NCBI GenBank assembly: GCA_963715865.1 | Contig: OY970280.1 | Location: forward strand, 960,001 to 1,024,000 | DNA from: Candidatus Bathyarchaeota archaeon | Lineage (GTDB): Archaea > Thermoproteota > Bathyarchaeia > Bathyarchaeales > Bathycorpusculaceae | Length of the DNA: 64,000 bases | Direction: 5' to 3' | In this document: positions 1-64,000 of the stretch, one piece after another | How the letters are laid out: each line of letters begins with the position of its first letter | Numbering within the stretch: position 1 is the first letter of the stretch | The notes under the pieces: model-generated | The model's input: only the letters and a program-made list of their open reading frames with translations | What the model was told of the DNA's origin: nothing | The model's database searches: none | Translations under genes and position numbers: made by a program

Positions 1-154
1 TCTTGTCTAAGACTTCTCGGAAAGTCTTGTCGCAGCATTCGTAAAGCGCTATGGTAAGTTGTGTTCTTTTTCCTTTTTTATCTGGTTTGCCAGCCATCTT
101 CCAAGTTTTCTTTGCGGTTTTGACTTCTTTTCCACAAACTGGGCATTTTGCCAT
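1..154 (-). CDS. Cren7-like small chromatin protein (runs off window edge)
   Basis: Manual translation (not in ORF track): MAKCPVCGKEVKTAKKTWKMAGKPDKKGKRTQLTIALYECCDKTFREVLDK. The KTW-loop-beta-KTFR pattern resembles Cren7 and its Zn-ribbon-bearing TACK homologues. Confidence 0.6.
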   Translation of the reverse strand, partial: MAKCPVCGKEVKTAKKTWKMAGKPDKKGKRTQLTIALYECCDKTFREVLDK

Positions 155-450
155 GATTAATCCCTGTGGTTCAATGTTATCGTATGAATCAACATAAAAC
201 ATTTTCTATCCATTGCCTGTAAAATAGCTAAAAAGGGCTCTTTTAATGGAAAAATTATTGAAAAAACATCATTTTTGCAATTTACAAGTAAGCCCTAAGA
301 AGCTATATTGCGGTGGGCTAACTTGTAAGCGTTAAGTTATTAGCATTATTTTAGCGCAAATAAGATTTTTAGTGCCGAGGACTTGCTTGAAGAAGCGAAA
401 TCTTGTGGAAGAATTATTAGCATAGGCTGTAATTCTATTTTGAAAGAAAA

Positions 451-1044
451 ATGTCGATAGTTGGTTTAGATTTGGCAGGCGTTGAAAGCAGACCCACGGG
501 TTTCTGCATACTTGCAGATATGAAAGCAGAAACTTCCTTGGTTTACACAGACAAGGAAATGCTGAAAAAAATTAGAGAAAGCAAGCCACGAGTGGTTGCC
601 ATTGACGCGCCTTTAAGTCTGCCTCCGGGAAGAAATTCCATTGAGGAAAGGACAGCCATCCACCTAAGAGAAAGCGATAGGGAACTCCTGAGAAGAGGCA
701 TAAAGTTTTTTCCTGTCACGCTTGGTCCTATGAGAAAACTAACCGAGCGAGGCATAAACCTGAGGCGAATCCTTGAAGCCGAAAACTTCATCGCAATAGA
801 GGTTTATCCTGGAGGCGCCCAAGACGTTCTTGGGATTCCCAGAAAACAGAAAGGACTCGAGAAACTGAAAGCAGGCTTGGAAAATTTGGGCATAAAAGGG
901 CTGAACAGCCAGATGAGCGACCATGAACTTGACGCGGTCACATGTGCTTACGTTGGAAAACTGTTTTTGGAAGGAAAAGCCGTCACTTACGGAACCCCCA
1001 GTGAGGCGATAGTGATGCCAAAAGGCGAAAAAAATCCAAAATAG
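451..1044 (+). CDS. DUF429 family predicted RNase H-fold nuclease
   Basis: Motifs GLDLAG, VVAIDAPL, IEVYP and HELDAVTCA. Confidence 0.8.
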   Translation: MSIVGLDLAGVESRPTGFCILADMKAETSLVYTDKEMLKKIRESKPRVVAIDAPLSLPPGRNSIEERTAIHLRESDRELLRRGIKFFPVTLGPMRKLTERGINLRRILEAENFIAIEVYPGGAQDVLGIPRKQKGLEKLKAGLENLGIKGLNSQMSDHELDAVTCAYVGKLFLEGKAVTYGTPSEAIVMPKGEKNPK

Positions 1045-1187
1045 CGCCCATAGAAGCCTCAAAATCGCTTTGCTATTGCATATGTTGTTAAGGCAAGAGC
1101 AAAGGAAATTTGTCGCAATAATTCACGTAACATGCTGATTGACCGACCGCTCATAAGCTTGTCTATGGCTTATCCAAAATAATGTTG

Positions 1188-1295
1188 TGGTGCCGAGGGC
1201 AGGGTTTGAACCTGCGACGACTCGGTCTTCAGCTTCGCCCCCAGCTACCGAGAAGTAACTAGGTCGAGCGCTCTCCCAGGCTGAGCTACCTCGGC
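1188..1295 (-). tRNA. tRNA-Phe(GAA) with 31-nt intron at non-canonical position 30/31 (intron 1234-1264)
   Basis: Reverse strand GCCGAGGTAGCTCAGCCTGGGAGAGCGCTCG[intron]GCTGAAGACCGAG...GGTTCAAACCCTGCCCTCGGCACCA. Removing the intron restores the stem CTCGG/CCGAG. A BHB motif can be drawn and CCA is encoded. Confidence 0.93.
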
Positions 1296-1832
1296 ACCGT
1301 GTGCTGGGAGTGACACATCCAAGAATGAAGTGAAATGTTTTAAAGGTTTCTGAATTTGACTTTGTTGGCGTGTTTTTGGATTTGAGAAACCTATCTCCGC
1401 TGTCCACTTGGTCAGCATTTCAATACCGTATAAAGCCACGTGGAAGCCCTCTTTCTCGGCACCGCGTATTCGTGCTCTGAAACCATTAACTGTCAGAAGC
1501 GTTTGCATTTGTTTTGCCAACTCAGCACTACATGTTCTAAGCTCGATTGTTCGGTAAATTGGGCGGGTGTAGGTTTTCTTGCTGAAAACAGTGTTCCATC
1601 AGTGCTCTTGGTTATTAATTAGTGCAGTAAACCCATGAAGTGGGTTAAGAAGTAGCCTATTAAACCGCTGCCTAAAAAGCACACGAACATTAGGAATCCT
1701 TCTTGATCAGGCGTCAATTCGAAATTCAGCTTTTTTCTTAGCCCCATGTCTTGCACCGCTATGCTGTTTGTTTTTGGGAGGGGAAAGGTTTTATGAAGGG
1801 AAAATACGTAGTTTCAATCCACAGCACCCCGC

Positions 1833-1909
1833 GGGCCGTTAGTCTAGCTGGCTAGGACGTCGCCCTCACGCGGCGAAGATCACCGGTTCAAATCCGGTAC
1901 GGCCCACCA
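1833..1909 (+). tRNA. tRNA-Val(CAC)
   Basis: Cloverleaf GGGCCGT...ACGGCCC-A-CCA; anticodon arm TCGCC-CTCACGC-GGCGA. Confidence 0.96.
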
Positions 1910-2263
1910 CTATTTCGCGTTTTTCTCGTTCAATAAAGAGCCCTTACTATGTCTTTTCAAAAGAAAGTTTATAATAAATAAGCTTCCGAAAGATGCCGCG
2001 TAATATAATGCCATCCACTCCGGGTAAATTAGCATCAAAACTGTTAATCCGTAGAATGGGGTGAAGAACAGCATCCACAACAAATTGAATAGACTACCAG
2101 CATAAACAAGCGGGTAAATGAATGGAACCACAAAAATTATGAATGCTGTTACCCCTAATCGGTGCTGCCTATACGATGACTTTAAAACCCAAAAGAGACC
2201 AAAGTACATGATAGAATCTGCTAATGCAAAAAGAAAGTAAGCGATTGACGTACTAACATTCAA
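1910..2263 (-). CDS. Hypothetical membrane protein
   Basis: 117-aa hydrophobic ORF with 3-4 putative TM segments; its stop codon abuts the tRNA-Val CCA. Confidence 0.6.
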   Translation of the reverse strand: MNVSTSIAYFLFALADSIMYFGLFWVLKSSYRQHRLGVTAFIIFVVPFIYPLVYAGSLFNLLWMLFFTPFYGLTVLMLIYPEWMALYYAASFGSLFIINFLLKRHSKGSLLNEKNAK

Positions 2264-2311
2264 AGCTATTCGCCCCGCTGCCGCTTCTTGGTCGCTGACT
2301 ATCTATGGAAC

Positions 2312-2506
2312 CTATAGCCAACTTATCTTTTTAATTCTGTAGCCTTCTTCTTTAAATCTTTCTTTAAGCTTGTTGTAAATGGGTTTGCCACTAATAAGTA
2401 AGGCGCCAAGTAAACACACAACGCAACAGCACGATAGATAATAAATGAAAGCAGCAATCCATAAGCAATTGGCATATACAAGGTATGGGAAACGTTGGAT
2501 CATCAT
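2312..2506 (-). CDS. Small hypothetical membrane protein
   Basis: 64 aa, hydrophobic core followed by a basic tail. Confidence 0.35.
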   Translation of the reverse strand: MMIQRFPYLVYANCLWIAAFIYYLSCCCVVCLLGALLISGKPIYNKLKERFKEEGYRIKKISWL

Positions 2507-2623
2507 AATAAAGCTGTGGTTGCAGTTTTCTTTTTCATAAATTTTAGGTTCGTCGATTTATCACCAAAACAGATAAAAACTCGACTTTGCATCCATGAAG
2601 GCTACTAATAAGAGGAAACACGT

Positions 2624-2824
2624 ATGCCGTCTGAAATTACTGATGTTGAAAAGTTCGTGGCTATGAGCGCCAAAGCAAAGCATTGCTCCGTTATAAGACT
2701 CAAGGATACAGTTAAATTGAAGCTTCGCACACCAAGCCAGCTTTATACGCTAAAAATTGAACCCTTACGGGCTGAGGAAATAATAAAGAAGCTGCAATGC
2801 GAAATTCAAGAGAAAGAGAAGTAA
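2624..2824 (+). CDS. rpl38e: Ribosomal protein eL38 (L38e)
   Basis: MPSEITD...VKLKLRTPSQLYTLK matches the eL38 signature K(L/F)K(L/V)R...LYTL; 66 aa. Confidence 0.88.
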   Translation: MPSEITDVEKFVAMSAKAKHCSVIRLKDTVKLKLRTPSQLYTLKIEPLRAEEIIKKLQCEIQEKEK

Positions 2825-2906
2825 TCCTTCTTCTCACCTGCTCTTTTCTGTTTTTATCCATATCGCTTAAAGACTAAACTGAAAGACTTTACGTTACATT
2901 ATTTTT

Positions 2907-2924
2907 GTATACAAAAGCATCAAC
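2907..2924 (-). repeat. 18-bp motif GTTGATGCTTTTGTATAC, copy 1 (exact)
   Basis: The + strand reads GTATACAAAAGCATCAAC. Confidence 0.95.
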
Positions 2925-3530
2925 GGAACCAACTAAAAACTAACCCGCTTTTTAATTTTGAGCGGTCTTAAACTTGCTTAATTTTTCGAAGTATAACGAA
3001 TCTTAAATATACATGCCCATTTGAATGAAGAAATTAGGAAAAAAATAGCACTCGACGAATCATAAACGCTTTCTAAACAGACAAGAGATGCATAAAAACT
3101 TGAAAAAAACAAAGACTAAGTGGAAATTTGCTCGTTATAAGGCTCGTTTAAGCTCTTTTTACTGTCAGTACGTTTACTCTTGAGCTTACTTTTCCAGCCA
3201 ATTTGCTTTAGGTTTTTCCTATTAGTGCTTTTTTAGTCAGCGAAAAATAGTCGAACGTCCATTTTTTGCATCTAAAAGTTAAAAAAACCGTTAACTCTCG
3301 TGTGAAAATTGCATGAGTTTGTTAAGTTAACCATGCCTTTTTTGTTTTTGAGGGGCTACGGTTTGCGAAGGCTTGTTGTTTGGTTTTTTGCGAACGGAAA
3401 GAAGGATATTTCAGTAAGGTCTGGCATAAGCGTTTTAGCAATGGGTAAAACAGGGGAGCATGACAGTAAGGAGTTGCTGGAGTGGCGTTGTGGAGGTCAA
3501 ATGTCTGAGAGGTTTAAAATAGTGGGTTTG

Positions 3531-3548
3531 GTTGATGCTTTTGTATAC
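3531..3548 (+). repeat. 18-bp motif, copy 2 (exact)
   Basis: GTTGATGCTTTTGTATAC. Confidence 0.95.
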
Positions 3549-3642
3549 CGTTTTTGGAGGCATGCTGTTGAGTATCTTCTTAAAATCATGCAAGAATTGC
3601 CATTTATTGCTTCCTTTGTGTCAATTTATTTGAGGGCTTGCC

Positions 3643-4350
3643 ATGAGTGTTGAGCGTAATCTGGTAATTTCGCTTTTGAAATTGACAAAAGAGGGGTCTG
3701 TTTTAATTGAAAGTGTTAATAAGGATGCCAGGGTGCCATCAGCCACTACAACGAAATTGCTGAGAAAACTGCAAAACGAGGGTCTCGTTTATTTGAAACA
3801 AGACAGCGTCGAAGTAGACAGCAACGCCAGGCTTAAGCTAGCGGTTAAAGCAGCATCTTTAGGTGCCGATGTGGAGAATGTCAGTAATTTGCTTTGTTGG
3901 CAAGAGTTTGAGGAAATTGCTGCTTTTGCATTGAAAAATAATGGTTATGTGGTGACGAATAACGTTCGCTTTAAACACGCAGGTCGCAAATGGGAAATAG
4001 ATGTGGTCGGTTGCAAGAGACCCTTAGTCATTTGTATCGATTGCAAACATTGGCAGCATGCAATTGCGCCCTCGGTTTTGAAGAGAATCGTTGATTCACA
4101 AGTAGAACGAACAAGAGCATTGGCTGATTCGCTGCCAAACATTTCCCTTAAACTTGAATGCACAAAATGGAGCGATGCAAAGTTTATTCCATCCATACTA
4201 TCACTCACACCTAGCTCATTCAAATTCTACGATAAAGTTCCAGTCGTTCCCATATTTCAACTGCAAGATTTCATAAACCAACTGCCAGCCTGCACTGAAT
4301 CGCTCAAGTTTTTTCCCAAAACTTTCAACTCTTTAAGTCATAATTTTTAA
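3643..4350 (+). CDS. wHTH + Mrr-like PD-(D/E)xK restriction endonuclease domain protein
   Basis: WQEFEEIAA...WEIDVVG...ICIDCKHW is a Mrr_cat-type active site; N-terminal helix-turn-helix-like segment. Confidence 0.8.
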   Translation: MSVERNLVISLLKLTKEGSVLIESVNKDARVPSATTTKLLRKLQNEGLVYLKQDSVEVDSNARLKLAVKAASLGADVENVSNLLCWQEFEEIAAFALKNNGYVVTNNVRFKHAGRKWEIDVVGCKRPLVICIDCKHWQHAIAPSVLKRIVDSQVERTRALADSLPNISLKLECTKWSDAKFIPSILSLTPSSFKFYDKVPVVPIFQLQDFINQLPACTESLKFFPKTFNSLSHNF

Positions 4351-6207
4351 AATCGAGGTTTTGGCTAGCCTGAATGCTGGGTAAAGGCTAAAAATGAACA
4401 TTCCAGCCAAAGCTGCTAGAAGCCAAACAGTTATCTCCAAGATAGTAAAGCCCGTAACCAGCGGTTGTTGCATCAAAATGAGCAAAGTTATAATAGTACC
4501 GAGCGATATTCCGACTGCAAAGCTGGAAATCAGCACAATTACGCTTTGGATTGCCAAAATAAAGATAACTATTTTCGGTTTAGCTCCCACAGCCCGCAAA
4601 ACAGCGAATTCTTGATGCTGTTCATCTACCGCAAGCATCATGTAACCTACCAGGCAAAGGGTAGCAGATACCAAAGTAAAGAGTGGCACAAGCATTATCG
4701 TTTGCCATGTTGAAGCTAAAAAATTTGTGTCCTTAGCAATAACATCATCCAGCTCAAAAACATTCAAATCTGGATTTACTGCTTGAATTAACGTTTTGAT
4801 TTGTGCAACAGCTGCAGAGCGGTCAGTTGAATTGTTTAGCTTAACTAACAGTAAGTTAGGGTTAGAGACACCAGAAATATTCTCCAATCTGTCAATGGGA
4901 ACGTAAGTGACTAAACCATTATTTACAGGATCAACGCAAACTCCGACAATACTAAAGGTGTTATTTTGGAACTCTATGCTTTGAATCAGAGGATCAGATA
5001 ACATTATGTGCTTGCTAGGATCAGGAGAGAACATTGCCTGAGCAACTGAATCGCCAATGACAGCCTCCAAATCATCATTTGCATTTAAAAATCGTCCTTG
5101 AACAAACCATGTTCCAGAAAGGTTTTCTGGGTTAACACCGACTACTATTGCGTCTCCTTGTCTACTGTCCCCCACAGAATAGGTTTGTTCAGTGTCAGGG
5201 TTTACGGTGAAATTAGAAATTTCATTAACATGCTCTTTTAAAATTAAGCGTGAATCAACCAAACTCACGTTTGACATGGCACTTAATTGCTCAATAACCC
5301 CTTCTGGAATAGCCAGTTTTGGGTCTGAATAGTTAAAATCGCCTGTTTCTGTAGCTCCAGAAAACTTTGATAAAAGCAGTTTATACTGGTTACCCATGCT
5401 ATTATGGGCTATGACAATTGTGTCTTTACCAACGGATTTTTGAACCCATGATGCCGTGGTGTCGCTGGCAATTATTCCTCCCGCAACTGAAACTGTAAGC
5501 AGAATGAAGACTACTGAGAGCAAAATGATGATTCGAACACTCGCTGATTGCCGACGAAACAGGCTCCTGGAAGCAATCCTCCAGGTTATACCAGACCTTG
5601 ATAGTGGCTTGTGCTTGTTCGTTGTGGTTAAACCGTAATAGTTCACGGCTGAAAGCGCCTTTACTGGTGACATTCTAGACGCTTTAAGGATGGGCTGAAG
5701 ACCAAAAACTACTGAAAGAACAAAAAAAGCAACAAAAACCAAGGGTGCAAACCAAAAATTAGGCAACTGATAAGCTGAAAAAACCACATTAGCGACGGCG
5801 TAATCTATGAAAAAGCCAAGAGCGATGCCTAAAATGCATCCGGCAAAGGTTGTTGTTAAAAGTTCAGTCATAAAGTATCCTGCAACAAGACTATTTGGAC
5901 ACCCAGCCGCCTTAATCAAGCCGAAATCGCGGGTCCTTTGAGCCATCATCAAAAAAGCAATAAAGGAAGTTAACACTGCGCCTACAGCAAAAATCAATAC
6001 GCCAATGAAAAGTATGAACTGGGAGAAGATGGCGGTTAAGCCTTGAGTTAATGTGCCACTGGCTGAGGCTATGCCAAAGCCCAAACGGCTGCTAAATAGC
6101 AAAAGAAACAGCGTAGAAGCAACACTCAACGTCAAAGTGGCAATGATTAAGCTTGTTTGAAGCTTCCTTCGGCGCAAATCGTTGATTGGAAAAGCCGCTT
6201 TACTCAT
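4333..6207 (-). CDS. FtsX/MacB-like ABC transporter permease (duplicated FtsX domains)
   Basis: RTRDFGLIKAAG and QEFAVLRAVGAK motifs; multiple TM helices. Confidence 0.9.
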   Translation of the reverse strand: MSKAAFPINDLRRRKLQTSLIIATLTLSVASTLFLLLFSSRLGFGIASASGTLTQGLTAIFSQFILFIGVLIFAVGAVLTSFIAFLMMAQRTRDFGLIKAAGCPNSLVAGYFMTELLTTTFAGCILGIALGFFIDYAVANVVFSAYQLPNFWFAPLVFVAFFVLSVVFGLQPILKASRMSPVKALSAVNYYGLTTTNKHKPLSRSGITWRIASRSLFRRQSASVRIIILLSVVFILLTVSVAGGIIASDTTASWVQKSVGKDTIVIAHNSMGNQYKLLLSKFSGATETGDFNYSDPKLAIPEGVIEQLSAMSNVSLVDSRLILKEHVNEISNFTVNPDTEQTYSVGDSRQGDAIVVGVNPENLSGTWFVQGRFLNANDDLEAVIGDSVAQAMFSPDPSKHIMLSDPLIQSIEFQNNTFSIVGVCVDPVNNGLVTYVPIDRLENISGVSNPNLLLVKLNNSTDRSAAVAQIKTLIQAVNPDLNVFELDDVIAKDTNFLASTWQTIMLVPLFTLVSATLCLVGYMMLAVDEQHQEFAVLRAVGAKPKIVIFILAIQSVIVLISSFAVGISLGTIITLLILMQQPLVTGFTILEITVWLLAALAGMFIFSLYPAFRLAKTSILKIMT

Positions 6208-6892
6208 TTTTGCTCGCCAATTTGCCGTCTTCTAGGCATAAAACTTGGTCCGCCAACTCTCTTATTTGCTGATCATGGGTTGAAACAATAACTGTTTTTC
6301 CCTTTTCCTTCAACAGCTGAAGAACTTGAGTGATTTTCTGAGCGTTTTTTGCGTCTAAATTGCCTGTTGGTTCATCCGCAAGGATAAGCTGCGGATCATT
6401 CGCTAATGCCCTGGCAAAAGCTACGCGTTGCTGCTCGCCACCGCTAAGTTGAGCGGGAAAATGATTCGCTCGGTGCTGTAAACCCAAAGTTTCCAGCAAT
6501 TCATTTACGCGTTTCTTTATTTCTTCCTCAGGCTTCCTAGTCCACTCCATTGGAAAAGCAACATTCTCAGCCACCGTTAAAGTAGAAACCAAATTATAAG
6601 ATTGAAAAACAAAACCCACATTGTTGCATCGGAAATCTGACAGGAAATCTTCATCTTGAACCGCCAAATCTTGCCCCTCAACAAAAATTTTCCCACTTGT
6701 TGGCCTATCGATTCCGCCGATTATGTTGAGCAGGGTTGTTTTGCCTGAGCCTGAAGGACCGCAAATTACGATAAATTTTGATTTTGGAATTGACAGGGTT
6801 ATGTCTTTTAACACTTCTAGTTTTAAGTCGCCTACTTGGTAGGTTTTTCCTAAGGCTTGCGCATATATCATGAGGTCTTCTATTGTTGGCAT
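6200..6892 (-). CDS. ABC transporter ATP-binding protein (LolD/MacB type)
   Basis: [33 protein letters not shown]. Confidence 0.95.
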
Positions 6893-6955
6893 TTTCGCTT
6901 CCTCTTACGATTAACTGTAACTAATAATATAGGTTGAGGTACATTTCCTTACACG

Positions 6956-7390
6956 TTAACTATAACTTGTATCCAAGTTAAGATTTCCCCTGTCCCGCTT
7001 GAGAATTCTGACTTTCTCCGGAAGCTTATTTTTCTCCCAATCTACCCAACTGATTTCTTTAAAAAGCCACCGCTTGCCCAGATGAGCTGCGGCGACAGCA
7101 TGTTTATGACCGTTATCCGCAGGGATAAATTGGTCGAGAAACCTGAAAAGTTTATCGATTTGCTGTTTAGGGAAATAGGCGTAGTAGCTAGCGTTTTTTA
7201 CTTCAAAAGCGTAAACGTGAGAGCCTTTTCTGGCCATGATGTCTGGCAAGGGATTGAGACTTGGGTTGCTTACTGGAACGCGGACAGCGGTGTAGCCTTT
7301 TTTGTGCAAGAGCTTAACCAGTACGGTTTCACTGTAGAAGCCTCTTTTGCGCCAACGGCGAAGTTTGATTCTGTCGATTTCTTTGCTCAA
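6956..7390 (-). CDS. hjc: Archaeal Holliday junction resolvase Hjc-like
   Basis: G..SE..L...L.KKGY.AVRVP.S...PDIMARK....AFEVK. Confidence 0.8.
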   Translation of the reverse strand: MSKEIDRIKLRRWRKRGFYSETVLVKLLHKKGYTAVRVPVSNPSLNPLPDIMARKGSHVYAFEVKNASYYAYFPKQQIDKLFRFLDQFIPADNGHKHAVAAAHLGKRWLFKEISWVDWEKNKLPEKVRILKRDRGNLNLDTSYS

Positions 7391-7474
7391 CAGTTTTTCC
7401 CTTGAACGTTTGTTACTTTATCTGGTTTTAGAGATAAAAATTGTTGCCTAAAAGGCTGGGAAAAAATGGGCTAC

Positions 7475-7492
7475 GTTGATGCTTTTGTATAC
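7475..7492 (+). repeat. 18-bp motif, copy 3 (exact)
   Basis: GTTGATGCTTTTGTATAC. Confidence 0.95.
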
Positions 7493-7744
7493 CTTGCAGT
7501 GAACTGGTGCGTCTGGAGCGTGCTGGTGACGTTGAATTTTCCACGTAATACTGGCATCACTAAGTTTACTGGCAGCGTAAAAACCATCATTCACCGATGG
7601 AAAATCTCAGCCAGTTTAGACTACATTAAGCACATGAAAAGTAAGCGCTGACCCCAAACAACCTAAAAACAAAGCCCTTAGGCGACAAAAATTCGCCAGC
7701 ACAAGTCTCGGTGAAACGGCAAAAAATCGCTTGATTCATGCTCT

Positions 7745-7762
7745 GTATACAGAAGCATCACC
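7745..7762 (-). repeat. 18-bp motif, copy 4 (2 mismatches)
   Basis: Reverse complement GGTGATGCTTCTGTATAC, embedded in the near-palindrome ATGCTCTGTATACAGAAGCAT. Confidence 0.85.
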
Positions 7763-8402
7763 CAAACTTATTTTCCCAGGGCAGAAACCTTTGCTCGGAA
7801 TACCTTCTGCTGCGAGCTTTCGCTGAACGATATTCAGCGCCAAAAATAGGCAGACGCACCACCGCAGAGATTAGGTCTCTGCATAAAGCAGGGCTTAGAA
7901 AAACGCTAACTGCTCAAGAGCTTAACTGGTAAAAAAAATTGCGCTGAAACGCTAAAGTTTCATAACTCCCACAAAAAGTGTTGCAAACGCTCGAAGCTAA
8001 GCCGAAAAAACAGGCTTTGGCTTCACATGGAGATTTTCGGAGGTACTTATATGAGGCCACGATATTCTCCATGCCTTGGCATTAAGGCAACCACTGAAAA
8101 GGCTGAAATGAGGTTTTTTTGCTGTTTTAGCCCTAAATTAGGCTGTTAAATTATCGCTCACATAGAAAAAAATTCGTTGGTTTTCCAACTTCATCGTTTC
8201 GGAGAAAAACAACTGCGAAAGATCCAATTTATGGCAAAATAAGCCTGAATATTGGCTATCTTGGCGAAATGGGCTAAACGATAAATCGTTATCTTTAGAG
8301 AGAAAATTTTGCAAAATCTCAGAACTTTATAAAAAATCCTGGCTGGATACCTACCGCGTTAGCGACAGGATGGATGCGTAATTCCTAACAACACCTTCTA
8401 CA

Positions 8403-8472
8403 CTCAAGGCTTCTTTTGCCGGCTGGATTGTTTGAACAAAACTTTTACGCGATCGAACAAATGTCCATAGCC
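8403..8472 (-). repeat. Dispersed ~70-bp non-coding repeat, copy B
   Basis: Reverse complement GGCTATGGACATTTGTTCGATCGCGTAAAAGTTTTGTTCAAACAATCCAGCCGGCAAAAGAAGCCTTGAG is nearly identical to 62182-62252. Confidence 0.92.
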
Positions 8473-9042
8473 TTTGAACCTGAATCTCATTGTCTCAAAA
8501 GCTTCTTTTGCTAGTCTCAATTTTCTGGACAAATCAAAAAATCGTCGCCTATACAAATCTACGACGTTCACGGCTGCTAGTATAGCATCAACCGTTCCCT
8601 CGGAGAACAGCTTTTACCCTAAACCTCTCCAAAAAGCTGTCTCAAATAATGTGCACTTTTGCAGTGCGAATCGTGTGCGCTTAAAAATTTCCGTTAAGCT
8701 TGTTTGCCTATAGCTAACTCGATAGTTATAACTTTGGTGAGTTTGACTATTAGTTGCGACTAAAAAATTTAGGCTAAAGCAGCTTTCTAATAACTCCATA
8801 AGTTTTGCTTGCAGATGCTCCTTTTTTCGCCCTTATTCTTGCGCAACTGCCATATCGCACGTGCTAAGCCTGCCTAAACAGCGCTAAACCTGAGTCATCC
8901 CTTGGTAACAAAATTAGGTCTGGTGAGCTTAGTGGCAAAGATATTACTAAATTAATTAACCATCACAGATGACAACGAACTGAAAAGAAGACAAAGTTGA
9001 AAGAGCTAATAACAGAATACGCCAATTATCTAAAGGCGGATT

Positions 9043-9060
9043 GTATACAAAAGCATCAAC
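9043..9060 (-). repeat. 18-bp motif, copy 5 (exact)
   Basis: The + strand reads GTATACAAAAGCATCAAC. Confidence 0.95.
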
Positions 9061-9139
9061 AAAACACACTTTATAATTTAACCTTCGAAACATTTTTCAA
9101 CAGTGCAAGACGATAAGACAATTAGGAAAGAGGCTTGCA

Positions 9140-9556
9140 ATGTCAAACTTTAAGGTCGTAAACAAAAGTTATAGCTTCACTACGAAAGGGGAAATAGAAT
9201 TCATAGATTTATCCGATAAAGTGCAGGAAGAGGTTTCCCTCTCAGGCATCAAAAACGGGTTAGTCCACATCTTTGCACCTCACGCAACAGGCGTACTAAT
9301 TTTAACGGAAAACGATTATGCGTTACTCAATGACTTCAAGGCGTTCCTTGAAGAAATTGCACCAAAACATAAGACATATCAGCATCCATCTAACGCACAT
9401 TCACATTTACGGTCCATACTTCTTCCGCCAGACAAGACTCTGCCAATAATTGATGGACAAGTCACGTTTGGAACTTGGCAATCACTGCTTTTTGTAGAAA
9501 CAGACGTTTACCCGAGAAAAAGAACGATAATAATCCAGGTCATAGGCGAGCAATAA
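9140..9556 (+). CDS. YjbQ/UPF0047 family protein (secondary thiamine-phosphate synthase-like)
   Basis: PHATG..ILTEND, NAHSHLRS, GTWQSLLFVE.D motifs. Confidence 0.92.
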   Translation: MSNFKVVNKSYSFTTKGEIEFIDLSDKVQEEVSLSGIKNGLVHIFAPHATGVLILTENDYALLNDFKAFLEEIAPKHKTYQHPSNAHSHLRSILLPPDKTLPIIDGQVTFGTWQSLLFVETDVYPRKRTIIIQVIGEQ

Positions 9557-10003
9557 GAAGTAAAGAGTAAAGGAGCAAGCGGCAGCATCTCTTTTTGGTG
9601 CACACGCCAAATCTGCAAAGTTTCTGACTCTTCGCTTCTCGTATTATAGAAAAAACGTTAATCAACAAGCTATTTTAACTATTTAATGGTAATTGCGTAC
9701 GTGGGCAACTGCTTATTTAACTATTTATTGTAAAAAATTAACATTCGAAGAAATTTCGCAGACCGCAAAAAGCACCAACTGCACAGTAAAGAGCCCAAAA
9801 GCCAAAAAACTGCCTGCAACCACGTAATGCAACCCAAAAAACGCTTAATTTCGTCATTATTTCAGCACGTTTTAAGCTTCAGCACGCAAATAAGCCAAGT
9901 TGCCTCCTTTTTCTTTATCAAACATGCCTTGGACAGCAACTTGGCGTTTTTAACAAGCAGCGTATACTATGAATATATAAGCTTCGCTGTACTTCGAAAA
10001 AAC

Positions 10004-10741
10004 TTAGCCTTTTCGTTCAGTGCGAATCCTCTTAACAGACCCTCGAGGACGCATTCGAGCCTTTTTCTTTACAGCAGCCCGCGCTGAAGGCTTATCTTCC
10101 ATCGCATCAGCTTCAGCTTCTTCTACAGGCAAGGTATCAACCGCGTCTGGAAAATCAGCGGTTGTAGCCTGTTCAGCGTCAGCTTTAATCATTGCCTCAA
10201 TCGCTCTGTCCACATCACTAGGCTTCACGTTAATGCCTAATGTTGCATCCATAAGCACCACTGTCTCATAGCCAAGTTTTAGCGCATCAAGAACCGTGTT
10301 TACAACACAATAATCCGTTGCTAAACCGCCAACAAAAAGTCTCTTAACGCCTTTATTCTTCAGCTGCTCAGAGAAATCAGTTCCATCAAAAACTGAATAG
10401 CTCTCCCTTTTAGGATCAGCAGCCTTAGAAATAACAACCGTGCCCGTGGGCAATTTAAGATCAGGACTAAACTTTGCACCTTCTGTTTGCTGAACGCAAT
10501 GAGGCGGCCAAGGACCACCCTGCGCTTTAAAGGAAATGTGATTTGACGGATGCCAATCTCTAGAAGCAAAAATATGCCCCCCAGCATTATTAAATCGCTC
10601 AGCATACTCATTTAAAACGGGAATAATTGTGTCGCCTTGAGAAACTGGCAGAGCACCGCCTGAGAGGAAATCTTTTTGGATATCAGTTATCAAAAGGGCG
10701 TCAGAACCTGTTATGTTATAGTTTTTTTTCAAACAAAACAC
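10004..10741 (-). CDS. pncA: Nicotinamidase/pyrazinamidase (isochorismatase family)
   Basis: D.Q.DF, SRDWHP, WPPHCVQ, GLATDYCV motifs. Confidence 0.92.
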   Translation of the reverse strand: MFCLKKNYNITGSDALLITDIQKDFLSGGALPVSQGDTIIPVLNEYAERFNNAGGHIFASRDWHPSNHISFKAQGGPWPPHCVQQTEGAKFSPDLKLPTGTVVISKAADPKRESYSVFDGTDFSEQLKNKGVKRLFVGGLATDYCVVNTVLDALKLGYETVVLMDATLGINVKPSDVDRAIEAMIKADAEQATTADFPDAVDTLPVEEAEADAMEDKPSARAAVKKKARMRPRGSVKRIRTERKG

Positions 10742-10894
10742 CTACTTAATAATTAACGAATCTTCATTTAAACAGATTGCTGCTTTTGAAAACTCTCAGT
10801 AAACTATGGAACAGTATGAAATAAATTTTTTTCTGTTTGCAAAAGCCATGGAAAAGTAATTAAGCTTTTATGATAGTAATGGAATGGTGGAAAC

Positions 10895-11164
10895 ATGGCG
10901 ATTTTAGCCTACGTTCTTTTCAAGGTTGCTTCAGGAACTGAAAGGGATGTCTCCCAAAAACTCATCGAATTTGACGAGGTCATGCAGGCAGACATTGTTT
11001 TCGGTGAATACGATGTAATAGCACGGATAGCAACGGATGGTTTGGATAAGCTGGAAGAGTTTGTTTCGCAAAAAGTCAGAACCGTGCCGAACGTTCTTGT
11101 CACTTCAACCATGATAATTTCAAGAGAGTACAAAGGAAAAAACTACCGACCAAAAAACAAGTAA
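10895..11164 (+). CDS. Lrp/AsnC ligand-binding (RAM) domain protein
   Basis: AYVLFKV...VFGEYDVIARI...VPNVLVTST. Confidence 0.88.
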   Translation: MAILAYVLFKVASGTERDVSQKLIEFDEVMQADIVFGEYDVIARIATDGLDKLEEFVSQKVRTVPNVLVTSTMIISREYKGKNYRPKNK

Positions 11165-11229
11165 CTCTCTTCAGCAATCAGCTCTGTTAAGCCGAAATTT
11201 CCAAGCAAGAGCCATTTTTAATATATTTT

Positions 11230-11247
11230 GTTGATGCTTTCGTATAC
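11230..11247 (+). repeat. 18-bp motif, copy 6 (1 mismatch)
   Basis: GTTGATGCTTTCGTATAC. Confidence 0.9.
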
Positions 11248-11304
11248 CACTCAAGGATAGGCTTATCTTTTAACCAGTAACAATAAAGTAATAAGGCATC
11301 AAAA

Positions 11305-12846
11305 ATGCAAGCAAAAAACAAAAACTCATTCATCACAAGCAGGGAAATGCGTGCTCTAGAAATCAACGCTGAATACTATGGCATCTCACTGCTTCAACTA
11401 ATGGAAAACGCTGGACACAACATAGCCCAAGAAACCACCCAACGTTTCCCAAACGAAAAGAAGATTGCTATTTTCTGCGGTTTAGGCGGAAACGGTGGTG
11501 ACGGCTTCGTGGCGGCTAGACACCTTTTAGCAGCTGGTTACAATGTGACAGTTATTCTTGTTGGCAAAAGCCGTGACATTAGTCATGAAGCGGCAATGAA
11601 AAACTGGTGCATTCTCCAGTTGATGCAAGATAAAATTCCACTGCTTGAAGTAACCGACAGTTCTGCCGTACCGAAAGTGACTGCCGACGTTGTCATTGAT
11701 GCCTTGCTGGGAACTGGAACCAAAGGAAAACTTAAGCCGCCAATATCTCAAGTCGTGGAACAAATCAATTCTTTAAGCGCTTTTAAAATAGCCGTTGATG
11801 TGCCAACAGGCATAGATTCGGATACGGGTGAAGTTTTAGGCAGCGCAGTAAAAGCTGACCTAACGGTTACATTCCATAAGGGAAAAATGGGATTAAAGAA
11901 AGCGAAAAAGTACGTTGGCGAACTCGTTGTGAAAGACATAGGTTTGCCTCAGGAAATAGAACAATATGCTGGTCCAGGCGACGTTTACCTTGCCAAAAAA
12001 CCGCGCAGCCCGTCTGCTCATAAGGGTGATTTCGGGCGATTACTGGTTATTGGTGGAAGCGAGGTTTTCTCTGGTGCGCCTACACTGGTTTCGTTGGCTG
12101 CTCTGCGAACAGGCGTGGACATTGTTTATCTTGCGGCTCCTGCAAAGACAGCTTACGCGATTTCCTCAATGTCGCCTGACTTGATAACTATAAAGCTTGA
12201 TGGTAACAATTTGAAACCGAACAGCATGGAAACGCTAAAACCCTACCTGAGTATAGTTGATGCGGTTGCGATGGGCCCAGGTTTAGGATTAAACCCTGAA
12301 ACCATCGATTTTGTCAAGTTATGCGTTGAAGAAGTTGAGAAGGCTGGGAAACCTTTGCTTTTGGATGCTGATGGACTTAAAGCCTTCGCTAAGTTCAAAA
12401 GACCCCTAAAAGTGCCGCTTGTTCTTACACCTCACGCCGGTGAATACGCTATACTTACAGGCGAAATTTTGCCTGAAAACCAAGAAGAACGCGTTTTGGC
12501 AGTGCAGAAAACCGCAAAGAAACTTAACGCGGTTGTGTTGGTAAAGGGCAAAGTTGACATTGTATGCGATTCTGAAAGGATAAAGTTGAATTTCACGGGC
12601 AATCCAGGCATGACTGTCGGAGGCACAGGCGACGTTCTCAGCGGTATCGTTGGCGGTTTAATGGCTCAGAAGGTTGATCCGTTTGAGGCTGCAGTAGCTG
12701 GTGCCTTTGTTAATGGTGCTGCAGGCGATTTTGTTGCGAGTGAAATTGGTTTTCACATGGTAGCTACGGACATTATTAATTGGATTCCACGGGTTTTTGA
12801 TGATCCGATGAGTCACTTGAAGGTGCGCAAGCCAAGTGGAAAATAA
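11305..12846 (+). CDS. nnr: Bifunctional NAD(P)HX epimerase/dehydratase
   Basis: LMENAG, GNGGDGFVAAR, DVPTG (YjeF-N) plus HKGDFG, TPHAGE, GGTGDVLSG (YjeF-C). Confidence 0.95.
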   Translation: MQAKNKNSFITSREMRALEINAEYYGISLLQLMENAGHNIAQETTQRFPNEKKIAIFCGLGGNGGDGFVAARHLLAAGYNVTVILVGKSRDISHEAAMKNWCILQLMQDKIPLLEVTDSSAVPKVTADVVIDALLGTGTKGKLKPPISQVVEQINSLSAFKIAVDVPTGIDSDTGEVLGSAVKADLTVTFHKGKMGLKKAKKYVGELVVKDIGLPQEIEQYAGPGDVYLAKKPRSPSAHKGDFGRLLVIGGSEVFSGAPTLVSLAALRTGVDIVYLAAPAKTAYAISSMSPDLITIKLDGNNLKPNSMETLKPYLSIVDAVAMGPGLGLNPETIDFVKLCVEEVEKAGKPLLLDADGLKAFAKFKRPLKVPLVLTPHAGEYAILTGEILPENQEERVLAVQKTAKKLNAVVLVKGKVDIVCDSERIKLNFTGNPGMTVGGTGDVLSGIVGGLMAQKVDPFEAAVAGAFVNGAAGDFVASEIGFHMVATDIINWIPRVFDDPMSHLKVRKPSGK

Positions 12847-13393
12847 CCCTGAAAAACCAGCAGCCAAATCTTTGCGAATTACTATTTACCATGCCGCGCA
12901 ATGCGACCCTAAAAAATGCACTGGACTAAGGCTGAAACGCCGTGGATTCGCTAGGATTGTTACTAAGACCAGGTTTTTGCCTAAGAGAGCAATAGTGCTG
13001 AATCCGTTTTCTGAAATAGCTTTTTCACCTGCGGACAGGCAGAGAGTTGAAGATTTTGGTTTGGCCGCGTTAGATTGCAGTTGGGAGCATGCACAGAAAG
13101 TTTTGTCGGGACATGTGAAGGGAACCAGCCGCTGCTTACCCATACTCATCGCAGGCAACCCTGTTAATTTTGGCAAAGCAACCAAGTTGACTACTGCTGA
13201 AGCTATTGCTGCGGCATTGTACATTGCGGGTTTTAGGAAGGAGTCGGAAGAGCTTTTGTCGATTTTTACTTGGGGGCACACGTTTTTTGAGTTAAACGGC
13301 ATGCTGCTTGATAGTTACGTGACGGCAAATGATAGCGCTGAAATCGTGGAAATGCAGACAAGGCTTCTAAAAGGGAAAAAATGCAACACTTAA
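12836..13393 (+). CDS. tsr3: 16S rRNA aminocarboxypropyltransferase (DUF367)
   Basis: QCDPKKCTG, LDCSWE, LIAGNPVNFGK..KLTTAEA, FTWGHTF. Confidence 0.93.
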   Translation: MENNPEKPAAKSLRITIYHAAQCDPKKCTGLRLKRRGFARIVTKTRFLPKRAIVLNPFSEIAFSPADRQRVEDFGLAALDCSWEHAQKVLSGHVKGTSRCLPILIAGNPVNFGKATKLTTAEAIAAALYIAGFRKESEELLSIFTWGHTFFELNGMLLDSYVTANDSAEIVEMQTRLLKGKKCNT

Positions 13394-13564
13394 AGTGCCG
13401 CTAAAGAAAACGGAAAAAGAGCAACTAACAAAAAAGGAAAAGTTAGGCGCCACGGTTTAGGACTTGCTTGTTTGTTGTTTAGCTTTTAGGTCAGCGAGAT
13501 ACTGTTAAGTCATTTGTGGTGACCTTGAAAAAAGAAAGAAGAAGGTGGGAGTAAGAATACATTG

Positions 13565-13762
13565 TTATTTTATATATTCAGTCTTGAATGTGTCTTGAAA
13601 TGCCATGAACCGAGGGCATTTTTGAAATTCGGAAGAGCTTTTACAAAAATCTTTGAGCTCGATTTCTGTTGGCTTGTACCATAGGACAGGTTCGTTTTGT
13701 CTTATTAGCATGGCATGACAAAGACACACATTGTTGCTACAGATTAAATAAATACAATCCAT
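13565..13762 (-). CDS. Small Cys-rich hypothetical protein
   Basis: 65 aa with C-x5-C-x4-C...C-x8-C spacing. Confidence 0.45.
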   Translation of the reverse strand: MDCIYLICSNNVCLCHAMLIRQNEPVLWYKPTEIELKDFCKSSSEFQKCPRFMAFQDTFKTEYIK

Positions 13763-13978
13763 GCGTCATCACCAAAATAATATTTAGTTGAGATTCCATT
13801 TTTTAATGTATTGGTATCTTATGTTTGTACAAAGATACCGAAGTTAAGTTACCCAACATAAAAATTTTCTGTTGAAATCATAAGTTGTCGTTAACTCGTT
13901 GTTAACTCTTGAATGAGATTAACCTCAAAAATACTATAAAATGTCCTTTACAGTAACTTTATAAGTAACTTCTATAGT

Positions 13979-14074
13979 ATGCGCTCGGCTCTAGTAGACT
14001 TGCTTATTGAAAAAGGTGTTATTACTGAAGAAGAGTACGAACGGAAAATTAAGGAAAAAATAACAATCAAATAG
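13979..14074 (+). CDS. 31-aa SHOCT-like peptide
   Basis: Manual translation MRSALVDLLIEKGVITEEEYERKIKEKITIK; contains the L..KGVITEEEY motif. Confidence 0.45.
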   Translation: MRSALVDLLIEKGVITEEEYERKIKEKITIK

Positions 14075-14247
14075 TTCTTTTCTCAAAAATATCAAATATA
14101 TAAAGTATGACAGATATGTGTACATATTTACAATCCACAAAGTTTATTTAGAATATGAATTAACCTAATCTCACATACGCAAAAGGTCTAACCAAAGACT
14201 CATGCAACAGAGCGATAAATCCCGCAGATAGAAAGTGAGTTTAAAAA

Positions 14248-14631
14248 ATGCCTAAGTATTTAATTTTTAAAAATGATGATTTGTGGGATGCTTCGTTTGA
14301 TTCTTTGACACCACACATTAAAAAAATTGTTAACGATAAAATTATGAATGACATTGCTTTAGATCCACGCAAAAATGAAGAGCTGCATTTCGAACTCGAC
14401 AGTCTTTGGAGCTTCAATAGAATGAAAAACGGAACTAGAATCATTTATGCGATTTGCGGTGATTGCCGTAAAAAAGGATTAAACATGCTTAATAATTGCA
14501 AGTCATGTTCAGAGATGCATAACGATACCATTATGCTATGGATGGTTGGTCCTCACGATATCTACCAGGCATTATCGAGAATGCGAAGACAGGCATGGAT
14601 AGATTATAATAAAAAACAAAAGGCAGAATAA
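14248..14631 (+). CDS. RelE/ParE-superfamily toxin-like protein with CxxC...CxxC insertion
   Basis: EELHFELDSLWS...RIIYAIC...MLWMVGPHDIY; CGDC and CKSC inserted between the RelE strands. Confidence 0.65.
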   Translation: MPKYLIFKNDDLWDASFDSLTPHIKKIVNDKIMNDIALDPRKNEELHFELDSLWSFNRMKNGTRIIYAICGDCRKKGLNMLNNCKSCSEMHNDTIMLWMVGPHDIYQALSRMRRQAWIDYNKKQKAE

Positions 14632-14635
14632 ATTT

Positions 14636-15298
14636 TTAGGTAGAAAGCGGTTTGTATGGACTACAAGTCGAACCATGCTTTCTTGCCGCACGTATTGGGT
14701 CCATTAATTTCTTGTTTGCTAAAATTGCAAAGGTTTCAGAGTAGCTTTTTTCAAGTTTGAAAGACTTTAATGAGCCTTGGAGAACAGTACTGCCTTTGAG
14801 GATGTTATCCACGCGCATGGTCGAACCGTCAGGCATTATGATGTTCATTGCATGAACATAATTTCTTAGTTCATGAGTTTTCATGTGGGCAAAGTTTTTG
14901 ACTATTTGTTTCATTGCTTCTTGTATATCCTTTGGAATGGCTTGTAAGAATTGTTCGCTGATGCTTTTTCCGATTTCGCTGACTTGTATCCCGTTTTCAT
15001 CCTCAACTATGAGTTGCTCATCAAGCATTGCTTCGTAGTCATTGTAAAGACCCTTGCTAATCGGACCGTGATTATGCATGAAAAAATTATAACCGAAAGC
15101 TCTTTTTCCATCTTGATTAAGAGTGTACTCTATCAAGAATGCTAACTTTTGAAGTTTTGTGATTCCCAGCCACCCTCTCTTTTCGCTTGCTGAAACTAGA
15201 GCAAGCATAAGAACTGAGTTTCCACTAAATTCAGGTTTCTGGAAGCTGCTCATGTCACAGTTGACACTCCAATTTTTAGACCGTATCACCTTTGACAA
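14636..15298 (-). CDS. DUF4065 (SocA/Panacea) domain antitoxin-like protein
   Basis: GITKLQKLAFL...YNFFMHNHGPIS...Y signature; C-terminal ETFAILANKKLMDPIRAA. Confidence 0.75.
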   Translation of the reverse strand: MSKVIRSKNWSVNCDMSSFQKPEFSGNSVLMLALVSASEKRGWLGITKLQKLAFLIEYTLNQDGKRAFGYNFFMHNHGPISKGLYNDYEAMLDEQLIVEDENGIQVSEIGKSISEQFLQAIPKDIQEAMKQIVKNFAHMKTHELRNYVHAMNIIMPDGSTMRVDNILKGSTVLQGSLKSFKLEKSYSETFAILANKKLMDPIRAARKHGSTCSPYKPLST

Positions 15299-15504
15299 CC
15301 CTATATAAGAGTTCGCACTAAAAATTTGTTAATCGACCTTGTAAGTATTATGAAGACTGAATTATTATTAAAACTATGTGACTGCCGACGGACATCAACA
15401 AAAATAAAATTACTCAACCTCTTTCACCATTATCCTCCATAGGTCACCATTATCTTATTAAATGGTCAAGTTTATAACATTTGCGCAATCGATATATCGG
15501 CATG

Positions 15505-15981
15505 TTAAGTTAGGCTTATGTTGAGGGAGCATGACAAATAACTTAACAGTATCCTTACCACAAAAGACTTAACAGTATCTGTTGCAGTAGCCCCTGAACC
15601 GCCACCTATTGTGTCGCTTAGAATAATTTTCGGGTCGTCCGTTGTTGAAGTGAAACCATGTCCAATTTCGATTGCACCGCCGCCGCTGCCGGAAATTGGA
15701 TCAGATGCGGTCATTAACGCGCCATATGTTTCGATGTCTTTTTGTACCCATAAGCCAAAATCAGTTGCCAGAAAAGGAATGAAATTAGAACCTCCCATGC
15801 CTTGCATCATAATAAGATACAGTTTCTGCGTATTGCCATCAATATAACTATAACCTGGATCTGGGTTTCCAGTTGTAGTGAACGTTACACCTGGTCCAGC
15901 CAATGATGGCATTACTGGTTTATAGTTTCTCCATGAAGGTGTGATAACGTTCCATGCGTTACCTTGCGTAGAGAGACTCAT
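15505..15981 (-). CDS. Gly/Thr-rich virion-structural-like protein, probably truncated
   Basis: G/T/S-rich beta-type sequence co-oriented downstream of the terminase; the last ~20 aa look like read-through. Confidence 0.4.
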   Translation of the reverse strand: MSLSTQGNAWNVITPSWRNYKPVMPSLAGPGVTFTTTGNPDPGYSYIDGNTQKLYLIMMQGMGGSNFIPFLATDFGLWVQKDIETYGALMTASDPISGSGGGAIEIGHGFTSTTDDPKIILSDTIGGGSGATATDTVKSFVVRILLSYLSCSLNISLT

Positions 15982-16142
15982 AATTTCACCCCCTGACCTT
16001 CCTTTATTGCTTTATAGCTTTGGATTGGAGTTTTAGGTGCAGCCCCAAACGTCACATTGGCTTGTTCGATGGCTTCACCGTTTTGTTGGAACCCAGCTAA
16101 TGCATGGTTCCATTTTTCTGGTTTTATTGATTTTTCTAACAT
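15978..16142 (-). CDS. 54-aa hypothetical protein
   Basis: Manual translation MLEKSIKPEKWNHALAGFQQ...GVKL; ATGA overlap with the next ORF. Confidence 0.5.
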   Translation of the reverse strand: MLEKSIKPEKWNHALAGFQQNGEAIEQANVTFGAAPKTPIQSYKAIKEGQGVKL

Positions 16143-16293
16143 TTTAAATCACTTTGATATCTTGAGGCAAAAAAATTAAGGAAGACGAAATATTTCAGAA
16201 ATACAAGCTAACTTTTTCAGGGGGATGACTGCACCAATTTTCACTACATTTTCTTTTCAATGAAAAGACACTTGCAGTCAGTCAACACTACTT

Positions 16294-17685
16294 TTAATGT
16301 TGAAGCATAACGGCGCCCTTGCCTGGAGGAGATGCCCGCATGGTTACGGCGGCTGCCAGAGCTAAAGCCCATAACATGTCATCATGGCAATGTTGTGGAT
16401 GGCTGAACTGTAAGTGCCCGCTTTTGCCGTACTCGTACTGTTGCTCATTGATCTGCTGGCATAGTAACCTATGGTACGGAATGGCTAAGCGGTTCTGTTC
16501 CATAGCAATTTTCAGCCCTGTAAGCAGCTCCTCTTTTGATTGCATAGTAAACGTAATGCCGTCGACACTTCTCAAACCCTGGTTGTGAATCTCCTCAAGT
16601 ACAGGTTCACCCACGCCAGTCTGATCCACAAGCACGCCTCGGAACTGAAACTTCTGGTTAGCCCTCACAAGGTGACCAATAACCTGCGCGTATGGTGTTT
16701 CAAGCGGAAACTGATACATATAAACAAGCTTAAGCCTGTCGCCATCACGTTGCAAAACAACTACAACGCTGAAGTCTTGGAGCTTTCCGAAATCAACTCC
16801 GCCATAGTAATCTCCGCTTGGAAAAGAAGCCTCAAGACTGCTGTAAAGCTCAACGCCAAGCTTTTGGGCAAGCTCGACCGACGTGCGAATCAATGCTTGT
16901 GAAAAATAGCTGTTTAAGGCTTCAACAAACTCGGCTTCGTACTCCATTAGATATTCTTCATGGGTCATGTTTTCGCGGTTTTCATCCAAAATATGCTCCG
17001 TAACTAGCGGGCACTCACTTGACTTGACACGGTGCACACTATAGGCTGGATTGACGAATGCTCGATAGAAAAAGTGGTTTTTATCCCAAGGCGTGCTTAA
17101 TAGAATTGCGTAGCCATCGGTTGTGCTTAGCATCGGGAAAAGGATTTGCGTGATAACCTTTTCAGGAATCCAAGAGGCTTCATCCAAAATAATCATGTTT
17201 GCAGTGTAGCCGCGTAGCATGTGCTCTGAGCAGGGTAAGGCAATTATTTTGCTTCTGTTGTCAAACTGAATAAGCGTTCCCGTTGCCCTAACAATTCTAC
17301 TGCGGAGATATACACTATAGAACACAAATGACATTATGCGGTCAAACATAATCATTGACTGCCTAAGCGAAGGACTGGTAATTAAAACTGTAACACCCTT
17401 GTTTGCTTGGGCAAAGTAGATGGCTTTCAACGCTATGATTGTCGTCTTGCCAGTTTGACGCCCCATGCAAGCGACGATTCGCTTACTCGGATCTTCCAAC
17501 AGCACCGCCTGATATGGAAAAGGCTTCACATCCAAAATTTTCTCAGCAAAATCAACAGGCCCCTTGACTTCAAGAGTTTCCTGAAGCTGCAACTGCTTGA
17601 TTGCTTTATCGATTTGCGGAAGCCTTCTTAGCGCCCTACGCTGCCTGTAACTTCGCCATAGCAACGGTAACCGTATGCGCGTCAA
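16294..17685 (-). CDS. terL: Terminase large subunit (Terminase_6 ATPase + RNase H-like nuclease)
   Basis: PYQ...GRQTGKTT (Walker A), IILDEA (Walker B), LLSTP, GVDFGK..D, DQTGVG, HDDMLWALALA. Confidence 0.93.
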   Translation of the reverse strand: MTRIRLPLLWRSYRQRRALRRLPQIDKAIKQLQLQETLEVKGPVDFAEKILDVKPFPYQAVLLEDPSKRIVACMGRQTGKTTIIALKAIYFAQANKGVTVLITSPSLRQSMIMFDRIMSFVFYSVYLRSRIVRATGTLIQFDNRSKIIALPCSEHMLRGYTANMIILDEASWIPEKVITQILFPMLSTTDGYAILLSTPWDKNHFFYRAFVNPAYSVHRVKSSECPLVTEHILDENRENMTHEEYLMEYEAEFVEALNSYFSQALIRTSVELAQKLGVELYSSLEASFPSGDYYGGVDFGKLQDFSVVVVLQRDGDRLKLVYMYQFPLETPYAQVIGHLVRANQKFQFRGVLVDQTGVGEPVLEEIHNQGLRSVDGITFTMQSKEELLTGLKIAMEQNRLAIPYHRLLCQQINEQQYEYGKSGHLQFSHPQHCHDDMLWALALAAAVTMRASPPGKGAVMLQH

Positions 17686-17731
17686 TTTTCTCCCTTCGAG
17701 TTAGTCTTGTCTTTGCAAAGGGCGTCCGTGT

Positions 17732-18253
17732 CTACATCTTCTCTTTCAAACTAAGAAGCTGCTCTTCCCAAAGCTTGCGCTCTTGATCTGTTTGCGCTTT
17801 TGCAACCTTGTCTTCCAACTGGGCAAGCACAACCCTGTTCAACTCTTCAACATGCCGTTCAACCTTCGCAAGCTTCTCAATATAATCCGTCTGCAGTATG
17901 ATGTAGCTTTTCAATGCAGGTATGATCAAGCGTATTCGCTTAATATCTAGCCCAGTTAAACCCTTCTCATTTAATCGCTGAATGCATCCCAGCGTCATCT
18001 TTGCAGCTTCTTCCACACTGATCAATTGCTCAGCCGGTTTGATGGGTTCAAGCGTTGTAGTTGTTGATGATGAAGATGATGAACAATTGTTTTCCTTTTC
18101 AGAAATTACAAGACCTAGTCGATATAACTTGAGCCTGATACCCTCAGGGCTACGATGGAAATGTTCAGCCATCTCTTCGACGCTTTGACCCTGCCCACAC
18201 ATTTCACTTATAGCTTTAACTTCGTCTTCTGTCCAAAGTTTTTCAAGAACCAT
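17732..18253 (-). CDS. HTH + coiled-coil protein, putative terminase small subunit
   Basis: N-terminal WTEDE...EEMAEHFHRSPEGIRLKLYRLG HTH; lies directly upstream of TerL. Confidence 0.55.
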   Translation of the reverse strand: MVLEKLWTEDEVKAISEMCGQGQSVEEMAEHFHRSPEGIRLKLYRLGLVISEKENNCSSSSSSTTTTLEPIKPAEQLISVEEAAKMTLGCIQRLNEKGLTGLDIKRIRLIIPALKSYIILQTDYIEKLAKVERHVEELNRVVLAQLEDKVAKAQTDQERKLWEEQLLSLKEKM

Positions 18254-18716
18254 TCTTACTCTTCCCTTCTGAAAATTTCTCTTCCAAGCAAATTAATCAG
18301 ACTTTCTTCTAAATGCCTGCAATAGCGTAATGGAAAAACCACGATTCTTTCTCGTAAAAAAGCTGTCCATTATCATCTAAACGCCACTCAGAGGCGGCGA
18401 AATGAAATCAAGTGACACCTGCTTCAAAGAATGCATCGGCATGTGTTACGTTGAATCATACATGTTTAAAATTATATTTAGGGCTTGCGAACATCAACCA
18501 CTCAATCGTTTTGCAAACACATTATGCCGTTATACACCATTATGCCCAAATTCACGTGATTCACCCTTGGATCATGTATGCGCTATCTCAAAATACCAAT
18601 CAATAATTAAAACCAATATACAGAACTGATTTAAGATAAAAAATAGCTAATTAACCACGAGTGCTTAAATAAATTAACAAAGCAGCACTTCATTAACCGT
18701 TAAAGGAAAAAATGGC

Positions 18717-19316
18717 ATGGATACAAACCAGAAAAATGCTGATGTTGAACACTTTAACCGCAGGGCAGCAACTTACGAGACTGCTAGTAGTCAGGGGTAT
18801 TTCTTTGATAGAGTACAACGACGAGTTCTTAAATTAACCAGACAAAATAATCCTAACGTCATTTTAGATGTGGGTTGTGGAACGGGACGATTGCTTAGGA
18901 AGGCTAAGCAACAGTGGCCCAATGCCCAGTTGGTTGGTGTTGACGTAGCCGAGAAAATGATACAGCAGGCAACTCAGCTTTTTCCAGAAGCAGAATTTCA
19001 TGTCGCCATGGCTGAAGCTTTGCCTCTCCCTGATACTTCAGTTGACCTTGCCTTTAGCACTCTTTCATTTCATCATTGGGCAAATCAAGCGAAGGGTATT
19101 AGCGAAGTCGCTCGAGTTTTGCGTCCGCAAGGAAGCTTTTTGCTGGCTGACATTACGATTCCAGCTTGGATGCACATTTTCGTCAAGCATTTCAGGCATA
19201 ACAACCCAGCCAAAATACGTGAAATGTTTACATCTGCAGGGTTAACTGTTGAGTTACAACAAAGGCCATGGCGTTGGTCAAGAGTTCTTCTCATAACTAT
19301 TGGAAGGAAGCATTAA
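18717..19316 (+). CDS. Class I SAM-dependent methyltransferase (UbiE-like)
   Basis: ILDVGCGTG, GVD, AEALP, LSFHHW, RVLRPQG. Confidence 0.92.
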   Translation: MDTNQKNADVEHFNRRAATYETASSQGYFFDRVQRRVLKLTRQNNPNVILDVGCGTGRLLRKAKQQWPNAQLVGVDVAEKMIQQATQLFPEAEFHVAMAEALPLPDTSVDLAFSTLSFHHWANQAKGISEVARVLRPQGSFLLADITIPAWMHIFVKHFRHNNPAKIREMFTSAGLTVELQQRPWRWSRVLLITIGRKH

Positions 19317-19339
19317 CGTGAAGGGGCAGGATTAGGGGT

Positions 19340-19969
19340 ATGGCGTTTATCACTAACTTTGGCATGTTCTTGGCTTCAGTGCTTCTTATTTCGCTCTCAG
19401 GCGTACTTATGCCAGGACCTTTGTTTGCGGTTACGATTCAAAAAGCGGCAAAAAGCAAAATTTCAGGCGCCTTAATCGCGGTTGGTCATGGCATAGTAGA
19501 ATTTCCACTCATGTTTCTGATTTTCTTTTTGTTAAGCCAGTTTGCGATGCCGAGCTCTGTACAGATTGCTGTTGGGTTGATTGGAGGTTTCTTGATGATT
19601 CTGATGGGCGTACGAACATTCAGAAATAGGAATAAAACTGACGAATCAAAGGTAAATTTGAAAAGAGACTCATTGCTTGCAGGTGTTTACACCACAGCAG
19701 TTAATGCAGGGTTTATTTTGTGGTGGTTAACCATTGGCACAACACTGATACTCAACGCTCAACTGTTTGGACTTGTTGGCTTTTCAGTCTTTGCGAGTGT
19801 CCATTGGCTCTGCGATTTCTCATGGTACACGGTGGCCGCATTGGTGATTTTTAAGTCGCAGCAGTTCTGGAATGAGCGCACAAAAATGGGAATTATGTTT
19901 TTTTGCGTGGCAGTTTTCATCGGTTTCGGAGCATACTTTATGGGTTCAGCCTTATGGTCAATGATTTAG
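19340..19969 (+). CDS. LysE family transporter
   Basis: SGVLMPGP, GHGIVE, N.GFILWW motifs; about 6 TM segments. Confidence 0.9.
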   Translation: MAFITNFGMFLASVLLISLSGVLMPGPLFAVTIQKAAKSKISGALIAVGHGIVEFPLMFLIFFLLSQFAMPSSVQIAVGLIGGFLMILMGVRTFRNRNKTDESKVNLKRDSLLAGVYTTAVNAGFILWWLTIGTTLILNAQLFGLVGFSVFASVHWLCDFSWYTVAALVIFKSQQFWNERTKMGIMFFCVAVFIGFGAYFMGSALWSMI

Positions 19970-20005
19970 TACAGTTATATAGCAACAAAGAGTAAAATAG
20001 TATTC

Positions 20006-20560
20006 ATGGAATTTCAAGTTGGAAAAGCAATCCTGCAGCTAATTAAGGGAGACATAACAGATGTCGAAACAGACGTCATTGTGAACGCGGCAAATTCATC
20101 GCTTATGGGCGGCGGCGGAGTTGATGGTGCAATACATCGTAAAGGCGGGTCCAAAATTCTTGAAGAATGCAAACGCATAAGGGCTACAGAGTGGCCTGAT
20201 GGTCTTCCAACAGGAAAAGCGGTCATTACCTCAGGCGGCAACTTAAAGGCTAAACATGTTATTCACACGATTGGGCCTGTTTGGCTCGGCGGATTTCATG
20301 TTGAAGCGGAACTTTTGAAACAGGCGTACAAAAATTCGTTGAGGCTTGCAGTTGCTAAAGGACTTAAGACAATTGCGTTTCCATCGATTAGCACTGGAGC
20401 TTACGGTTACCCTATTGAAGATGCCAGCCGCATAGCCGTGAGAACTGTTAAAGAGTTTTTGGAAAAAGAAGATAAGCTTGAGAAGATTGTTTTTGTTTTG
20501 TTTTCTGAGCGCGACTTCGAAATTTATTTAGAAACGGCAAATTCGATTTTAGCTCGCTAA
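20006..20560 (+). CDS. Macrodomain O-acetyl-ADP-ribose deacetylase (YmdB-like)
   Basis: GDIT, IVNAANSSLMGGGGVDGAIH, IAFPSISTGAYGYP. Confidence 0.95.
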   Translation: MEFQVGKAILQLIKGDITDVETDVIVNAANSSLMGGGGVDGAIHRKGGSKILEECKRIRATEWPDGLPTGKAVITSGGNLKAKHVIHTIGPVWLGGFHVEAELLKQAYKNSLRLAVAKGLKTIAFPSISTGAYGYPIEDASRIAVRTVKEFLEKEDKLEKIVFVLFSERDFEIYLETANSILAR

Positions 20561-20829
20561 AAGAGAGGAACTATATGGGCTTATTATCGAAGATTTACAC
20601 TAAATAAAAGTGAGTATAAAGCTTTGCCAAGCAATAGTGGAATTGAATTACTGTCTAAGCGTTACTTCTTTCAACTTCCAAAATTTTTGCTTTTAAGAAA
20701 GGATATTTCTTTTTTAGATATATCGATTTTCGGAATATATCCAAAAGTGAAATAAGTGATATATTAATAGTCACGACATAACTGTAGTCAAGAAGAACAC
20801 AACAACAATAAGGAAATTGGGATGAAAAA

Positions 20830-21207
20830 ATGAAGCAACAATTAACCGCCTTATGTAGTCCATGTTTACTTTTAGCCAATGAACCGCTCGAAACCAAATT
20901 TGAAACAGCGGTAACAGAGGCAATTGATGATAGTCTCTCGGCTTTGGGAGCTGCCAACAAGCAAACCATTTACCGCCATCTAGAAAATAGGTATGGCATA
21001 AAGAAACAGGAGATTCCCTTTAAAATTGCAGACTTTGCCAATGCGGTTGAAGAGACCTTTGGTTCAGTTGCAAAAGTGATTGAAGTAAAAATAATCGAAA
21101 AGCTTCACGCAAAAAACAAAGACTTCCATTACGTTACAAAAAAAGATGAATTAAATTTTACCGAGTTCATTTCCTGCTTCCAACGCTTTTTAGAGCCTAA
21201 AGCCTGA
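20830..21207 (+). CDS. Small archaeal helical domain protein (DUF3227/NitrOD5-like)
   Basis: EAIDDSLSALG...IYRHLE..YGIKK.EIP.KI.DF..A.EE.FG..AK.IE pattern. Confidence 0.5.
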   Translation: MKQQLTALCSPCLLLANEPLETKFETAVTEAIDDSLSALGAANKQTIYRHLENRYGIKKQEIPFKIADFANAVEETFGSVAKVIEVKIIEKLHAKNKDFHYVTKKDELNFTEFISCFQRFLEPKA

Positions 21208-21571
21208 AAACGCTTTTTTGGCAAAAATGCTTACTGCCAAAAGGCTTAAATTACCAAGTCATGGTTGACTTAATGCTTCTCAGATTTTTATCCGATTAAG
21301 CGCAATGTCTCGCGTTAATCTCGAAACAGGCTATTAAACCCGAGTTACTGTCTAGCCACAACAACAAATCAATATAAAATCCGCAACACTATGCATAAAC
21401 ATGTAGCTGGAAGAAGCTGGGGCTTGGCGAAACCGGCTTTTTTCCCCACAGAAAGCATAACGAGAGCAAACCGCGCCCATTCGCGATTATATTTTTCGCC
21501 ATACTGGAAGAAGAAAATGAATGGTGCTTAACTTGTGCTTTCTAAGAAGCCGAGCCCAAAAAACCGAGTTT

Positions 21572-22117
21572 TTATCCGTTTGTGGTTTTTAATTGAATGA
21601 TTGAGTACACATCGTATTTATTGCCTATCGTTTTTCTGCTTTCCAAATAACCCAACTCAATTAAAAAGCCTAAGCCAACCACGTTGCCGCCTAACTTCTC
21701 AATTAATTCGATATTCGCTTTCACAGTTCCGCCAGTTGCCAGCAAATCGTCAATTAGCAAAATGTTTTGGCCCTTCTCGATAGCGTCTTCATGAATCTCG
21801 ATGGTGTCGCATTCGTACTCTTTCTTGTATGTAACGTCAACGCATTTGTAAGGTAACTTGCCTTTTTTACGTATAGGTACAAAGCCGACTCCTAATTCGT
21901 AAGCTAAAGCAGCACCAATGATGAAGCCTCTTGCTTCGTTTGAAACAACTGCATCGATTGTTTTGCCTCTGTAATGGTCGGCTAATTGTTTGATGCATTC
22001 GTGGAAGCATCGTTTGTCTTTCAAAAGTGGGGTGATATCCCAGAAAACTACTCCTTTGAACTCGGGTATTCTTCGAACTTTTGATTTAAGGTCTAATGTT
22101 TTGTTGGGTTTGTTCAT
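21572..22117 (-). CDS. apt: Adenine phosphoribosyltransferase
   Basis: IPEFKGVVFWDITPLL, EARGFI, LLIDDLLATGGT. Confidence 0.95.
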   Translation of the reverse strand: MNKPNKTLDLKSKVRRIPEFKGVVFWDITPLLKDKRCFHECIKQLADHYRGKTIDAVVSNEARGFIIGAALAYELGVGFVPIRKKGKLPYKCVDVTYKKEYECDTIEIHEDAIEKGQNILLIDDLLATGGTVKANIELIEKLGGNVVGLGFLIELGYLESRKTIGNKYDVYSIIQLKTTNG

Positions 22118-22134
22118 TTTTCCGTTTTCTCCTT

Positions 22135-22926
22135 TTAAACAAATGCTCCTTTCAATGCTTCGTTACATTTGCAAGCGCATTCATTCGGCAATTTGGCAAC
22201 GGTTTCAGCGATTATGCGCTTAACATTTTCAATGTTTGTCTTCATTGTTGTAATGATATCATCTACACAGACTACATGATCCTTCCATACGTCGTAATCG
22301 GTTACGGTTGATATGGAAGCATAGCATATTTCTGCTTCTCTCGCTAAAACGCATTCAGGAACCAGCGTCATACCTACCACGTCTGCGCCCCATTGGCGGT
22401 ACATTTTTGATTCAGCTTTGCTGGAGAAGCGTGGTCCTTCTATGCAAACGTAAGTTCCTGTTTCGTGCATTTTGATGCCCCTGTTTTTTGCGACTGAGAT
22501 TATAATTTTTCTTAGTTCGGGGCACATTGGTTCAGCGACTGAAATGTGGCACACCTTGTTTTCTGTGTAGAATGACTGTTCTCGCCGTGTGGTTCGGTCG
22601 ATGAACTGGTCAACAAATACGATTTCGCCTGGATGATACTCTTCTCTTAGAGAGCCAACGGTTGAAGATGCAAGTATACGTTTGACGCCGAGCTTCTTTA
22701 AAGCAAAAATATTGGCCCTGACATTAATGTCCGTTGGTCTGATAGTGTGTTTTTTCCCGTGCCTAGGCAGAAAAGCCACGCATTTACCTGCTAACTCACC
22801 AATGGTTATGGCGTCTGAAGGCTTACCGTATGGTGTTTCCACCGTTACTTCTTGAACGTTCTTGAGTAGTTTAGGGTCGTAGAGCCCTGTTCCGCCGATT
22901 ATTCCAATTTCTGCTTGCATGTTCAT
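22135..22926 (-). CDS. mtnP: S-methyl-5'-thioadenosine phosphorylase
   Basis: IGIIGGTG, FLPRHG, IEGPRFS..AES, VGMT..PE..LARE, VTDYD. Confidence 0.95.
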   Translation of the reverse strand: MNMQAEIGIIGGTGLYDPKLLKNVQEVTVETPYGKPSDAITIGELAGKCVAFLPRHGKKHTIRPTDINVRANIFALKKLGVKRILASSTVGSLREEYHPGEIVFVDQFIDRTTRREQSFYTENKVCHISVAEPMCPELRKIIISVAKNRGIKMHETGTYVCIEGPRFSSKAESKMYRQWGADVVGMTLVPECVLAREAEICYASISTVTDYDVWKDHVVCVDDIITTMKTNIENVKRIIAETVAKLPNECACKCNEALKGAFV

Positions 22927-23025
22927 TTACTTCAAATGTTGAACTTATAAAAATAGCGATTACTACCTTCCGACTTTTTAGATTAAATTGTTCGAGTCTC
23001 ATTTATTATAAGTATCGTTAAGAGG

Positions 23026-23143
23026 TAGGGACATTTGTTCGTTCGGGTAAATGCTTTGTTCAACAATACAAAGTAAGCCTATGGACGTTTGTCCGTCCCT
23101 CGAAAAGTTTTGTCCAGACAATCCCTAGGGCAAAAGGAGCTTT
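23026..23143 (+). repeat. Two tandem degenerate copies of the ~70-bp dispersed repeat (A1 23026-23067, A2 23077-23143)
   Basis: TAGGGACATTTGTTCGTTCGGGTAAATGCTTTGTTCAACAAT and GCCTATGGACGTTTGTCCGTCCCTCGAAAAGTTTTGTCCAGACAATCC align to 62182-62252. Confidence 0.85.
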
Positions 23144-23390
23144 TACCGTTGGAAATCTGAATTTGATGAGTGTGAAGCTCAAGTTGTACAGCCTAGAACT
23201 TACGGTTTCTGAAAAGGAGAAAAATCATGCTTCATCAACAACATCAACAACAAGCATCAACAGTAAAATTGAAGAAACCACAACCTCCAAGCTGTTAAAG
23301 GAAAGAACCAATAACTCCAAAACAAAACACCTCAGCTTAATACACACAGAAATTAGTATGTTTGGTTCTTGGCTTTTTGCCTATGCGTTT

Positions 23391-23506
23391 GTGTGTGCGC
23401 ACAGCCTATCCTCCTAGTCTACTGGATGCTTCTAATATGCTTCAACATGGTTCAACATAGACTCAACGTCCTGCACTTTCAACATGAATTGATGCTTTTT
23501 CAACAT
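23391..23506 (+). repeat. Non-coding block with phased TTCAACAT boxes, homologous to 62457-62584
   Basis: TTCAACAT at 23441, 23451, 23478 and 23499; flanks GTGTGTGCGC..ACAGCCTA..GTCTACT and GCACTTTCAACATGAA are shared. Confidence 0.9.
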
Positions 23507-23676
23507 ACTGAGAAATGCAGAATGCACTGTTTACGCCTAATAAACCATCGCAGAAACGACATATCCAATCAGTGGAGGGATGAGTGAAAGTGAACTATTG
23601 CCAGAATTCTGGTTTAGTTGGTTTCGGTTGCATAAACTATTTTTATAACTTAGGTGGAATACTTTGTGAGGTTACT

Positions 23677-23931
23677 ATGACTGAAAATATTACTTTTTCA
23701 GCAATACTCTGGAAAGAAGGAAAACTGCAGATCGCTTGGTCCCCTGAACTGGATATAGCCAGTCAAGGGAAAAATGTAGAGGAAGCTATAGGTAATTTGC
23801 GGGAAGCAATCGAGCTTTACCTTGAAGATGAAGATGCCAAGATTCCAACCAGTAAATCGCCTATTCTCACAACTTTAAGCGTTAAAACTCACGCCAAAGC
23901 TCAAACCTGTCTCAGACCTTATGATTCATAA
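23677..23931 (+). CDS. hicB: HicB family antitoxin (probable start 23677; C-terminal read-through)
   Basis: AWSPELDIASQGKNVEEAIGNLREAIELYLE. Confidence 0.85.
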   Translation: MTENITFSAILWKEGKLQIAWSPELDIASQGKNVEEAIGNLREAIELYLEDEDAKIPTSKSPILTTLSVKTHAKAQTCLRPYDS

Positions 23932-23938
23932 TTTCTAA
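23891..23938 (+). pseudogene. HicA toxin N-terminal relic
   Basis: ACG-CCA-AAG-CTC-AAA-CCT-GTC-TCA (xPKLKPVS) at the position where hicA normally overlaps the hicB stop; ends after 15 codons. Confidence 0.5.
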
Positions 23939-24101
23939 CGCCTGTCAAGAAAGCAGATTTAATTTTGGCGGTTCTCAAGGATTGTACGCTTGTTTGTGCG
24001 AGCACACTCTTAAAAGTTCAATCGTTTTTTGCTCGTAAATTGGTCGGTATATTATTCTACAGGCTTTGCCTTCCACAAATCTGTTGCCTGCTTAGCCCTT
24101 T

Positions 24102-24413
24102 TTAGCTTTTTGCTCTTTTCCTTTCAGTATGCAACGCATTGAGAAGGTCAGACGCATTGTCATAAACTTTTGTAGTCTGCGTGGCGAATTCTTTTTCGCT
24201 TTCTTCGATTTCCATTTTTTCAGATGCTGATAAAGGCGGACTCTTGACCCTAGATTTTTTTGGAAGAATTTGTTTCAAAACCAAAACTTCGTTGTCCTGT
24301 TTCAGTTCAAACTCGGTGCCGTTTTTCAATCCAAGTTTCTTTATCGTTTCTAACGGAATCTGAACCTTGCCATTTTCATCCATTTTAGCCTTTGCCATCA
24401 GCTTCACAGACAA
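24102..24413 (-). CDS. AbrB/MazE/SpoVT-family DNA-binding antitoxin-like protein
   Basis: MDENGKVQIPLETIKKLGLKNGTEFEL; acidic antitoxin-like C-tail. Confidence 0.8.
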   Translation of the reverse strand: MSVKLMAKAKMDENGKVQIPLETIKKLGLKNGTEFELKQDNEVLVLKQILPKKSRVKSPPLSASEKMEIEESEKEFATQTTKVYDNASDLLNALHTERKRAKS

Positions 24414-24822
24414 AATACATACTCCTCTTAGTAAAATAAACCTTTTCTGAAAAAAGTGAACAGTCTAATCTTAATCGGTAAGGCTCTTCCTAATTTGGTG
24501 CAGAACTCCTTAAGGGTTGACTGAAAGTTGAAAAAATTGTAATACTTTTATAAATTGACGAAAAACATCAGTTTGCGATTGTTTGTTTAAGTAGAAAACA
24601 AGAGCAGAGGCACACAAGAGATTGAGTGGAACAAATACGCTGTCTCAGAAGAAACAACATCTGTTCATCCCTCTTGTGCCAAATAAAATAGCAAAGTTGC
24701 TTCATATAAATTGCTTGCTATGAAGCGAAAAAGTCATTCTCATATTTTTGGGATTAAATTTTAATCCCCAAACCCCAAACGACGAAAAATATTTTTTCCT
24801 GATTTTTCTAAATTTCACCGCG

Positions 24823-24978
24823 AAGCTTAACAGCTATTTTGAAACAGTGGTTGAGATTCCTCGGATAAAAGTTGGGCAAAGACAGACAATTGAGACCTTA
24901 ATCAACGAAGAAGTCTTGTTGTTTGCCAAGTATTTGAGGAATGAAAAGAAAGACTGGACACCAAGAATAGTCAATTGA
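24823..24978 (+). pseudogene. 3'-terminal relic of a solo Cas1-like endonuclease gene (relic 1)
   Basis: KLNSYFETVVEIPRIKVGQRQTIETLINEEVLLFAKYLRNEKKDWTPRIVN*. Recalled as the C-terminus of bathyarchaeal solo Cas1 proteins; homologous to 27981-28173. Confidence 0.55.
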
Positions 24979-25055
24979 GCACAATGCGATAAGTCGAGTT
25001 AGTCAAGAAACCTTGACTTAGATTAGTCAAGAGACTTTTACGAGAAGTCTTTTAT

Positions 25056-25970
25056 TTGCCGACATTCCTAAGATTAAGCATGGGTAGCATCAGCAAGTAT
25101 TTCTCGTTACTTCTTGTTGTTATCTTAGCAGTCTCAAGCCTAATAATAGTTGAATCTGCATTTGCTCAGTCAATACCTAAACCCTCTACCCCAGAATTCA
25201 GTTTAAAGTACGTAGACCTCTCCTATAATGTACCACCAACTTATGGAATAGACCAATACACAGGAAAAACCATCATCACCCAAGACGGCTATCACGTGGA
25301 CAACCGATCATTACAATTCACCATAAAGAACCAACCCTTCACCTCATACACAGACCCAAGCGGCAACCAAACCAGCCTATACTACAACTTCAGAATAAAA
25401 GGAGCATACGGAACCGAATGGAATTACTACCCCTTTGCACCCAACGGAGTAACCACAAGCCGATATGGCGGAATCTTCTGGGGCAACAACACCGAATCTC
25501 CAGCAGACCTAGCCCAATCCAACACAGGATACACCACCATAACAATCCAAATTCCAGGCCTTTACAATGTGCCACCGGATGCACAGCTACAAGTCCAAGC
25601 ACAAGCCCTGATAGGATACATGGTACCATCAGACTACATGATGGCAGGACACGTCTACGTTTTCACAGGCCAGTACAGCGACTGGAGTAACACACAAACC
25701 ATAACAATTAGTTCAAGTGCTCCAACAGCAACACCTAACACATCAGCTTCTTCAACGCCAACCTCAAACTCATCAACCTCACCCACACAGAACCCAACAG
25801 CAACACCTAACCAGTTTGGTTCTCAGAATAAATCTTTATTTACTTTTGACTCAGAGCAAATTGTCATAGTAGTCTTTGTCGTTGTTGCTGTTCTGGTGCT
25901 TGTTGTGGCTGTGTTTATGCGTAGAAGAAGCGTGAAACCTGCAGTTCAATCAAACAATGAATCTCAATAA
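25056..25970 (+). CDS. Secreted/cell-surface protein with Thr/Pro linker and C-terminal TM anchor
   Basis: Signal peptide ending in AFA, IPKPSTPEF start, S/T/P-rich stalk, hydrophobic anchor followed by RRR. Confidence 0.8.
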   Translation: MPTFLRLSMGSISKYFSLLLVVILAVSSLIIVESAFAQSIPKPSTPEFSLKYVDLSYNVPPTYGIDQYTGKTIITQDGYHVDNRSLQFTIKNQPFTSYTDPSGNQTSLYYNFRIKGAYGTEWNYYPFAPNGVTTSRYGGIFWGNNTESPADLAQSNTGYTTITIQIPGLYNVPPDAQLQVQAQALIGYMVPSDYMMAGHVYVFTGQYSDWSNTQTITISSSAPTATPNTSASSTPTSNSSTSPTQNPTATPNQFGSQNKSLFTFDSEQIVIVVFVVVAVLVLVVAVFMRRRSVKPAVQSNNESQ

Positions 25971-25990
25971 CTTGTGAACTTGAATTTGGC

Positions 25991-26081
25991 ATGTTGTGTG
26001 TGTTTTTTGTAGAGAGAGTTAGTAGGGTAGTAGGAGTTAGTTAGGGAGAGAATTAGTGTGTGTGGGATTAAATTTTAATTT
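25991..26081 (+). other. 91-nt cytosine-free G/T/A tract with GTTAG/GTAG repeats
   Basis: No C on the + strand between 25991 and 26081. Confidence 0.85.
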
Positions 26082-26340
26082 CGCCGTTTAAATTGCGGCT
26101 TTCGGATTGTTAGTTCAAACTCTAATTTAGATATAATTACGCACTTCCTTAAAAAGAATATTTCAAAAGGATACTGTTAAGTAAGAATACTGTCAGTATT
26201 GATATTAATTAGACCATGGAAAAGAACATGAACCCTTGACTGTACTCGTTAATAGCCCTAACCGTTTAATGTATTTTGCAGAAATAGAAATTTTCCTTGC
26301 TTTCAAAAGTCAAAAATTTTGGCTTGTGTTATGAAAAGGT

Positions 26341-27315
26341 TCACGTATTTAAATCAGAAGTCTTTCGATGCCTTCTATAAAATGAAAGAGAGACTATTAC
26401 AGCTACCAAAACTACAACGATGACAATAACAGCAATCGCTATAATGGGAATTCCAATAGCAGGTTCATTAGGAGTTACTGTAGGTGTTGGAATTGGTTCG
26501 GTAATATTGACTTGGTGAATGAGGGGATAGTTATCGGTATTGCTGGCGTTTATTACGTATGGCATGTTACCTATCCCAGAGTCATCTATTTCAGTTGCGT
26601 TAGAATATTTTGAATTGTAGTCACTCCAGTAGTTGCCTACCTTGCCGTTATCCCAATTGTTAACTAAACCAGAATCAACTTCTGCTCCGTGGTCATTATC
26701 AATAAAGTTGTTGTAGTAAATGACGTTGTTTGAAGAGTTGTATAGAATAATCCCAGCACTGTAATAGCCCCACGAATTTGAAATATCTGTCAAATTATTT
26801 CCTATAATTTGGTTGTAGTAGCTTTTTAATAGCAATATGCCAAACATATCGTTCTTAATAGCATTACCAGTAATCGTAGTCAAGTTAGTATTGATAATGG
26901 AGATTCCGCCTATCATCCCAAAAGGTGTAACTCCACCAGTTATTGTATTATTTACAATAATAACATTCGATGAATCTTCTATAGCAATAACAACCGACTC
27001 TGTATTTGAAATTGATATGTTTTTTACGGTTACATTTGTAACGGAATTGATTTGAATTAAACCACTATTGAGATTATGACCACTGCCGTCAAGTATTATG
27101 TTGCTTTTTTGTACAGTAAATACTGTTGTGTCCGTGTCACTTGTGAAGGTATAGATGTTTCCTGTTTGTTTAATTAGCGTTGTTGAGGGATTTATGCTGC
27201 CGTCAGCATTTATTGTAAAAAAGCTTTGAGTTTGAGCCTTAATGGGCGAAATGCAAACTGCACTTGTAGCTATAAGGAAAATGAGAATTAGAGCAAAATC
27301 CAATCTTTTCTTCAT
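26341..27315 (-). CDS. NosD/CASH right-handed beta-helix surface protein with C-terminal anchor
   Basis: Signal peptide, INADGSI.P, Asn-rich repeats, NNWDNG.VGNYWSDY, DNYPL, TM anchor followed by RRHRK. Confidence 0.85.
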   Translation of the reverse strand: MKKRLDFALILIFLIATSAVCISPIKAQTQSFFTINADGSINPSTTLIKQTGNIYTFTSDTDTTVFTVQKSNIILDGSGHNLNSGLIQINSVTNVTVKNISISNTESVVIAIEDSSNVIIVNNTITGGVTPFGMIGGISIINTNLTTITGNAIKNDMFGILLLKSYYNQIIGNNLTDISNSWGYYSAGIILYNSSNNVIYYNNFIDNDHGAEVDSGLVNNWDNGKVGNYWSDYNSKYSNATEIDDSGIGNMPYVINASNTDNYPLIHQVNITEPIPTPTVTPNEPAIGIPIIAIAVIVIVVVLVAVIVSLSFYRRHRKTSDLNT

Positions 27316-27374
27316 TCGTTTTCCACTTTGCTAATAGGTGATTAAAGCGATAAAAGGCTTAGGTTATTTCTATG

Positions 27375-27820
27375 CTATGCAGATTTAAGACTTGTTACAT
27401 CGCTTGTTAATGGGCTTTCATAATCAAGCTCTATCCCATTCTGCTCTATGTACTCTAAAAGCTCACGTATGCCTAATTTATTCATGCAGTAATTATAAAG
27501 TTCTGGATGGTAGTGCTTCATAATCCTAAACCGACATGTCTTTTCTTCAGCTATTCCAAAAAGGCAAAACATGCAACCTGTCCGAGTTAATCCATTATCG
27601 TAAACTTTAGAGTAATCTAAGTTTTTCAAGTGTATGTAATCCCATACATCTTTTTCAAGCCAAAAGCCTAAAGGTGTCGATTTAGGTGTTCCATGACTGA
27701 GCGAATTACAACCGTTTTTTAAGTATAATCTTCGCCTACTTCCTGAATCAACAGCCATTTCACCAGTAATTGGGAATAATCCGCTTTTTTTGGTGAACTG
27801 CCTTGCTGTTTTCTTCTTTA
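27375..27820 (-). pseudogene. C-terminal fragment of a PAPS-reductase-family protein (MGE type)
   Basis: LKKK.ARQF...PITGEMA.DS..R...YLKNGCN...STPLGFW.E.DVWDYI...Y..G..RTGCMFC; an in-frame stop precedes it and the SGGKDS N-terminus is absent. Confidence 0.75.
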
Positions 27821-27904
27821 ATTATGGTTTCTGAATTTGAACTAAGTTACGAAAAGCCGCAACCTATCTGGCTAATTTTTAATCTTTTTCTCTCTCCTTC
27901 CAAC

Positions 27905-27965
27905 TAAACATTAACACGCCTAACACTCACTACGCTAACACGCACGGCTCTAACACTTCTTAACC
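27905..27965 (-). repeat. Short tandem GTGTTAG-like repeats just downstream of Cas1 relic 2
   Basis: TAACAC occurs four times on the + strand in a G-poor tract. Confidence 0.7.
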
Positions 27966-27980
27966 AAACACATAGATGGG

Positions 27981-28173
27981 TTAGACTGTTGGGATTCTTG
28001 GATTCCAGTCTTTTCCGTTCACTTCTCAGATATTTAGCGAATAAGAGAGCCTCTTCACTAATCAGAGTATCAATAGTTTGTTTGTTACCGTGTTTTATTC
28101 TTGGAATTTCAACCATTTTATCAAACAGATTATTCAATCCATCGGCTAAATCAGTAGTCTTATACTCACACAA
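27981..28173 (-). pseudogene. 3'-terminal relic of a solo Cas1-like gene (relic 2, frameshifted near the end)
   Basis: LCEYKTTDLADGLNNLFDKMVEIPRIKHGNKQTIDTLISEEALLFAKYLRSE, then a shifted frame KDWNPRIPTV*. Confidence 0.55.
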
Positions 28174-28217
28174 ATGAGCCAGTAAAAATGTGGCTAAGTA
28201 TCATGTAAAAAAGATGA

Positions 28218-29438
28218 TTATGATAGTTTTCCAATGGTTACAGAGACTGCCTGCGTTTGCCCATTTCTTACCACCGTGAAATTAGCTGTTTGGCCAGGCA
28301 GCGTGTGTTGCTCCAGATAAGACAGCAAATCATCAGTGTTAGTTATTCTTACTCCGTTGATGGCTATTATAATGTCGCCGCCGATGATTACGTTTGAGCC
28401 TAAAATTGATGTTTGAGTTGTGCCGCCTTTGAGACCATTTTGTGTTGAAACACTCTCTACGAGGACACCGTAGGTAACGCTGGCTCCCATGGCTTGAGCA
28501 ATCTGATAATTCATATCTGTTCCCGTGGCGTCGATGGTCGGATGCTGGTTGTATGAGCCAGTGGTGACTAATGAGCTGAGTTCCCGAATTATAGTAGCTG
28601 ATGGAATTGCAAAGCCTAAACCCTCCGAGTTACTCACAGCCGCAGTTGTTATGCCGACGACTTCACCTGCATAATTGATAAGTGGACCACCAGAATTGCC
28701 TGAATTAATGGCAGTACTTGTTTGAATCATATCTGGAATTGTTTGGCCAGAACTTTGGCTTGAGCTCGATTCAGTGATGGTTCTCCCAAGTGCGCTGATT
28801 ACACCCGTGGTTAATGTTCCTGATAATCCATAAGGTGAACCTACTGCTACAACTGGGTCGCCTACTTGTAAAGTTTCGGAGCTAACGAGGGTCAAAGATG
28901 TCACATCGCTAGGCATAGAAGCTACAGAAAGGACTGCAAGGTCAGCTTTAGCGTCTGAACCTAACACTGTTGCAGGGTAACTGGCTCCATCTGCAAAAGT
29001 TACGGTTTCGTTGATTGCATCTTCTATCACATGATAGTTAGTGACTACGACCAATTGATTGTTTACTTCAGTTATGAACCCTGAACCCTGCTGTATAGAA
29101 TAACCTGCAAAGTTACCAAACAGACCATATTCAGGTACAAGGTCTTGGATTACAATTACAGATGATTTAACTTGCTGATACAGATTGGAAAGCGAAACAT
29201 TAGATTCTATTACGTATGTTGCGTTTGAATAACCAGAGTTGCCATTTTGAGAATAACCTCGCAGTTCAGCTTGTACACTATTGAGCTTTCCGTTGTAATC
29301 TGAGTAACTTACTGCGTAGCCGATTAAACCTCCTACAACCAAGCCTACGAGGAGGAGAACCACGATGATAACTACTGGAAAACGCTTAGTTTTTTGCGGC
29401 AGTGGCATTGGAATGGAAGGGAAAGGCGGAGTTTCCAT
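28218..29438 (-). CDS. HtrA/DegP-like trypsin serine protease with PDZ domain, membrane anchored
   Basis: GSGF, VTNYHV, DLAVL, IQTSTAINSGNSGGPL, GDIIIAING. Confidence 0.95.
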   Translation of the reverse strand: METPPFPSIPMPLPQKTKRFPVVIIVVLLLVGLVVGGLIGYAVSYSDYNGKLNSVQAELRGYSQNGNSGYSNATYVIESNVSLSNLYQQVKSSVIVIQDLVPEYGLFGNFAGYSIQQGSGFITEVNNQLVVVTNYHVIEDAINETVTFADGASYPATVLGSDAKADLAVLSVASMPSDVTSLTLVSSETLQVGDPVVAVGSPYGLSGTLTTGVISALGRTITESSSSQSSGQTIPDMIQTSTAINSGNSGGPLINYAGEVVGITTAAVSNSEGLGFAIPSATIIRELSSLVTTGSYNQHPTIDATGTDMNYQIAQAMGASVTYGVLVESVSTQNGLKGGTTQTSILGSNVIIGGDIIIAINGVRITNTDDLLSYLEQHTLPGQTANFTVVRNGQTQAVSVTIGKLS

Positions 29439-29467
29439 AAAAAATCCTCAAATTTTAAAAAAATGAT

Positions 29468-30277
29468 TTAGGCTGAGAATGGTTCATCACTGGAGTAAAT
29501 TGGTTTTTTGCAGGCGGGACATGTATCGTCGCTCATTTGAATACTGCTTCCGCAATGTGGGCATTTGTGATTCTTTTTCATTAAATGCAGACCTTCTTTC
29601 TCTTTAACTATTTTTCCGTCTTTGAGTAAGAGCATTCGTTCAGTATGGTGTGCAGCTTGACTATCATGCGTGACCAAGATTATAGTAGTGCCTTGCGTAA
29701 TGTTGAGGTTGGCAAGCAACTTGATGATTTCTTGCTTGTTTTGGCTATCCAAGTTTCCTGTAGGTTCATCAGCAAGAATTATAGCTGGATTATTTGCTAA
29801 GGCACGTGCAATAGCTACTCTTTGCTGCTCTCCAGCGCTGAGGCGTTGCGGTCTGTGTCCTTCTCTTCCTGAAAGGCCAACCAATGCTAAGAGTTCGCTT
29901 GCTCGTTTCTTTCGTTCGCTTTTTGATTTGATTCGTCCTTCCATGGGTAACTCAACGTTTTCTCTAGCGTTTAGGTACGGCAATAGGTTGAAGGTTTGAA
30001 ATACGAAGCCCATCTTGTCTCTTCTAATCTTGTAAAGCTGATTTTCAGGGAGCTTTGAAACGTCAATGCCGTCTAGTAGAACTTGACCACTAGTTGGCTT
30101 ATCAAGGCAGCCAATAACATTTAGCAGTGTGGTTTTGCCAGAGCCTGATGGGCCCATGATTGCAACAAACTCGCCAGCGTTTACCGTAAGACTCAGATTA
30201 GATAAGGCTGGAACGTTGCGTTTGCCAAGCGAATAGGATTTGCTTAGTTTTTCTATTTGTAGTACTGGTTTACTCAT
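29468..30277 (-). CDS. ABC transporter ATP-binding protein with C-terminal double zinc ribbon
   Basis: [24 protein letters not shown]; tail CPHCG...CPACK. Confidence 0.93.
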   Translation of the reverse strand: MSKPVLQIEKLSKSYSLGKRNVPALSNLSLTVNAGEFVAIMGPSGSGKTTLLNVIGCLDKPTSGQVLLDGIDVSKLPENQLYKIRRDKMGFVFQTFNLLPYLNARENVELPMEGRIKSKSERKKRASELLALVGLSGREGHRPQRLSAGEQQRVAIARALANNPAIILADEPTGNLDSQNKQEIIKLLANLNITQGTTIILVTHDSQAAHHTERMLLLKDGKIVKEKEGLHLMKKNHKCPHCGSSIQMSDDTCPACKKPIYSSDEPFSA

Positions 30278-31759
30278 ACCTCATTGCCTCCGCTGGTCTT
30301 ATTTTCGCCGCTCTCCACGCAGGATATAGACTGCCTAATGTTCCAAGCAAGATGGCTGCACCGAACGCCAACAGTATAAGCTCAGGACTCAACGTCGCTA
30401 CTGATAATCCACTGATTCTCGTAGTACCTGAAACGATCACAGCGCCTGCAGCTGACCTGCTTCCTATGCCAACGCTCGGAAGCAAAAGTGACGAAAGCGT
30501 AGGTGCCGCTATGCTGCCTATTGCAATACCAACTACACCGGCAATCATACTTAACAGAATACCTTCAAGCATAAATTGGCCCATTACAGTCAAGTTGCTA
30601 AAACCAATCGCTTTAAGCGTGCCAATCTCTTTGGTTCTCTCCCTGACAGTATAGAGCATGACAAATAATACTATCAAGCTTGTTGCTGCAACCACCACGA
30701 TAATTTCTTCAACTGCAGTTGAATATGTTTGACTATTAGATGCTTGTGCAGTTGCCAGTTCAGTATTATAGGTCGATTGCAAGGCTTGAAGCTGACTTAA
30801 GCGAGTTTGATCTGTAGTAACTGTAAGCTCTGGATGCACTGAACTTATGGAGGTGGCTACCTGCGATACAACATCACTGCTTTGGGCAAAGACTGCGAGA
30901 CTAGTTATGTATCCAGTATTGTTAGTTATTGTTTGAGCGTCGGATAGGTTCATGTACAATGTTTGTGTTTGCGAAACTGCTGATGGACTATAGATGCCTA
31001 CAACAGTAAAGGGTTGGTTTAAAATGGTAATTGCGTCGCCTACTCCTGCTTCGAAGTATGCTGAGTTGTTTTCACTAAGCAAGACAGCTCCATTATCGCC
31101 TGCCTGTAAGTTGCTTCCAGCAGTGATATTTGTTGGCAATATAGGATAGTTGTCTACTAGATCAGAAGTCAGCGGGATGCCTTCAATCGTGTACTCGACA
31201 TCGAGACGCGTTATGTCTCGCGTGTATCCGTTAAATGACAGGGTGGTCGTTACGTTTTGCCCTTCAGACGCTGCAGTATAGGCTCGACAACTGCAACTCC
31301 AGAGATAGTACTATTGATATCAGTGTATAGGCTCTCATTCATGGGATTTGATTGCCCACCGCTAAATGCACCGCCACCAAACTGACCAGCTACAATTCCG
31401 CCACCGAACTGACCAGGCGTAAAGCCGCTTCTGCCAGATGTGCTACCGTCACCAAAAACAAAACTAGAGCCAGAGCCGCTGCCGCCAGATCCGCTACCGA
31501 AACCGAAACCTGAAAAACTTGGCGCAAGACTACAGTCTATTTGAGTTGATGTTTGGTTAATTGATGCGCTGGTTTGGCTAATAACGTTGCTTAAGTTTGA
31601 TGCTACCGTGCTTGCTGTCTGCTGATTAGCCAAAACACCTGCAGGAATTGAAACCATGATTGCCATCGAAAAGCCTAAAGCAATTATGACTAGTAGCGCT
31701 CGAATTTTCCTTCTTGAAATATTTCTTACTGCTCTATTGATGATTCCCATATGCTGCAC
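30270..31759 (-). pseudogene. MacB/FtsX-like ABC permease split by a 1-nt frameshift near 31270 (pseudogene or sequencing error)
   Basis: ORF 31250-31759 has the N-terminus (RRKIRALLV) and ORF 30270-31139 has ERTKEIGTLKAIG...YPAWRAAKIRPAEAMRYE. Adding one base after CTG-CAG gives a continuous frame. Confidence 0.8.
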
Positions 31760-32044
31760 CTTTCATTTTTAATTTTAAAAAGGCAACCAAAAAGAGAATC
31801 GAAGGGGTATTTTATTTGGGCAGTTTTTGGGCTTATGGCCTTATTTTCCATTTTCTACTCTCTTCTTGATTGCCTTTGTCTGCATACTGTTAAAGGGTTA
31901 TTAAACGATTTTTCAAGATTAGACCCAAATTTACTCCTAATTTTAACCTAAACCTGCATATCTTGGCATTTTAAAAGAACACATTTATTACTTCAGTCAG
32001 ATTTAAAGTGACAAAGAATCTCTTCACACTCGGAGCCCGTATAA

Positions 32045-32347
32045 ATGTCTGCAAATGCCCGCTCGTTAAAATACTTGCTAGGATGGCTAATCGCAGGTAC
32101 CCGAGGCGGACCAACTCGCGCAAAAATAATTGAGGCACTAAAGGAAACTCCGCAGAACGCAAATCAACTAGCGACCATGCTAAAAATGGATTACAAAACA
32201 ATGAGGCATCACCTTGAAGTTCTAGAAAAAAACAAAATAATCACTTCTGTCGGAGACAGGTATGGCGCAACCTATTTTTTGTCGCAAACTATGGAAGAAA
32301 ATTACGCAATGTTTGAGGAGATTATGAAGAAAATCGGGAAAAAGTAG
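32045..32347 (+). CDS. ArsR-type winged-helix transcriptional regulator
   Basis: GTRGGPTRAKII...PQNANQLA..L.MDYKT.RHHL.VL. Confidence 0.88.
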   Translation: MSANARSLKYLLGWLIAGTRGGPTRAKIIEALKETPQNANQLATMLKMDYKTMRHHLEVLEKNKIITSVGDRYGATYFLSQTMEENYAMFEEIMKKIGKK

Positions 32348-32366
32348 AAAAAGGAGAAATAGCAAA

Positions 32367-32813
32367 ATGGAGAAGCAAATGAATAAAAGATTAAAACTTG
32401 GATTAATAATTGCGATTTTGGTATCAGTCGCTATTTTTGCGGCTTTTTGGACAATAATAAGTCAGCAGCAGATTCCCGGGTTTGAACAAAGGCGAGTTCC
32501 ACCACCTGGTTTCATTTCGGGCGACTTTGAATTTTTTTACGGCGCATTTACAATAATTTCCACGGTCAATATAGCGCTCTTAGTCATCTTAACATTAATT
32601 TACATTAATATCTATGTCAAAACGCGTTCCCAATTCACAATTGGACTAATAATTTTTGCTTTAGTCTTCCTAGTAAAAGACTTGACATCTAGCCCTCTTA
32701 TAACGTCGCTATTAGGATTTAGAGCTTATGGACTTGGGCCATTCGAGCTTTTGCCAGGCTTGTTCGAGTGCTTTGCATTATCTATACTGCTGTACCTAAG
32801 CATTAAGTATTAG
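32367..32813 (+). CDS. Hypothetical membrane protein co-transcribed with the ArsR regulator
   Basis: Four hydrophobic segments. Confidence 0.75.
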   Translation: MEKQMNKRLKLGLIIAILVSVAIFAAFWTIISQQQIPGFEQRRVPPPGFISGDFEFFYGAFTIISTVNIALLVILTLIYINIYVKTRSQFTIGLIIFALVFLVKDLTSSPLITSLLGFRAYGLGPFELLPGLFECFALSILLYLSIKY

Positions 32814-33394
32814 GAAAACATTTAAGCAAAGATGATTTAACCCTGTAACACTGCGCGAGTTATGGTCTCAATTTTCGACCAGAACGTAACATTAGGCATG
32901 TCAGGAACCGCAGTATTCCCAGTCCTACCATGTACAGCATAAGTCAGAATCGGCAACTTAGACCAGACAAGCGCCGTTGTAACTGTAACAGTCTCATACT
33001 ACTATTAATCCTTCCTTTTTTTATAATATCCTAAATAAGGGAACCTTGAAGTTCGGTAAACTTCTGGTAAGCTAAAGCAAGCAAGGCTTAGAGCATTTTT
33101 TTTCGAATGTAAAGCCAGCGATTATGCGTCTGTGGGGCAAAAAATAAATCGTTAGTCAAACAAGTTTCCTTTGGGCTGTCGCTATTCGCCAAGATATTGA
33201 GATTCGAGGGTTAGTCTATTGCTGGAACCTAGCACAACATTAGGAAATATCATACGAAGAAGTAAACCTGCCGGTAAAAGAAGAAGGCTAACCAAGGTGA
33301 TTGCAAGCAGAGCATGATTCGAATGCTTTCCTTGAGGAAAAGCGCAGAATTAAGCAAAAACTACATAGAGATAAAGTCTGAGGCAGTTAGTTGA

Positions 33395-34363
33395 ATGCTA
33401 ACTAAAAACAAGAAAACACTGATTATTTCAGTAATCTTAATAGCGGTGGCGTTGAATGCAATTACCTTTTTCTGTGCGTATCCTGAAACGTTTAAGCCAG
33501 AATCGCCCACTCTTGCGAGAGATTTCTCGGCTTACTACATTGGAGAATGGCGATTGTTCAATAATCCAACCAAAATTTATACGGGAAGTCCTCAGCCGGG
33601 AGATTACCAGATCCTTCCAAAACCCCAAACCTTCAAGTACACTCCTTCCTTCCTGATTCTCTTTGCGCCATTTTTAGCCTTAAGTTATCAAGATGCTCTT
33701 ATCGCCTTTGACATGGTACAACTTGCTTTAATTCCAGCCTTGGCTTTCTTTGTTTACAAGATTGTTAAAGACAAGAACCTAGCTATCGGCGCTGTAGCAG
33801 CCATCATCATTTTGATCGAACCACTCCCCACTCCACCGATAGATCAAGCCGCACTCAACTTACTCCATTACCGGTTCTTTAGCTTAAATCCCCAATCTTT
33901 CTCTCCAAGTTACTACGTGGGCTATGTCTTAGCAAATGCTCACATACTCCAAGCCATCCTCTTGGTAGGCGCTTTATACTTTGGATTCACTAAAAAACCA
34001 TGGCTCTCAGCATTGCTGTTTGCGTTTGGTTCATTTGACCCGCGCGCTTCACTTTTGGCACTCCCACTGCTTCTATGGTACAACAGACAAAAAATACTTC
34101 AGTTCATTACTGGCACTGTTACGTTTCTTCTCGCAACAAATTTGCCCTTTTTCTTCTACTATAATATAGGATTCACCTTCTTGCAAACGGAAATGAATGG
34201 TAGCATCATCTCCCAAATGTACCCGTACGACTGGATTCCATTATACGCGATTGTCACATTAACCATAATCGAAATAATCAACACCAGCAGCAGAAACACA
34301 AAAAAGCCCTTCAGATTTTCACTTACAAGAAAAACAAAAAGGTTAGAAACAACACAAAAGTAA
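33395..34363 (+). CDS. GT-C fold glycosyltransferase (DUF2029/GT87-like)
   Basis: RDFSAYY, FKYTPSFLILFAPF, many TM helices. Confidence 0.7.
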   Translation: MLTKNKKTLIISVILIAVALNAITFFCAYPETFKPESPTLARDFSAYYIGEWRLFNNPTKIYTGSPQPGDYQILPKPQTFKYTPSFLILFAPFLALSYQDALIAFDMVQLALIPALAFFVYKIVKDKNLAIGAVAAIIILIEPLPTPPIDQAALNLLHYRFFSLNPQSFSPSYYVGYVLANAHILQAILLVGALYFGFTKKPWLSALLFAFGSFDPRASLLALPLLLWYNRQKILQFITGTVTFLLATNLPFFFYYNIGFTFLQTEMNGSIISQMYPYDWIPLYAIVTLTIIEIINTSSRNTKKPFRFSLTRKTKRLETTQK

Positions 34364-34417
34364 TAAGAGCAACATTATGCCCCGGTCTTTTTACTAACTT
34401 GCAAGCTTATTTAGGTA

Positions 34418-35608
34418 TCATTCTTTGCGAATTACTTCGAATTTTTTTGGATCTCCCTTTGCGAAGCCTATTAGATGAATAATAAAATTTAGCGTCACTG
34501 TTATGTAGCTTGCGGCAGTACCTGCTAGGGCATGTTTCCAACCCATGCATACGCCAATGGTATAAGCTCTTATTGCAAGCCATACAGCTAAAGTGATATA
34601 TGTTAATGGCAAGAGCACAGCCGGTATATTAACGATGCCTAAATAATATAATGGCAACCCCACTGTTGCAATAGAGTACAGCCACAATCCTGAAAAGCCT
34701 ATCACACTCAACCTAAGCCTGTTAGGGAGGGGCAGCATTTTACGAGTTAAAATTCTAAGTTGCCCCCAAACCCACCTACGTCTTTGTTTTATGGCATCAC
34801 CAAAACTTAACGGCGGCATTATGAAAATCCGCTCTTCCGAATTAAAAACAGTATAACCCATTACTGATGCTTTGTGGAAGTAAAAAGCGTCTTCGCTGCT
34901 TATCAACTTGTGCTTAGTATTATGCGTAAAGCTACTTATGTCGTAGGAAACGTTCTTGTCGACTTGACTACTCATGCAGGTTCCTTCCCCATGAGCCCAG
35001 AGTGGTTTTCCAATGTTAGTAAAAAAATTGCAGAAAATCCCGCAAGCAACACAGCGTTCATAGTCGAGGATAGTGTTCCATACGCCTTTTACTATTGGAG
35101 TGATCGTACCTATGATAATGTCCGCGTTAACGGTCAAGCTTTCCTTTATGAACTCGAGACTAGGCACAGCATCGTCGTCTCCTTGAAGTAACAAATAGTT
35201 CGGCCCCAGCATGCCCTCGGCAACCATTTTTTGTCTTAGCCTACGAGCATATTCTAACGCACGACCCTTGTACAAATCTTCACATTCAAAATCTGGAGGA
35301 ACAACAACAACCTTATCGCAAACATATTCGGCCTTATGTTTGTCCCAATCTTCAATGATTACCCACGTTTCCAAGGGCACAGGCAGATCATAGTTTTTCA
35401 CCGTCTCAAATATCTTATTTACTGACTTTACGTTCCCTACAGTGGGTATCTGAAAGATTATCTTGTCAACTTTCTTCTCAGCCTGCCCTTTCTGTTTCAA
35501 TAGATTGATCCTTCGCGTCCTGTTGAATATTTTTCCAAACGCTAAGACAGCGAGGTAGAGAAAAGGTGAAAGCCAAATCGCCGAAATCACATAATCAAGT
35601 ATTATCAT
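34418..35608 (-). CDS. GT2 glycosyltransferase (Egghead-like/Glyco_trans_2_3)
   Basis: KGRALEY, GDDD, HGEG, SEDA, Q.RRW motifs; C-terminal TM helices. Confidence 0.8.
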   Translation of the reverse strand: MIILDYVISAIWLSPFLYLAVLAFGKIFNRTRRINLLKQKGQAEKKVDKIIFQIPTVGNVKSVNKIFETVKNYDLPVPLETWVIIEDWDKHKAEYVCDKVVVVPPDFECEDLYKGRALEYARRLRQKMVAEGMLGPNYLLLQGDDDAVPSLEFIKESLTVNADIIIGTITPIVKGVWNTILDYERCVACGIFCNFFTNIGKPLWAHGEGTCMSSQVDKNVSYDISSFTHNTKHKLISSEDAFYFHKASVMGYTVFNSEERIFIMPPLSFGDAIKQRRRWVWGQLRILTRKMLPLPNRLRLSVIGFSGLWLYSIATVGLPLYYLGIVNIPAVLLPLTYITLAVWLAIRAYTIGVCMGWKHALAGTAASYITVTLNFIIHLIGFAKGDPKKFEVIRKE

Positions 35609-36341
35609 GCTTGTTCTGAATCCTTAAATTATATGTTTTAACAGCCTCAAATAGCAATGGATTTAAGCCTTCGCCGCGAAAAGCAGAAATCAATTCATCC
35701 ATGCACATTGGAAGACATTTTCCTCCAAAGGGGTGACCGAACTTGGACGCGCCATACGTAGACATCCTACTATCAGCGCAGACTAAACGCGCAACCTCAC
35801 TAGTGGTTAGCCCTAGTTTCTTTGAAAGCTCATCGGCCTCGTTCCAAAAAGTTATCAACACACTGAGGTACGCGTTAGAAAGAAGCTTGGCAGCCTCGCT
35901 TTCGATAAGGCCAGTGACGTAGATAGGCTTCTTCAAAGGAGCATAAAGAGTAACCAGTTTCTGGGCATGCTCACTGCAACATTGACCTATTATTATCCGG
36001 TCTGGATTCATTACGTCTTCATATGCGCATTGTTCCCGTAAAAACTCAGGATTATTCAATAAATGAACGCCCCAACTATCCATCAAGCCTTTCGCAGTAC
36101 CTATAGACGTTGTACTCTTAATAACGTAAAGTCCTTCCACACCCTGCTCTACAAGGTTGTTGACAGCGTCAGGCACAACATTTCCGGGAGTACATACAAA
36201 AGTCAACTCCACCTGCTTCTCAGGACTCTTAACATCAGGAAAAACATAAGGATCAAAAACGAAAACTTCATGACCCAACTTTTTCAACAAAAACTCCTGT
36301 GCCTTACCAACGGTACCATACCCAATTACGTTTACCCTCAT
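35595..36341 (-). CDS. UDP-glucose/GDP-mannose dehydrogenase family protein lacking the C-terminal domain
   Basis: VIGYGTVG, IKST, NPEFLRE, KLLSNAYL, FGGKCLP; only 248 aa. Confidence 0.85.
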   Translation of the reverse strand: MRVNVIGYGTVGKAQEFLLKKLGHEVFVFDPYVFPDVKSPEKQVELTFVCTPGNVVPDAVNNLVEQGVEGLYVIKSTTSIGTAKGLMDSWGVHLLNNPEFLREQCAYEDVMNPDRIIIGQCCSEHAQKLVTLYAPLKKPIYVTGLIESEAAKLLSNAYLSVLITFWNEADELSKKLGLTTSEVARLVCADSRMSTYGASKFGHPFGGKCLPMCMDELISAFRGEGLNPLLFEAVKTYNLRIQNKHDNT

Positions 36342-36662
36342 CCTTCAACTCTCTTCTTTCGTACATAGCGTATATAGCGTTCCTTTTGTCTACAATTCTT
36401 AAAAGCTTTGCTCCAAATCCCCCAACCAACCGGTTAAAAGAACAGCTGACTAGCAAGCGATGACCCGGATTTCAATTTTGAGGGTGCCAACTATACGCCA
36501 TTATCTAAAGGCAACGTCAACTCTCCATCTATTGCCTTGCAAATCTGTATATGTTGAGTTAGGGTTCTGCGGTTTGCTTAAAAATAAATTAGGAATTCTG
36601 AATCAGAGTCGGAATTAGAACAAACAAAACCCGAGTTTTTTAATTAAAAAGCTGTCAAAAAA

Positions 36663-36750
36663 TGGCGCCGGGAATGGGATTCGAACCCATGCGGACCAGA
36701 AGGTCCACGGGCTCTCAAGGCCCGCGCGTTAACCACTCTGCCATCCCGGC
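36663..36750 (-). tRNA. tRNA-Ser(TGA)
   Basis: Reverse strand GCCGGGA...CGGGC-CTTGAGA-GCCCG, long variable arm GGACC/GGTCC, GGTTCGAATCC, G-CCA. Confidence 0.96.
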
Positions 36751-36828
36751 TCTTTTTAGTGTAATGAGGATGGTTGTTTATTTCTGTTTTTCCTTAGTGA
36801 AAACTCAGTAAAGGTAATAAAGCCGTAA

Positions 36829-37236
36829 ATGCATGGGCGTTTCATGGCAAAAACTCAAGAAGTGTCTATGAGTCAGGAGTTACTGGATTCAATTTTTGAG
36901 GGTGCAAAACGACTTTACCCGAGGGAGACGATTTTGCTTCTTAGGGGTAAAAAGGCTAAAGATGCCCTTCGTATAGTTGACCTTGTGATTCCGCCGTTGG
37001 CGACTTATGGGCATGGGTTTGCTAATTACCCGCTTCATTTGTTGCCCATGGATTTCTCTCTGGTAGGCACCGTGCATTCGCATCCGTCAGGTAACAAAAC
37101 GCCTTCGGATGTGGATTTTAATCATTTCTTTGGACGAATCCTCATGATTGTAGGCTACCCTTATGCGAGCCAGCAGGATGTTGCTGTATATAATTCGCAT
37201 GGGGAAAAATTACCATTGCTGGTAACTAAGGAGTAA
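36829..37236 (+). CDS. JAMM/MPN+ (Mov34/PAD-1) metalloprotease; its 3' end is the integration site
   Basis: PRE...HSHPSG...PS..D JAMM motif. Confidence 0.93.
   Translation: MHGRFMAKTQEVSMSQELLDSIFEGAKRLYPRETILLLRGKKAKDALRIVDLVIPPLATYGHGFANYPLHLLPMDFSLVGTVHSHPSGNKTPSDVDFNHFFGRILMIVGYPYASQQDVAVYNSHGEKLPLLVTKE
37225..37236 (+). repeat. attL core ACTAAGGAGTAA
   Basis: Exact 12-bp direct repeat of 48603-48614; encodes T-K-E-stop of the JAMM gene. Confidence 0.85.
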
Positions 37237-37305
37237 GCCTATTTTAAACGCGGTTATCTAAACCTTTTTAAGCGACGGAGCCATATCAGTCTATTGGCGA
37301 GATAA

Positions 37306-38367
37306 ATGTTAAATCAGCAAGTCGAAAACTGGTTAAGCGAATGCAGAACCGCAAACACAGAACGACAATATCGAATAAGAATAACAAATTTTTTAAATTG
37401 GTATAATGGCACGGTTGAACAGTTCTTAGCCTTAACCCCGGCAGAGAAACGTAACGCTATTTTGAGGTTTCAAAACGCGCCTATACACAAATCCAAAAAC
37501 ACCGCTGGCTCTCATGTTGTCGCTATTCTATCCTTCTTGCGATCCGTTGATATGCCACTGGATTTAAGGGGAAAAAAACTTCGCTATCAAATGGATATTT
37601 CAAGCCACACCTTCACAAACGGCGACTTGCAAAAAATGTTTGAGGTAGCCGACATAAAAGGCAAGGCACTTTTAGCTTTAGCGACTTCGCTGGGCTGGGA
37701 GGTCAGCGCGGTTCTCGGCCTCAAACGTGCCTATGTGGAATCTTTAATAGCGAAGGCAAAAAGCGAAAACCAACAGTTCTATTATTTCCTTTCACAGCGG
37801 GAAAAGACTGGAGCGCCACGGTTAGGCGTCTTAAACCCGTTAGCGATTGAATGGCTCTCTAAATGGTTTATCGAAAGTGACCAATACCCAAAACGCAACC
37901 GCATAAAGAACCCTAAAAGAGACTATGGAAACAGCGACATATTCGACGTTAATGAAGCATCCGCAAACAAGATAGTACAGCGATTAGCAAGGAGAGCGCA
38001 TATAGTCACCACGGGCAGAGTGCGTTTTCACAAGATAAGAGGCTGGGTTATGAGCAATCTTAGCCGCGCAGGATTCAACGAGTTTCAGGTTAAGTTTTGT
38101 GTTGGTAAGGCTATTCAAGCAAGCGACATGACTTATCTAAATACTTTACAAGAGCAAATAGCAGAGCGTTACCCAGCAGCCTATAACGACTATTTAAGTT
38201 TACAAAGCACCGTTCCAGCAAAAGCCTTAGTTAAAATGAGCAAAGAAACCGAGGCTATCAAAGCAGATAACGCTGAGTTAAAGGCCAAGATTGCGAAGAT
38301 TGAAAATGACATGAAAGAGTTGCTTCTTAAAGTGGTCGCACAGGAACCAAAGCTTCCTGACGAATAA
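37306..38367 (+). CDS. Tyrosine recombinase/integrase with atypical active site
   Basis: Core-binding N-domain; ALLALATSLGWEVS (box I), REKT, FHKIR, VGK, TYL; C-terminal coiled coil. Confidence 0.85.
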   Translation: MLNQQVENWLSECRTANTERQYRIRITNFLNWYNGTVEQFLALTPAEKRNAILRFQNAPIHKSKNTAGSHVVAILSFLRSVDMPLDLRGKKLRYQMDISSHTFTNGDLQKMFEVADIKGKALLALATSLGWEVSAVLGLKRAYVESLIAKAKSENQQFYYFLSQREKTGAPRLGVLNPLAIEWLSKWFIESDQYPKRNRIKNPKRDYGNSDIFDVNEASANKIVQRLARRAHIVTTGRVRFHKIRGWVMSNLSRAGFNEFQVKFCVGKAIQASDMTYLNTLQEQIAERYPAAYNDYLSLQSTVPAKALVKMSKETEAIKADNAELKAKIAKIENDMKELLLKVVAQEPKLPDE

Positions 38368-38403
38368 GAGAAAGATTAAAAAAAGAAAAAAGCTATTGTT
38401 GCA

Positions 38404-39156
38404 CTAACATTTTTTCTGTTGGTCACAGTGTTTGCATACTTCAGCGATGTCGAGGTCTCCCAACTTCAAAATGTGTGGCCCTCGGTCTATTTTTGGCTGT
38501 TGTATTTGGTAACAGGATGGATATTCTTCTTCTTTCTCAATTTGATCGAGTGCTGATTTTGCTTCGTTTAGTTGTAAACCCATTTTTCCAGCCAACCAGT
38601 CGAGATAGTCCGCGATCTCATTCATCGAATATCCTTTCTCTTTTAAGTAAATTCCAGTGAGCCTTAATCCTCTATTGAAGCCGTCTTCAAATGTGCATGG
38701 GGAAAAGAGAGCTACGCATTTTTTCGGAGATTCTCTATGAACCCAGAAAAGCTCAGGTATCCACTTTGGTTGCTCTTCTATCTTTTTGCCACTAAGTTCT
38801 TCTACAGTTAATATTTTTGTTAAGGAGTCTCTTTCTTCCTGCGACATGAGTTTTTCTGCCATCCGTTGTACTTGCCTTCTGGCATCAGAACGTTGAACCA
38901 CTAAACCAAACTTCAATGTTGGATGGTTCTCCTTCAACAAATGAAAATGGAATAACTTTTCTTCATATCGAGCCTTGAGTTCGACTTCCCAAAGTATCTT
39001 TTCTTCGTTTTTCTCCCAACAAACATCTACTATAACTTTAGCCCTCTTAGGAATCTCAAAAGAAGGGTTTCCAATAACATAACCCTTTTCAATTCCTTGC
39101 TTCTTAAGCAAATCTGCTAACGTAGTATGCAAAGACACTATTTTCTTTTCTGGCAT
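38404..39156 (-). CDS. PD-(D/E)xK nuclease-like domain fused to a Cys-containing helical domain
   Basis: IVDVCW...LWEVELK in the N-half; C-half has YPSC...C..C...C. Confidence 0.5.
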   Translation of the reverse strand: MPEKKIVSLHTTLADLLKKQGIEKGYVIGNPSFEIPKRAKVIVDVCWEKNEEKILWEVELKARYEEKLFHFHLLKENHPTLKFGLVVQRSDARRQVQRMAEKLMSQEERDSLTKILTVEELSGKKIEEQPKWIPELFWVHRESPKKCVALFSPCTFEDGFNRGLRLTGIYLKEKGYSMNEIADYLDWLAGKMGLQLNEAKSALDQIEKEEEYPSCYQIQQPKIDRGPHILKLGDLDIAEVCKHCDQQKKC

Positions 39157-39168
39157 CTATTCACCTCC

Positions 39169-39696
39169 CTAAGAGCGCGCTGGCATTTTTCGAATGTAGT
39201 ATCTTGCCAGATCCGTTGTTTTTTCAAGTGGTTCTATGCCATGGCACATCCTGTCTAACATTTTTCGAAGCCTGCTTATCCCCATTTTTGAGATTTTAAT
39301 GGGAAGGCAGTGGTAGTCATATTTTACTATTATGCCATCCACTGAGTCTATCAGTTCCCTATTCTTTTCAATGTTGTCTCGCTTTTGTTTGTAACTCGTA
39401 AACCATTCATGTATTTTTTGATTTGAGATTTTATCGATGCACACATTGCCGACCTTAGACGTCTTTCCGCTACTATCGGCAACTACATAAATATCTTTGA
39501 TTCTTTCGTGACCACATACTTGACAATTAAGAAATACTTCTGAACGATAATGGTCAACGAGTCGGTAACTTTCACCTTCATACTGGAATTCGCCAACGGC
39601 CTTTATGTATTCTGGAATACTTGCATCCAATTCGCTCAAAACTTCGTCAGTTTTTGATATAATGTTCAATCGTTTCTTCAAACCTGTTTTACTCAT
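39169..39696 (-). CDS. MGE-type zinc-finger protein
   Basis: CQVCGH.RIK.IYVV......KVGNVC pattern. Confidence 0.6.
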   Translation of the reverse strand: MSKTGLKKRLNIISKTDEVLSELDASIPEYIKAVGEFQYEGESYRLVDHYRSEVFLNCQVCGHERIKDIYVVADSSGKTSKVGNVCIDKISNQKIHEWFTSYKQKRDNIEKNRELIDSVDGIIVKYDYHCLPIKISKMGISRLRKMLDRMCHGIEPLEKTTDLARYYIRKMPARS

Positions 39697-41758
39697 TTTT
39701 CGAAGATTCCTCCTCTTCCATCAACTCAGCCAACGTCTTTTTGCGATTCTCTGCGTTAACATCATCAGACGAAATTAGTGCATCTACAGCCTTTTGCTCG
39801 TTAGACGCGTTTTCGGAGTTATTTTCTGGTTCTAACGCTGATTCTTCCTTAGAAACTATTACCACCAAGGGGTCGCTTTGCACCCTATCATTTTTATTAT
39901 TTTCTATTGAAGGATTAGATAGGGTTAGATTAGATTGTATAGATATATTATTTTCGCCAACTTTATTTTTACTATCAGGTGGTAATAGTTTAGAAGAGAC
40001 TTCACTGTTAAATTCAGAGTGCGCGTCCATAATCATTTTATCAAATTCTTCTTCAGTTATCGGTGTTTCAGTTTTATCAATGAAATTAATTTTTGATAGG
40101 GCGTAAGTGACACCCCTGGTGGTAATTGTTTCTTTCCATGTTTTGAAGTCCTTTATCAATTTCGCCTTTAAATCAGGGTTAATTGGCAAATTGGCTCTAA
40201 GTGCACTAATTTCAGTTTGAATCTCCGAATTTGACGCATTTTTTAACGGGTAATATGTTAATTCTCGACTGTCAGATTGTTCGTCTTCGCGTATGTCAAC
40301 CCAGCCTAAATCGCATAGTCTTTCTAAATATCGTCTTGCTGTTTTTCTTGACGGCGCTTTGGTTGTTGGTGTCTTTTCGCCTTCATAATTCATGGTAGGA
40401 TTGTTTTTGTCGTAGATGTGATTTACAATTGTCTTTAAGGTTGCGCCGTTAACGTGGTGTTCAACGTATTCATGGTAAAACGTTAATGTGCGCTTATCCG
40501 TGTTTGTCTGTGTGGTTTCGTAAATGAACTTGAAGTGTTTTTCTGCGTTTATGAAGTCTTGAACTGTAGCTACAAAGAATTTTTCGCCTTCTATGGTGAA
40601 AATAGGACGCTGGAATAGTGACAGGATCGGTTTTGCAGATAGGAGTTGTTGAAAATGTTCGAAGTCTCGCATGTCTCTTACTTCTAATCCGCCTATTAAC
40701 TCGTCGCAGTTGGGGAAGGGATTAATGAATTTTAGGTCATACTTTTTGATTGTATCGCGTATATTTCGAATCAAGGCTTTAAACAATATTTTGTCTTGGG
40801 ATGGTTTGGATTCCCAGGGGTAAGATCGTTTAGTCGCGATTGTTTTTTTGCCAGCTCGGATTTTAGCTTCATTGGTGTCTGGAGTGTCTGAAATTACTCT
40901 GGTTGCAAATTCCGAATAGTAATATTCGTCGATGCTACAGAAAATGAAGGCTGGTGCACCTTCAAGAACTACAACATGAACGTGGCCGTGCTCATCGACA
41001 AATTTATGTGTAATTCGGGGGCCGTCATGCGACATAGTGCTTTTTAACATCGCTAAGGTTTCTTTTGGTACAGTTTCTAAGAGAATGTAGATTTTGCCAG
41101 TGAATTTTATTAGGTCGAATGCTGCTTTAACTTTTTTGTCCCATTTAGGTTTTTCAATTTTGTAAACGTCTAATGCGTCTTGGTATTCTTCTTTCCCATC
41201 ATAATTTTTGGGTTTTGGCGCGTGCGGTGCATCATCCATGTTTAATGGTTCCTCTTCGCCGTTCTCATTGATTGTCATAAGTTCGCCCTGTTCATGAGTA
41301 ATAACTTTAGGGCTTTGCGAAGCGACCGTTATTATGTCTTCTTCCGGGAAATACGCGAAGACTGCTGTGGTATCATAGGTTTTTCCGCTTCCGCTTTCGG
41401 TGCTCTTGTGGCTAACTGAGAAGGGATCAACATAGGCGCTTAGCCCAGCCGCTTTATTGTCCTCGATAACCGCGTCATCAAACTTAACTGTTCTATGAAT
41501 ATCTGCATTAAATCGTTCTTCAATTTTTGGGTCATAAGCTAATTGTTCCAGCGAGCTTTTCAGTTCCAGTGGTACATGAAAGCTTTCAAGGCATTGCGTG
41601 TTGAGTAGGTTTTGCATGATTTCTTTTCCTTTAGCGCGGCATTCAGGGCAAAGAAGCTTGCCTGTTGGTGTTTCGCGCGTGACATCTAAACTTGATATGC
41701 CGCAGGCTTCGCATGTCTGCTCGATTTTTCGGAATCGTAAAAATTTAGGGAATTTCAT
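39689..41758 (-). CDS. Putative replication ATPase/helicase (Zn finger + AAA+ P-loop + wHTH)
   Basis: CEAC...CPEC; ESGSGKT Walker A; GAPAFIFCS...EFATR; RD finger; C-terminal TARRYLERLCDLGWV wing. Confidence 0.7.
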   Translation of the reverse strand: MKFPKFLRFRKIEQTCEACGISSLDVTRETPTGKLLCPECRAKGKEIMQNLLNTQCLESFHVPLELKSSLEQLAYDPKIEERFNADIHRTVKFDDAVIEDNKAAGLSAYVDPFSVSHKSTESGSGKTYDTTAVFAYFPEEDIITVASQSPKVITHEQGELMTINENGEEEPLNMDDAPHAPKPKNYDGKEEYQDALDVYKIEKPKWDKKVKAAFDLIKFTGKIYILLETVPKETLAMLKSTMSHDGPRITHKFVDEHGHVHVVVLEGAPAFIFCSIDEYYYSEFATRVISDTPDTNEAKIRAGKKTIATKRSYPWESKPSQDKILFKALIRNIRDTIKKYDLKFINPFPNCDELIGGLEVRDMRDFEHFQQLLSAKPILSLFQRPIFTIEGEKFFVATVQDFINAEKHFKFIYETTQTNTDKRTLTFYHEYVEHHVNGATLKTIVNHIYDKNNPTMNYEGEKTPTTKAPSRKTARRYLERLCDLGWVDIREDEQSDSRELTYYPLKNASNSEIQTEISALRANLPINPDLKAKLIKDFKTWKETITTRGVTYALSKINFIDKTETPITEEEFDKMIMDAHSEFNSEVSSKLLPPDSKNKVGENNISIQSNLTLSNPSIENNKNDRVQSDPLVVIVSKEESALEPENNSENASNEQKAVDALISSDDVNAENRKKTLAELMEEEESSKNE

Positions 41759-41868
41759 TGTGGAATCACTTCAAGCGCTTTTAACCGCGCTTCAATTTTG
41801 TCGAAAACCAGGTTCATTTCACGAATAAGGTCACGGATTGTAAATTCTTCACTTTTTGGGTTCATCAT
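41755..41868 (-). CDS. 37-aa coiled-coil peptide coupled to the ATPase gene
   Basis: Manual translation MMNPKSEEFTIRDLIREMNLVFDKIEARLKALEVIPQ; ATGA overlap. Confidence 0.4.
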   Translation of the reverse strand: MMNPKSEEFTIRDLIREMNLVFDKIEARLKALEVIPQ

Positions 41869-42169
41869 GCAAATCAACTTTTTTCATTTTTTCCCTCCAA
41901 GCTCCATCTTCCAGCTTCGTTTTTTGGTTTGCATGTTCGTCGTAACCGAAAGAGCGTTTGCATCGACCATATTTATAGTTTTCCAACTTTTTCTAATTTC
42001 TAATTTTATTTCTACCGTTTATTTTCCCCAATTTTAAAAAAACTAAAAGGGCAACCTTAGAGCCTTAGTCGGCAGTCTTACGAAATCCAAAATCCAGCGC
42101 TTTTTGGGCAAAGTCAATGAAATTCCAAAGATCGCAAGACCGCTATCGACGGGGTTTGAGTTGCATAGG

Positions 42170-42445
42170 CTTTTCTGGCGCTCCTGAGGTGAGTCAAGGT
42201 TATCCAGACGCTGAAACGCGGAAATTAGACGAATAGATGAAACCGCGCTCAGTGCTCGCGCGAACTCTGAGACGCTGGAACAGCGCATTCGGAGCCTAAG
42301 CGCGCTTAGAGCGCTACGTGTGGTAAATAAGCCTGAGTGTTCCGAAGAGGCCTACTTACCACACGCTGACTGGACGGTTGGAGAATTCATGGCAAGCCAA
42401 CCGGCGCACAAGTGGAGGAGAATCAAGGCTTGTGCTATGTCAGTT
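42170..42445 (-). ncRNA. Candidate structured non-coding RNA or ssDNA structure
   Basis: 17-bp stem (42317-42365) that pairs fully on the minus strand with 2 G-U pairs and has C(UUCG)G in its loop; adjacent three-stem junction 42366-42443; 14-bp palindrome 42296-42309. Confidence 0.55.
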
Positions 42446-42605
42446 TAATGTCTGTAATGGTTTGCGTGGAGGGCTTCTTTGAAAGGGCAGTGAATTGTGG
42501 TTCTTGACGGTGCATGGTAAAGCGCTGTATTGTCGCACGTTTCGGAAAAACTGATACCAGTTTGTTGTGGTCTTTCTGGCTCTTCCGCGTTGTCGGTCTG
42601 TCATG

Positions 42606-43304
42606 CTATCGCCTGCTCTTTGCGTGATAAATGGGGCCTAGCGTAGTGGTTCCGTCTGGTTGTGGTGTTGGAAGTCCGCCGCCTATTTCAAAGTCGTCAG
42701 AGTTCACGATTTTCAGGTTGCCACGCGAGTCTGTTGTCAGCAGTGCTTTGTCGAGCGGTACATCGGGACTCAATGCGCCGACGAGGTGCGTTCCTTTGGT
42801 TAAGTTAGGAACGACTCCGCTTAGGTGTGGCGCGATTTTCTCCAGTTCTGCCTCAATCGCGTTGAACGCGGCAAGCCTTTTATCGAACTTTGCCATTTTC
42901 ATCTCTAAACATTCTCTGAGTGCGCGCTGTTCACCTAATAATTGCGCAAGCCCCAAAGCTTCAACCGCGACAACGTTGGTTCTACCTCTTAGATGGAGGT
43001 CGAGTTTTTCCATCAGATCGCATTCTATACTTAACGCGGCAGTGACTAACTTTGAGGTTTCAATGTTCGCTTTTAGCTCTTCCGTAAATTGTGTCATAGT
43101 AGCTTTCCACCATTTCCCGACGGTAATTTCGCTATCTAAATTGGCGAATTGCTTTGCTGCACTGGGAGTATTGGATGTTATGACTTGATGAGTCGGGAAG
43201 TCTCGCTGAAGCATTTCATAGGCCTTTTCCAATATAGCGTAAGCGTTCCGCACGTCTGCGTCTGCGTCAAACATTTTCAAGTTATTAAAAGTTTCAAGTT
43301 TCAT
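42606..43304 (-). CDS. Hypothetical helical protein
   Basis: 232 aa with a GAGGTGA Shine-Dalgarno upstream. Confidence 0.8.
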   Translation of the reverse strand: MKLETFNNLKMFDADADVRNAYAILEKAYEMLQRDFPTHQVITSNTPSAAKQFANLDSEITVGKWWKATMTQFTEELKANIETSKLVTAALSIECDLMEKLDLHLRGRTNVVAVEALGLAQLLGEQRALRECLEMKMAKFDKRLAAFNAIEAELEKIAPHLSGVVPNLTKGTHLVGALSPDVPLDKALLTTDSRGNLKIVNSDDFEIGGGLPTPQPDGTTTLGPIYHAKSRR

Positions 43305-43319
43305 GTTTTTTCACCTCTA

Positions 43320-43706
43320 TTAAAGCCATATCGTATTTTTTTCTTGTACCGTTAAAACTTTTAGTCGCCAATCTGAGCATGGAGCGCCGTTATGAATAAA
43401 AGCTGGCGAACCAAGTTTGCAGCGCTCGCGCTTTGTATCATTCATGAGACAGGTAAATTCTACTTGATCGTAAGGCGCGTACATTTTAATGCGCCAGTCG
43501 TCTGGGTTAGCCATTACCGCGCTTTGCGACAATTCGACACGGTGAATGTGATCGCATGAACGGCAGCATCCGGGCATTTGGCACTTTTCGCATGGCGGTG
43601 AACAGGCGGGTTTAGGCAATTCTGCAACTTCGGATTCTGAAGGTTTCTTAGGTTGATTAGTTTGTTCTTGCATAATTTTTTTCTTCCTACGAAATGGATT
43701 TTTCAT
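43320..43706 (-). CDS. Cys-rich putative metal-binding protein
   Basis: CSPPCEKCQMPGCCRSCDH...C...C...CSDW. Confidence 0.7.
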   Translation of the reverse strand: MKNPFRRKKKIMQEQTNQPKKPSESEVAELPKPACSPPCEKCQMPGCCRSCDHIHRVELSQSAVMANPDDWRIKMYAPYDQVEFTCLMNDTKRERCKLGSPAFIHNGAPCSDWRLKVLTVQEKNTIWL

Positions 43707-43847
43707 TTACTTTCAACTCTCGGGTTTCGTTCATTCCAAGCTGTTCTGGCTGACCGAAACATTCCATTATGACTTTTTCAAACGCGCGGATGCGCTTGGT
43801 GTGGCTGGAGATATTGCATCTTGTTTTCTCTTTTTTAGAAACTTTGC

Positions 43848-44159
43848 TCATTTTTCGTTCTCCTCTGCTTCTGGATACTTTGGATATTTGTTTATTGTTT
43901 GGGCAATCCGCAAAACCACGACCACGACTCCGTGTTTAATAGCGCAATCAAAAAGTGACATTGCCAAAACGGAGTCAGAAAGACCTATGACGCTTTCAGT
44001 TAATGCGAAGTGTTTAATTGGAAAACCGAGCAGTTTTTTGGCGTCGCGGTAGAATGCCTGCCTTCCTTTCCCATTAGCCGCAAAATCGTAATCCACAATG
44101 TAATACTCTGTGTGTGCGCCTAATTCCTGAATTTTTCGCATAAAAATGACCTTACTCAT
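43848..44159 (-). CDS. Cas2/VapD-like small ferredoxin-fold protein
   Basis: YYIVDYDF....GRQAFYR..KKLLG......TESVI resembles the Cas2 pattern hhhhYDh...R...h.K.L..hG...Q.SVF. Confidence 0.5.
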   Translation of the reverse strand: MSKVIFMRKIQELGAHTEYYIVDYDFAANGKGRQAFYRDAKKLLGFPIKHFALTESVIGLSDSVLAMSLFDCAIKHGVVVVVLRIAQTINKYPKYPEAEENEK

Positions 44160-44184
44160 TTTCTTTCACATTTCACTTTTTCAT

Positions 44185-44406
44185 TTATGTGATTAAAGGA
44201 TTTTTTACGCTTGGAACAAGTTGTTTAAGATCGGAGAAAGCTATTTTGTAGAGAATCTGATGATGGCATTCGGGGCATTCAAAAGTCATTATAATTAAGG
44301 GGTCTTTGCCGACGTTTATGACTTCAGCTTTAACGGTTTTCAGCAGAACCTCAGATTTTTTATGTACACAGAAGAAATGTTGCTGATTCATCAATGCCTG
44401 CGCCAT
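44185..44406 (-). CDS. Small zinc-ribbon protein
   Basis: FFCVH...FECPECH. Confidence 0.65.
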   Translation of the reverse strand: MAQALMNQQHFFCVHKKSEVLLKTVKAEVINVGKDPLIIMTFECPECHHQILYKIAFSDLKQLVPSVKNPLIT

Positions 44407-44437
44407 TAACTTCGCCTCCGTTTTAATTCACTCATTC

Positions 44438-46165
44438 TTATTTGCCTCCGCGATAAAGTTTCTGTTGCGCAAACGCTTGCGATAAAGCCGTGACTAAAGG
44501 AGTTTCAAGACCGTTTATGATTGCTTGTGTTAAAGCATTTGTGAAATCCTGCAAACTTGCGTTAACTCCTAAACTTGCAATGCTAATTGTGGGGTTAACA
44601 GTGATTTGGAAAGTGTTTTCGTTTGTTACGGAGCCACCGCCACTTTCAGCCGTTGTTGCTAATGGAGTTACTGTGCCGACGTTGCTTAATGCTTCGCCAA
44701 GATTTTCGTTTAACGGCATAACAGCTTCTGGGCCAGATTCGCCAACCATTGCCAATGTTGGTTGAGTCACTACAGCGCCCCCTGCTAAGCCAATAGCGCT
44801 AAAAGCACCACCGATAGCTGATCCAACACCACCAAGCGCACTTCCAATGGTTCCGAAAAAGCCAGCGATTGGCTTCAACACTGTATTATAAACTGTTTCC
44901 AACGCGTCAAAAACAGGTTTAATCAATATATTGTATGCCGAACTGAGACCACTTGAAAGAGTGTTCCACGCAGCAAGCAATGTATCAACAATGAATGTTC
45001 CAAGCGGCGCTAAAACGTCGTTCCAAACCAATGTAAGCGCATCTTTAACGTCGTTTACGGCTGTTTGAATAAGGCCCCAAGCAACTTCGAAGGGTTTAAG
45101 GTACAGGTTAACCCAAACTTCTCCGATAAATTTGCCCAATGGAACAAGCACGTTATTCCATAAGAATGTTAATGCGCCTTCAATATCATCCAACGCAGTT
45201 TTTAATGCTCCTCCTAACACCGAACCAATCTCATTTATTGCATCGCGGAAAGGCGCGCAGTTCTGGTATGCTTCATAGATTCCAACTGCTAAGAGAGCGA
45301 TGCCAGTGATTACAAGAATGATGGGGTTTGCGGCGAGAAAATCCATTGCTCCCGAAATACCCTCAATCCCGCCAGACACGGCTGAACTGATGCCTGGAAA
45401 AGCTGTCATAAGTGTGGACATACCTGCAAATACGCTGGTAACAGCGGGGATGACGCTTACGCCAGTCATCATGAAGTCGTTGTTTAAGTTGCGTTGACCT
45501 TCAGTGACTCGTTCATTCGCAACCGTTAACGCGTCCTGCGCTGCACTAAGCTTACTCGCCGCTAAGGTTGCCTGCGGACTATCTGCTCCATACTTCGCGA
45601 CGGCTGTATTGTACGCATTTTGCGCCGACGTAACCGCATTAGTATCTCTCTCAACTGTAACATGAGCCTTGTCCAGGCTAACTTGCGCGTTTTCGATGTT
45701 GCTTACGCCCATGACAAGCATCGCGCCTGAAGATGCTAATTGCCCAACCGCTCCTACCTGTCGCAAAGTGCTGGCAGACGCCGCGTCAGTGGCTGAAACT
45801 GTTTGTCCCTGAGCGTTTACAGTCGTGGTTGCACTGGTTAAATTCGCGTTTGCAACATTTTCCGTCGCGGTTTGTGCTCCACTTAAGCTGCTGTTCACGT
45901 TCACCATTGAACTTTCGACATTTTGACTCACTGTGGCTGCAGTACTGCTAATCTGGTTTAGACTTTGATCAATATTTTCACTTGCTGTAGAAAATGCATT
46001 TTCGACGGAGGAAGCGGCATTTTCCATGCCACTTTCAAAAGTGGTCATTGGGGTACTGACATCTTCGATGCTGCCGCTTAATCCGCTTAATGCACTTTCC
46101 ATTCCACTAATCGCGCTGCTAACCTGATCTGATAATGTGAATTGGAATTGAACTGGAAAACTCAA
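44438..46165 (-). CDS. Phage tail tape-measure protein (575 aa)
   Basis: N-terminal ...TLSDQVS, Ala/Ser coiled coils, KYGADSPQA, amphipathic ~11-residue W/F repeats (LTFLWNNVLVPLG...LTLVWNDVLAPLG), C-terminal LAGGAVVTQPTLAMVGESGPEAVMPL; TTG start after GGAGG. Confidence 0.85.
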   Translation of the reverse strand: MSFPVQFQFTLSDQVSSAISGMESALSGLSGSIEDVSTPMTTFESGMENAASSVENAFSTASENIDQSLNQISSTAATVSQNVESSMVNVNSSLSGAQTATENVANANLTSATTTVNAQGQTVSATDAASASTLRQVGAVGQLASSGAMLVMGVSNIENAQVSLDKAHVTVERDTNAVTSAQNAYNTAVAKYGADSPQATLAASKLSAAQDALTVANERVTEGQRNLNNDFMMTGVSVIPAVTSVFAGMSTLMTAFPGISSAVSGGIEGISGAMDFLAANPIILVITGIALLAVGIYEAYQNCAPFRDAINEIGSVLGGALKTALDDIEGALTFLWNNVLVPLGKFIGEVWVNLYLKPFEVAWGLIQTAVNDVKDALTLVWNDVLAPLGTFIVDTLLAAWNTLSSGLSSAYNILIKPVFDALETVYNTVLKPIAGFFGTIGSALGGVGSAIGGAFSAIGLAGGAVVTQPTLAMVGESGPEAVMPLNENLGEALSNVGTVTPLATTAESGGGSVTNENTFQITVNPTISIASLGVNASLQDFTNALTQAIINGLETPLVTALSQAFAQQKLYRGGK

Positions 46166-46167
46166 TT

Positions 46168-46341
46168 TTAAGCCTCCGATGCTTTTTCAATAATTAGCCG
46201 TTCATTGTCGATGCGGACTAAAATTTTAGTGGGTAGTTTAGGAAACGGAAAACTTGAATCTGACATGACACAAGATGGAATGTACACGATCCCAGTTTTC
46301 GCGCATGGATGCGCTATTAATCTTCCGACGCTTTCACGCAT
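46168..46341 (-). CDS. 57-aa AbrB/SpoVT-like DNA-binding protein
   Basis: Manual translation MRESVGRLIAHPCAKTGIVYIPSCVMSDSSFPFPKLPTKILVRIDNERLIIEKASEA; its 3' end contains the tape-measure SD. Confidence 0.65.
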   Translation of the reverse strand: MRESVGRLIAHPCAKTGIVYIPSCVMSDSSFPFPKLPTKILVRIDNERLIIEKASEA

Positions 46342-46394
46342 TTTTCGGTCTCTCTTTTTTCTTGCCTATGTTCCAGAGACCGTTCCACGCTATG

Positions 46395-46635
46395 CGCGAA
46401 AGCGACCTATTTCCAAGTTTTCCTTAGAGAGCATTGGAGCTTTAAGTCACTGAGTGCTTGTCGGGTCTTACACGCGAGCTGGGGTGATACTCCTTCCGTC
46501 TCGCCGAAGCTCAGGATACAGTTCCTTCCACTACGCAGAGCCCTGTGACTCCAGTATGGACTATGGACGGTGCCGCACGTCCTCGGCTTACGGTTGCTCC
46601 GTTGCTCCCATTACTAAGGCGAAAGTGAAGTAAAG
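46395..46635. ncRNA. Second candidate structured non-coding region
   Basis: GC-richer than its flanks with no credible ORF; CGC-GAAA-GCG, GAGCT/AGCTC, GGACG/CGTCC and TTACT..GC-GAAA-GT..AGTAA stems. Confidence 0.4.
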
Positions 46636-46803
46636 CAAATTTGGCTTCATGCTTAGCTTCGCATTATTAGGCTTGATTTCAATGTTTGTTTGGCTATTCC
46701 GCCTTAGCAGATTTAGTATTGTTGCGCCTGCTTAAAAACTTTACGCATTTTTAGCATAAATAATATTAAAAGTAACTTTTTTATCAATAAATTGAATAGA
46801 ATA

Positions 46804-46860
46804 AAATACTAACATATAAGTTAGTATTTGTTTGAAATATTAACATATAAGTTAGTATTT
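46804..46860. promoter_or_regulatory. Tandem 26-bp dyads AAATA(C/T)TAAC-ATATAA-GTTAGTATTT (31-bp period) in an AT-rich tract; operator or origin
   Basis: Copies at 46804-46829 and 46835-46860. Confidence 0.8.
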
Positions 46861-47114
46861 GTGATATGTTAAGATTTGTCAGTTAACTAACCACGTTTTT
46901 AAAAGGCCGCGCTAATCGCAAGAATCACAAGATAAATTCTCGCCACAGATTGACTTATCCCATCTATTTCTTAATAGGATCGCTGAGAATCGCTTTAAAC
47001 ACTGGATTGACTGAGAAAAAGTGAGTTGTTACCCTACCCTAAACAATGCAGAAAAGCGACTCAGCAACATAGGCGTTTGCTAAAATACAAAAAAAAGAAG
47101 GGTTATTAGACTTT

Positions 47115-47243
47115 TCATTTGTCTTGTTGACGAAGCTCTTGTAGAAGAAGAGAAGAAACGTAATCCGTGATTGATAATCCATTACGTTTTGCTCTATCTT
47201 CTATCGCGGCAAACGCTTCTTTACTAACTCTTAATTTCTTCAT
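47115..47243 (-). CDS. 42-aa ribbon-helix-helix (CopG-like) protein
   Basis: Manual translation MKKLRVSKEAFAAIEDRAKRNGLSITDYVSSLLLQELRQQDK; SD GAGGTGA. Confidence 0.75.
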   Translation of the reverse strand: MKKLRVSKEAFAAIEDRAKRNGLSITDYVSSLLLQELRQQDK

Positions 47244-47381
47244 TCAATCACCTCTTTTTTTCCACGCTATTATCTGCGGGCAGTCACTTTCACACCCTGA
47301 GTAATAACATTCTGGTGTTTCGCTATCTTGATCAATTTCATGAGCAGTTTTATTTTTAGGTTTCTTGGTTGTTTTTTGCAT
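47244..47381 (-). CDS. 45-aa hypothetical protein
   Basis: Manual translation MQKTTKKPK...ECYYSGCESDCPQIIAWKKRGD; tightly coupled to its neighbours. Confidence 0.5.
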   Translation of the reverse strand: MQKTTKKPKNKTAHEIDQDSETPECYYSGCESDCPQIIAWKKRGD

Positions 47382-47566
47382 TAAGGCACTGCTCCGTTTT
47401 TGATTGGATGGGTTTTCATGTACTCGGTTAAGGCCTGCACTGTTTCCTCTGAAACTTTGTAGGTTGAGCCCGTTTTTCTATGAACGTAAAGTGTCCATTC
47501 GAGCCAGAACTTGTCGTCTATGTTTAAGCTTGTTCTTTTCTTTGTCATAGATTGCATATTTACCAC
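47381..47566 (-). CDS. Ribbon-helix-helix protein
   Basis: KRTSLNIDDKFW.EW...V.......VSE....AL.EYM. Confidence 0.7.
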   Translation of the reverse strand: MVNMQSMTKKRTSLNIDDKFWLEWTLYVHRKTGSTYKVSEETVQALTEYMKTHPIKNGAVP

Positions 47567-47647
47567 GTTACTTTACTTAATGCTTTCGTCCCTATTAAAC
47601 ATTACCACATTAACACATTAACACAATGTTTATTAATTACCACGTTA
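47560..47647. promoter_or_regulatory. Four TTA(C/A)CAC(G/A)TTA boxes between divergent operons
   Basis: At 47560, 47602, 47610 and 47637. Confidence 0.7.
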
Positions 47648-47859
47648 TTACGTTATTATTTGAGGAAAGCGAAATGTGGAATCAAACAAACTTGGATGGA
47701 AAAATTTTAGAACTCCCTACGGAGCTCCAATCAGTTTGCTGCGAAATTTGTTATAACGCAACCGAGGAAAAATGCGATTGTAAGTGCCACGGCGCCTTTC
47801 ACGGTCTCGGCAACTTGAACAAGAAAACAGAAACTGAGAAAATGCGCGAGGGATTTTAA
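47626..47859 (+). CDS. Cys/His-rich zinc-finger protein (probable start at MWNQ)
   Basis: C..C.NA....CDC.C.G.FHG motif typical of MGE proteins. Confidence 0.7.
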   Translation: MFINYHVITLLFEESEMWNQTNLDGKILELPTELQSVCCEICYNATEEKCDCKCHGAFHGLGNLNKKTETEKMREGF

Positions 47860-47860
47860 G

Positions 47861-48196
47861 ATGGAAGTCGTAATGAACCGCACTAAGGAACATTGGCTTT
47901 TCACTTGGACGCCTACTGGCACCGTTAAAACTTACTTTGTCAGCGAAGGACACATTAACGTGCAATGCCTACCCGGCGAGAAAGAGTTAACCAACCAACT
48001 GTTCAACGCATTGTACGCTGGAGTGCCCGTTCACGTTCACGGCGCCTATGACAAGGAAACTCACATCCTCACGATTAAGCCTGCCGAACGCGATGAAAAT
48101 GCGCCAGTCCCCACGCAAACGCCGCAACAGCGCGACCGCGCCACAGACGACTATTTCAAGTGGCAAGAAGAACACCTCAAAAACCTATGCGTGTAA
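47861..48196 (+). CDS. Hypothetical protein
   Basis: 111 aa, operon-like spacing. Confidence 0.7.
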   Translation: MEVVMNRTKEHWLFTWTPTGTVKTYFVSEGHINVQCLPGEKELTNQLFNALYAGVPVHVHGAYDKETHILTIKPAERDENAPVPTQTPQQRDRATDDYFKWQEEHLKNLCV

Positions 48197-48232
48197 TCCG
48201 CAATATTCAAGAAGTTAGGAGTCGTATAGGAG

Positions 48233-48484
48233 GTGAAAAGTGTGAGTGAAAAATTTGAGTATGAACAAGTAACTATCAAAGTGCCTAAGCAAATAATGGC
48301 TTTTCTGCGCTTCCAAGCTGGACAGCACGATGTCCAGGTAACGGAAGAAATAGAAGGCTGTGTGCTTGACGATGTGCGAGGTCTAATGGAAGGTATGGAG
48401 GGAGAAGAATTGATTGGTTTTCTCGGGATGGACACTATTTTCTATGAGCTATTAGACGACCAAAACTATAAGCCAAAAGGCTAA
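48233..48484 (+). CDS. RHH-like small protein
   Basis: VTIKVPKQIMAFL N-terminus; SD GGAGGTGA. Confidence 0.65.
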   Translation: MKSVSEKFEYEQVTIKVPKQIMAFLRFQAGQHDVQVTEEIEGCVLDDVRGLMEGMEGEELIGFLGMDTIFYELLDDQNYKPKG

Positions 48485-48602
48485 AAGCAACAGATTAAAC
48501 CTTCAATATCTCTTTTTTTTATTTTTCAAATATGCCTACCGGGAGGGGTCTTTTTTCCAGACAGACAAACTAAAAATCAATAACCGTCTTTTATTTAAGT
48601 TT

Positions 48603-48614
48603 ACTAAGGAGTAA
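48603..48614 (+). repeat. attR core ACTAAGGAGTAA
   Basis: Exact repeat of 37225-37236, within the dyad TTACT-AAGG-AGTAA. Confidence 0.85.
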
Positions 48615-48624
48615 CCGCTCTTCA

Positions 48625-48969
48625 CTAAGCGCATAGGGCTTTGTAGGCTTCGATAAATTCCATGGCAAATTTGTCAGCGTATTTCTCTGTGCCTCTATGC
48701 ATTTTATCCACCGCTTTGCTGCGCAGGTGATGATAAAACTCGTGTAGAATAACGAAGGGGTTCACCATCACGTCACTATTTAGCACTGAAATGGTTTCAT
48801 TTTTAGATGTATAACAACCGAACGCTTTCATCTTGTGCCCTTTTGGTAAACCAACTTTCAGTTTGGGAACATTCACTTTGTAATTTTTCGCCAGTAAAGT
48901 GAGCGCTTCTTCCGGTTTTCCATTGAGAATAAACCAGACCACTAGTGGTTTGAAGTTGTCCTGCGTCAT
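48625..48969 (-). CDS. Small HExxH zincin-like protein
   Basis: FVILHEFYHHL. Confidence 0.75.
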   Translation of the reverse strand: MTQDNFKPLVVWFILNGKPEEALTLLAKNYKVNVPKLKVGLPKGHKMKAFGCYTSKNETISVLNSDVMVNPFVILHEFYHHLRSKAVDKMHRGTEKYADKFAMEFIEAYKALCA

Positions 48970-49039
48970 TGTGCCGTCAGCAATACAGAGTTGCGCTGCT
49001 TAATTAACTGCCCCGTAAAAAGATTGGATAAGCATAAGG

Positions 49040-50290
49040 TTACTCGCCGTAAGTGCCTCTTCTAATCTTCTCAGCCAACAAATGGATGAACTCAATCGGC
49101 CAAACATCATCACAAACATCGTCCGTCAATATGTTGCGTTGATGATACATGGAAATTAAATCATTTTTTAGTAGAAGTATTAGAAGGAATTTGTGGCCAT
49201 AAGTTCTTTTGAACAGCGCATATTTGCGAGCTTGCCTTTTAGTCATTTCAAAGTGGGGTTCAAGGATTATTTTTCTTCCTTGAAGTGTCTTTTCTAATAT
49301 AAAATCTGGGGTGTAAATTTCGTTGTTTGGCAAAGGGAAGCTAATCGTTTCATAACCATATGGAATGTGCATCCTCAAAAGGGTGAGGGCGGTTTTTTTC
49401 TCCCATCCGCTCTTGTAGCGGCTCATTTTTTGGTAATAAGCTTGGGACTGCCCAGTTATTTTTTGCATGCGATCAAGAAAATCAAGTGCTGTTTTCAACG
49501 TGTAGCGGTTTAAGGTTTTTTGTTTAAGCCATCTGCCCAAGAGGAAAAAGGGAGAATCTACCTTCGCAGGGTCTTGTGGGAAAAGTCGTTTTGCAAAGTC
49601 AGTTATTTTTTGCCGTGCATCTGCTGCGGTGCGTTCGTCTCTCCACAGCGATGGCGAAGCTGAGTTTATTACACCCAAGCTTGCAGCAACATTAGCGTTT
49701 TCCTTGGTCAATGGAACGTAGAGGTCTTCTGGCAAAAGATGGTCGTAGATTTGCAGGTCAGGTAGAGGTCTCACCATCCACCGCATATAAATCCACGCCT
49801 TGTCTATGTGCGGTCCGCTAAGCGCTTTGATGTTTTGTGCAATGTCCTCGATGAAATCCTTAGGCTTACTAAATCTTTGGGCGTACTTTAGCAGGTTTTT
49901 TTCTTCATTAGTCTTCACAAATAAGTTAACAGACGCCAAGATTTCGGATGCCGCTTTTTTGTTTGGACCTAAATCGTAATAAAAATCGGATTTTACGATT
50001 TCTTCTTCGAAAATATGCGCTTTTTTTATTTCGAAAAGGCTGTTGCCAAAGGCTTCATGTAGATATGCTAGTAGCATTCGTGCGTTTTCAGGGTAACCTA
50101 CAACTGTATCATCAAGTATAGATGCAGCCAGTAGAAAGTAGTGCGCTATAGTTTTCCGCTCTTCATACTTTTCCGAGTACGGGTTAAAGAGCAACCGTGG
50201 ACTCATACGTCGGTCCCATTGGATGTCAACAACGTTGGAATTCTTGTTAATGAAGTCAACAAGTAAAGTTAGCACTTCATCGGTTGCCAT
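49040..50290 (-). CDS. DUF2400 (TIGR02757)-like HhH domain fused to a T7 endonuclease I-like PD-(D/E)xK domain
   Basis: KAWIYMRWMVRP.PDL...VPL...LG...FP.DPAKVD.P.F.LG, then YKSGWEK...YE.......YTPDF.....ILEPH. Confidence 0.7.
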   Translation of the reverse strand: MATDEVLTLLVDFINKNSNVVDIQWDRRMSPRLLFNPYSEKYEERKTIAHYFLLAASILDDTVVGYPENARMLLAYLHEAFGNSLFEIKKAHIFEEEIVKSDFYYDLGPNKKAASEILASVNLFVKTNEEKNLLKYAQRFSKPKDFIEDIAQNIKALSGPHIDKAWIYMRWMVRPLPDLQIYDHLLPEDLYVPLTKENANVAASLGVINSASPSLWRDERTAADARQKITDFAKRLFPQDPAKVDSPFFLLGRWLKQKTLNRYTLKTALDFLDRMQKITGQSQAYYQKMSRYKSGWEKKTALTLLRMHIPYGYETISFPLPNNEIYTPDFILEKTLQGRKIILEPHFEMTKRQARKYALFKRTYGHKFLLILLLKNDLISMYHQRNILTDDVCDDVWPIEFIHLLAEKIRRGTYGE

Positions 50291-50491
50291 AGCCCATACC
50301 CCGTTTATTGACTATATATGCATTAGTGGCTTAAAACTGCTATTATAGTAAGCGACCATTTAACTAAAGAAATATTTTTGATCTTTAAGACTGGGAAATA
50401 GATTAATAGAAGCGGGAATTTTGAATATGCATTACAGCGGAAAGACGAAGCGCCTATATAGGAAAAAGCTGTAAAAAAAATAAGCACACGT

Positions 50492-50569
50492 GGGCCGGTC
50501 GTCTAGCCTGGTTAGGACATCTGCTTGACGTGCAGAAGGTCGCCGGTCCGAATCCGGTCCGGCCCACCA
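50492..50569 (+). tRNA. tRNA-Val(GAC)
   Basis: GGGCCGG...CCGGCCC-A-CCA; anticodon arm TCTGC-TTGACGT-GCAGA; T-loop TCCGAAT. Confidence 0.94.
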
Positions 50570-51227
50570 ACATTTCATCTTTTAGACAATTCTCAGGTCA
50601 AACGGTCATTTTCGTTCTTGACGCTTGCACAAAAAAAGCCAATAAGGCAAAATGAAGGCGTTTCAGGGTTTTCTTATCTTCACCAATGAGGTTTTAGGTA
50701 ATGAGAGCGCCGTATTTTGTTGTTAAAGTTTGTATCTTTCAAGATCGGATTGAGAACCGCATTTTGGGGTAACAAAATAGAAGATTTCTCCACAGTTGCT
50801 ACAGCGAAACTCTTGATTTTTGTTTTTCTCTACCGCTGGAGAACTACATTTAGGACAGCGTATTTCAACGTTCGGCGTTTTTTCTTCCTTCCAAGTTTAG
50901 CGTAAATTGTTTTGTTATTAAAGATTACGACAAATATGGGTTAGGTTAAAGGGCAAGGTTTTTGAGTGGCGTTGTTTTCTATTGCCTGCCAAGGTTGATG
51001 AATTTTGTCTAGAAAAGCAAAGAAAGCCGAGGGTCTAGAAAAGCACAAGAAATTGCAACGGGAAAAGGACCAGAAACGAAAAGAGAAAAAACAGGTTTCA
51101 CTCCCAGCAAAACACGCCAAAGGCAAAAAATAGTTCTTTTGCGTTAAACGAAGTTTGTCTACTCCGATGTAATCTACTTTTTCCGTTTGTTACCTATTTC
51201 TAAATTCTGAGTTTCAGTGGCCAAAGC

Positions 51228-51265
51228 GCAGAACGTCGCCGGTCCAGATCCGGCCCGGCTCACCA
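51228..51265 (+). repeat. Degenerate copy of the 3' 38 nt of tRNA-Val(GAC) (old att scar)
   Basis: 33 of 38 identities to 50532-50569. Confidence 0.8.
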
Positions 51266-51367
51266 AGCCAACCACAAATTTTTAGCTTTTAGAGTAATTA
51301 ACTTTTCACTGAAACTAAAGTATATGTTAATTAGATCAAGAAAAATTAAGAAAAAATAATGTTAGGT

Positions 51368-52516
51368 TTATGCTTTTGGTGGAGGTCTTGCTGCAAGAAC
51401 AACGGTCACGTCTATCTGTGAGTTTCCTCTAAAGACACTAATAATTACGCTGTCACCTGGCAAAGTATGTTCTTCCAAGTAGGTTGCTAAATCATCGTTG
51501 TTTCTGATTGTTTGGTTATTCAATGCAATTACAATGTCGCCGACGTTTAATTTGCCATCTGAAGGCCCTCCGCCGACTACTGAAGCAATCCTCCAGCCAT
51601 AAGTAACGCTGGCGCCGTATTGCTGAGCCAAACTATAATCCATGTCCTCTCCTGTTACGCCTAAATAGGCGTGCCCAGTGTAATATCCATTTGTTATCAA
51701 AGAGGATATTTCTCGTAATATAGTGTCTGAGGGAATAGCAAAGCCTAATCCTTGCGAGTCAGAAACTATCGCTGTTGTTATGCCTACTACATTTCCAGCA
51801 GCGTTTAGCAACGGGCCCCCTGAATTTCCAGGGTTTATAGGCGTGCTCGTTTGAATGATATTAGCAATTGCGAACCCTCCAGCTGTGTCTTCCGTTATTG
51901 TTCTTCCCAGTGCACTTACAACGCCTGTCGTTAACGAGCCGACTAGTCCATAGGGATTTCCAATAGCGATTACTGATTCGCCCACACCTAATGTAGAAGA
52001 ACTTACGATATTAACAGGTTTAAACTCCGATGAAAGTGCATTAACTGAAAGAACTGCTAAATCAGAGTACGGGTCAGTTCCAAGGACTGTTGCTGAGTAG
52101 CCGTTTCCATCTGAGAAGGTGACGCTTAAACCGGTAGTGCCTTCAACAACATGGTAATTGGTTAATACAACGGTTCTGCCTGAAAAGGTATAAACGAAAC
52201 CTGATCCTTGCACGGTACCACTGCTAGTGTCGCCTTGTATTAAAACAATGGAGTCACGAACACTTTGGTACAGAGCAGCTAGAGACGTGCCGTTCTGAAT
52301 TATGTTGATGGTTTGGTAAGTAGCATTTTGGAAGCCTTTAAGGTCAGAAACTTGACTTCGCAGATTCGCAACTTGACTGCTAAGGCTATTTACTTGCTCG
52401 TAATTGATATAAAAACTCACTAATCCTCCAGCTAGTAACCCTGCGGCAAACAGGAGTATTAGAAGGCTAGCTAAAGCTTTACTACCCTTGGACGCTATCA
52501 TTTCATTGAACCTCAA
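51368..52516 (-). CDS. Second HtrA/DegP-like serine protease with PDZ domain
   Basis: GSGF, LTNYHV, DLAVL, INPGNSGGPL. Confidence 0.95.
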   Translation of the reverse strand: MRFNEMIASKGSKALASLLILLFAAGLLAGGLVSFYINYEQVNSLSSQVANLRSQVSDLKGFQNATYQTINIIQNGTSLAALYQSVRDSIVLIQGDTSSGTVQGSGFVYTFSGRTVVLTNYHVVEGTTGLSVTFSDGNGYSATVLGTDPYSDLAVLSVNALSSEFKPVNIVSSSTLGVGESVIAIGNPYGLVGSLTTGVVSALGRTITEDTAGGFAIANIIQTSTPINPGNSGGPLLNAAGNVVGITTAIVSDSQGLGFAIPSDTILREISSLITNGYYTGHAYLGVTGEDMDYSLAQQYGASVTYGWRIASVVGGGPSDGKLNVGDIVIALNNQTIRNNDDLATYLEEHTLPGDSVIISVFRGNSQIDVTVVLAARPPPKA

Positions 52517-52548
52517 AAGATAATTTGCATTTAAGAAAATAAAAGTTG

Positions 52549-53550
52549 CTATTTTCTACGGTCAATTATCTCCATTGCCTCAGGTCCCGTGCCAACTAAA
52601 ACGATAGGCACGCCAGTTTTGATTTCAACCTCTTTTATGAAGCCCTTTGCTTCCTTAGGTAAATCGCTGTATTGTTTGGCGCCTCTGCAGTTTGGGAAAA
52701 GGCTGTCTAGTTTTGTCATTGCCGCTTGCGTGGCGCCGTTTATTTTGGCGCTTTTCTTTGCTAACTCGAAATTAAACGGTGCTGAGCGTCTGTCTCTGCC
52801 TGTTCCAGCAGCGACTTCAAACCAGCCTCTTTTCTGAGCTTCCTCTTTTGTTATTTCTCCAGGTAATGGTCCGGCGCCAACTCTTGTCATGAACGATTTA
52901 TACACTATCAGAACGTCGTCAACTCTTGTTGGCCCCACTCCTGCTTCTGAGGCGATGGCTGATGCGCCTGTGTCTCTTCCAGTCACGTATGGGTAGCCGC
53001 CGCTCAAGAACAGTGACAACATGAAGCCTTGCGTGCCTTCAAGAAGCACTTTTTTACCTTCATCTAAGCCATCGTTGACTTCTGCCACTTGGTCAGTAAG
53101 GTAGGATTTCAACTCGGGAATGTCTTTGGCAAGTTTTGCAGTGCGTCTAACGCGTTCTTCGATGGCAGGTCCTACACCCCAACCTGTGGTTCCTATGCCT
53201 TTGTTGACAGCGCTTGCCTTATCCTGAGCGCTATGCTTCTCCTCAATAATTGAAGCGTTCTGGTCTATGCCAATTCTGCCTTGCACTTTTGTTAGTTCTA
53301 CTTCTTCAAAAAATTTCGGCACATGGATGTTTGCACCTGCAGCGATAAGCAGGCGTGTTTTAGGATTTAAGAAGGCTGCGGGAACCATATGTAAAGCGTA
53401 TTTTTTGCCTTCAAACCAGACAGTATGTGCTGCATTTACTGAGCCGGTTCTAACGCAGAAATCAAGTTTATCCTTAAGGGCTAAATAAGAGATTATTTTT
53501 CCTTTGCCTTCGTCTCCCCAGAAGGCGCCGACAATAACCGTGCAAGGCAT
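52549..53550 (-). CDS. purA: Adenylosuccinate synthetase (short archaeal form)
   Basis: GAFWGDEGKGK, GTTGWGVGP, EGTQG, YPYVT, GTGRDRR, TKLD. Confidence 0.96.
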   Translation of the reverse strand: MPCTVIVGAFWGDEGKGKIISYLALKDKLDFCVRTGSVNAAHTVWFEGKKYALHMVPAAFLNPKTRLLIAAGANIHVPKFFEEVELTKVQGRIGIDQNASIIEEKHSAQDKASAVNKGIGTTGWGVGPAIEERVRRTAKLAKDIPELKSYLTDQVAEVNDGLDEGKKVLLEGTQGFMLSLFLSGGYPYVTGRDTGASAIASEAGVGPTRVDDVLIVYKSFMTRVGAGPLPGEITKEEAQKRGWFEVAAGTGRDRRSAPFNFELAKKSAKINGATQAAMTKLDSLFPNCRGAKQYSDLPKEAKGFIKEVEIKTGVPIVLVGTGPEAMEIIDRRK

Positions 53551-53575
53551 AGCAATTCACCTTTGACAAGTCGCA

Positions 53576-53782
53576 TCAAGAATTATTTAAAGATGTAGGG
53601 GGCTTTTTATTGTGTCTCTTATTTTCATTTATCAATTGAGCTAAACGGTAAGTAACATAGGCTGAAAAGCTGCGAATGCCTTTTTTTATGGCGTATTCCT
53701 CTTTGACCTCGAGCCATTCGTTAAAAAAGTAATCGTAAACCTCAGCCTTTACAGTAATGCTTTTATAGCCTTTTTTTGGCGT
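53576..53782 (-). CDS. RHH-like regulator whose aligned start codon is ACG
   Basis: Manual translation xPKKGYKSITVKAEVYDYFFNEW... (68 aa); SD-like GAGGGG upstream; in-frame stop four codons before the ACG. Confidence 0.55.
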   Translation of the reverse strand, partial: TPKKGYKSITVKAEVYDYFFNEWLEVKEEYAIKKGIRSFSAYVTYRLAQLINENKRHNKKPPTSLNNS

Positions 53783-53906
53783 TTTGTTCCCCTCTTAAGC
53801 ATAGCTACCGAACGTACATTTATATAAGGTTTGACAATCTTGCGGTAATTTACCGTTAATTATATATTTACTGAGTACCGTAAAGTACGGAAGGGAGATT
53901 GGAGTT

Positions 53907-54053
53907 TTGCCACGGAAAGGTTATAAATCTATAACTGTCACTGAGAAGGTTCATGAAGTCATCAAAAAAAGATCAAAGGAAACCAACCGAACTATTAGAG
54001 AATATGTTGAATACTTGCTTGCTAAGGATAAAACTGCTAAAGAAGGAAAATAA
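53907..54053 (+). CDS. 48-aa RHH regulator (TTG start)
   Basis: Manual translation MPRKGYKSITVTEKVHEVIKKRSKETNRTIREYVEYLLAKDKTAKEGK. Confidence 0.75.
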   Translation: MPRKGYKSITVTEKVHEVIKKRSKETNRTIREYVEYLLAKDKTAKEGK

Positions 54054-54056
54054 TTT

Positions 54057-54236
54057 TTGACCATCAAAATTGTTCAAAGCAACGAGAGGGTTGCTGAAGT
54101 ACAATTCGTTTGCGATTGCTGCGGCAAACTAATAAGAACCTGTCTAATAAGAAGAGAAGAAGTTGAAGCTCAAAAAAACACAAAAACAATTTGCTGTCAA
54201 TGCAAACATGCCAAAAACGAAAAGAATAAGCCCTGA
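54057..54236 (+). CDS. 59-aa zinc-finger protein (TTG start)
   Basis: Manual translation ...FVCDCCGK...ICCQCK... Confidence 0.6.
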   Translation: MTIKIVQSNERVAEVQFVCDCCGKLIRTCLIRREEVEAQKNTKTICCQCKHAKNEKNKP

Positions 54237-54252
54237 TTTTCATTAGGAATTT

Positions 54253-54633
54253 TCAAGAACGCCTGTTTACTGCTTCGCAATCGATTCTTTCCAAAAGTTT
54301 AATCACTCTCTTGCCCTTTAGATTTTTTTCTTTTTCTGTTATTGTATTTCGTGATTGACAAATTTCGTCTAAAATAATTCCTTTTTCTTCATCAAATATA
54401 ACAGGATATACTCGGCAGCCCGAAGGTCTATCAACATAAACGCTGCATTCGCGTTTTTTGCGGTCGTAGAAAACGCAGTAGCCTTCTCGGTTCTTGAGTT
54501 GAGCGTAGCCTTGCTTGTCGAATTTTACAAAGTAGTTTTTGTTGAAGCCTTTCTTTTCTAAGCGCGTGATGTCTTTTTTGGCGAGAAGCATTTCTGTTTC
54601 TGTGCAACAGGCGCCACAATTTGAACAACGCAT
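54253..54633 (-). CDS. YkgJ family cysteine-cluster protein
   Basis: CSNCGACC, CVFYD, CSVY.DRP..CR.YP. Confidence 0.9.
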   Translation of the reverse strand: MRCSNCGACCTETEMLLAKKDITRLEKKGFNKNYFVKFDKQGYAQLKNREGYCVFYDRKKRECSVYVDRPSGCRVYPVIFDEEKGIILDEICQSRNTITEKEKNLKGKRVIKLLERIDCEAVNRRS

Positions 54634-54676
54634 AAGCTTGAAGTATTTTGCTTGTATTTTTGCTTTTATCTTGTGT

Positions 54677-54925
54677 TTAGTAACATTTTAGGCGACTGGG
54701 TTGCAGTATGTTTGGGTTTAAAAGTTCTGCCCACGCGACGTTTCTTAAGGGTATGCGGATGGTTCTGCGGTTGCCACATGTAGTGCACGCGATTAAGCTG
54801 TTTTTTCCTGAGCCTTTATGGATTCCAGTTAATTGCACGTTTATTATCACGGCTCCATCCTTTAAGTGCAGGTTAACGTTTTTTCCAATGTATGATTTGG
54901 CGCTGTTAGCGCTGAAGTTCTCCAT
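54677..54925 (-). CDS. Small Sm-like/beta-barrel hypothetical protein
   Basis: YIGKNVNLHLKDG.VI.NV pattern. Confidence 0.55.
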   Translation of the reverse strand: MENFSANSAKSYIGKNVNLHLKDGAVIINVQLTGIHKGSGKNSLIACTTCGNRRTIRIPLRNVAWAELLNPNILQPSRLKCY

Positions 54926-55195
54926 TGTCTTTTCACCACTCGTTTTCTTGGTCAGCTATTTTGTTCCAGCATTGTTGGCAGATGGGTTTTTTTTCGCCTT
55001 TTATGAGAATGTATAGTTTGATGTTTTCGCTTTTGCAGTCGTCTTTCCAAGGGTTTTTGCAATGCTCCATTTTTATTACCTCTGAATTACCGTTTTTAGC
55101 GTTTAGCGCTTTTAAGGCGGTTGCAGAAACTACTGTTTGGAGCAGGGGAGGGGTGAGTGAAAGTAAAACTTTATACGCTTAGCGTTTAAACTGAT

Positions 55196-55660
55196 TTGGC
55201 TGTGGAGTGCATGTCTCTCTTAAATAACCCTTTTGCGCTCATTGCAACGACTAGTTTAACTATTCAAATCATTGTTTTATTTTTGCTGCTGTACGGTTAC
55301 TCGCTGAAGAGGAAGCTGAGGTTTCGGCAGCATGGAATCGCCATGTCCGCCGCTGTTGTTTTGCATCTGGTAGTAGTGTTTGCGATTATGATTCCTTCCT
55401 TTGTTCTTGCGGTGATTCCAGGATATGTTATTCCGCATTTTTCTGGAATAATATCTGTTGTTAGTTTGGTTCATGCAGTCGCTGGAGCTTTAGCAGGTTC
55501 ACTTGGTGTCTGGCTGGTTGCTTCTTGGCGCTTTCGCGACTTGAAGGGTTGCTTTACGAAAAAAAGGTTTATGCTTTGGACAATAACAGTTTGGTTTATA
55601 TCATTGTCTTTTGGAATCGCGCTGTACACTATCTTTTATTGGGCTATTCTAATGAGTTAA
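55196..55660 (+). CDS. DUF420-like membrane protein with conserved His residues
   Basis: Four TM segments; RQHG.AM, LH, VH motifs. Confidence 0.65.
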   Translation: MAVECMSLLNNPFALIATTSLTIQIIVLFLLLYGYSLKRKLRFRQHGIAMSAAVVLHLVVVFAIMIPSFVLAVIPGYVIPHFSGIISVVSLVHAVAGALAGSLGVWLVASWRFRDLKGCFTKKRFMLWTITVWFISLSFGIALYTIFYWAILMS

Positions 55661-56199
55661 AGGTTTATTATATACGGCGCTATGGTTTCCTTTGTTATTT
55701 TTAGCAACCCAACCGACGGCTTATTCAGGAAAGACGCAGGGTCAGTAGGGCTTCCCGGATTAATATAGAGGATTTTTCCTTCCCATTTTATGCTGGAACT
55801 ATGAGTGTGCCCATAGACAAAAACGTTGAAACCGTTCTGTTTAGCAATTTCAACCATCTTGCCCGAGCCAAAAAGAATGTTTGGGTCATGCCTGACGCCT
55901 ATTTTCCAATCGAAAATTTTAAGCGAGTTAAGTCTAGGTAAGGCGCCGCTGACTTCTGGGCCATCCATGTTGCCGTGAACCGCTAAAACTGGGGCAATCT
56001 GCTCCAAGTCATCGATCACTGTTAATTCCACTAAGTCGCCAGCGTGTATAATGAAATCCACATGTTCGAAGATTTCAAAGACTTTCTTGGGAATACATCT
56101 TGCTTTTTTAGGGACGTGCGTGTCTGAAATTAAGCCGATGATTTTAGCCGCTTCGAAATTTGCTGCATCCCGACTAATTATTGTTTGTGCGCTGGTCAT
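55657..56199 (-). CDS. YfcE-family metallophosphoesterase
   Basis: ISDTH, HAGD, GNMD, HD, GHTH, INPGS. Confidence 0.93.
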   Translation of the reverse strand: MTSAQTIISRDAANFEAAKIIGLISDTHVPKKARCIPKKVFEIFEHVDFIIHAGDLVELTVIDDLEQIAPVLAVHGNMDGPEVSGALPRLNSLKIFDWKIGVRHDPNILFGSGKMVEIAKQNGFNVFVYGHTHSSSIKWEGKILYINPGSPTDPASFLNKPSVGLLKITKETIAPYIINL

Positions 56200-56357
56200 T
56201 TTGCGGTTGACACCAAGATAGGTGTTATCTTGCTTGTTAGAAAAGGTAATGTTAGTATAAAAAATTTTACATTTTCAAAAATTTAAAGCATAATTTTAGA
56301 GTTAAGAACATCCCCTTTCGTTCAGCCTAGGCGTGGCAGGCAAGTATAGCCTTGTTT

Positions 56358-57716
56358 TTAACTCATGAATCTTTTCACAGTTTCATAGAGTATACTTGTT
56401 CCGTAAACAAGGTTTTCTATAGTTATTCGCTCGTCGATGCCGTGCATTCGTTTGTTTAATTGGTCGTTTGGCTCGTCTGGGATCATTGGTTGAAAACCAT
56501 AGCATATGCTGCCGTTTTCTCTAAAGAAGCGCGAATCAGTTCCGCCTGTGGTTAAAGTCGGCGTTACTCCGCAGCCAGGTTCAAACTCTCTTAGAACCTG
56601 TGTGATAGCATTGTAAAGTGGTGTTTCTGTAGTTGATTCTGAACCGTCATGCGCTTGTATAATCTCAAAAGTTAACTTCTCCATGCCCACATCTTTCAGA
56701 AGATCTTTGATTAAATCAATCGTTTTAGTCACGCTTTGCCCAGGGAGTATCCTGCAATCAAACACTGCTTCGCAGTCTGAAGGTATAATGTTCTCTTTGA
56801 CTCCACCTTGGATCATGGTTGGTGTTATGGTCATTTTGGTTCGGGGCCTGATTTCTTCAGCTAAAGCCCTATCTTTTTTTGCCAACTCGTCTAGGATTTT
56901 TTCGCTTTGCTTGGGATTGGCAAGTAAACGTGAAAACGTCTCGTTAAGTTCAGGGTTGTGCTTTGCTATTTCCGCAAGGAACTGTTTGAGGGTGGGGACA
57001 TACATGGTTTCTGGCTGGTAATTTCCAAGGTTGTTGATGACTTTGTTCATGCGCACAATGGCGTTGTCAGCCGTGTTAGGCGTGGAACCGTGACCTGGGA
57101 CCCCTTTCGCTTTTATTTTGAGCCATAAAATTCCTTTTTCTGCCGTCTGCACGGTGAAAACGTTGCCTTTTTTTGTGGGAGTGGCTAATCCTCCACCTTC
57201 ATTTAGAACGTATGGGCACCAAATTTTCTCTCGATGATGTTGCAGAAGGTAGCCTGCTCCTTCTTCGCCGCCTTTTTCTTCATCCGCTGTAGCCGCCAAA
57301 ACGACGTCGCCTTTGAGTTTGGCATTGTTTTTCTTTAAAAGTTTCATGACGAGCACTTCAATGGTCGTCATGCTTTTCATGTCTATGGCACCTCTGCCAT
57401 AAACGTAATTGTCCTTAATTATACCACCAAACGGGTCAACGGTCCATTCGTTTGGGTTAGCTGCAACCACATCGAGATGCGATAATAAGAGTATGCGGGG
57501 TTTTTCACCTGTGCCCTTAAGCCGCGTGATAACGTTGCCTCTTCCGGGCGCTGACTCGATAATTTCAGTTTTGAAGCCCTCTTTAGCTAAGTATTGTGCT
57601 ATGTAGGTGGCAGCTTGTGTTTCGTTGCCTGGAGGATTAGTTGTGTTTATGCGTATTAAATCACTGAGGAAATGAGTGATTTCTTGCTCTACCTCTTTTA
57701 AAATTTGAAATGGCAT
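56358..57716 (-). CDS. M20/M25/M40 family metallo-hydrolase
   Basis: SHLDVV, GRGAIDMK, DEE.GG, NEGG, GGTD, HGIDE. Confidence 0.94.
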   Translation of the reverse strand: MPFQILKEVEQEITHFLSDLIRINTTNPPGNETQAATYIAQYLAKEGFKTEIIESAPGRGNVITRLKGTGEKPRILLLSHLDVVAANPNEWTVDPFGGIIKDNYVYGRGAIDMKSMTTIEVLVMKLLKKNNAKLKGDVVLAATADEEKGGEEGAGYLLQHHREKIWCPYVLNEGGGLATPTKKGNVFTVQTAEKGILWLKIKAKGVPGHGSTPNTADNAIVRMNKVINNLGNYQPETMYVPTLKQFLAEIAKHNPELNETFSRLLANPKQSEKILDELAKKDRALAEEIRPRTKMTITPTMIQGGVKENIIPSDCEAVFDCRILPGQSVTKTIDLIKDLLKDVGMEKLTFEIIQAHDGSESTTETPLYNAITQVLREFEPGCGVTPTLTTGGTDSRFFRENGSICYGFQPMIPDEPNDQLNKRMHGIDERITIENLVYGTSILYETVKRFMS

Positions 57717-57862
57717 TGCTTTCAGAGCTCCTGCATGTTGTCTAGTGGCTTTTTTCTCTTAAGAGTTGCTGTTACTGCTGCCCAGTAAAAATGGGCGGAT
57801 TTTTCGTTTATTCAACAATGATGTTTATATATGATGTCAAAAACGCTAGTGAATAGTAAAAG

Positions 57863-58378
57863 TTGATCAAAATGAAAGAACTGAAACCTATAGACTACAA
57901 AATTCTGTTTGAATTAATGAAGGATTCTCACAGAAGCGATAGGCAACTAGCAAGATCCCTAGGTGTTTCCCAACCTACTGTAACCCGAAGAAGAGCCATG
58001 CTTGAAGAAAACTTCATCGAAGGATACACGGTTATACCAAAGTTTGGTCAAATCGGGTTTGAGATAGCAGCTTTCACATTTTTGAAAAGCAAACTTAAAT
58101 TTAAAACAGGCGAGGAAAAAGCTCAGGCTTTAAAGAAAATGAAGGAGTGGTACATGAAACAACCCAATGTTATTCTAGTTTTGGACGGAAGAGGAATGGG
58201 TTGGGATACTGCCTGCATATCGCTTCACGAAAACTTCGCAAATTTCGCCGAGTTCATAAGGGCGCATGATTCAGAACTATCTGAGTGGGTAGTTGAAAGC
58301 CAAACCTTCCATGCTGACTTGAAGGCTGGAATCGTAATCAAGCCATTCCATCTTAAATATTTGATAACACCAAAGTAA
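57863..58378 (+). CDS. Lrp/AsnC family transcriptional regulator
   Basis: D.KIL.EL......SDRQLA..LGVSQPTVTRR. Confidence 0.9.
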   Translation: MIKMKELKPIDYKILFELMKDSHRSDRQLARSLGVSQPTVTRRRAMLEENFIEGYTVIPKFGQIGFEIAAFTFLKSKLKFKTGEEKAQALKKMKEWYMKQPNVILVLDGRGMGWDTACISLHENFANFAEFIRAHDSELSEWVVESQTFHADLKAGIVIKPFHLKYLITPK

Positions 58379-59301
58379 ATTAGCCCATAAACTACCTTAC
58401 CTTGATGCGTAAGGTGGTTAACATGCTCTTTGCGTTCTATTTTCTTTTTTTAACAAGAATGGTTGCTGCAATGGATTTTTGGTTGGAATAGGGTAGGCTT
58501 TTTGCTAGGTGATTTAAACATCAAAAAGCGGGTAACCCTACTTTTTTGCTATTGAAAATAGGTCTAAAAAGTAGGTAGGTAGGGTAGGCGCAATTTAGCT
58601 TGGATGTTTCAGTAGCAAAATGAGGGGAGGGGGGAGGGTATGCTTGGGTAATTTCGCTTTTTAAACAAGCCTTTGTATGCTGGTTATGAACACATAGCTA
58701 AAAAGCATTTTCTCAGCTATTAATTTAAAAAATTAGACAGAATAGAAGGCACCGATTGTTTACCTTCTATTTATTTTTTTTAGCAGCCGCTTTTTTGGAA
58801 GCTTTGGCTTCTTTGTTCTTTCTACATCCACGGCCAAACCAATCAACCCATTATTATAATTAGTTGTTAACTACATATAAGGCTTGATATGTCGAGCAAT
58901 TAGAGCCACGCAACACAGTTTAGCGTTGATGTGAGAATAACCGCAACACAAGTTTAAATCGAGTTTTCAACCATCAGTTTTGGTTTCGAGCGTCTTGGAA
59001 GCTTTCTATGGCAAACAGAGCTTATAAGAACATGAAGAACATGACGATTATATCTCAATTGGCAAAGATGAAAAAAGTCACAAACGGGCTTAGTGTTGGA
59101 GGGGCTGGTTTTTGTTTGTTGGCTACTCAGTGCCATCCGTCATCGAGGAGAAAGGAGAAGGCTTCGAAAACGGAAAAAGGTTTATGGCTTGAGTGATTTA
59201 GCCTTCGACCTAAACTAGCCCTCCAATCACTAATAAGACTTAAGATACTATAAAGTGCTTATAAAGCTTATGAATCAAAAATAAAGTTTAAAAATACTAA
59301 C

Positions 59302-59868
59302 TTAGCCTATAGCTAAAATACCTTCCAAAATATTCTTTTCAGGAACATTCAGCTGCTTAGACAACCAAGTCTTCAGAATTGAAGAAAACTTTGGAAGCGC
59401 GCCGCTATAAGTAATAATCTGGTTACCCTTAAGCGCATCAGCTTGGAAAACCTTTTCATCCTCTTTATAGCTAAAGGACAACGTTTGAGCTTGGAAAGCT
59501 AAAGTTTGGAAATCTTCCCACTGCTTACACCGCAAAATCACAGAAGGCCCACTTTGAACTACCGCTGGAGGCGCAGCCTCACCCACCTGTTCCTTAACCG
59601 CAGCAGGAAGGGCTTCTTTCTGTGCGCCTGATAAGTAACTAATCAAGTTTGTTACTTCTTTTTGTAAACTGTTTATTTTTTCCTCAACTTTTTCCACTTT
59701 ACCGACTAATTCACCGGTGTCGCCAAGTTGCTCGGTAACCGTCGCTAACTCATTAATCAGCTTATCTAAGTCTTTCTCATGCTCTTTGAGCACGTTCACT
59801 ATAAAATCTAAAGCCTCTAATGCTTCATCTTTCGATTGCGGAATCTTCGCCAATCTATCTACCCCCAA
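59302..59868 (-). CDS. Conserved hypothetical coiled-coil protein
   Basis: N-terminal heptads followed by an alpha/beta domain. Confidence 0.75.
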   Translation of the reverse strand: MGVDRLAKIPQSKDEALEALDFIVNVLKEHEKDLDKLINELATVTEQLGDTGELVGKVEKVEEKINSLQKEVTNLISYLSGAQKEALPAAVKEQVGEAAPPAVVQSGPSVILRCKQWEDFQTLAFQAQTLSFSYKEDEKVFQADALKGNQIITYSGALPKFSSILKTWLSKQLNVPEKNILEGILAIG

Positions 59869-59983
59869 CTATCTGACAACTCAATATACGAAACTATAAA
59901 TAAACATAGCGAATTCTCAAGTAATATCACAGCAACGGCATACCTATACTTATTGGCAATTATTTTTTCTAATATATGACGAT

Positions 59984-60805
59984 TTACGATACTACATCTA
60001 ATTTACCTTTTCCACGCCTGTCCTTATGAATAAAGTAGCCTACTGCCACCAACGCCACGGTTGTCCCAAGTGCTATTGCATATGCAACCGCAAATGGAAA
60101 GCCTAAACCCTCAGGGCTGGTTTCTGGAGGCGTAGATGCTTTTTGTTCAGGTTGAGTAGCATTTGCTGGAGGTGCAACTGGTTCAGTGCTGGTCTCATTT
60201 TTTGGCGTAGTGGTGGGTTGTGTTGGTATGGGCGTTTGTTGCTGAGTCGAAGATTGCGCTGTTGAGTTATTTGACGACAGTATCCCCGCCAATGGTCCTG
60301 GGGCAGGATATGTTGGTTGGCTTATAGTCACCGGGATCGTACTCATGGTTATTGAAGTAATCATTGCTATCCACATGTTGCCGTTATATTCAGGAACAAT
60401 CAAACGTAGCATTTCAGACAGAGGCGAATCATTCAACTGGTAAGCGATGATTACATTCGACTGCATGGCCTCCTGTAATGGGATGCTGACTGCGTATCCG
60501 TCTGAAGCTTGAAAAGCAACTGAAGCTACTGCCGGGTCCAGTCCTGCTTGCTGAAGCAAATAGCTAAGGCTTACTCCACCCCAGTTGCCACTGGTTACCA
60601 GACTGCCGTAACAATAAAGGTTAGCGCTTACATTAGTTTCAGGCATTGCCCTAAGTTGATCGTAAGTATAGGTAACAGTGGTGCCTGCAAGATTGCTCAC
60701 CTGTAAATTCCATTCTGTTTGGGCTGAGACTCTTCCTATTGGCGTTATTAGTAGCAATCCAAATAGTGTTAGGAGAAGGCAGGTTTGGAGAAGTTTCTTT
60801 TTCAT
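59984..60805 (-). CDS. Surface-anchored sulfite-oxidase/MsrP-like molybdopterin-binding domain protein
   Basis: Signal peptide, LYCYG (Cys ligand), W.GV.L..LL, ASDGY, RLIVP...G..W; T/P stalk and TM anchor. Confidence 0.8.
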   Translation of the reverse strand: MKKKLLQTCLLLTLFGLLLITPIGRVSAQTEWNLQVSNLAGTTVTYTYDQLRAMPETNVSANLYCYGSLVTSGNWGGVSLSYLLQQAGLDPAVASVAFQASDGYAVSIPLQEAMQSNVIIAYQLNDSPLSEMLRLIVPEYNGNMWIAMITSITMSTIPVTISQPTYPAPGPLAGILSSNNSTAQSSTQQQTPIPTQPTTTPKNETSTEPVAPPANATQPEQKASTPPETSPEGLGFPFAVAYAIALGTTVALVAVGYFIHKDRRGKGKLDVVS

Positions 60806-60950
60806 TTAATTCCTTCATTTGATTTAAATGCTAATTGTTGACAATTGTCATACTTTTAAACTTTTATTAACAATATAGAAAAAACAGCACTTACTAGCTT
60901 TGAGCAGATTTGCTTTGAAACAGGGAAAAAGTGAACTCAGGGTTTTATTA

Positions 60951-62063
60951 TTAAAGCTGTTTTAGCTGTTCCTTGAAAATTCCTCTGCTCTCTTCGATAA
61001 CGCTTTCGCGGTCGCTTTCAAGACCCATTTTATCTATGTTGCCCTTAAGCTCGTCAATGTTAACTTTAAAGTTAGTCTCGTTAGCCAAGTTTTGCAAGAC
61101 AACTTCAAGCTGAGTATTCTCTTTTTTGTTTTCTTTATCTCCGACCACCTTGCCAAGTAAAAGGTCATTTAACGTGTAATATGCTAAAATCAAGGCTTTC
61201 GCGTTCTGGAAATTCGGTTGATTCTCTTTAAGGTCATCGTTAAGGTTTAAGCCGTTAAAGTATTCATATATCGTTTTTAGGATGTTATAGGCTTCTTTTG
61301 AAGTTCCTTTTGGAACCTGCCTTTTTATGGCTGAAGAGACATTTGAAAAGTCCAAGCTCAAAGGCGGCATCGTTTGCCCTGTGAAACTCAAGTTCTCCCC
61401 AAAACCTTTAGAGTGGTCTTCTACTTGTTGCCAGTTAATTCGCTTTGTTTGCAAACTAATCAGAACATCAAACGATGAATCAATGATGCCTATTGAAGCA
61501 TTAATTACCCCTAATAGTTCATTCCTTCTTAGAGTGGCTTTTTGTTTGTTCTCCAACGATTTCTGATGCTCCTCAAGAATTCTGTTTACTTCATCACGCA
61601 ATTTACCTAATGATTCAGCCTTTTCCTTCATGAAAAACGTGTCAGTAACACCCTTCCATGTTACGCTTAGCTCATTCCCAAAATTCTCAACGCTTGTTAT
61701 TTCGTAAACGGGAATTTCCTTAATGGCAACCCATCGTTTTTTAAGGAATCCTTTTGCAACAAAAAATTTGACAGTATTATCAATAACCTCAACTTTGGTT
61801 ACGGGAATACCCTTCGGCTTTGGCTTCGGCTGATTTTCTTGAACAGCTGAATCGACGAGTTTTCTTTTTGCTTTTCTTCTATGAACAAAAAATGCAAGCA
61901 AGATGCATGCACACACGGCACTTGATATTATAGCAATCAAGAGAATGTAGGGATATTCAAAAAGTCCTGGCAAAGTAAAAGCCGCAGAAAAGGGAAATGC
62001 AGTCATGTAGCTTTCAAAAATGGATTCCTGACGTTTAGCCGTTGAGTCAACTTGGTTTGTCAT
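60951..62063 (-). CDS. Hypothetical membrane-anchored protein (PH-like + helical domains)
   Basis: One N-terminal TM segment and a long soluble region. Confidence 0.7.
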   Translation of the reverse strand: MTNQVDSTAKRQESIFESYMTAFPFSAAFTLPGLFEYPYILLIAIISSAVCACILLAFFVHRRKAKRKLVDSAVQENQPKPKPKGIPVTKVEVIDNTVKFFVAKGFLKKRWVAIKEIPVYEITSVENFGNELSVTWKGVTDTFFMKEKAESLGKLRDEVNRILEEHQKSLENKQKATLRRNELLGVINASIGIIDSSFDVLISLQTKRINWQQVEDHSKGFGENLSFTGQTMPPLSLDFSNVSSAIKRQVPKGTSKEAYNILKTIYEYFNGLNLNDDLKENQPNFQNAKALILAYYTLNDLLLGKVVGDKENKKENTQLEVVLQNLANETNFKVNIDELKGNIDKMGLESDRESVIEESRGIFKEQLKQL

Positions 62064-62181
62064 GTTGTGTCTTGTCTTTTATCGATTTATTAATTTATAA
62101 ACTAATGCATTACCCAAGTTGATTGATACTTAACCGCACGCTAAATCAATAGTGCACACTTTAGAGCCAGCTTCTGATGAA

Positions 62182-62252
62182 GGCTAGGGACATTTGTTCG
62201 TTCGCGTAAAAGTTTTGTTCAAACAATCCAGCTCGGCAAAAGAAGCCTTGAG
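62182..62252 (+). repeat. Dispersed ~70-bp repeat, copy C
   Basis: GGCTAGGGACATTTGTTCGTTCGCGTAAAAGTTTTGTTCAAACAATCCAGCTCGGCAAAAGAAGCCTTGAG. Confidence 0.92.
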
Positions 62253-62456
62253 CATGAAGTCATGCATGTTCCGAGAAAAGTATATTGTTTATGGATAAAG
62301 AAAATTCAATAAGGATTCCATGTGCACTTAATCGCTTTCGACACGCAAGCTAACACGCATGGAGCACTGTTGCTTTCAGGCTTGCAAGAAGCGTGCGCTA
62401 CAACAAAAGAATAAAGATTAACTAGTTTTTTGTGCGTCTTTGCCTTAAGACTGTTC

Positions 62457-62584
62457 GTGTGTGCGCGCAACAGCCTACCCCCGGTCTACTATATGCTCCT
62501 AATAGGCTCCAAATATAATTCAACATAGTTCAACATAGAATTAACTCCCGCACTTTCAACATGAAATAGCGCTCTTTCTACATG
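62457..62584 (+). repeat. Second TTCAACAT-box block
   Basis: Boxes at 62519, 62529, 62555 and TTCTACAT at 62576; spacing 10/26/21 versus 10/27/21 in the first block. Confidence 0.9.
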
Positions 62585-63002
62585 TGAAAAGTTTAGTTAT
62601 GTTGGTTGTAGACAAGTTTTTAGAGTTTTCCCGAGCTAAGTAGTCTTGAAGGCGGAAAGCATGAACAAAACAGGTTTTGTGCCCTCCTCAACTTAAAATG
62701 GTAAAACCCATAAAACTTGTTGGAATGCTGCTGCAGAAAAAAGTATACTTATTTGGGAGTGAAAAGTTGCACACTGTTAATGCTGCTATTTTCGATAACT
62801 TACAAAAGACTGGAGTTGAATTTTTTGGCTGGTTTATGTATATTTTCCAGCTTTGAGCAGGCATAAGTTTAATTTTTTTCTACAAACTCCGTTTACAGGT
62901 TTTTAATAACACCTTGCTTTTGATGTGTGCAGGTATACCAGTATAACAGTTAAGATGTAGAAAGCCATAAATCGTCATAGCTGAAATATAAGATTGATTA
63001 AA

Positions 63003-63164
63003 ATGAAACCTCGAGAACGGTTGAGTACAGAAATTGACGGAGAGGTGTTACGCCAGTTCAAGCAATTAGTGATTCGGAAGCATGGCAAATTGAGAGGCAA
63101 CATGACTAATGAGGTAACTATGGCTTTGCAACTCTACATTTCAAATTTTAAGGAAGAGAGTTAA
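63003..63164 (+). CDS. 53-aa ribbon-helix-helix protein
   Basis: Manual translation MKPRERLSTEIDGEVLRQFKQLVIRKHGKLRGNMTNEVTMALQLYISNFKEES. Confidence 0.75.
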   Translation: MKPRERLSTEIDGEVLRQFKQLVIRKHGKLRGNMTNEVTMALQLYISNFKEES

Positions 63165-63166
63165 AC

Positions 63167-64000
63167 ATGGCAGTCTTGGGGTGGTGCAACAATTGTAATG
63201 TTCCAATTCTAGACGCTGGCGATTGCGGAATTTGTGGTTCAAAAAGCAAGGTCATCAGATCTTGCGAAGTTAAACCAATATTCGACATTGAACGAGAGAA
63301 AATTAGAGGGTTGCTGGCTGAGCAAGGTTTAGATCAGAATCTTCTTCCTATGAGTATTAATTTCAAAGATGTAATTGGATACATCATAACTGATGGTATC
63401 AAATCCCTTAGGCTCGCTTTTGAGCCTGAAAACAATCATTGGTATGTCGAAAAAACGAAGACTTTGGAAAAAAAGAATGGAGAGTTCAAAGGGTCTGACC
63501 GCCAAGTGATGATAAGAGCTAATGAACACATACTAAAAGAGAAAGAAAGAGAGGCCTGTGATTTCATAGGCAAAGTGATGGAGGAGAATTCGAGAATTCC
63601 TCTAGCGGTTTCCTTTAGCGGAGGCAAAGACAGCACGGTTGCTCTGCATCTAGCAAGGCAAATTCAAAGCGATGTTGATGTAGTTTTCTTGGATACTACA
63701 ATTGAGCTTCCTGAGACGGTGGAATATACCAAAGAACTTGCCAAGCTGTGGAACTTGAACTTAATCTCCGTCAGGCCCAGCCATGATTTTCTGGAACTTT
63801 GCAAACTCATTGGTCCGCCTAGTAGATTCATGAAGTGGTGCTGCAAGACTCAAAAGTTCTCGCAGATGAATAAACTGCTTCACGAGAGATACAATGAGGG
63901 CGTAATAATGGTGAGAGGAATAAGAGCGGCCGAATCAGGGAAACGTGGAAAATACATGCGGGTTGGCAAAATGAAATATACTCCGAACGAAATCATTGCC
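63167..64000 (+). CDS. PAPS-reductase-family protein with N-terminal Zn ribbon (runs off window edge)
   Basis: Manual translation: WCNNCNVP...CGICG, SFSGGKDS, FLDTTIE.PET, WCCK..K, GIRAAES; open to the window end. Confidence 0.9.
   Translation, partial: MAVLGWCNNCNVPILDAGDCGICGSKSKVIRSCEVKPIFDIEREKIRGLLAEQGLDQNLLPMSINFKDVIGYIITDGIKSLRLAFEPENNHWYVEKTKTLEKKNGEFKGSDRQVMIRANEHILKEKEREACDFIGKVMEENSRIPLAVSFSGGKDSTVALHLARQIQSDVDVVFLDTTIELPETVEYTKELAKLWNLNLISVRPSHDFLELCKLIGPPSRFMKWCCKTQKFSQMNKLLHERYNEGVIMVRGIRAAESGKRGKYMRVGKMKYTPNEIIA

Follow-up and report, generated by a model that had tools for sequence, protein, structure and literature searches.

A stretch of DNA at window positions 37237–48614 (the window being the whole stretch of 64,000 nucleotides that was analyzed) is, with a probability of roughly 0.85, an integrative mobile element of 11,378 bp that was inserted into the chromosome through conservative site-specific recombination by its own tyrosine recombinase (37306–38367). 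The element resides in a peat-soil archaeon of the Bathyarchaeia with a genome of 2,354,843 bp (~2.35 Mb). The features of the element and its surroundings are as follows.

36663–36750, minus strand: tRNA-Ser(TGA), nearby and unused as target (ARAGORN; Rfam tRNA, 57.5 bits)
36829–37236, plus strand: target gene, JAMM/MPN+ metalloprotease, 135 aa, motif HSHPSGNKTPSDVD (Prok-JAB 2.8e-9; translation; orthologues in 32 of 41 relatives)
37225–37236, plus strand: attL core, 12-bp identity block (exact repeat, genome-unique pair; empty-site joint 37224 to 48603)
37237–37257, no strand: P′ side of attP, a 14-bp spacer and the outer arm CGGTTAT (37251–37257), directly upstream of the TATA-like CTTTTTAAG in front of the integrase gene
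37306–38367, plus strand: integrase, intact gene for a divergent tyrosine recombinase of 353 aa; SAM-like N domain, catalytic domain, long C-terminal helix (AF2 model, pLDDT 89; Foldseek; PF00589 in homologues)
38404–39696, minus strand: two ORFs of 250 and 175 aa, function unassigned (no Pfam or NCBIfam match; the 175-aa ORF weakly phrog_2319)
39689–41758, minus strand: putative replication protein, 689 aa, P-loop ATPase with Walker A GSGKT, C-terminal winged helix and MCM-like predicted fold (PF27228 in homologues; atlas clusters; AF2; Foldseek)
42043–44406, minus strand: seven small ORFs, 54–232 aa (no family matches at 0.01 except a weak CoiA_N below the Pfam cut-off in a 73-aa ORF)
44438–46165, minus strand: product of 575 aa, tape-measure-like, rich in Ala, Ser, and Gly; membrane segments and repeats present (matches PHROG tape-measure families at 2e-14 to 3e-13)
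46342–47114, no strand: stretch without long ORF (no frame above 82 aa), candidate for a control or origin region (ORF listing; no Rfam family)
47115–47566, minus strand: small ORFs, two of them (42 and 61 aa) ribbon-helix-helix-like by eye, candidate regulators (translations)
47626–48484, plus strand: three small ORFs of 77, 111, and 83 aa beside attR (ORF listing, translations)
48580–48602, no strand: P side of attP, the outer arm ATAACCG (48580–48586), a 14-bp spacer and TT; alignment with the sister element sets in here
48603–48614, plus strand: attR core, 12-bp identity block (exact repeat, genome-unique pair; empty-site joint)
48625–48969, minus strand: convergent HExxH gene, 114 aa, right neighbor of attB (contains HEFYH; adjacent and convergent to JAMM in eight relatives)

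Borders of the element and empty sites

The 12-bp sequence ACTAAGGAGTAA is present at 37225–37236 and again at 48603–48614, both copies being exact as the first-pass annotation had claimed, and it does not occur elsewhere in the genome (chance expectation ~0.3). Beyond this block the homology continues imperfectly at both ends (T.ACT...TAA.C). Direct repeats at both ends together with a single copy at the empty site of relatives are what is expected of an integrative element, and such empty sites exist in nature. In contigs of four peat or wetland metagenome runs, which belong to four separate studies, position 37224 is joined straight to 48603. These contigs stem from near-identical strains (flanks 99–100% identical) and skip exactly 11,378 bp, with the 12 letters fitting either side; in the four runs the depth was 175.6, 139, 25.9, and 84.9 vs about zero over the element. 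In the sister species G018 the junction reads GGTAACTAAGGAGTAAC, with the two genes convergent and without an element, and in eight relatives the JAMM gene lies next to the HExxH gene. The first-pass annotation had staked its reading on relatives without the element showing this junction, and both G018 and the metagenome contigs do show it. The borders of the element are confirmed and known to the single base, and the insertion, recent and polymorphic at strain level, is absent from near-identical strains, which have the empty site.

We also scanned three collections (viral, genome, and metagenome contigs) with the attL/attP pattern. The sole matches were attL copies belonging to elements of the type found in SPRUCE_136, and neither an attP junction nor a circular form was detected in these contigs. 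Judged from its sequence the element is a candidate for present mobility.

The target gene

Integration had been placed in the stop codon of the JAMM gene. The site is indeed at the end of this gene; the exchange point itself, however, can be placed only within the 12-bp block, which comprises the last three codons and the stop codon. The JAMM ORF terminates with T-K-E-stop within the left repeat copy, and since the element carries an identical copy of the last three codons and the stop codon, the JAMM protein is unchanged. The reading frame is thus the same after insertion, and a protein gene is used without disruption as proposed. Equally correct is that excision brings the JAMM gene to 10 bp from the convergent HExxH gene, the two stop codons then being separated by 48615–48624.

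The first-pass annotation had further stressed that a tRNA-Ser gene 0.5 kb away was skipped. A tRNA-Ser(TGA) gene does lie 475 bp from the core (the Rfam scan found no family apart from tRNA), but the contrast with tRNA targeting is weaker than implied, because the 3′ ends of protein genes are documented as archaeal targets. They serve as target for 14 of 68 thaumarchaeal integrated mobile genetic elements, iMGEs (PMC6563490), and a review devotes a section of its own to archaeal protein-gene att sites (PMC8371274). Archaeal insertions of this kind, at protein-gene 3′ ends, are therefore already known and not exceptional.

The integrase

Less ordinary is the integrase, which belongs to an uncharacterised family of Bathyarchaeia. 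Its predicted model has the two-domain fold of tyrosine recombinases, a SAM-like core-binding domain and a catalytic domain. Foldseek matches the model to XerH, XerA, IntI, Cre, and lambda Int, the best match being XerH with an E value of 1.6e-8, and of its 36 PDB hits at E ≤ 0.001 those listed are tyrosine recombinases throughout. Neither the motif H242-x-x-R245 nor Y277 varies among 37 homologues and 11 paralogues from the genus. The box I arginine, the first of the catalytic ones, cannot be recognised where it would normally lie; there hhalign (97.8% probability) aligns the canonical GLR to G130-W131-E132, a position that varies between E, A, S, and D. The counterpart of the box I arginine may be R141, which is nearly invariant and lies 26 aa ahead of K167. 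With PF00589 the integrase scores 13.4 bits, below the gathering cut-off of 27.1, while 30 of the 37 homologues match at E ≤ 0.01 and the paralogue of the msrB element described below lies above the cut-off (29.4 bits). By sequence, no solved structure was found with the family profile or with the integrase itself, and hhalign of the integrase against a single canonical recombinase gave no link. By its predicted fold and its HxxR...Y residues, the integrase is a divergent Xer/Cre-like tyrosine recombinase.

The gene is unsplit, and the attL core ends 69–70 bp before its start codon; in SSV-type (suicidal) integration the att site would lie inside a split integrase gene. The N-terminal arm-binding domain of the lambda type is also missing, the model beginning at the SAM-like helices and Xer/Cre-type chains aligning over most of its length.

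Other elements at the JAMM site and the msrB sibling

The JAMM site is used more than once. A related sister element of 10.6 kb (L015, in the Bathyarchaeia metagenome-assembled genome SPRUCE_136) is inserted there with the same core at both ends; its integrase is 84% identical to that of the window and the remainder of the element has diverged. The metagenome contig L051 holds a third element with a virus neck gene, and its core variant ACTGAGGAGTAA is the variant seen in an empty-site strain. This element is likely a head-tail provirus having the same integrase type and att site as the window element. One att site is occupied independently by three different elements.

The genome of the window contains in addition a sibling element, the msrB element, with an integrase 32% identical to that of the window and an unrelated att sequence, and for this element too there are empty sites in relatives. 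Around nine other integrase homologues a search for short att repeats returned only chance-level repeats of 10–12 bp, so that targets are known for the JAMM and msrB lineages only. In the examined DNA of 11 integrase-homologue loci no tRNA gene was present.

Structure of attP and attB and proposed recombination mechanism

The rebuilt attP reads ATAACCG-N14-TTACT-AAGG-AGTAA-N14-CGGTTAT, letter for letter as it had been given. The core dyad with its equidistant 7-bp arms was also described correctly, but the symmetry is wider and amounts to an imperfect palindrome of ~56–60 bp. About the center between AA and GG, 19 of 26 positions are symmetric in the window attP and 25 of 30 in the attP of the sister element, and in the msrB attP, whose center lies in its 16-bp core, the value is 24 of 32. 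Among 3,000 shuffles none reached the symmetry of the msrB attP and 8 reached that of the window attP. In attB, GGTAACT-AAGG-AGTAACC, the dyad GGTAACT/AGTAACC agrees at 6 of 7 positions.

We propose the following mechanism. The partners attP and attB share the 12 bp that form the end of the JAMM gene, and two integrase protomers would bind the inverted half-sites of each partner, TTACT/AGTAA in attP (10 bp in the sister element) and GGTAACT/AGTAACC in attB. Strand exchange would then take place over an overlap of 6–8 bp with the asymmetric AAGG at its center, the integrase presumably acting as a simple two-domain Xer/Cre-type enzyme without arm-binding domain. The outer arms ATAACCG and CGGTTAT, 21–27 bp from the center, are probably bound by further integrase or by an accessory protein, and this binding would set attP apart from the short attB. 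The right arm could possibly also serve in the control of the adjacent integrase promoter.

That the outer arms are not recombination sites at all, the right arm belonging to the promoter region of the integrase and the left match being due to chance, appears to us a possible but rather doubtful explanation. The right arm is located 8 bp upstream of the TATA-like box, which in turn lies ~37 bp before the integrase start, and arm and box are conserved jointly in relatives with other cores: TTTAAAC-N-CGGWTAT is kept in the attL regions of integrases that are 71–84% identical, some of them with a different left flank. An integrase without arm-binding domain fits this explanation as well. Yet a perfect symmetric run of at least 7 bp arises in just 0.2% of shuffled flanks, and the msrB attP has the same extended symmetry in an unrelated sequence. 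The left arm moreover marks the start of the similarity to the sister element, the blastn alignment beginning at 48579; the sister element has one mismatch in this arm and is, at ~85% similarity across the attP stretch, too close overall to single out the arms.

Two further ideas on attP were given up. The outer arm ATAACCG resembles GTAACCG, a half-site of attB, but this resemblance was dropped, as it fails in the sister element. A folded single-strand attP (as in integrons or CTX-like phages) was rejected because the identity block at the center of the palindrome would occupy the loop rather than the stem.

The symmetry also bears on the nature of the repeats. Casposons likewise insert at the 3′ ends of protein genes, with duplications of 14–15 bp as a result (PMC6563490), but we hold it to be extremely improbable that a transposase or casposase produced the repeats as a target-site duplication. 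The ORFs scanned gave no match to Cas1 or a transposase, a tyrosine recombinase gene is situated 70 bp from attL, the imperfect homology past the 12 bp is expected of related half-sites, and the center of the dyad is the core. In addition, the inverted arms are set 14 bp inward from the repeats and do not abut the duplication as in a casposon or transposon.

Cargo genes and the possible origin of the element

The replication protein gave an AF2 model with a pLDDT of 76.5, for which the best 50 Foldseek matches are all MCM proteins, though with TM-scores of only ~0.3. PF27228 is present in its homologues, one of which is a fusion with Prim-Pol. On 12–15-kb contigs bearing a replication-protein homologue no terminal overlap was found. 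One contig pairs an integrase homologue (54% identical) with a replication-protein homologue (50% identical). The tape-measure-like protein is 37% identical over 150 aa to the product of a 779-aa gene beside HK97-gp10_like in a provirus locus, and no paralogue of its gene was found in the genome. This cargo of an MCM-like ATPase, a tape-measure-like gene, small regulators, and unknowns suggests a small plasmid-like or virus-derived element and not a complete virus.

Small capsid-less elements with one virion gene each may be virus satellites. For the window element we consider it rather unlikely that it depends as a satellite on an archaeal tailed virus, combining integrase, replicase, and one virion gene, the tape measure, and exploiting the particles of this helper. 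Within its 11.4 kb the scanned ORFs gave no match to capsid, portal, or terminase, a head-tail provirus has a relative of its tape-measure-like gene, the sole virion gene of the sister element is a large terminase (PF03237, 2.5e-7; phrog_2, 4e-34), and the likely head-tail provirus with the neck gene has the same integrase type and att site. On the other hand, no helper was identified, the HK97 capsid (PF05065) was not found in the host genome, and no satellite role is established for a tape measure or terminase on its own. Divergent structural genes may also have escaped detection, as most ORFs are without assignment.

No more probable is that a head-tail provirus shrank by deletion to the present element, keeping both att sites and the integrase but losing its function. 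The integrase and the tape-measure gene do have relatives in head-tail proviruses and other broken terminase genes are present in the genome, but the listed ORFs are all intact and tightly packed, both repeats are perfect, and the replication gene is common to the similar-sized sister element and other small contigs. The polymorphism of the insertion among near-identical strains suggests a recent arrival.

Only as a tentative and on balance improbable extension we put forward that the window element, its 10.6-kb sister, and the msrB sibling form an undescribed family of tailed-virus satellites in Bathyarchaeia, with a single virion gene each, in which the integrase type (and once the att site) is shared with a provirus likely to be of helper type. 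The integrases of this family would constitute an uncharacterised branch of tyrosine recombinases that employs palindromic attP sites of ~56–60 bp and the ends of protein genes.

Significance

With base-exact borders, natural empty sites, and three elements at one site, the element offers an unusually clean example of integration in archaea. According to a 2021 review on archaeal tyrosine recombinases, recombination at protein-gene att sites has never been tested, and the authors ask whether these sites possess the dyad symmetry that the enzymes require (PMC8371274). Here dyad symmetry is present in attB and attP and at two unrelated sites of one integrase family. The JAMM and msrB att sites thus provide defined substrates of 18–60 bp with which a biochemical test could be made for the first time in Bathyarchaeia, a group for which we know of no genetic tools and no characterised integrase. 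One integrase/att module in small capsid-less elements and in a likely tailed provirus is moreover a lead towards archaeal virus satellites.

Comparison with known systems

The thaumarchaeal iMGEs (PMC6563490) resemble the element in being tyrosine-recombinase elements with short att repeats, empty sites in relatives, and a gene end supplied by the element. The present case differs by its occurrence in Bathyarchaeia, the uncharacterised integrase family, the exact restoration of the coding sequence, and the readable dyad of attP and attB. With the pNOB8-type (non-suicidal) integrases (PMC8371274) it shares an intact integrase gene beside attL and an attP outside the gene. The pNOB8 type, however, has R...YxxR...Y, a core of 40–50 bp, and a tRNA gene as target, whereas here we find HxxR...Y with a lysine at the place of His/Trp III and a first arginine that is not evident, a core of 12 bp, and a protein gene.

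Bacterial phage satellites (P4, PICIs) are likewise small and integrative, have their own integrase and replication gene, and lack most virion genes; in contrast, the element described here has an archaeal host and the tape measure as single retained gene. Lambda has in common with it a complex attP vs a short attB and a common core of ~12–15 bp (PMC8371274), but the lambda attP is asymmetric and ~240 bp long, whereas here attP is symmetric, ~56 bp long, and used by an integrase without arm-binding N domain.

Closest in fold are XerA, XerH, Cre, and IntI, and as in dif and loxP inverted half-sites flank a short asymmetric center. Among these four enzymes, extra integrase sites beside the core are to our knowledge found only at the attI of IntI. 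Unlike these systems, the window attP has extra symmetric outer arms, attB differs from attP, and the integrase has an additional C-terminal helix of ~45 aa.

Target site and borders of the element

The first-pass annotation had placed a 12-bp repeat at both ends of the element, with the codons T-K-E-stop in the left copy, and both points are exact: ACTAAGGAGTAA is found at 37225-37236 and at 48603-48614, and the JAMM gene's final three codons (T-K-E) and its TAA stop fall within the left copy. A search of the whole 2,354,843-bp single-contig genome gave no copies besides these two. The genes at the site are:

36829-37236: JAMM/MPN+ protease gene, 135 aa (Prok-JAB match 2.8e-9; HxH...S..D motif)
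37306-38367: integrase gene, 353 aa, tyrosine recombinase by homologues, AF2 model and conserved residues
48625-48969: convergent HExxH gene, 114 aa, with HEFYH

The stop codon of the HExxH gene lies 10 bp from the right core copy, as had been annotated, and the nearby tRNA-Ser(TGA), 475 bp to the left of the core, is indeed skipped by the element and untouched.

Beyond these genes, a UDP-glucose dehydrogenase-like ORF at 35595-36341 is short (248 aa, N domain partial only), and close-strain metagenome contigs differ there by a 461-bp skip (with GTGCA between) and a 114-bp skip. On the right, 49040-50290 (-) encodes a 416-aa protein with a DUF2400 match (1.1e-8) and a weak phage endonuclease I-like C-terminus.

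Empty sites in relatives and in natural populations

The JAMM-HExxH junction predicted for relatives without the element, which had been set beforehand as the test of the insertion, was found independently in related genomes and in metagenome contigs. The two genes are neighbouring and convergent at eight loci among congeneric relatives, and in the closest relative, the sister species G018 (JAMM 88% identical), GGTAACTAAGGAGTAAC is followed by the right flank, which is the predicted attB. Contigs from four peat/wetland metagenome runs of four separate studies fuse 37224 to 48603 and omit 11,378 bp, with 12 letters at the joint compatible with either side. Their flanks match the window at 99-100% identity, the depth at the joint is 175.6, 139, 25.9 and 84.9, and the interior of the element has essentially nil cover in these runs. 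Metagenome contigs of a second strain variant carry ACTGAGGAGTAA at the empty site. Since near-identical contigs hold the empty site, the insertion is a strain-level polymorphism within a natural population. These data show that the insertion is conservative, occurs at the 12-bp shared core and preserves the target gene; the element is a real, well-bounded integrative element.

The integrase

Several lines of evidence place the 353-aa ORF among the tyrosine recombinases despite a score of 13.4 bits, which is under Pfam's cut-off. There are more than 200 homologues, chiefly from Bathyarchaeota and metagenomes; PF00589 matches 30 of 37 homologues and a SAM-like N domain 16 of the 37. The AF2 model (pLDDT 89) resembles XerH, XerA, integron integrase, Cre and lambda Int (best E 1.6e-8), and H242-x-x-R245, K268 and Y277 are conserved. 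The place of the first catalytic arginine is variable (E/A/S/D by profile alignment); R141, which is nearly invariant, starts the next helix and has the canonical distance to K167, could plausibly be its counterpart. The protein lacks an arm-binding domain. An additional single helix follows the tyrosine helix at the C-terminus; it spans residues 305-349 (about 45 aa), is coiled-coil-like in sequence and may serve multimerisation. With the archaeal XerA model NF040815, matches at E<=1e-30 were absent from this genome and from 24 same-genus genomes; 3 of 16 genomes from other genera of the order had one.

Symmetry of attP and attB

The attP rebuilt from both element ends agrees with the annotated structure, a core dyad with equidistant 7-bp inverted arms. 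Around the centre AA|GG 19 of 26 positions are complementary, 7-bp outer arms included, a pairing value reached in 8 of 3,000 shuffles; the outer arms lie 21-27 bp from the centre, and a symmetric perfect 7-mer occurs in 0.2% of shuffles of the flanks. The attB is a short dyad, GGTAACT-AAGG-AGTAACC, with 6 of 7 positions matching. In the attP of a sister element (L015, below) 25 of 30 positions pair, the 10-bp inner arms TAGGCTTACT / AGTAAGCCTA are perfect and one outer arm has a single-base difference.

A sibling element inserted in msrB lies in the same genome, about 438 kb past the window's end:

L037 451-8987: msrB sibling element, ~8.5 kb

The integrase is of the same family (32-34% identical), and the att sequence is not related to that at JAMM. 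The element lies between copies of a 16-bp repeat, AATATCAATGGATTTT, from the 3′ end of msrB, and insertion swaps the last six codons of this gene for two (...MDFIPDKKE to ...MDFLK); three relatives have empty sites. When rebuilt, its attP also forms a long, imperfect palindrome whose centre falls in the core: 24 of 32 positions pair (reached in 0 of 3,000 shuffles), and four copies of the ~12-bp motif AATTCGGAATAT stand in it as two back-to-back pairs. This element is an independent check on the attP dyad architecture.

Integrase protomers would bind inverted half-sites, and strand exchange would proceed over a 6-8-bp overlap around AAGG, within the identity block, the outer arms probably being extra binding sites that mark attP. 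Directly beside the right arm is a TATA-like box that precedes the integrase gene, and arm and box are conserved jointly in relatives with other cores, so that a promoter or autoregulatory role of this arm is a real alternative.

Other elements and cargo

In a SPRUCE peat genome of Bathyarchaeia (L015), a 10.6-kb element occupies the same JAMM gene end, flanked by the same 12-mers; the integrases are 84% and the replication proteins ~34% identical, and the remainder is unrelated. On a metagenome contig (L051) an integrase 81% identical adjoins the JAMM end, with, as core, the G variant of the 12-mer that also occurs at an empty site, and with a tail-completion/neck gene (phrog_5, 1.4e-9); apart from the integrase/att region this element has nothing in common with the window's. 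As the three otherwise differ, at least three different elements carry one integrase/att module. At three further loci (L048, L049, L050) integrases 71-76% identical have D5_N/DUF5906 primase-helicase genes as neighbours. The left flank there differs (PadR-like frame) yet the P′-side motif TTTTAAA-N2-C[GA]GATAT is kept, which suggests module exchange and a target switch.

Within the window's element, a 689-aa protein combines a Walker A motif and a winged helix at the C-terminus with a predicted fold like that of MCM, and is read as the replication protein; PF27228 occurs in its homologues, one of them a fusion with Prim-Pol. A 575-aa protein matches PHROG tape-measure families and resembles the gene in tape-measure position of a head-tail provirus (L016), whose integrase is 71% identical to the window's. 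No capsid, portal or terminase genes were detected in the element, and the large terminase is the only such gene of the sister element. This pattern fits a possible virus satellite; a plasmid-like element with captured genes and a remnant are equally open.

Elsewhere in the window, a frame at 16294-17226 (-) resembles a terminase large subunit and contains an internal TAA; its identity to the terminase of the sister element is 29%. The genome has more copies, one intact (53% identical), one with TAG and some fragments.

Comparison with known systems

The first-pass annotation had set the protein-gene target against the usual tRNA genes. The target is a protein gene, but this choice is not exceptional among archaeal elements, since the targets of 68 thaumarchaeal elements, whose att sites are short, divide into 39 tRNA, 15 intergenic and 14 protein-gene 3′-distal ones (Krupovic et al., PMC6563490) and further protein-gene targets are listed in a review (PMC8371274). 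According to that review no test of recombination exists for any of them, and whether they show dyad symmetry is posed as a question. Added here are a base-precise, multiply confirmed case from Bathyarchaeia with readable attP/attB architecture and a hitherto uncharacterised integrase family. SSV-type integrases split themselves, whereas here the integrase gene stays intact and the core lies outside it, ending 69 bp before the start codon, which rules out an SSV-type self-splitting integrase.

Follow-up and report, generated by a model that had tools for sequence, protein, structure and literature searches.

Positions 37237-48614 of the window, the 64,000-nt stretch of a Candidatus Bathyarchaeota genome analysed here (contig OY970280.1, positions 960,001 to 1,024,000), are a recently acquired, site-specifically integrated mobile element of 11.4 kb. 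The open reading frame at 44438-46165 (minus strand) encodes a complete, conserved tape measure protein (TMP), the only recognisable virion protein of the element. The reading we favour, held as a real possibility rather than a probability, is that of a satellite-like element that would supply its own TMP to the tails of a helper virus. Together with four related islands (L008, L010, L015 and L016), it is a candidate for the first satellites of archaeal tailed viruses. Bacteria are well known to harbour satellites of tailed viruses; an archaeal version of tail hijacking by a TMP alone would, to our knowledge, be new.

The element is a discrete insertion. Two exact 12-bp direct repeats, ACTAAGGAGTAA, at 37225-37236 (attL core) and 48603-48614 (attR core) are spaced 11,378 bp apart, the length of the insertion; a repeat of this length is by itself at chance level, and the junction agrees with the empty sites of relatives. 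The left copy forms the last four codons, stop included, of a host JAMM/Prok-JAB gene (36829-37236, plus strand; Pfam PF14464, E 2.8e-9) with orthologues in 18 relatives. Wherever the site is empty, the convergent neighbour of this gene is a HExxH-motif gene, found here at 48625-48969 on the minus strand. The two genes lie 24-65 bp apart in 12 genomes of the same genus and 11.39 kb apart here, and the site rebuilt by in-silico excision was collinear with its empty counterpart in the closest relative. The intact att boundaries claimed in a preliminary description of this DNA were thus borne out by the empty sites and by the repeat at the junctions. A tRNA-Ser or tRNA-Val as att site was ruled out, since the insertion lies at the JAMM gene's 3' end; an Rfam search of the element matched only the flanking tRNA-Ser.

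The backbone of the element is plasmid-like and consists of a tyrosine recombinase and a replication ATPase. The integrase, a divergent tyrosine recombinase of 353 aa with an HxxR...Y motif (37306-38367, plus strand), had no Pfam match; it aligned with the NCBIfam archaeal XerA model over the full model length (E 2.5e-4), yet under the curated cut-off. The replication-type ATPase (Rep, 689 aa; 39689-41758, minus strand) carries the Walker A motif GSGKT in its translation. Its nearest clusters in a protein atlas (score 0.97) were Bathyarchaeota/virus families, with PF27228 in about 10% of their members, and lower-ranked clusters were helicase-like. Homologues of Rep occurred in 11 of 300 Bathyarchaeia genomes, and in 7/7 fetched loci the Rep family adjoined an integrase without a TMP, which argues that the TMP is an acquired cassette on a plasmid-like backbone. 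A satellite, too, would be expected to be small and integrated and to bring an integrase and replication genes of its own.

Most other genes of the element are on the minus strand. Two ORFs of 250 aa (38404-39156) and 103 aa (43848-44159) had no match in Pfam, PHROGs or NCBIfam, and a 175-aa ORF with a Cys motif (39169-39696) had a single weak match (phrog_2319, unknown function, E 1.6e-4). A 232-aa ORFan (42606-43304), predicted to form mostly long helices, had no relatives in a search of 5.8 billion proteins or in the protein atlas; its AF2 model was helical with a pLDDT of 44 and that of the 103-aa protein had a pLDDT of 48, both too low for fold search. The 128-aa Cys-rich ORF (43320-43706) is common to L008 (7818-8306; blastp E 4e-8), and a plus-strand ORF of 83 aa (48233-48484) is common to L010 and L016 (blastp E 1.5e-10, clustering and blastn). 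Two near-identical palindromic repeats of 28 nt, 31 nt apart (46804-46862), lie in a non-coding tract of about 1 kb. A 42-aa RHH-like regulator gene (47115-47243, minus strand), so labelled by reading of the sequence, is kept in L015 (alignment; blastn 74% over 100 nt). The small regulators said earlier to flank the TMP were thus confirmed in part, by this one gene; the other small ORFs had no matches.

The TMP gene (575 codons) has a TTG start with GGAGG 7 nt upstream, and a 57-aa ORF without Pfam match (46168-46341, minus strand) stops 2 nt ahead of it. Searches of Pfam and NCBIfam returned no direct TMP-family match; the PHROG TMP families phrog_1535, 991, 58 and 1272 matched at E 2e-14 to 7e-10, and the top single PHROG match was phrog_971, annotated endolysin (E 1.8e-16). 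The roughly 90 homologues are 400-590 aa long, and a few of them, among them P0058 and P0079, carry PF10145. TMPs from about 80 tail modules of Bathyarchaeia head-tailed viruses and proviruses were 45-50% identical to that of the element. Its core was 55-73% identical to Bathyarchaeia provirus TMPs (e.g. L002, L003 and L103), with which it has a hydrophobic centre and a C-terminal domain in common. Both the N- and C-terminal regions align, the C-terminal 55 aa being about 50% identical to viral TMPs. The complete 575-aa TMP with a good Shine-Dalgarno sequence (SD), as first described, was confirmed by the ORF, the GGAGG motif, the PHROG tape-measure matches (E 2e-14 to 3e-13) and the homologues in provirus tail modules. 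Relaxed selection had been named as a finding that would refute the idea of tail hijacking, and the idea survives it: 46 of the 52 columns conserved in viral TMPs (88%) are kept, inside the leave-one-out range of the viral TMPs themselves (0.81-1.0). The element TMP is 80-95 aa longer than Bathyarchaeia provirus TMPs, chiefly at the N-terminus, and this TMP and those of three relatives measure 517-582 aa versus 480-497 aa in the nearest viral TMPs. TMP divergence was saturated at 40-50% amino-acid identity.

In viruses the TMP gene lies between chaperone-like and distal-tail-like genes in genomes of 30-40 kb, and all but five of about 85 related loci examined had the gene order chaperone-like gene, TMP, distal-tail-like gene. 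Unlike these full (pro)virus homologues, the element TMP has no chaperone, distal tail or hub neighbour. Virion genes were sought in the element with Pfam, PHROGs and NCBIfam, by blastp and tblastx against about 110 related loci and with hhalign; besides the TMP, no capsid, portal, terminase, tube, chaperone or baseplate gene was found, either as an ORF or as debris. When all element ORFs were aligned with 28 local virus gene clusters by hhalign, every probability was ≤5%, and the chaperone-like, tube-like and distal-tail clusters likewise gave ≤5%, with no chaperone or hub. There was no TerS-like match to a terminase small subunit in Pfam, PHROGs or NCBIfam, no capsid-size factor was recognised, and the element had no small ORFs with two TM segments of the kind that encode spindle- or pleomorphic-virus capsids. 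The earlier view of the TMP as the only recognisable structural gene, free of pseudogene debris, was therefore upheld by family searches, locus comparison and hhalign, and the small ORFs, which were to be checked for capsid or tail proteins, matched none. Having no complete virion module and the TMP as its sole virion homologue, the element agrees with a satellite, whose action on a helper we infer.

Most homologous TMPs sit in full proviruses, which would suit an origin of the element by deletion from a full tailed provirus, earlier named as grounds for refutation. We consider it very improbable: the TMP alone is common to the element and virus loci, with no further gene or pseudogene fragment, the integrase and Rep come from a separate family of small integrase and Rep elements, and the insertion ends are clean. 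A defective provirus would be recognised by virion-gene remnants or by a backbone in common with full proviruses, and the element has neither.

The same TMP-only layout is found repeatedly, and has persisted, among related small elements. A search of Bathyarchaeia for similar headless TMP elements, proposed in the preliminary description, found the four capsid-less islands, which measure 8-13 kb, have cellular genes on both sides and carry a TMP without capsid or terminase. An integrase is present in L010, L015 and L016, accompanied in L010 and L016 by a D5-like primase-helicase, and L008 is the only one with chaperone-like and gp10-like neighbours. The TMPs of the four islands grouped together (UFBoot 98, SH-aLRT 99), and the end branches of this clade measured 0.43-0.79; the TMP-only combination has thus persisted over a long divergence. 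Monophyly of these four with the TMP of the 11.4-kb element was neither shown nor rejected (AU p 0.22); a grouping of all five had support of 82/81 in a 31-row tree and was lost once P0009 and P0004 were added. MAGs are the source of all five small TMP elements known, and no virome contig has yielded one; the IMG/VR matches were full viruses in 54 of 54 cases, although the selection behind that database would exclude such small elements. One MAG holds both L016 and the full provirus L023 with a matching tail module.

Directly 3' of the element TMP lies a 73-aa CxxC (Zn-ribbon-like) gene (44185-44406, minus strand; blastp E 9e-11). A Zn-ribbon gene is found just 3' of the TMP in L010, L015 and L016 as well and in no provirus; the alignment has 11 invariant columns, and database matches were confined to these small elements. 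Complex prediction of the TMP with the 73-aa protein gave a score of 0.00 and no verdict. A conserved partner gene that viruses do not have could point to a repurposed membrane protein, in which the TMP homologue acts outside the tail, in transfer of element DNA, vesicle formation or exclusion of viral DNA, with the Zn-ribbon protein as partner. Two hydrophobic segments of the TMP (residues 231-249 and 272-290), the N-terminal extensions relative to viral TMPs in this element, L008 and L010, and the lack of helper tail genes in this genome are in line with such a role. However, conservation stays at viral levels in the tail-specific columns and in the C-terminal domain, and no transfer machinery was recognisable in the element with Pfam, PHROGs or NCBIfam, which makes this role quite unlikely.

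No helper was found in this genome, where two related proviruses have head genes and lack the set of tube, chaperone, TMP and distal-tail genes. A scan of the genome for CRISPR with a simple script found no array, the single candidate being a 33-bp tandem repeat, so spacers cannot link the host to a helper. A 22-nt exact match between element positions 47143-47164 and the provirus region C1:1686845 was rejected as a shared cos or operator site because it lies inside the 42-aa RHH-like coding sequence of this element and L015; coding homology is the likelier explanation. Nor was any DNA beyond coding homology common to the element and related viruses or resident proviruses, and the helper-matched packaging signal or small terminase that a satellite would carry was not seen, although such a comparison could miss a short cos or pac site.

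This genome contains several orphan virus genes at scattered places, among them terminase, capsid-like and other fragments, and lone virion genes are therefore not rare in it. The TMP could accordingly be viewed as inert cargo, gained by recombination with a co-infecting virus, with decay yet to come. Its placement not firmly within the small-element clade would fit this, as would two sister elements that keep fewer of the viral-conserved columns (71-75%) and the frameshift carried by L016. The full 575-codon ORF with its SD and coupled upstream ORF, the 88% of viral-conserved columns kept, and the TMP and Zn-ribbon arrangement on different backbones across long branches all speak against cargo, and we judge it decidedly unlikely.

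Under the satellite reading that we favour, the element would have captured a TMP gene from siphovirus-like head-tailed viruses of Bathyarchaeia and kept it intact, along with the small Zn-ribbon gene. On infection by, or induction of, a helper virus of the L002/L003/L103 type, the element TMP would join tail assembly instead of the helper TMP, while tube, chaperone, distal-tail, head and packaging proteins would come from the helper. The element would then move in particles with chimeric tails, as in Vibrio PLEs, and at about 0.15 nm per residue the excess of TMP would make these tails about 5-15 nm longer. The preliminary description had proposed tail hijacking or a decoy, and the tests it named, namely a deletion derivative, relaxed selection and small ORFs that prove to be capsid or tail proteins, were run and none refutes the idea; the mechanism itself, with helper dependence, incorporation of the TMP in tails, packaging and a change of tail length, is what we infer. 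A bolder version is doubtful: archaeal head-tailed viruses would have their first satellites in the five islands, which would also be the most minimal tail hijackers known. In this version a portable cassette of TMP and Zn-ribbon, moving between unrelated integrase and replicase backbones, would suffice to put the element's own tape measure into helper tails, the Zn-ribbon protein selecting the satellite TMP over that of the helper.

That a TMP of viral origin is intact and conserved on a backbone that is not viral would serve equally as evidence for a defence decoy, in which the element TMP co-assembles with the tail proteins of an invading virus and blocks or spoils assembly, to the benefit of both the host lineage and the element, while the element is not packaged. 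The failure to find a packaging function or helper agrees with this, and blocked virion or tail assembly as a defence is documented in bacteria (PMC10884400; Rta of PLE11). But the full length and both conserved ends would be needless in a decoy, and in PLE, the one studied case, the satellite TMP serves transfer and not defence, so that we regard a decoy as unlikely.

If the satellite reading is true, tail hijacking by TMP substitution, reported for Vibrio in 2025, arose independently in archaea, and TMP substitution needs no chaperone or hub from the satellite. Bathyarchaeia are a major lineage of sediment and peat, and their ecology would then include an extra layer of parasitism. If instead the decoy is real, it would be an archaeal defence aimed at tail assembly. 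The satellite reading would also yield a simple genomic signature by which to find such elements, namely an integrase and a replicase next to a lone TMP gene that is accompanied by a small Zn-ribbon gene; virus-prediction pipelines do not see these elements.

Among known systems, P4 (about 11.6 kb, versus about 33 kb for its helper P2) is similar in size class, in its integrase and primase-helicase-type replication protein and in having no virion genes of its own, and the sister elements L010 and L016 resemble it by their D5-like primase-helicase. P4 differs in that it changes capsid size via Sid, leaves the helper tail unaltered and carries the helper cos, a site that was not found in the element. 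The earlier statement that no system of this kind had been described is outdated, as both PLEs and EPIPs encode TMPs. All Vibrio PLEs encode a TMP that replaces that of ICP1 in chimeric tails, and its deletion lowered transduction by 96-99.9% (bioRxiv 10.1101/2025.01.29.635557). Like a PLE, the element is small, integrated and capsid-less, with its own TMP that is homologous to but diverged from the viral one. In virions the PLE TMP takes the place of the helper's, and transfer depends on it, whereas the element is known from its genes alone, and PLEs are bacterial with a contractile-tailed helper, whereas the host here is an archaeon. Besides the TMP, PLEs have genes for a tail assembly chaperone, a baseplate hub and a capsid-size scaffold; the element has the TMP and an unrelated Zn-ribbon gene only, and not the PLE-type partial tail pathway of chaperone, TMP and hub. 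EPIP satellites of Mycolicibacterium aichiense encode a TMP and form particles with altered tail length (PMC12822802). They are listed with small terminase, adaptor, stopper, scaffold and capsid-related genes and a serine integrase, all absent from the element, although the same source also says that EPIPs lack capsid proteins (PMC12822802). The archaeal satellites described so far are, according to the study that reports the haloarchaeal SRCEs, confined to those of spindle-shaped viruses, namely pSSVx/pSSVi and the SRCEs themselves (10.1101/2025.02.15.638363). Their helpers are spindle-shaped and their captured genes encode a capsid protein or an ATPase, but they resemble the element in joining a plasmid-derived replication backbone to one or two captured helper virion genes (10.1101/2025.02.15.638363).

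The JAMM gene on the left flank (36829-37236) and the HExxH gene on the right flank (48625-48969) were convergent neighbours, 24-65 bp apart, in 12 same-genus genomes, and their distance in this genome was 11.39 kb. A 12-bp repeat, ACTAAGGAGTAA, at 37225 and 48603 was the sole long-range repeat with the right spacing (chance level judged by length alone), and joining the flanks at it restored collinearity with the closest relative, in which the site is empty. The empty sites in relatives and the collinear rejoined site establish that 37237-48614 is a discrete 11,378-bp insertion, recent within the genus. Just outside it, adjoining tRNA-Val, lies a gene (49040-50290 (-)) for a 416-aa protein with DUF2400 (Pfam E 1e-8, residues 158-250) and an endonuclease or Holliday-junction-resolvase-like C-terminal region (phrog_945, E 1e-9).

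The tape measure protein (TMP) ORF (44438-46165 (-), TTG start) is real, with 575 codons and a GGAGG 7 nt 5' of the start, which confirms the preliminary description; the stop of a 57-aa ORF falls 2 nt before the start. Pfam and NCBIfam gave no TMP match, and several tail-length tape-measure families of PHROGs matched it (E 2e-14 to 7e-10). A search of 5.8 billion proteins returned ~90 homologues (400-590 aa, 35-50% identity), and PF10145 was present in a few longer relatives. Full head-tailed (pro)viruses were the genomic context of the best matches, of 23/28 TMP loci from GTDB Bathyarchaeia genomes and of 54/54 IMG/VR loci. Clustering all ORFs of TMP-bearing loci gave a fixed viral order that starts with terminase, portal-like gene, PF25209 capsid and HK97-gp10-like gene and ends with three small tail genes and the TMP, followed by a 130-aa gene with a large Laminin_G gene or by an alternative pair. 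This order identifies the family as the tape measure of siphovirus-like viruses that form a group in Bathyarchaeia. The window TMP retained 46 of the 52 columns that show ≥85% conservation across 26 viral TMPs, which is inside the viral leave-one-out range (0.81-1.0), and its C-terminal 55 aa were ~50% identical to viral C-termini. The retained columns bear on whether the TMP is inert cargo, a reading we consider improbable.

Beside the TMP, the element encodes a divergent tyrosine recombinase (37306-38367) that aligns with the whole archaeal XerA model at an E (2.5e-4) short of the curated threshold, and a 689-aa protein (Rep) with a Walker-A motif, whose nearest atlas clusters comprised families from Bathyarchaeota and viruses that carry signatures of plasmid-type replication and of helicases. 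The small ORFs mostly had no family match; one is a 42-aa RHH-like gene. The largest uncharacterised ORF (232 aa) is an ORFan with long helices predicted at low confidence. Family libraries found no capsid, portal, terminase, tube, chaperone or baseplate gene in the element; blastp and tblastx against ~110 related loci matched the TMP, Rep, the 73-aa Zn-ribbon gene and the RHH gene, and no other virion gene; hhalign of the element ORFs against 28 local virus gene clusters gave probabilities of ≤5% throughout; and none of the small ORFs contained the pair of TM segments typical of spindle-virus capsids. The TMP thus stands as the sole recognisable virion gene, as first proposed, at a sensitivity that is limited for very small or unfamiliar structural proteins, since these ORFs lack the relatives from which profiles are built. 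A non-tail membrane role for this lone TMP is quite unlikely.

Four other islands of ~8-13 kb (L008, L010, L015 and L016) carried the TMP without head genes and with cellular genes on either side, so that five such elements are known, each from a metagenome-assembled genome. A PF00589 integrase was found in L010, L015 and L016, and a D5_N/DUF5906/Pox_D5 primase-helicase in L010 and L016. Directly 3' of the TMP, the window element, L010, L015 and L016 share a 73-82-aa CxxC gene (the Zn-ribbon gene) whose database occurrences were limited to these small elements. The window element has an 83-aa ORF in common with L010 and L016; its 128-aa Cys-rich ORF recurs in L008. Two virus-like genes flank the L008 TMP (9513-12301): one is HK97-gp10-like (Pfam E 4e-7), and the other, a viral chaperone-like homologue, comes after the TMP, not before it, a partial tail set fuller than in the other four islands. 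In the ML tree the four sister-island TMPs formed a clade (98/99, end branches 0.43-0.79), which fell into one nine-row group (86/93) with the window TMP and the viral TMPs of L002/P0004, L003 and P0009; monophyly of all five small-element TMPs was neither rejected nor established (AU p 0.22). Viral-conserved columns were kept at 87% in L015, 81% in L016, 75% in L010 and 71% in L008. Small-element TMPs measured 575, 582, 566 and 517-537 aa, and the four nearest viral ones 480-497 aa. L016 seems to have a truncated TMP owing to a frameshift, which may be an error of long-read assembly. In its MAG (MFD05377.bin.2.168) frameshifts split both this TMP (~11420-11630), whose conserved C-terminal domain lies in another frame, and that of the co-resident L023 provirus (~9700-11400); they reflect assembly artefacts of long reads or genuine breaks in the genes.

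Homologues of Rep occurred in 11/300 sampled Bathyarchaeia genomes; in 7/7 fetched loci they adjoined an integrase homologue, and in 7/7 the TMP was absent. The TMP cassette therefore occurs on two or more distinct backbones (Rep-689 in the window element, D5-like in L010 and L016), and most members of these backbones lack it. It looks like an acquired accessory module rather than the relic of a decayed virus, and we regard a deleted provirus as highly improbable. Outside the window, a DNA copy of the 83-aa ORF (48233-48484), 77% identical, lies at C1:926429-926652 on the genome's contig. The region has several integrase homologues (C1:933-943 kb); another small element, one without TMP, may lie there.

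The 2.35-Mb, one-contig genome holds a single TMP of this family and two related proviruses (~564-598 kb and ~1680-1716 kb; loci L039-L043). Their terminase, portal-like, capsid and adaptor genes are also those of the TMP-bearing viruses, and both lack that group's genes for tube, chaperone, TMP and distal tail. A phrog_290 minor-tail protein directly precedes their gp10-like gene, which is followed by ~322-333-aa proteins and then one of 537 or 1210 aa; this arrangement is a head module joined to a different tail type. No compatible resident helper was evident in the genome, so any helper would be exogenous. Elsewhere, one MAG contained both L016 and the full provirus L023 with a matching tail module, and the same sample was the source of L010 and provirus L103. 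Sequence comparison brought up no stretch of DNA likely to act as a common cos or pac site. The 22 nt at 47143-47164, in the RHH-like gene, recur exactly in the provirus region at C1:1686845-1686866 and were considered as a shared site; the stretch is coding in both the window element and L015 and was read as more probably shared coding sequence. A simple repeat-spacing scan found no CRISPR array in the genome, and a 33-bp tandem repeat array at C1:1685174-1685580 is not CRISPR.

An intact orphan large terminase (16294-17685 (-), 463 aa, Terminase_6N and Terminase_6C), ~71% identical to that of the same Bathyarchaeia virus group, is set among cellular genes (YjeF, methyltransferase, LysE), with a 173-aa HTH_38 protein upstream (17732-18253 (-)) and a SocA/Panacea-domain protein nearby (14636-15298 (-)). 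This locus may be another single-virion-gene island; a second orphan terminase copy lies at C1:503391-504554. Given such orphan virus genes, lone virion genes are not unusual in this genome.

The satellite-or-decoy idea withstood its own refutation tests and gained comparative support. The TMP's most likely role, tentatively, is substitution in helper tails; a decoy for tail assembly is unlikely. Support comes from gene content and comparative genomics, beyond which we infer. The claim of no precedent has to be withdrawn, since PLE and EPIP satellites already encode TMPs (10.1101/2025.01.29.635557; PMC12822802). Among studied systems, the PLE satellites of Vibrio cholerae come closest. Every PLE encodes a chaperone and TMP; PLE11 virions contain PLE11's own TMP and hub, not ICP1's, PLE and ICP1 tail lengths differ as TMP size predicts, and tmp deletion lowers PLE transduction by 96-99.9% (10.1101/2025.01.29.635557). 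EPIP satellites of Mycolicibacterium likewise carry a TMP gene, and their tails are longer (PMC12822802). The element would be a new, archaeal and minimal version of such satellites. The archaeal satellites described are only those of spindle-shaped viruses (pSSVx, pSSVi and SRCEs), each a plasmid backbone that has taken up one or two virion genes (10.1101/2025.02.15.638363); the element fits this design, with a tailed-virus TMP as the captured gene.
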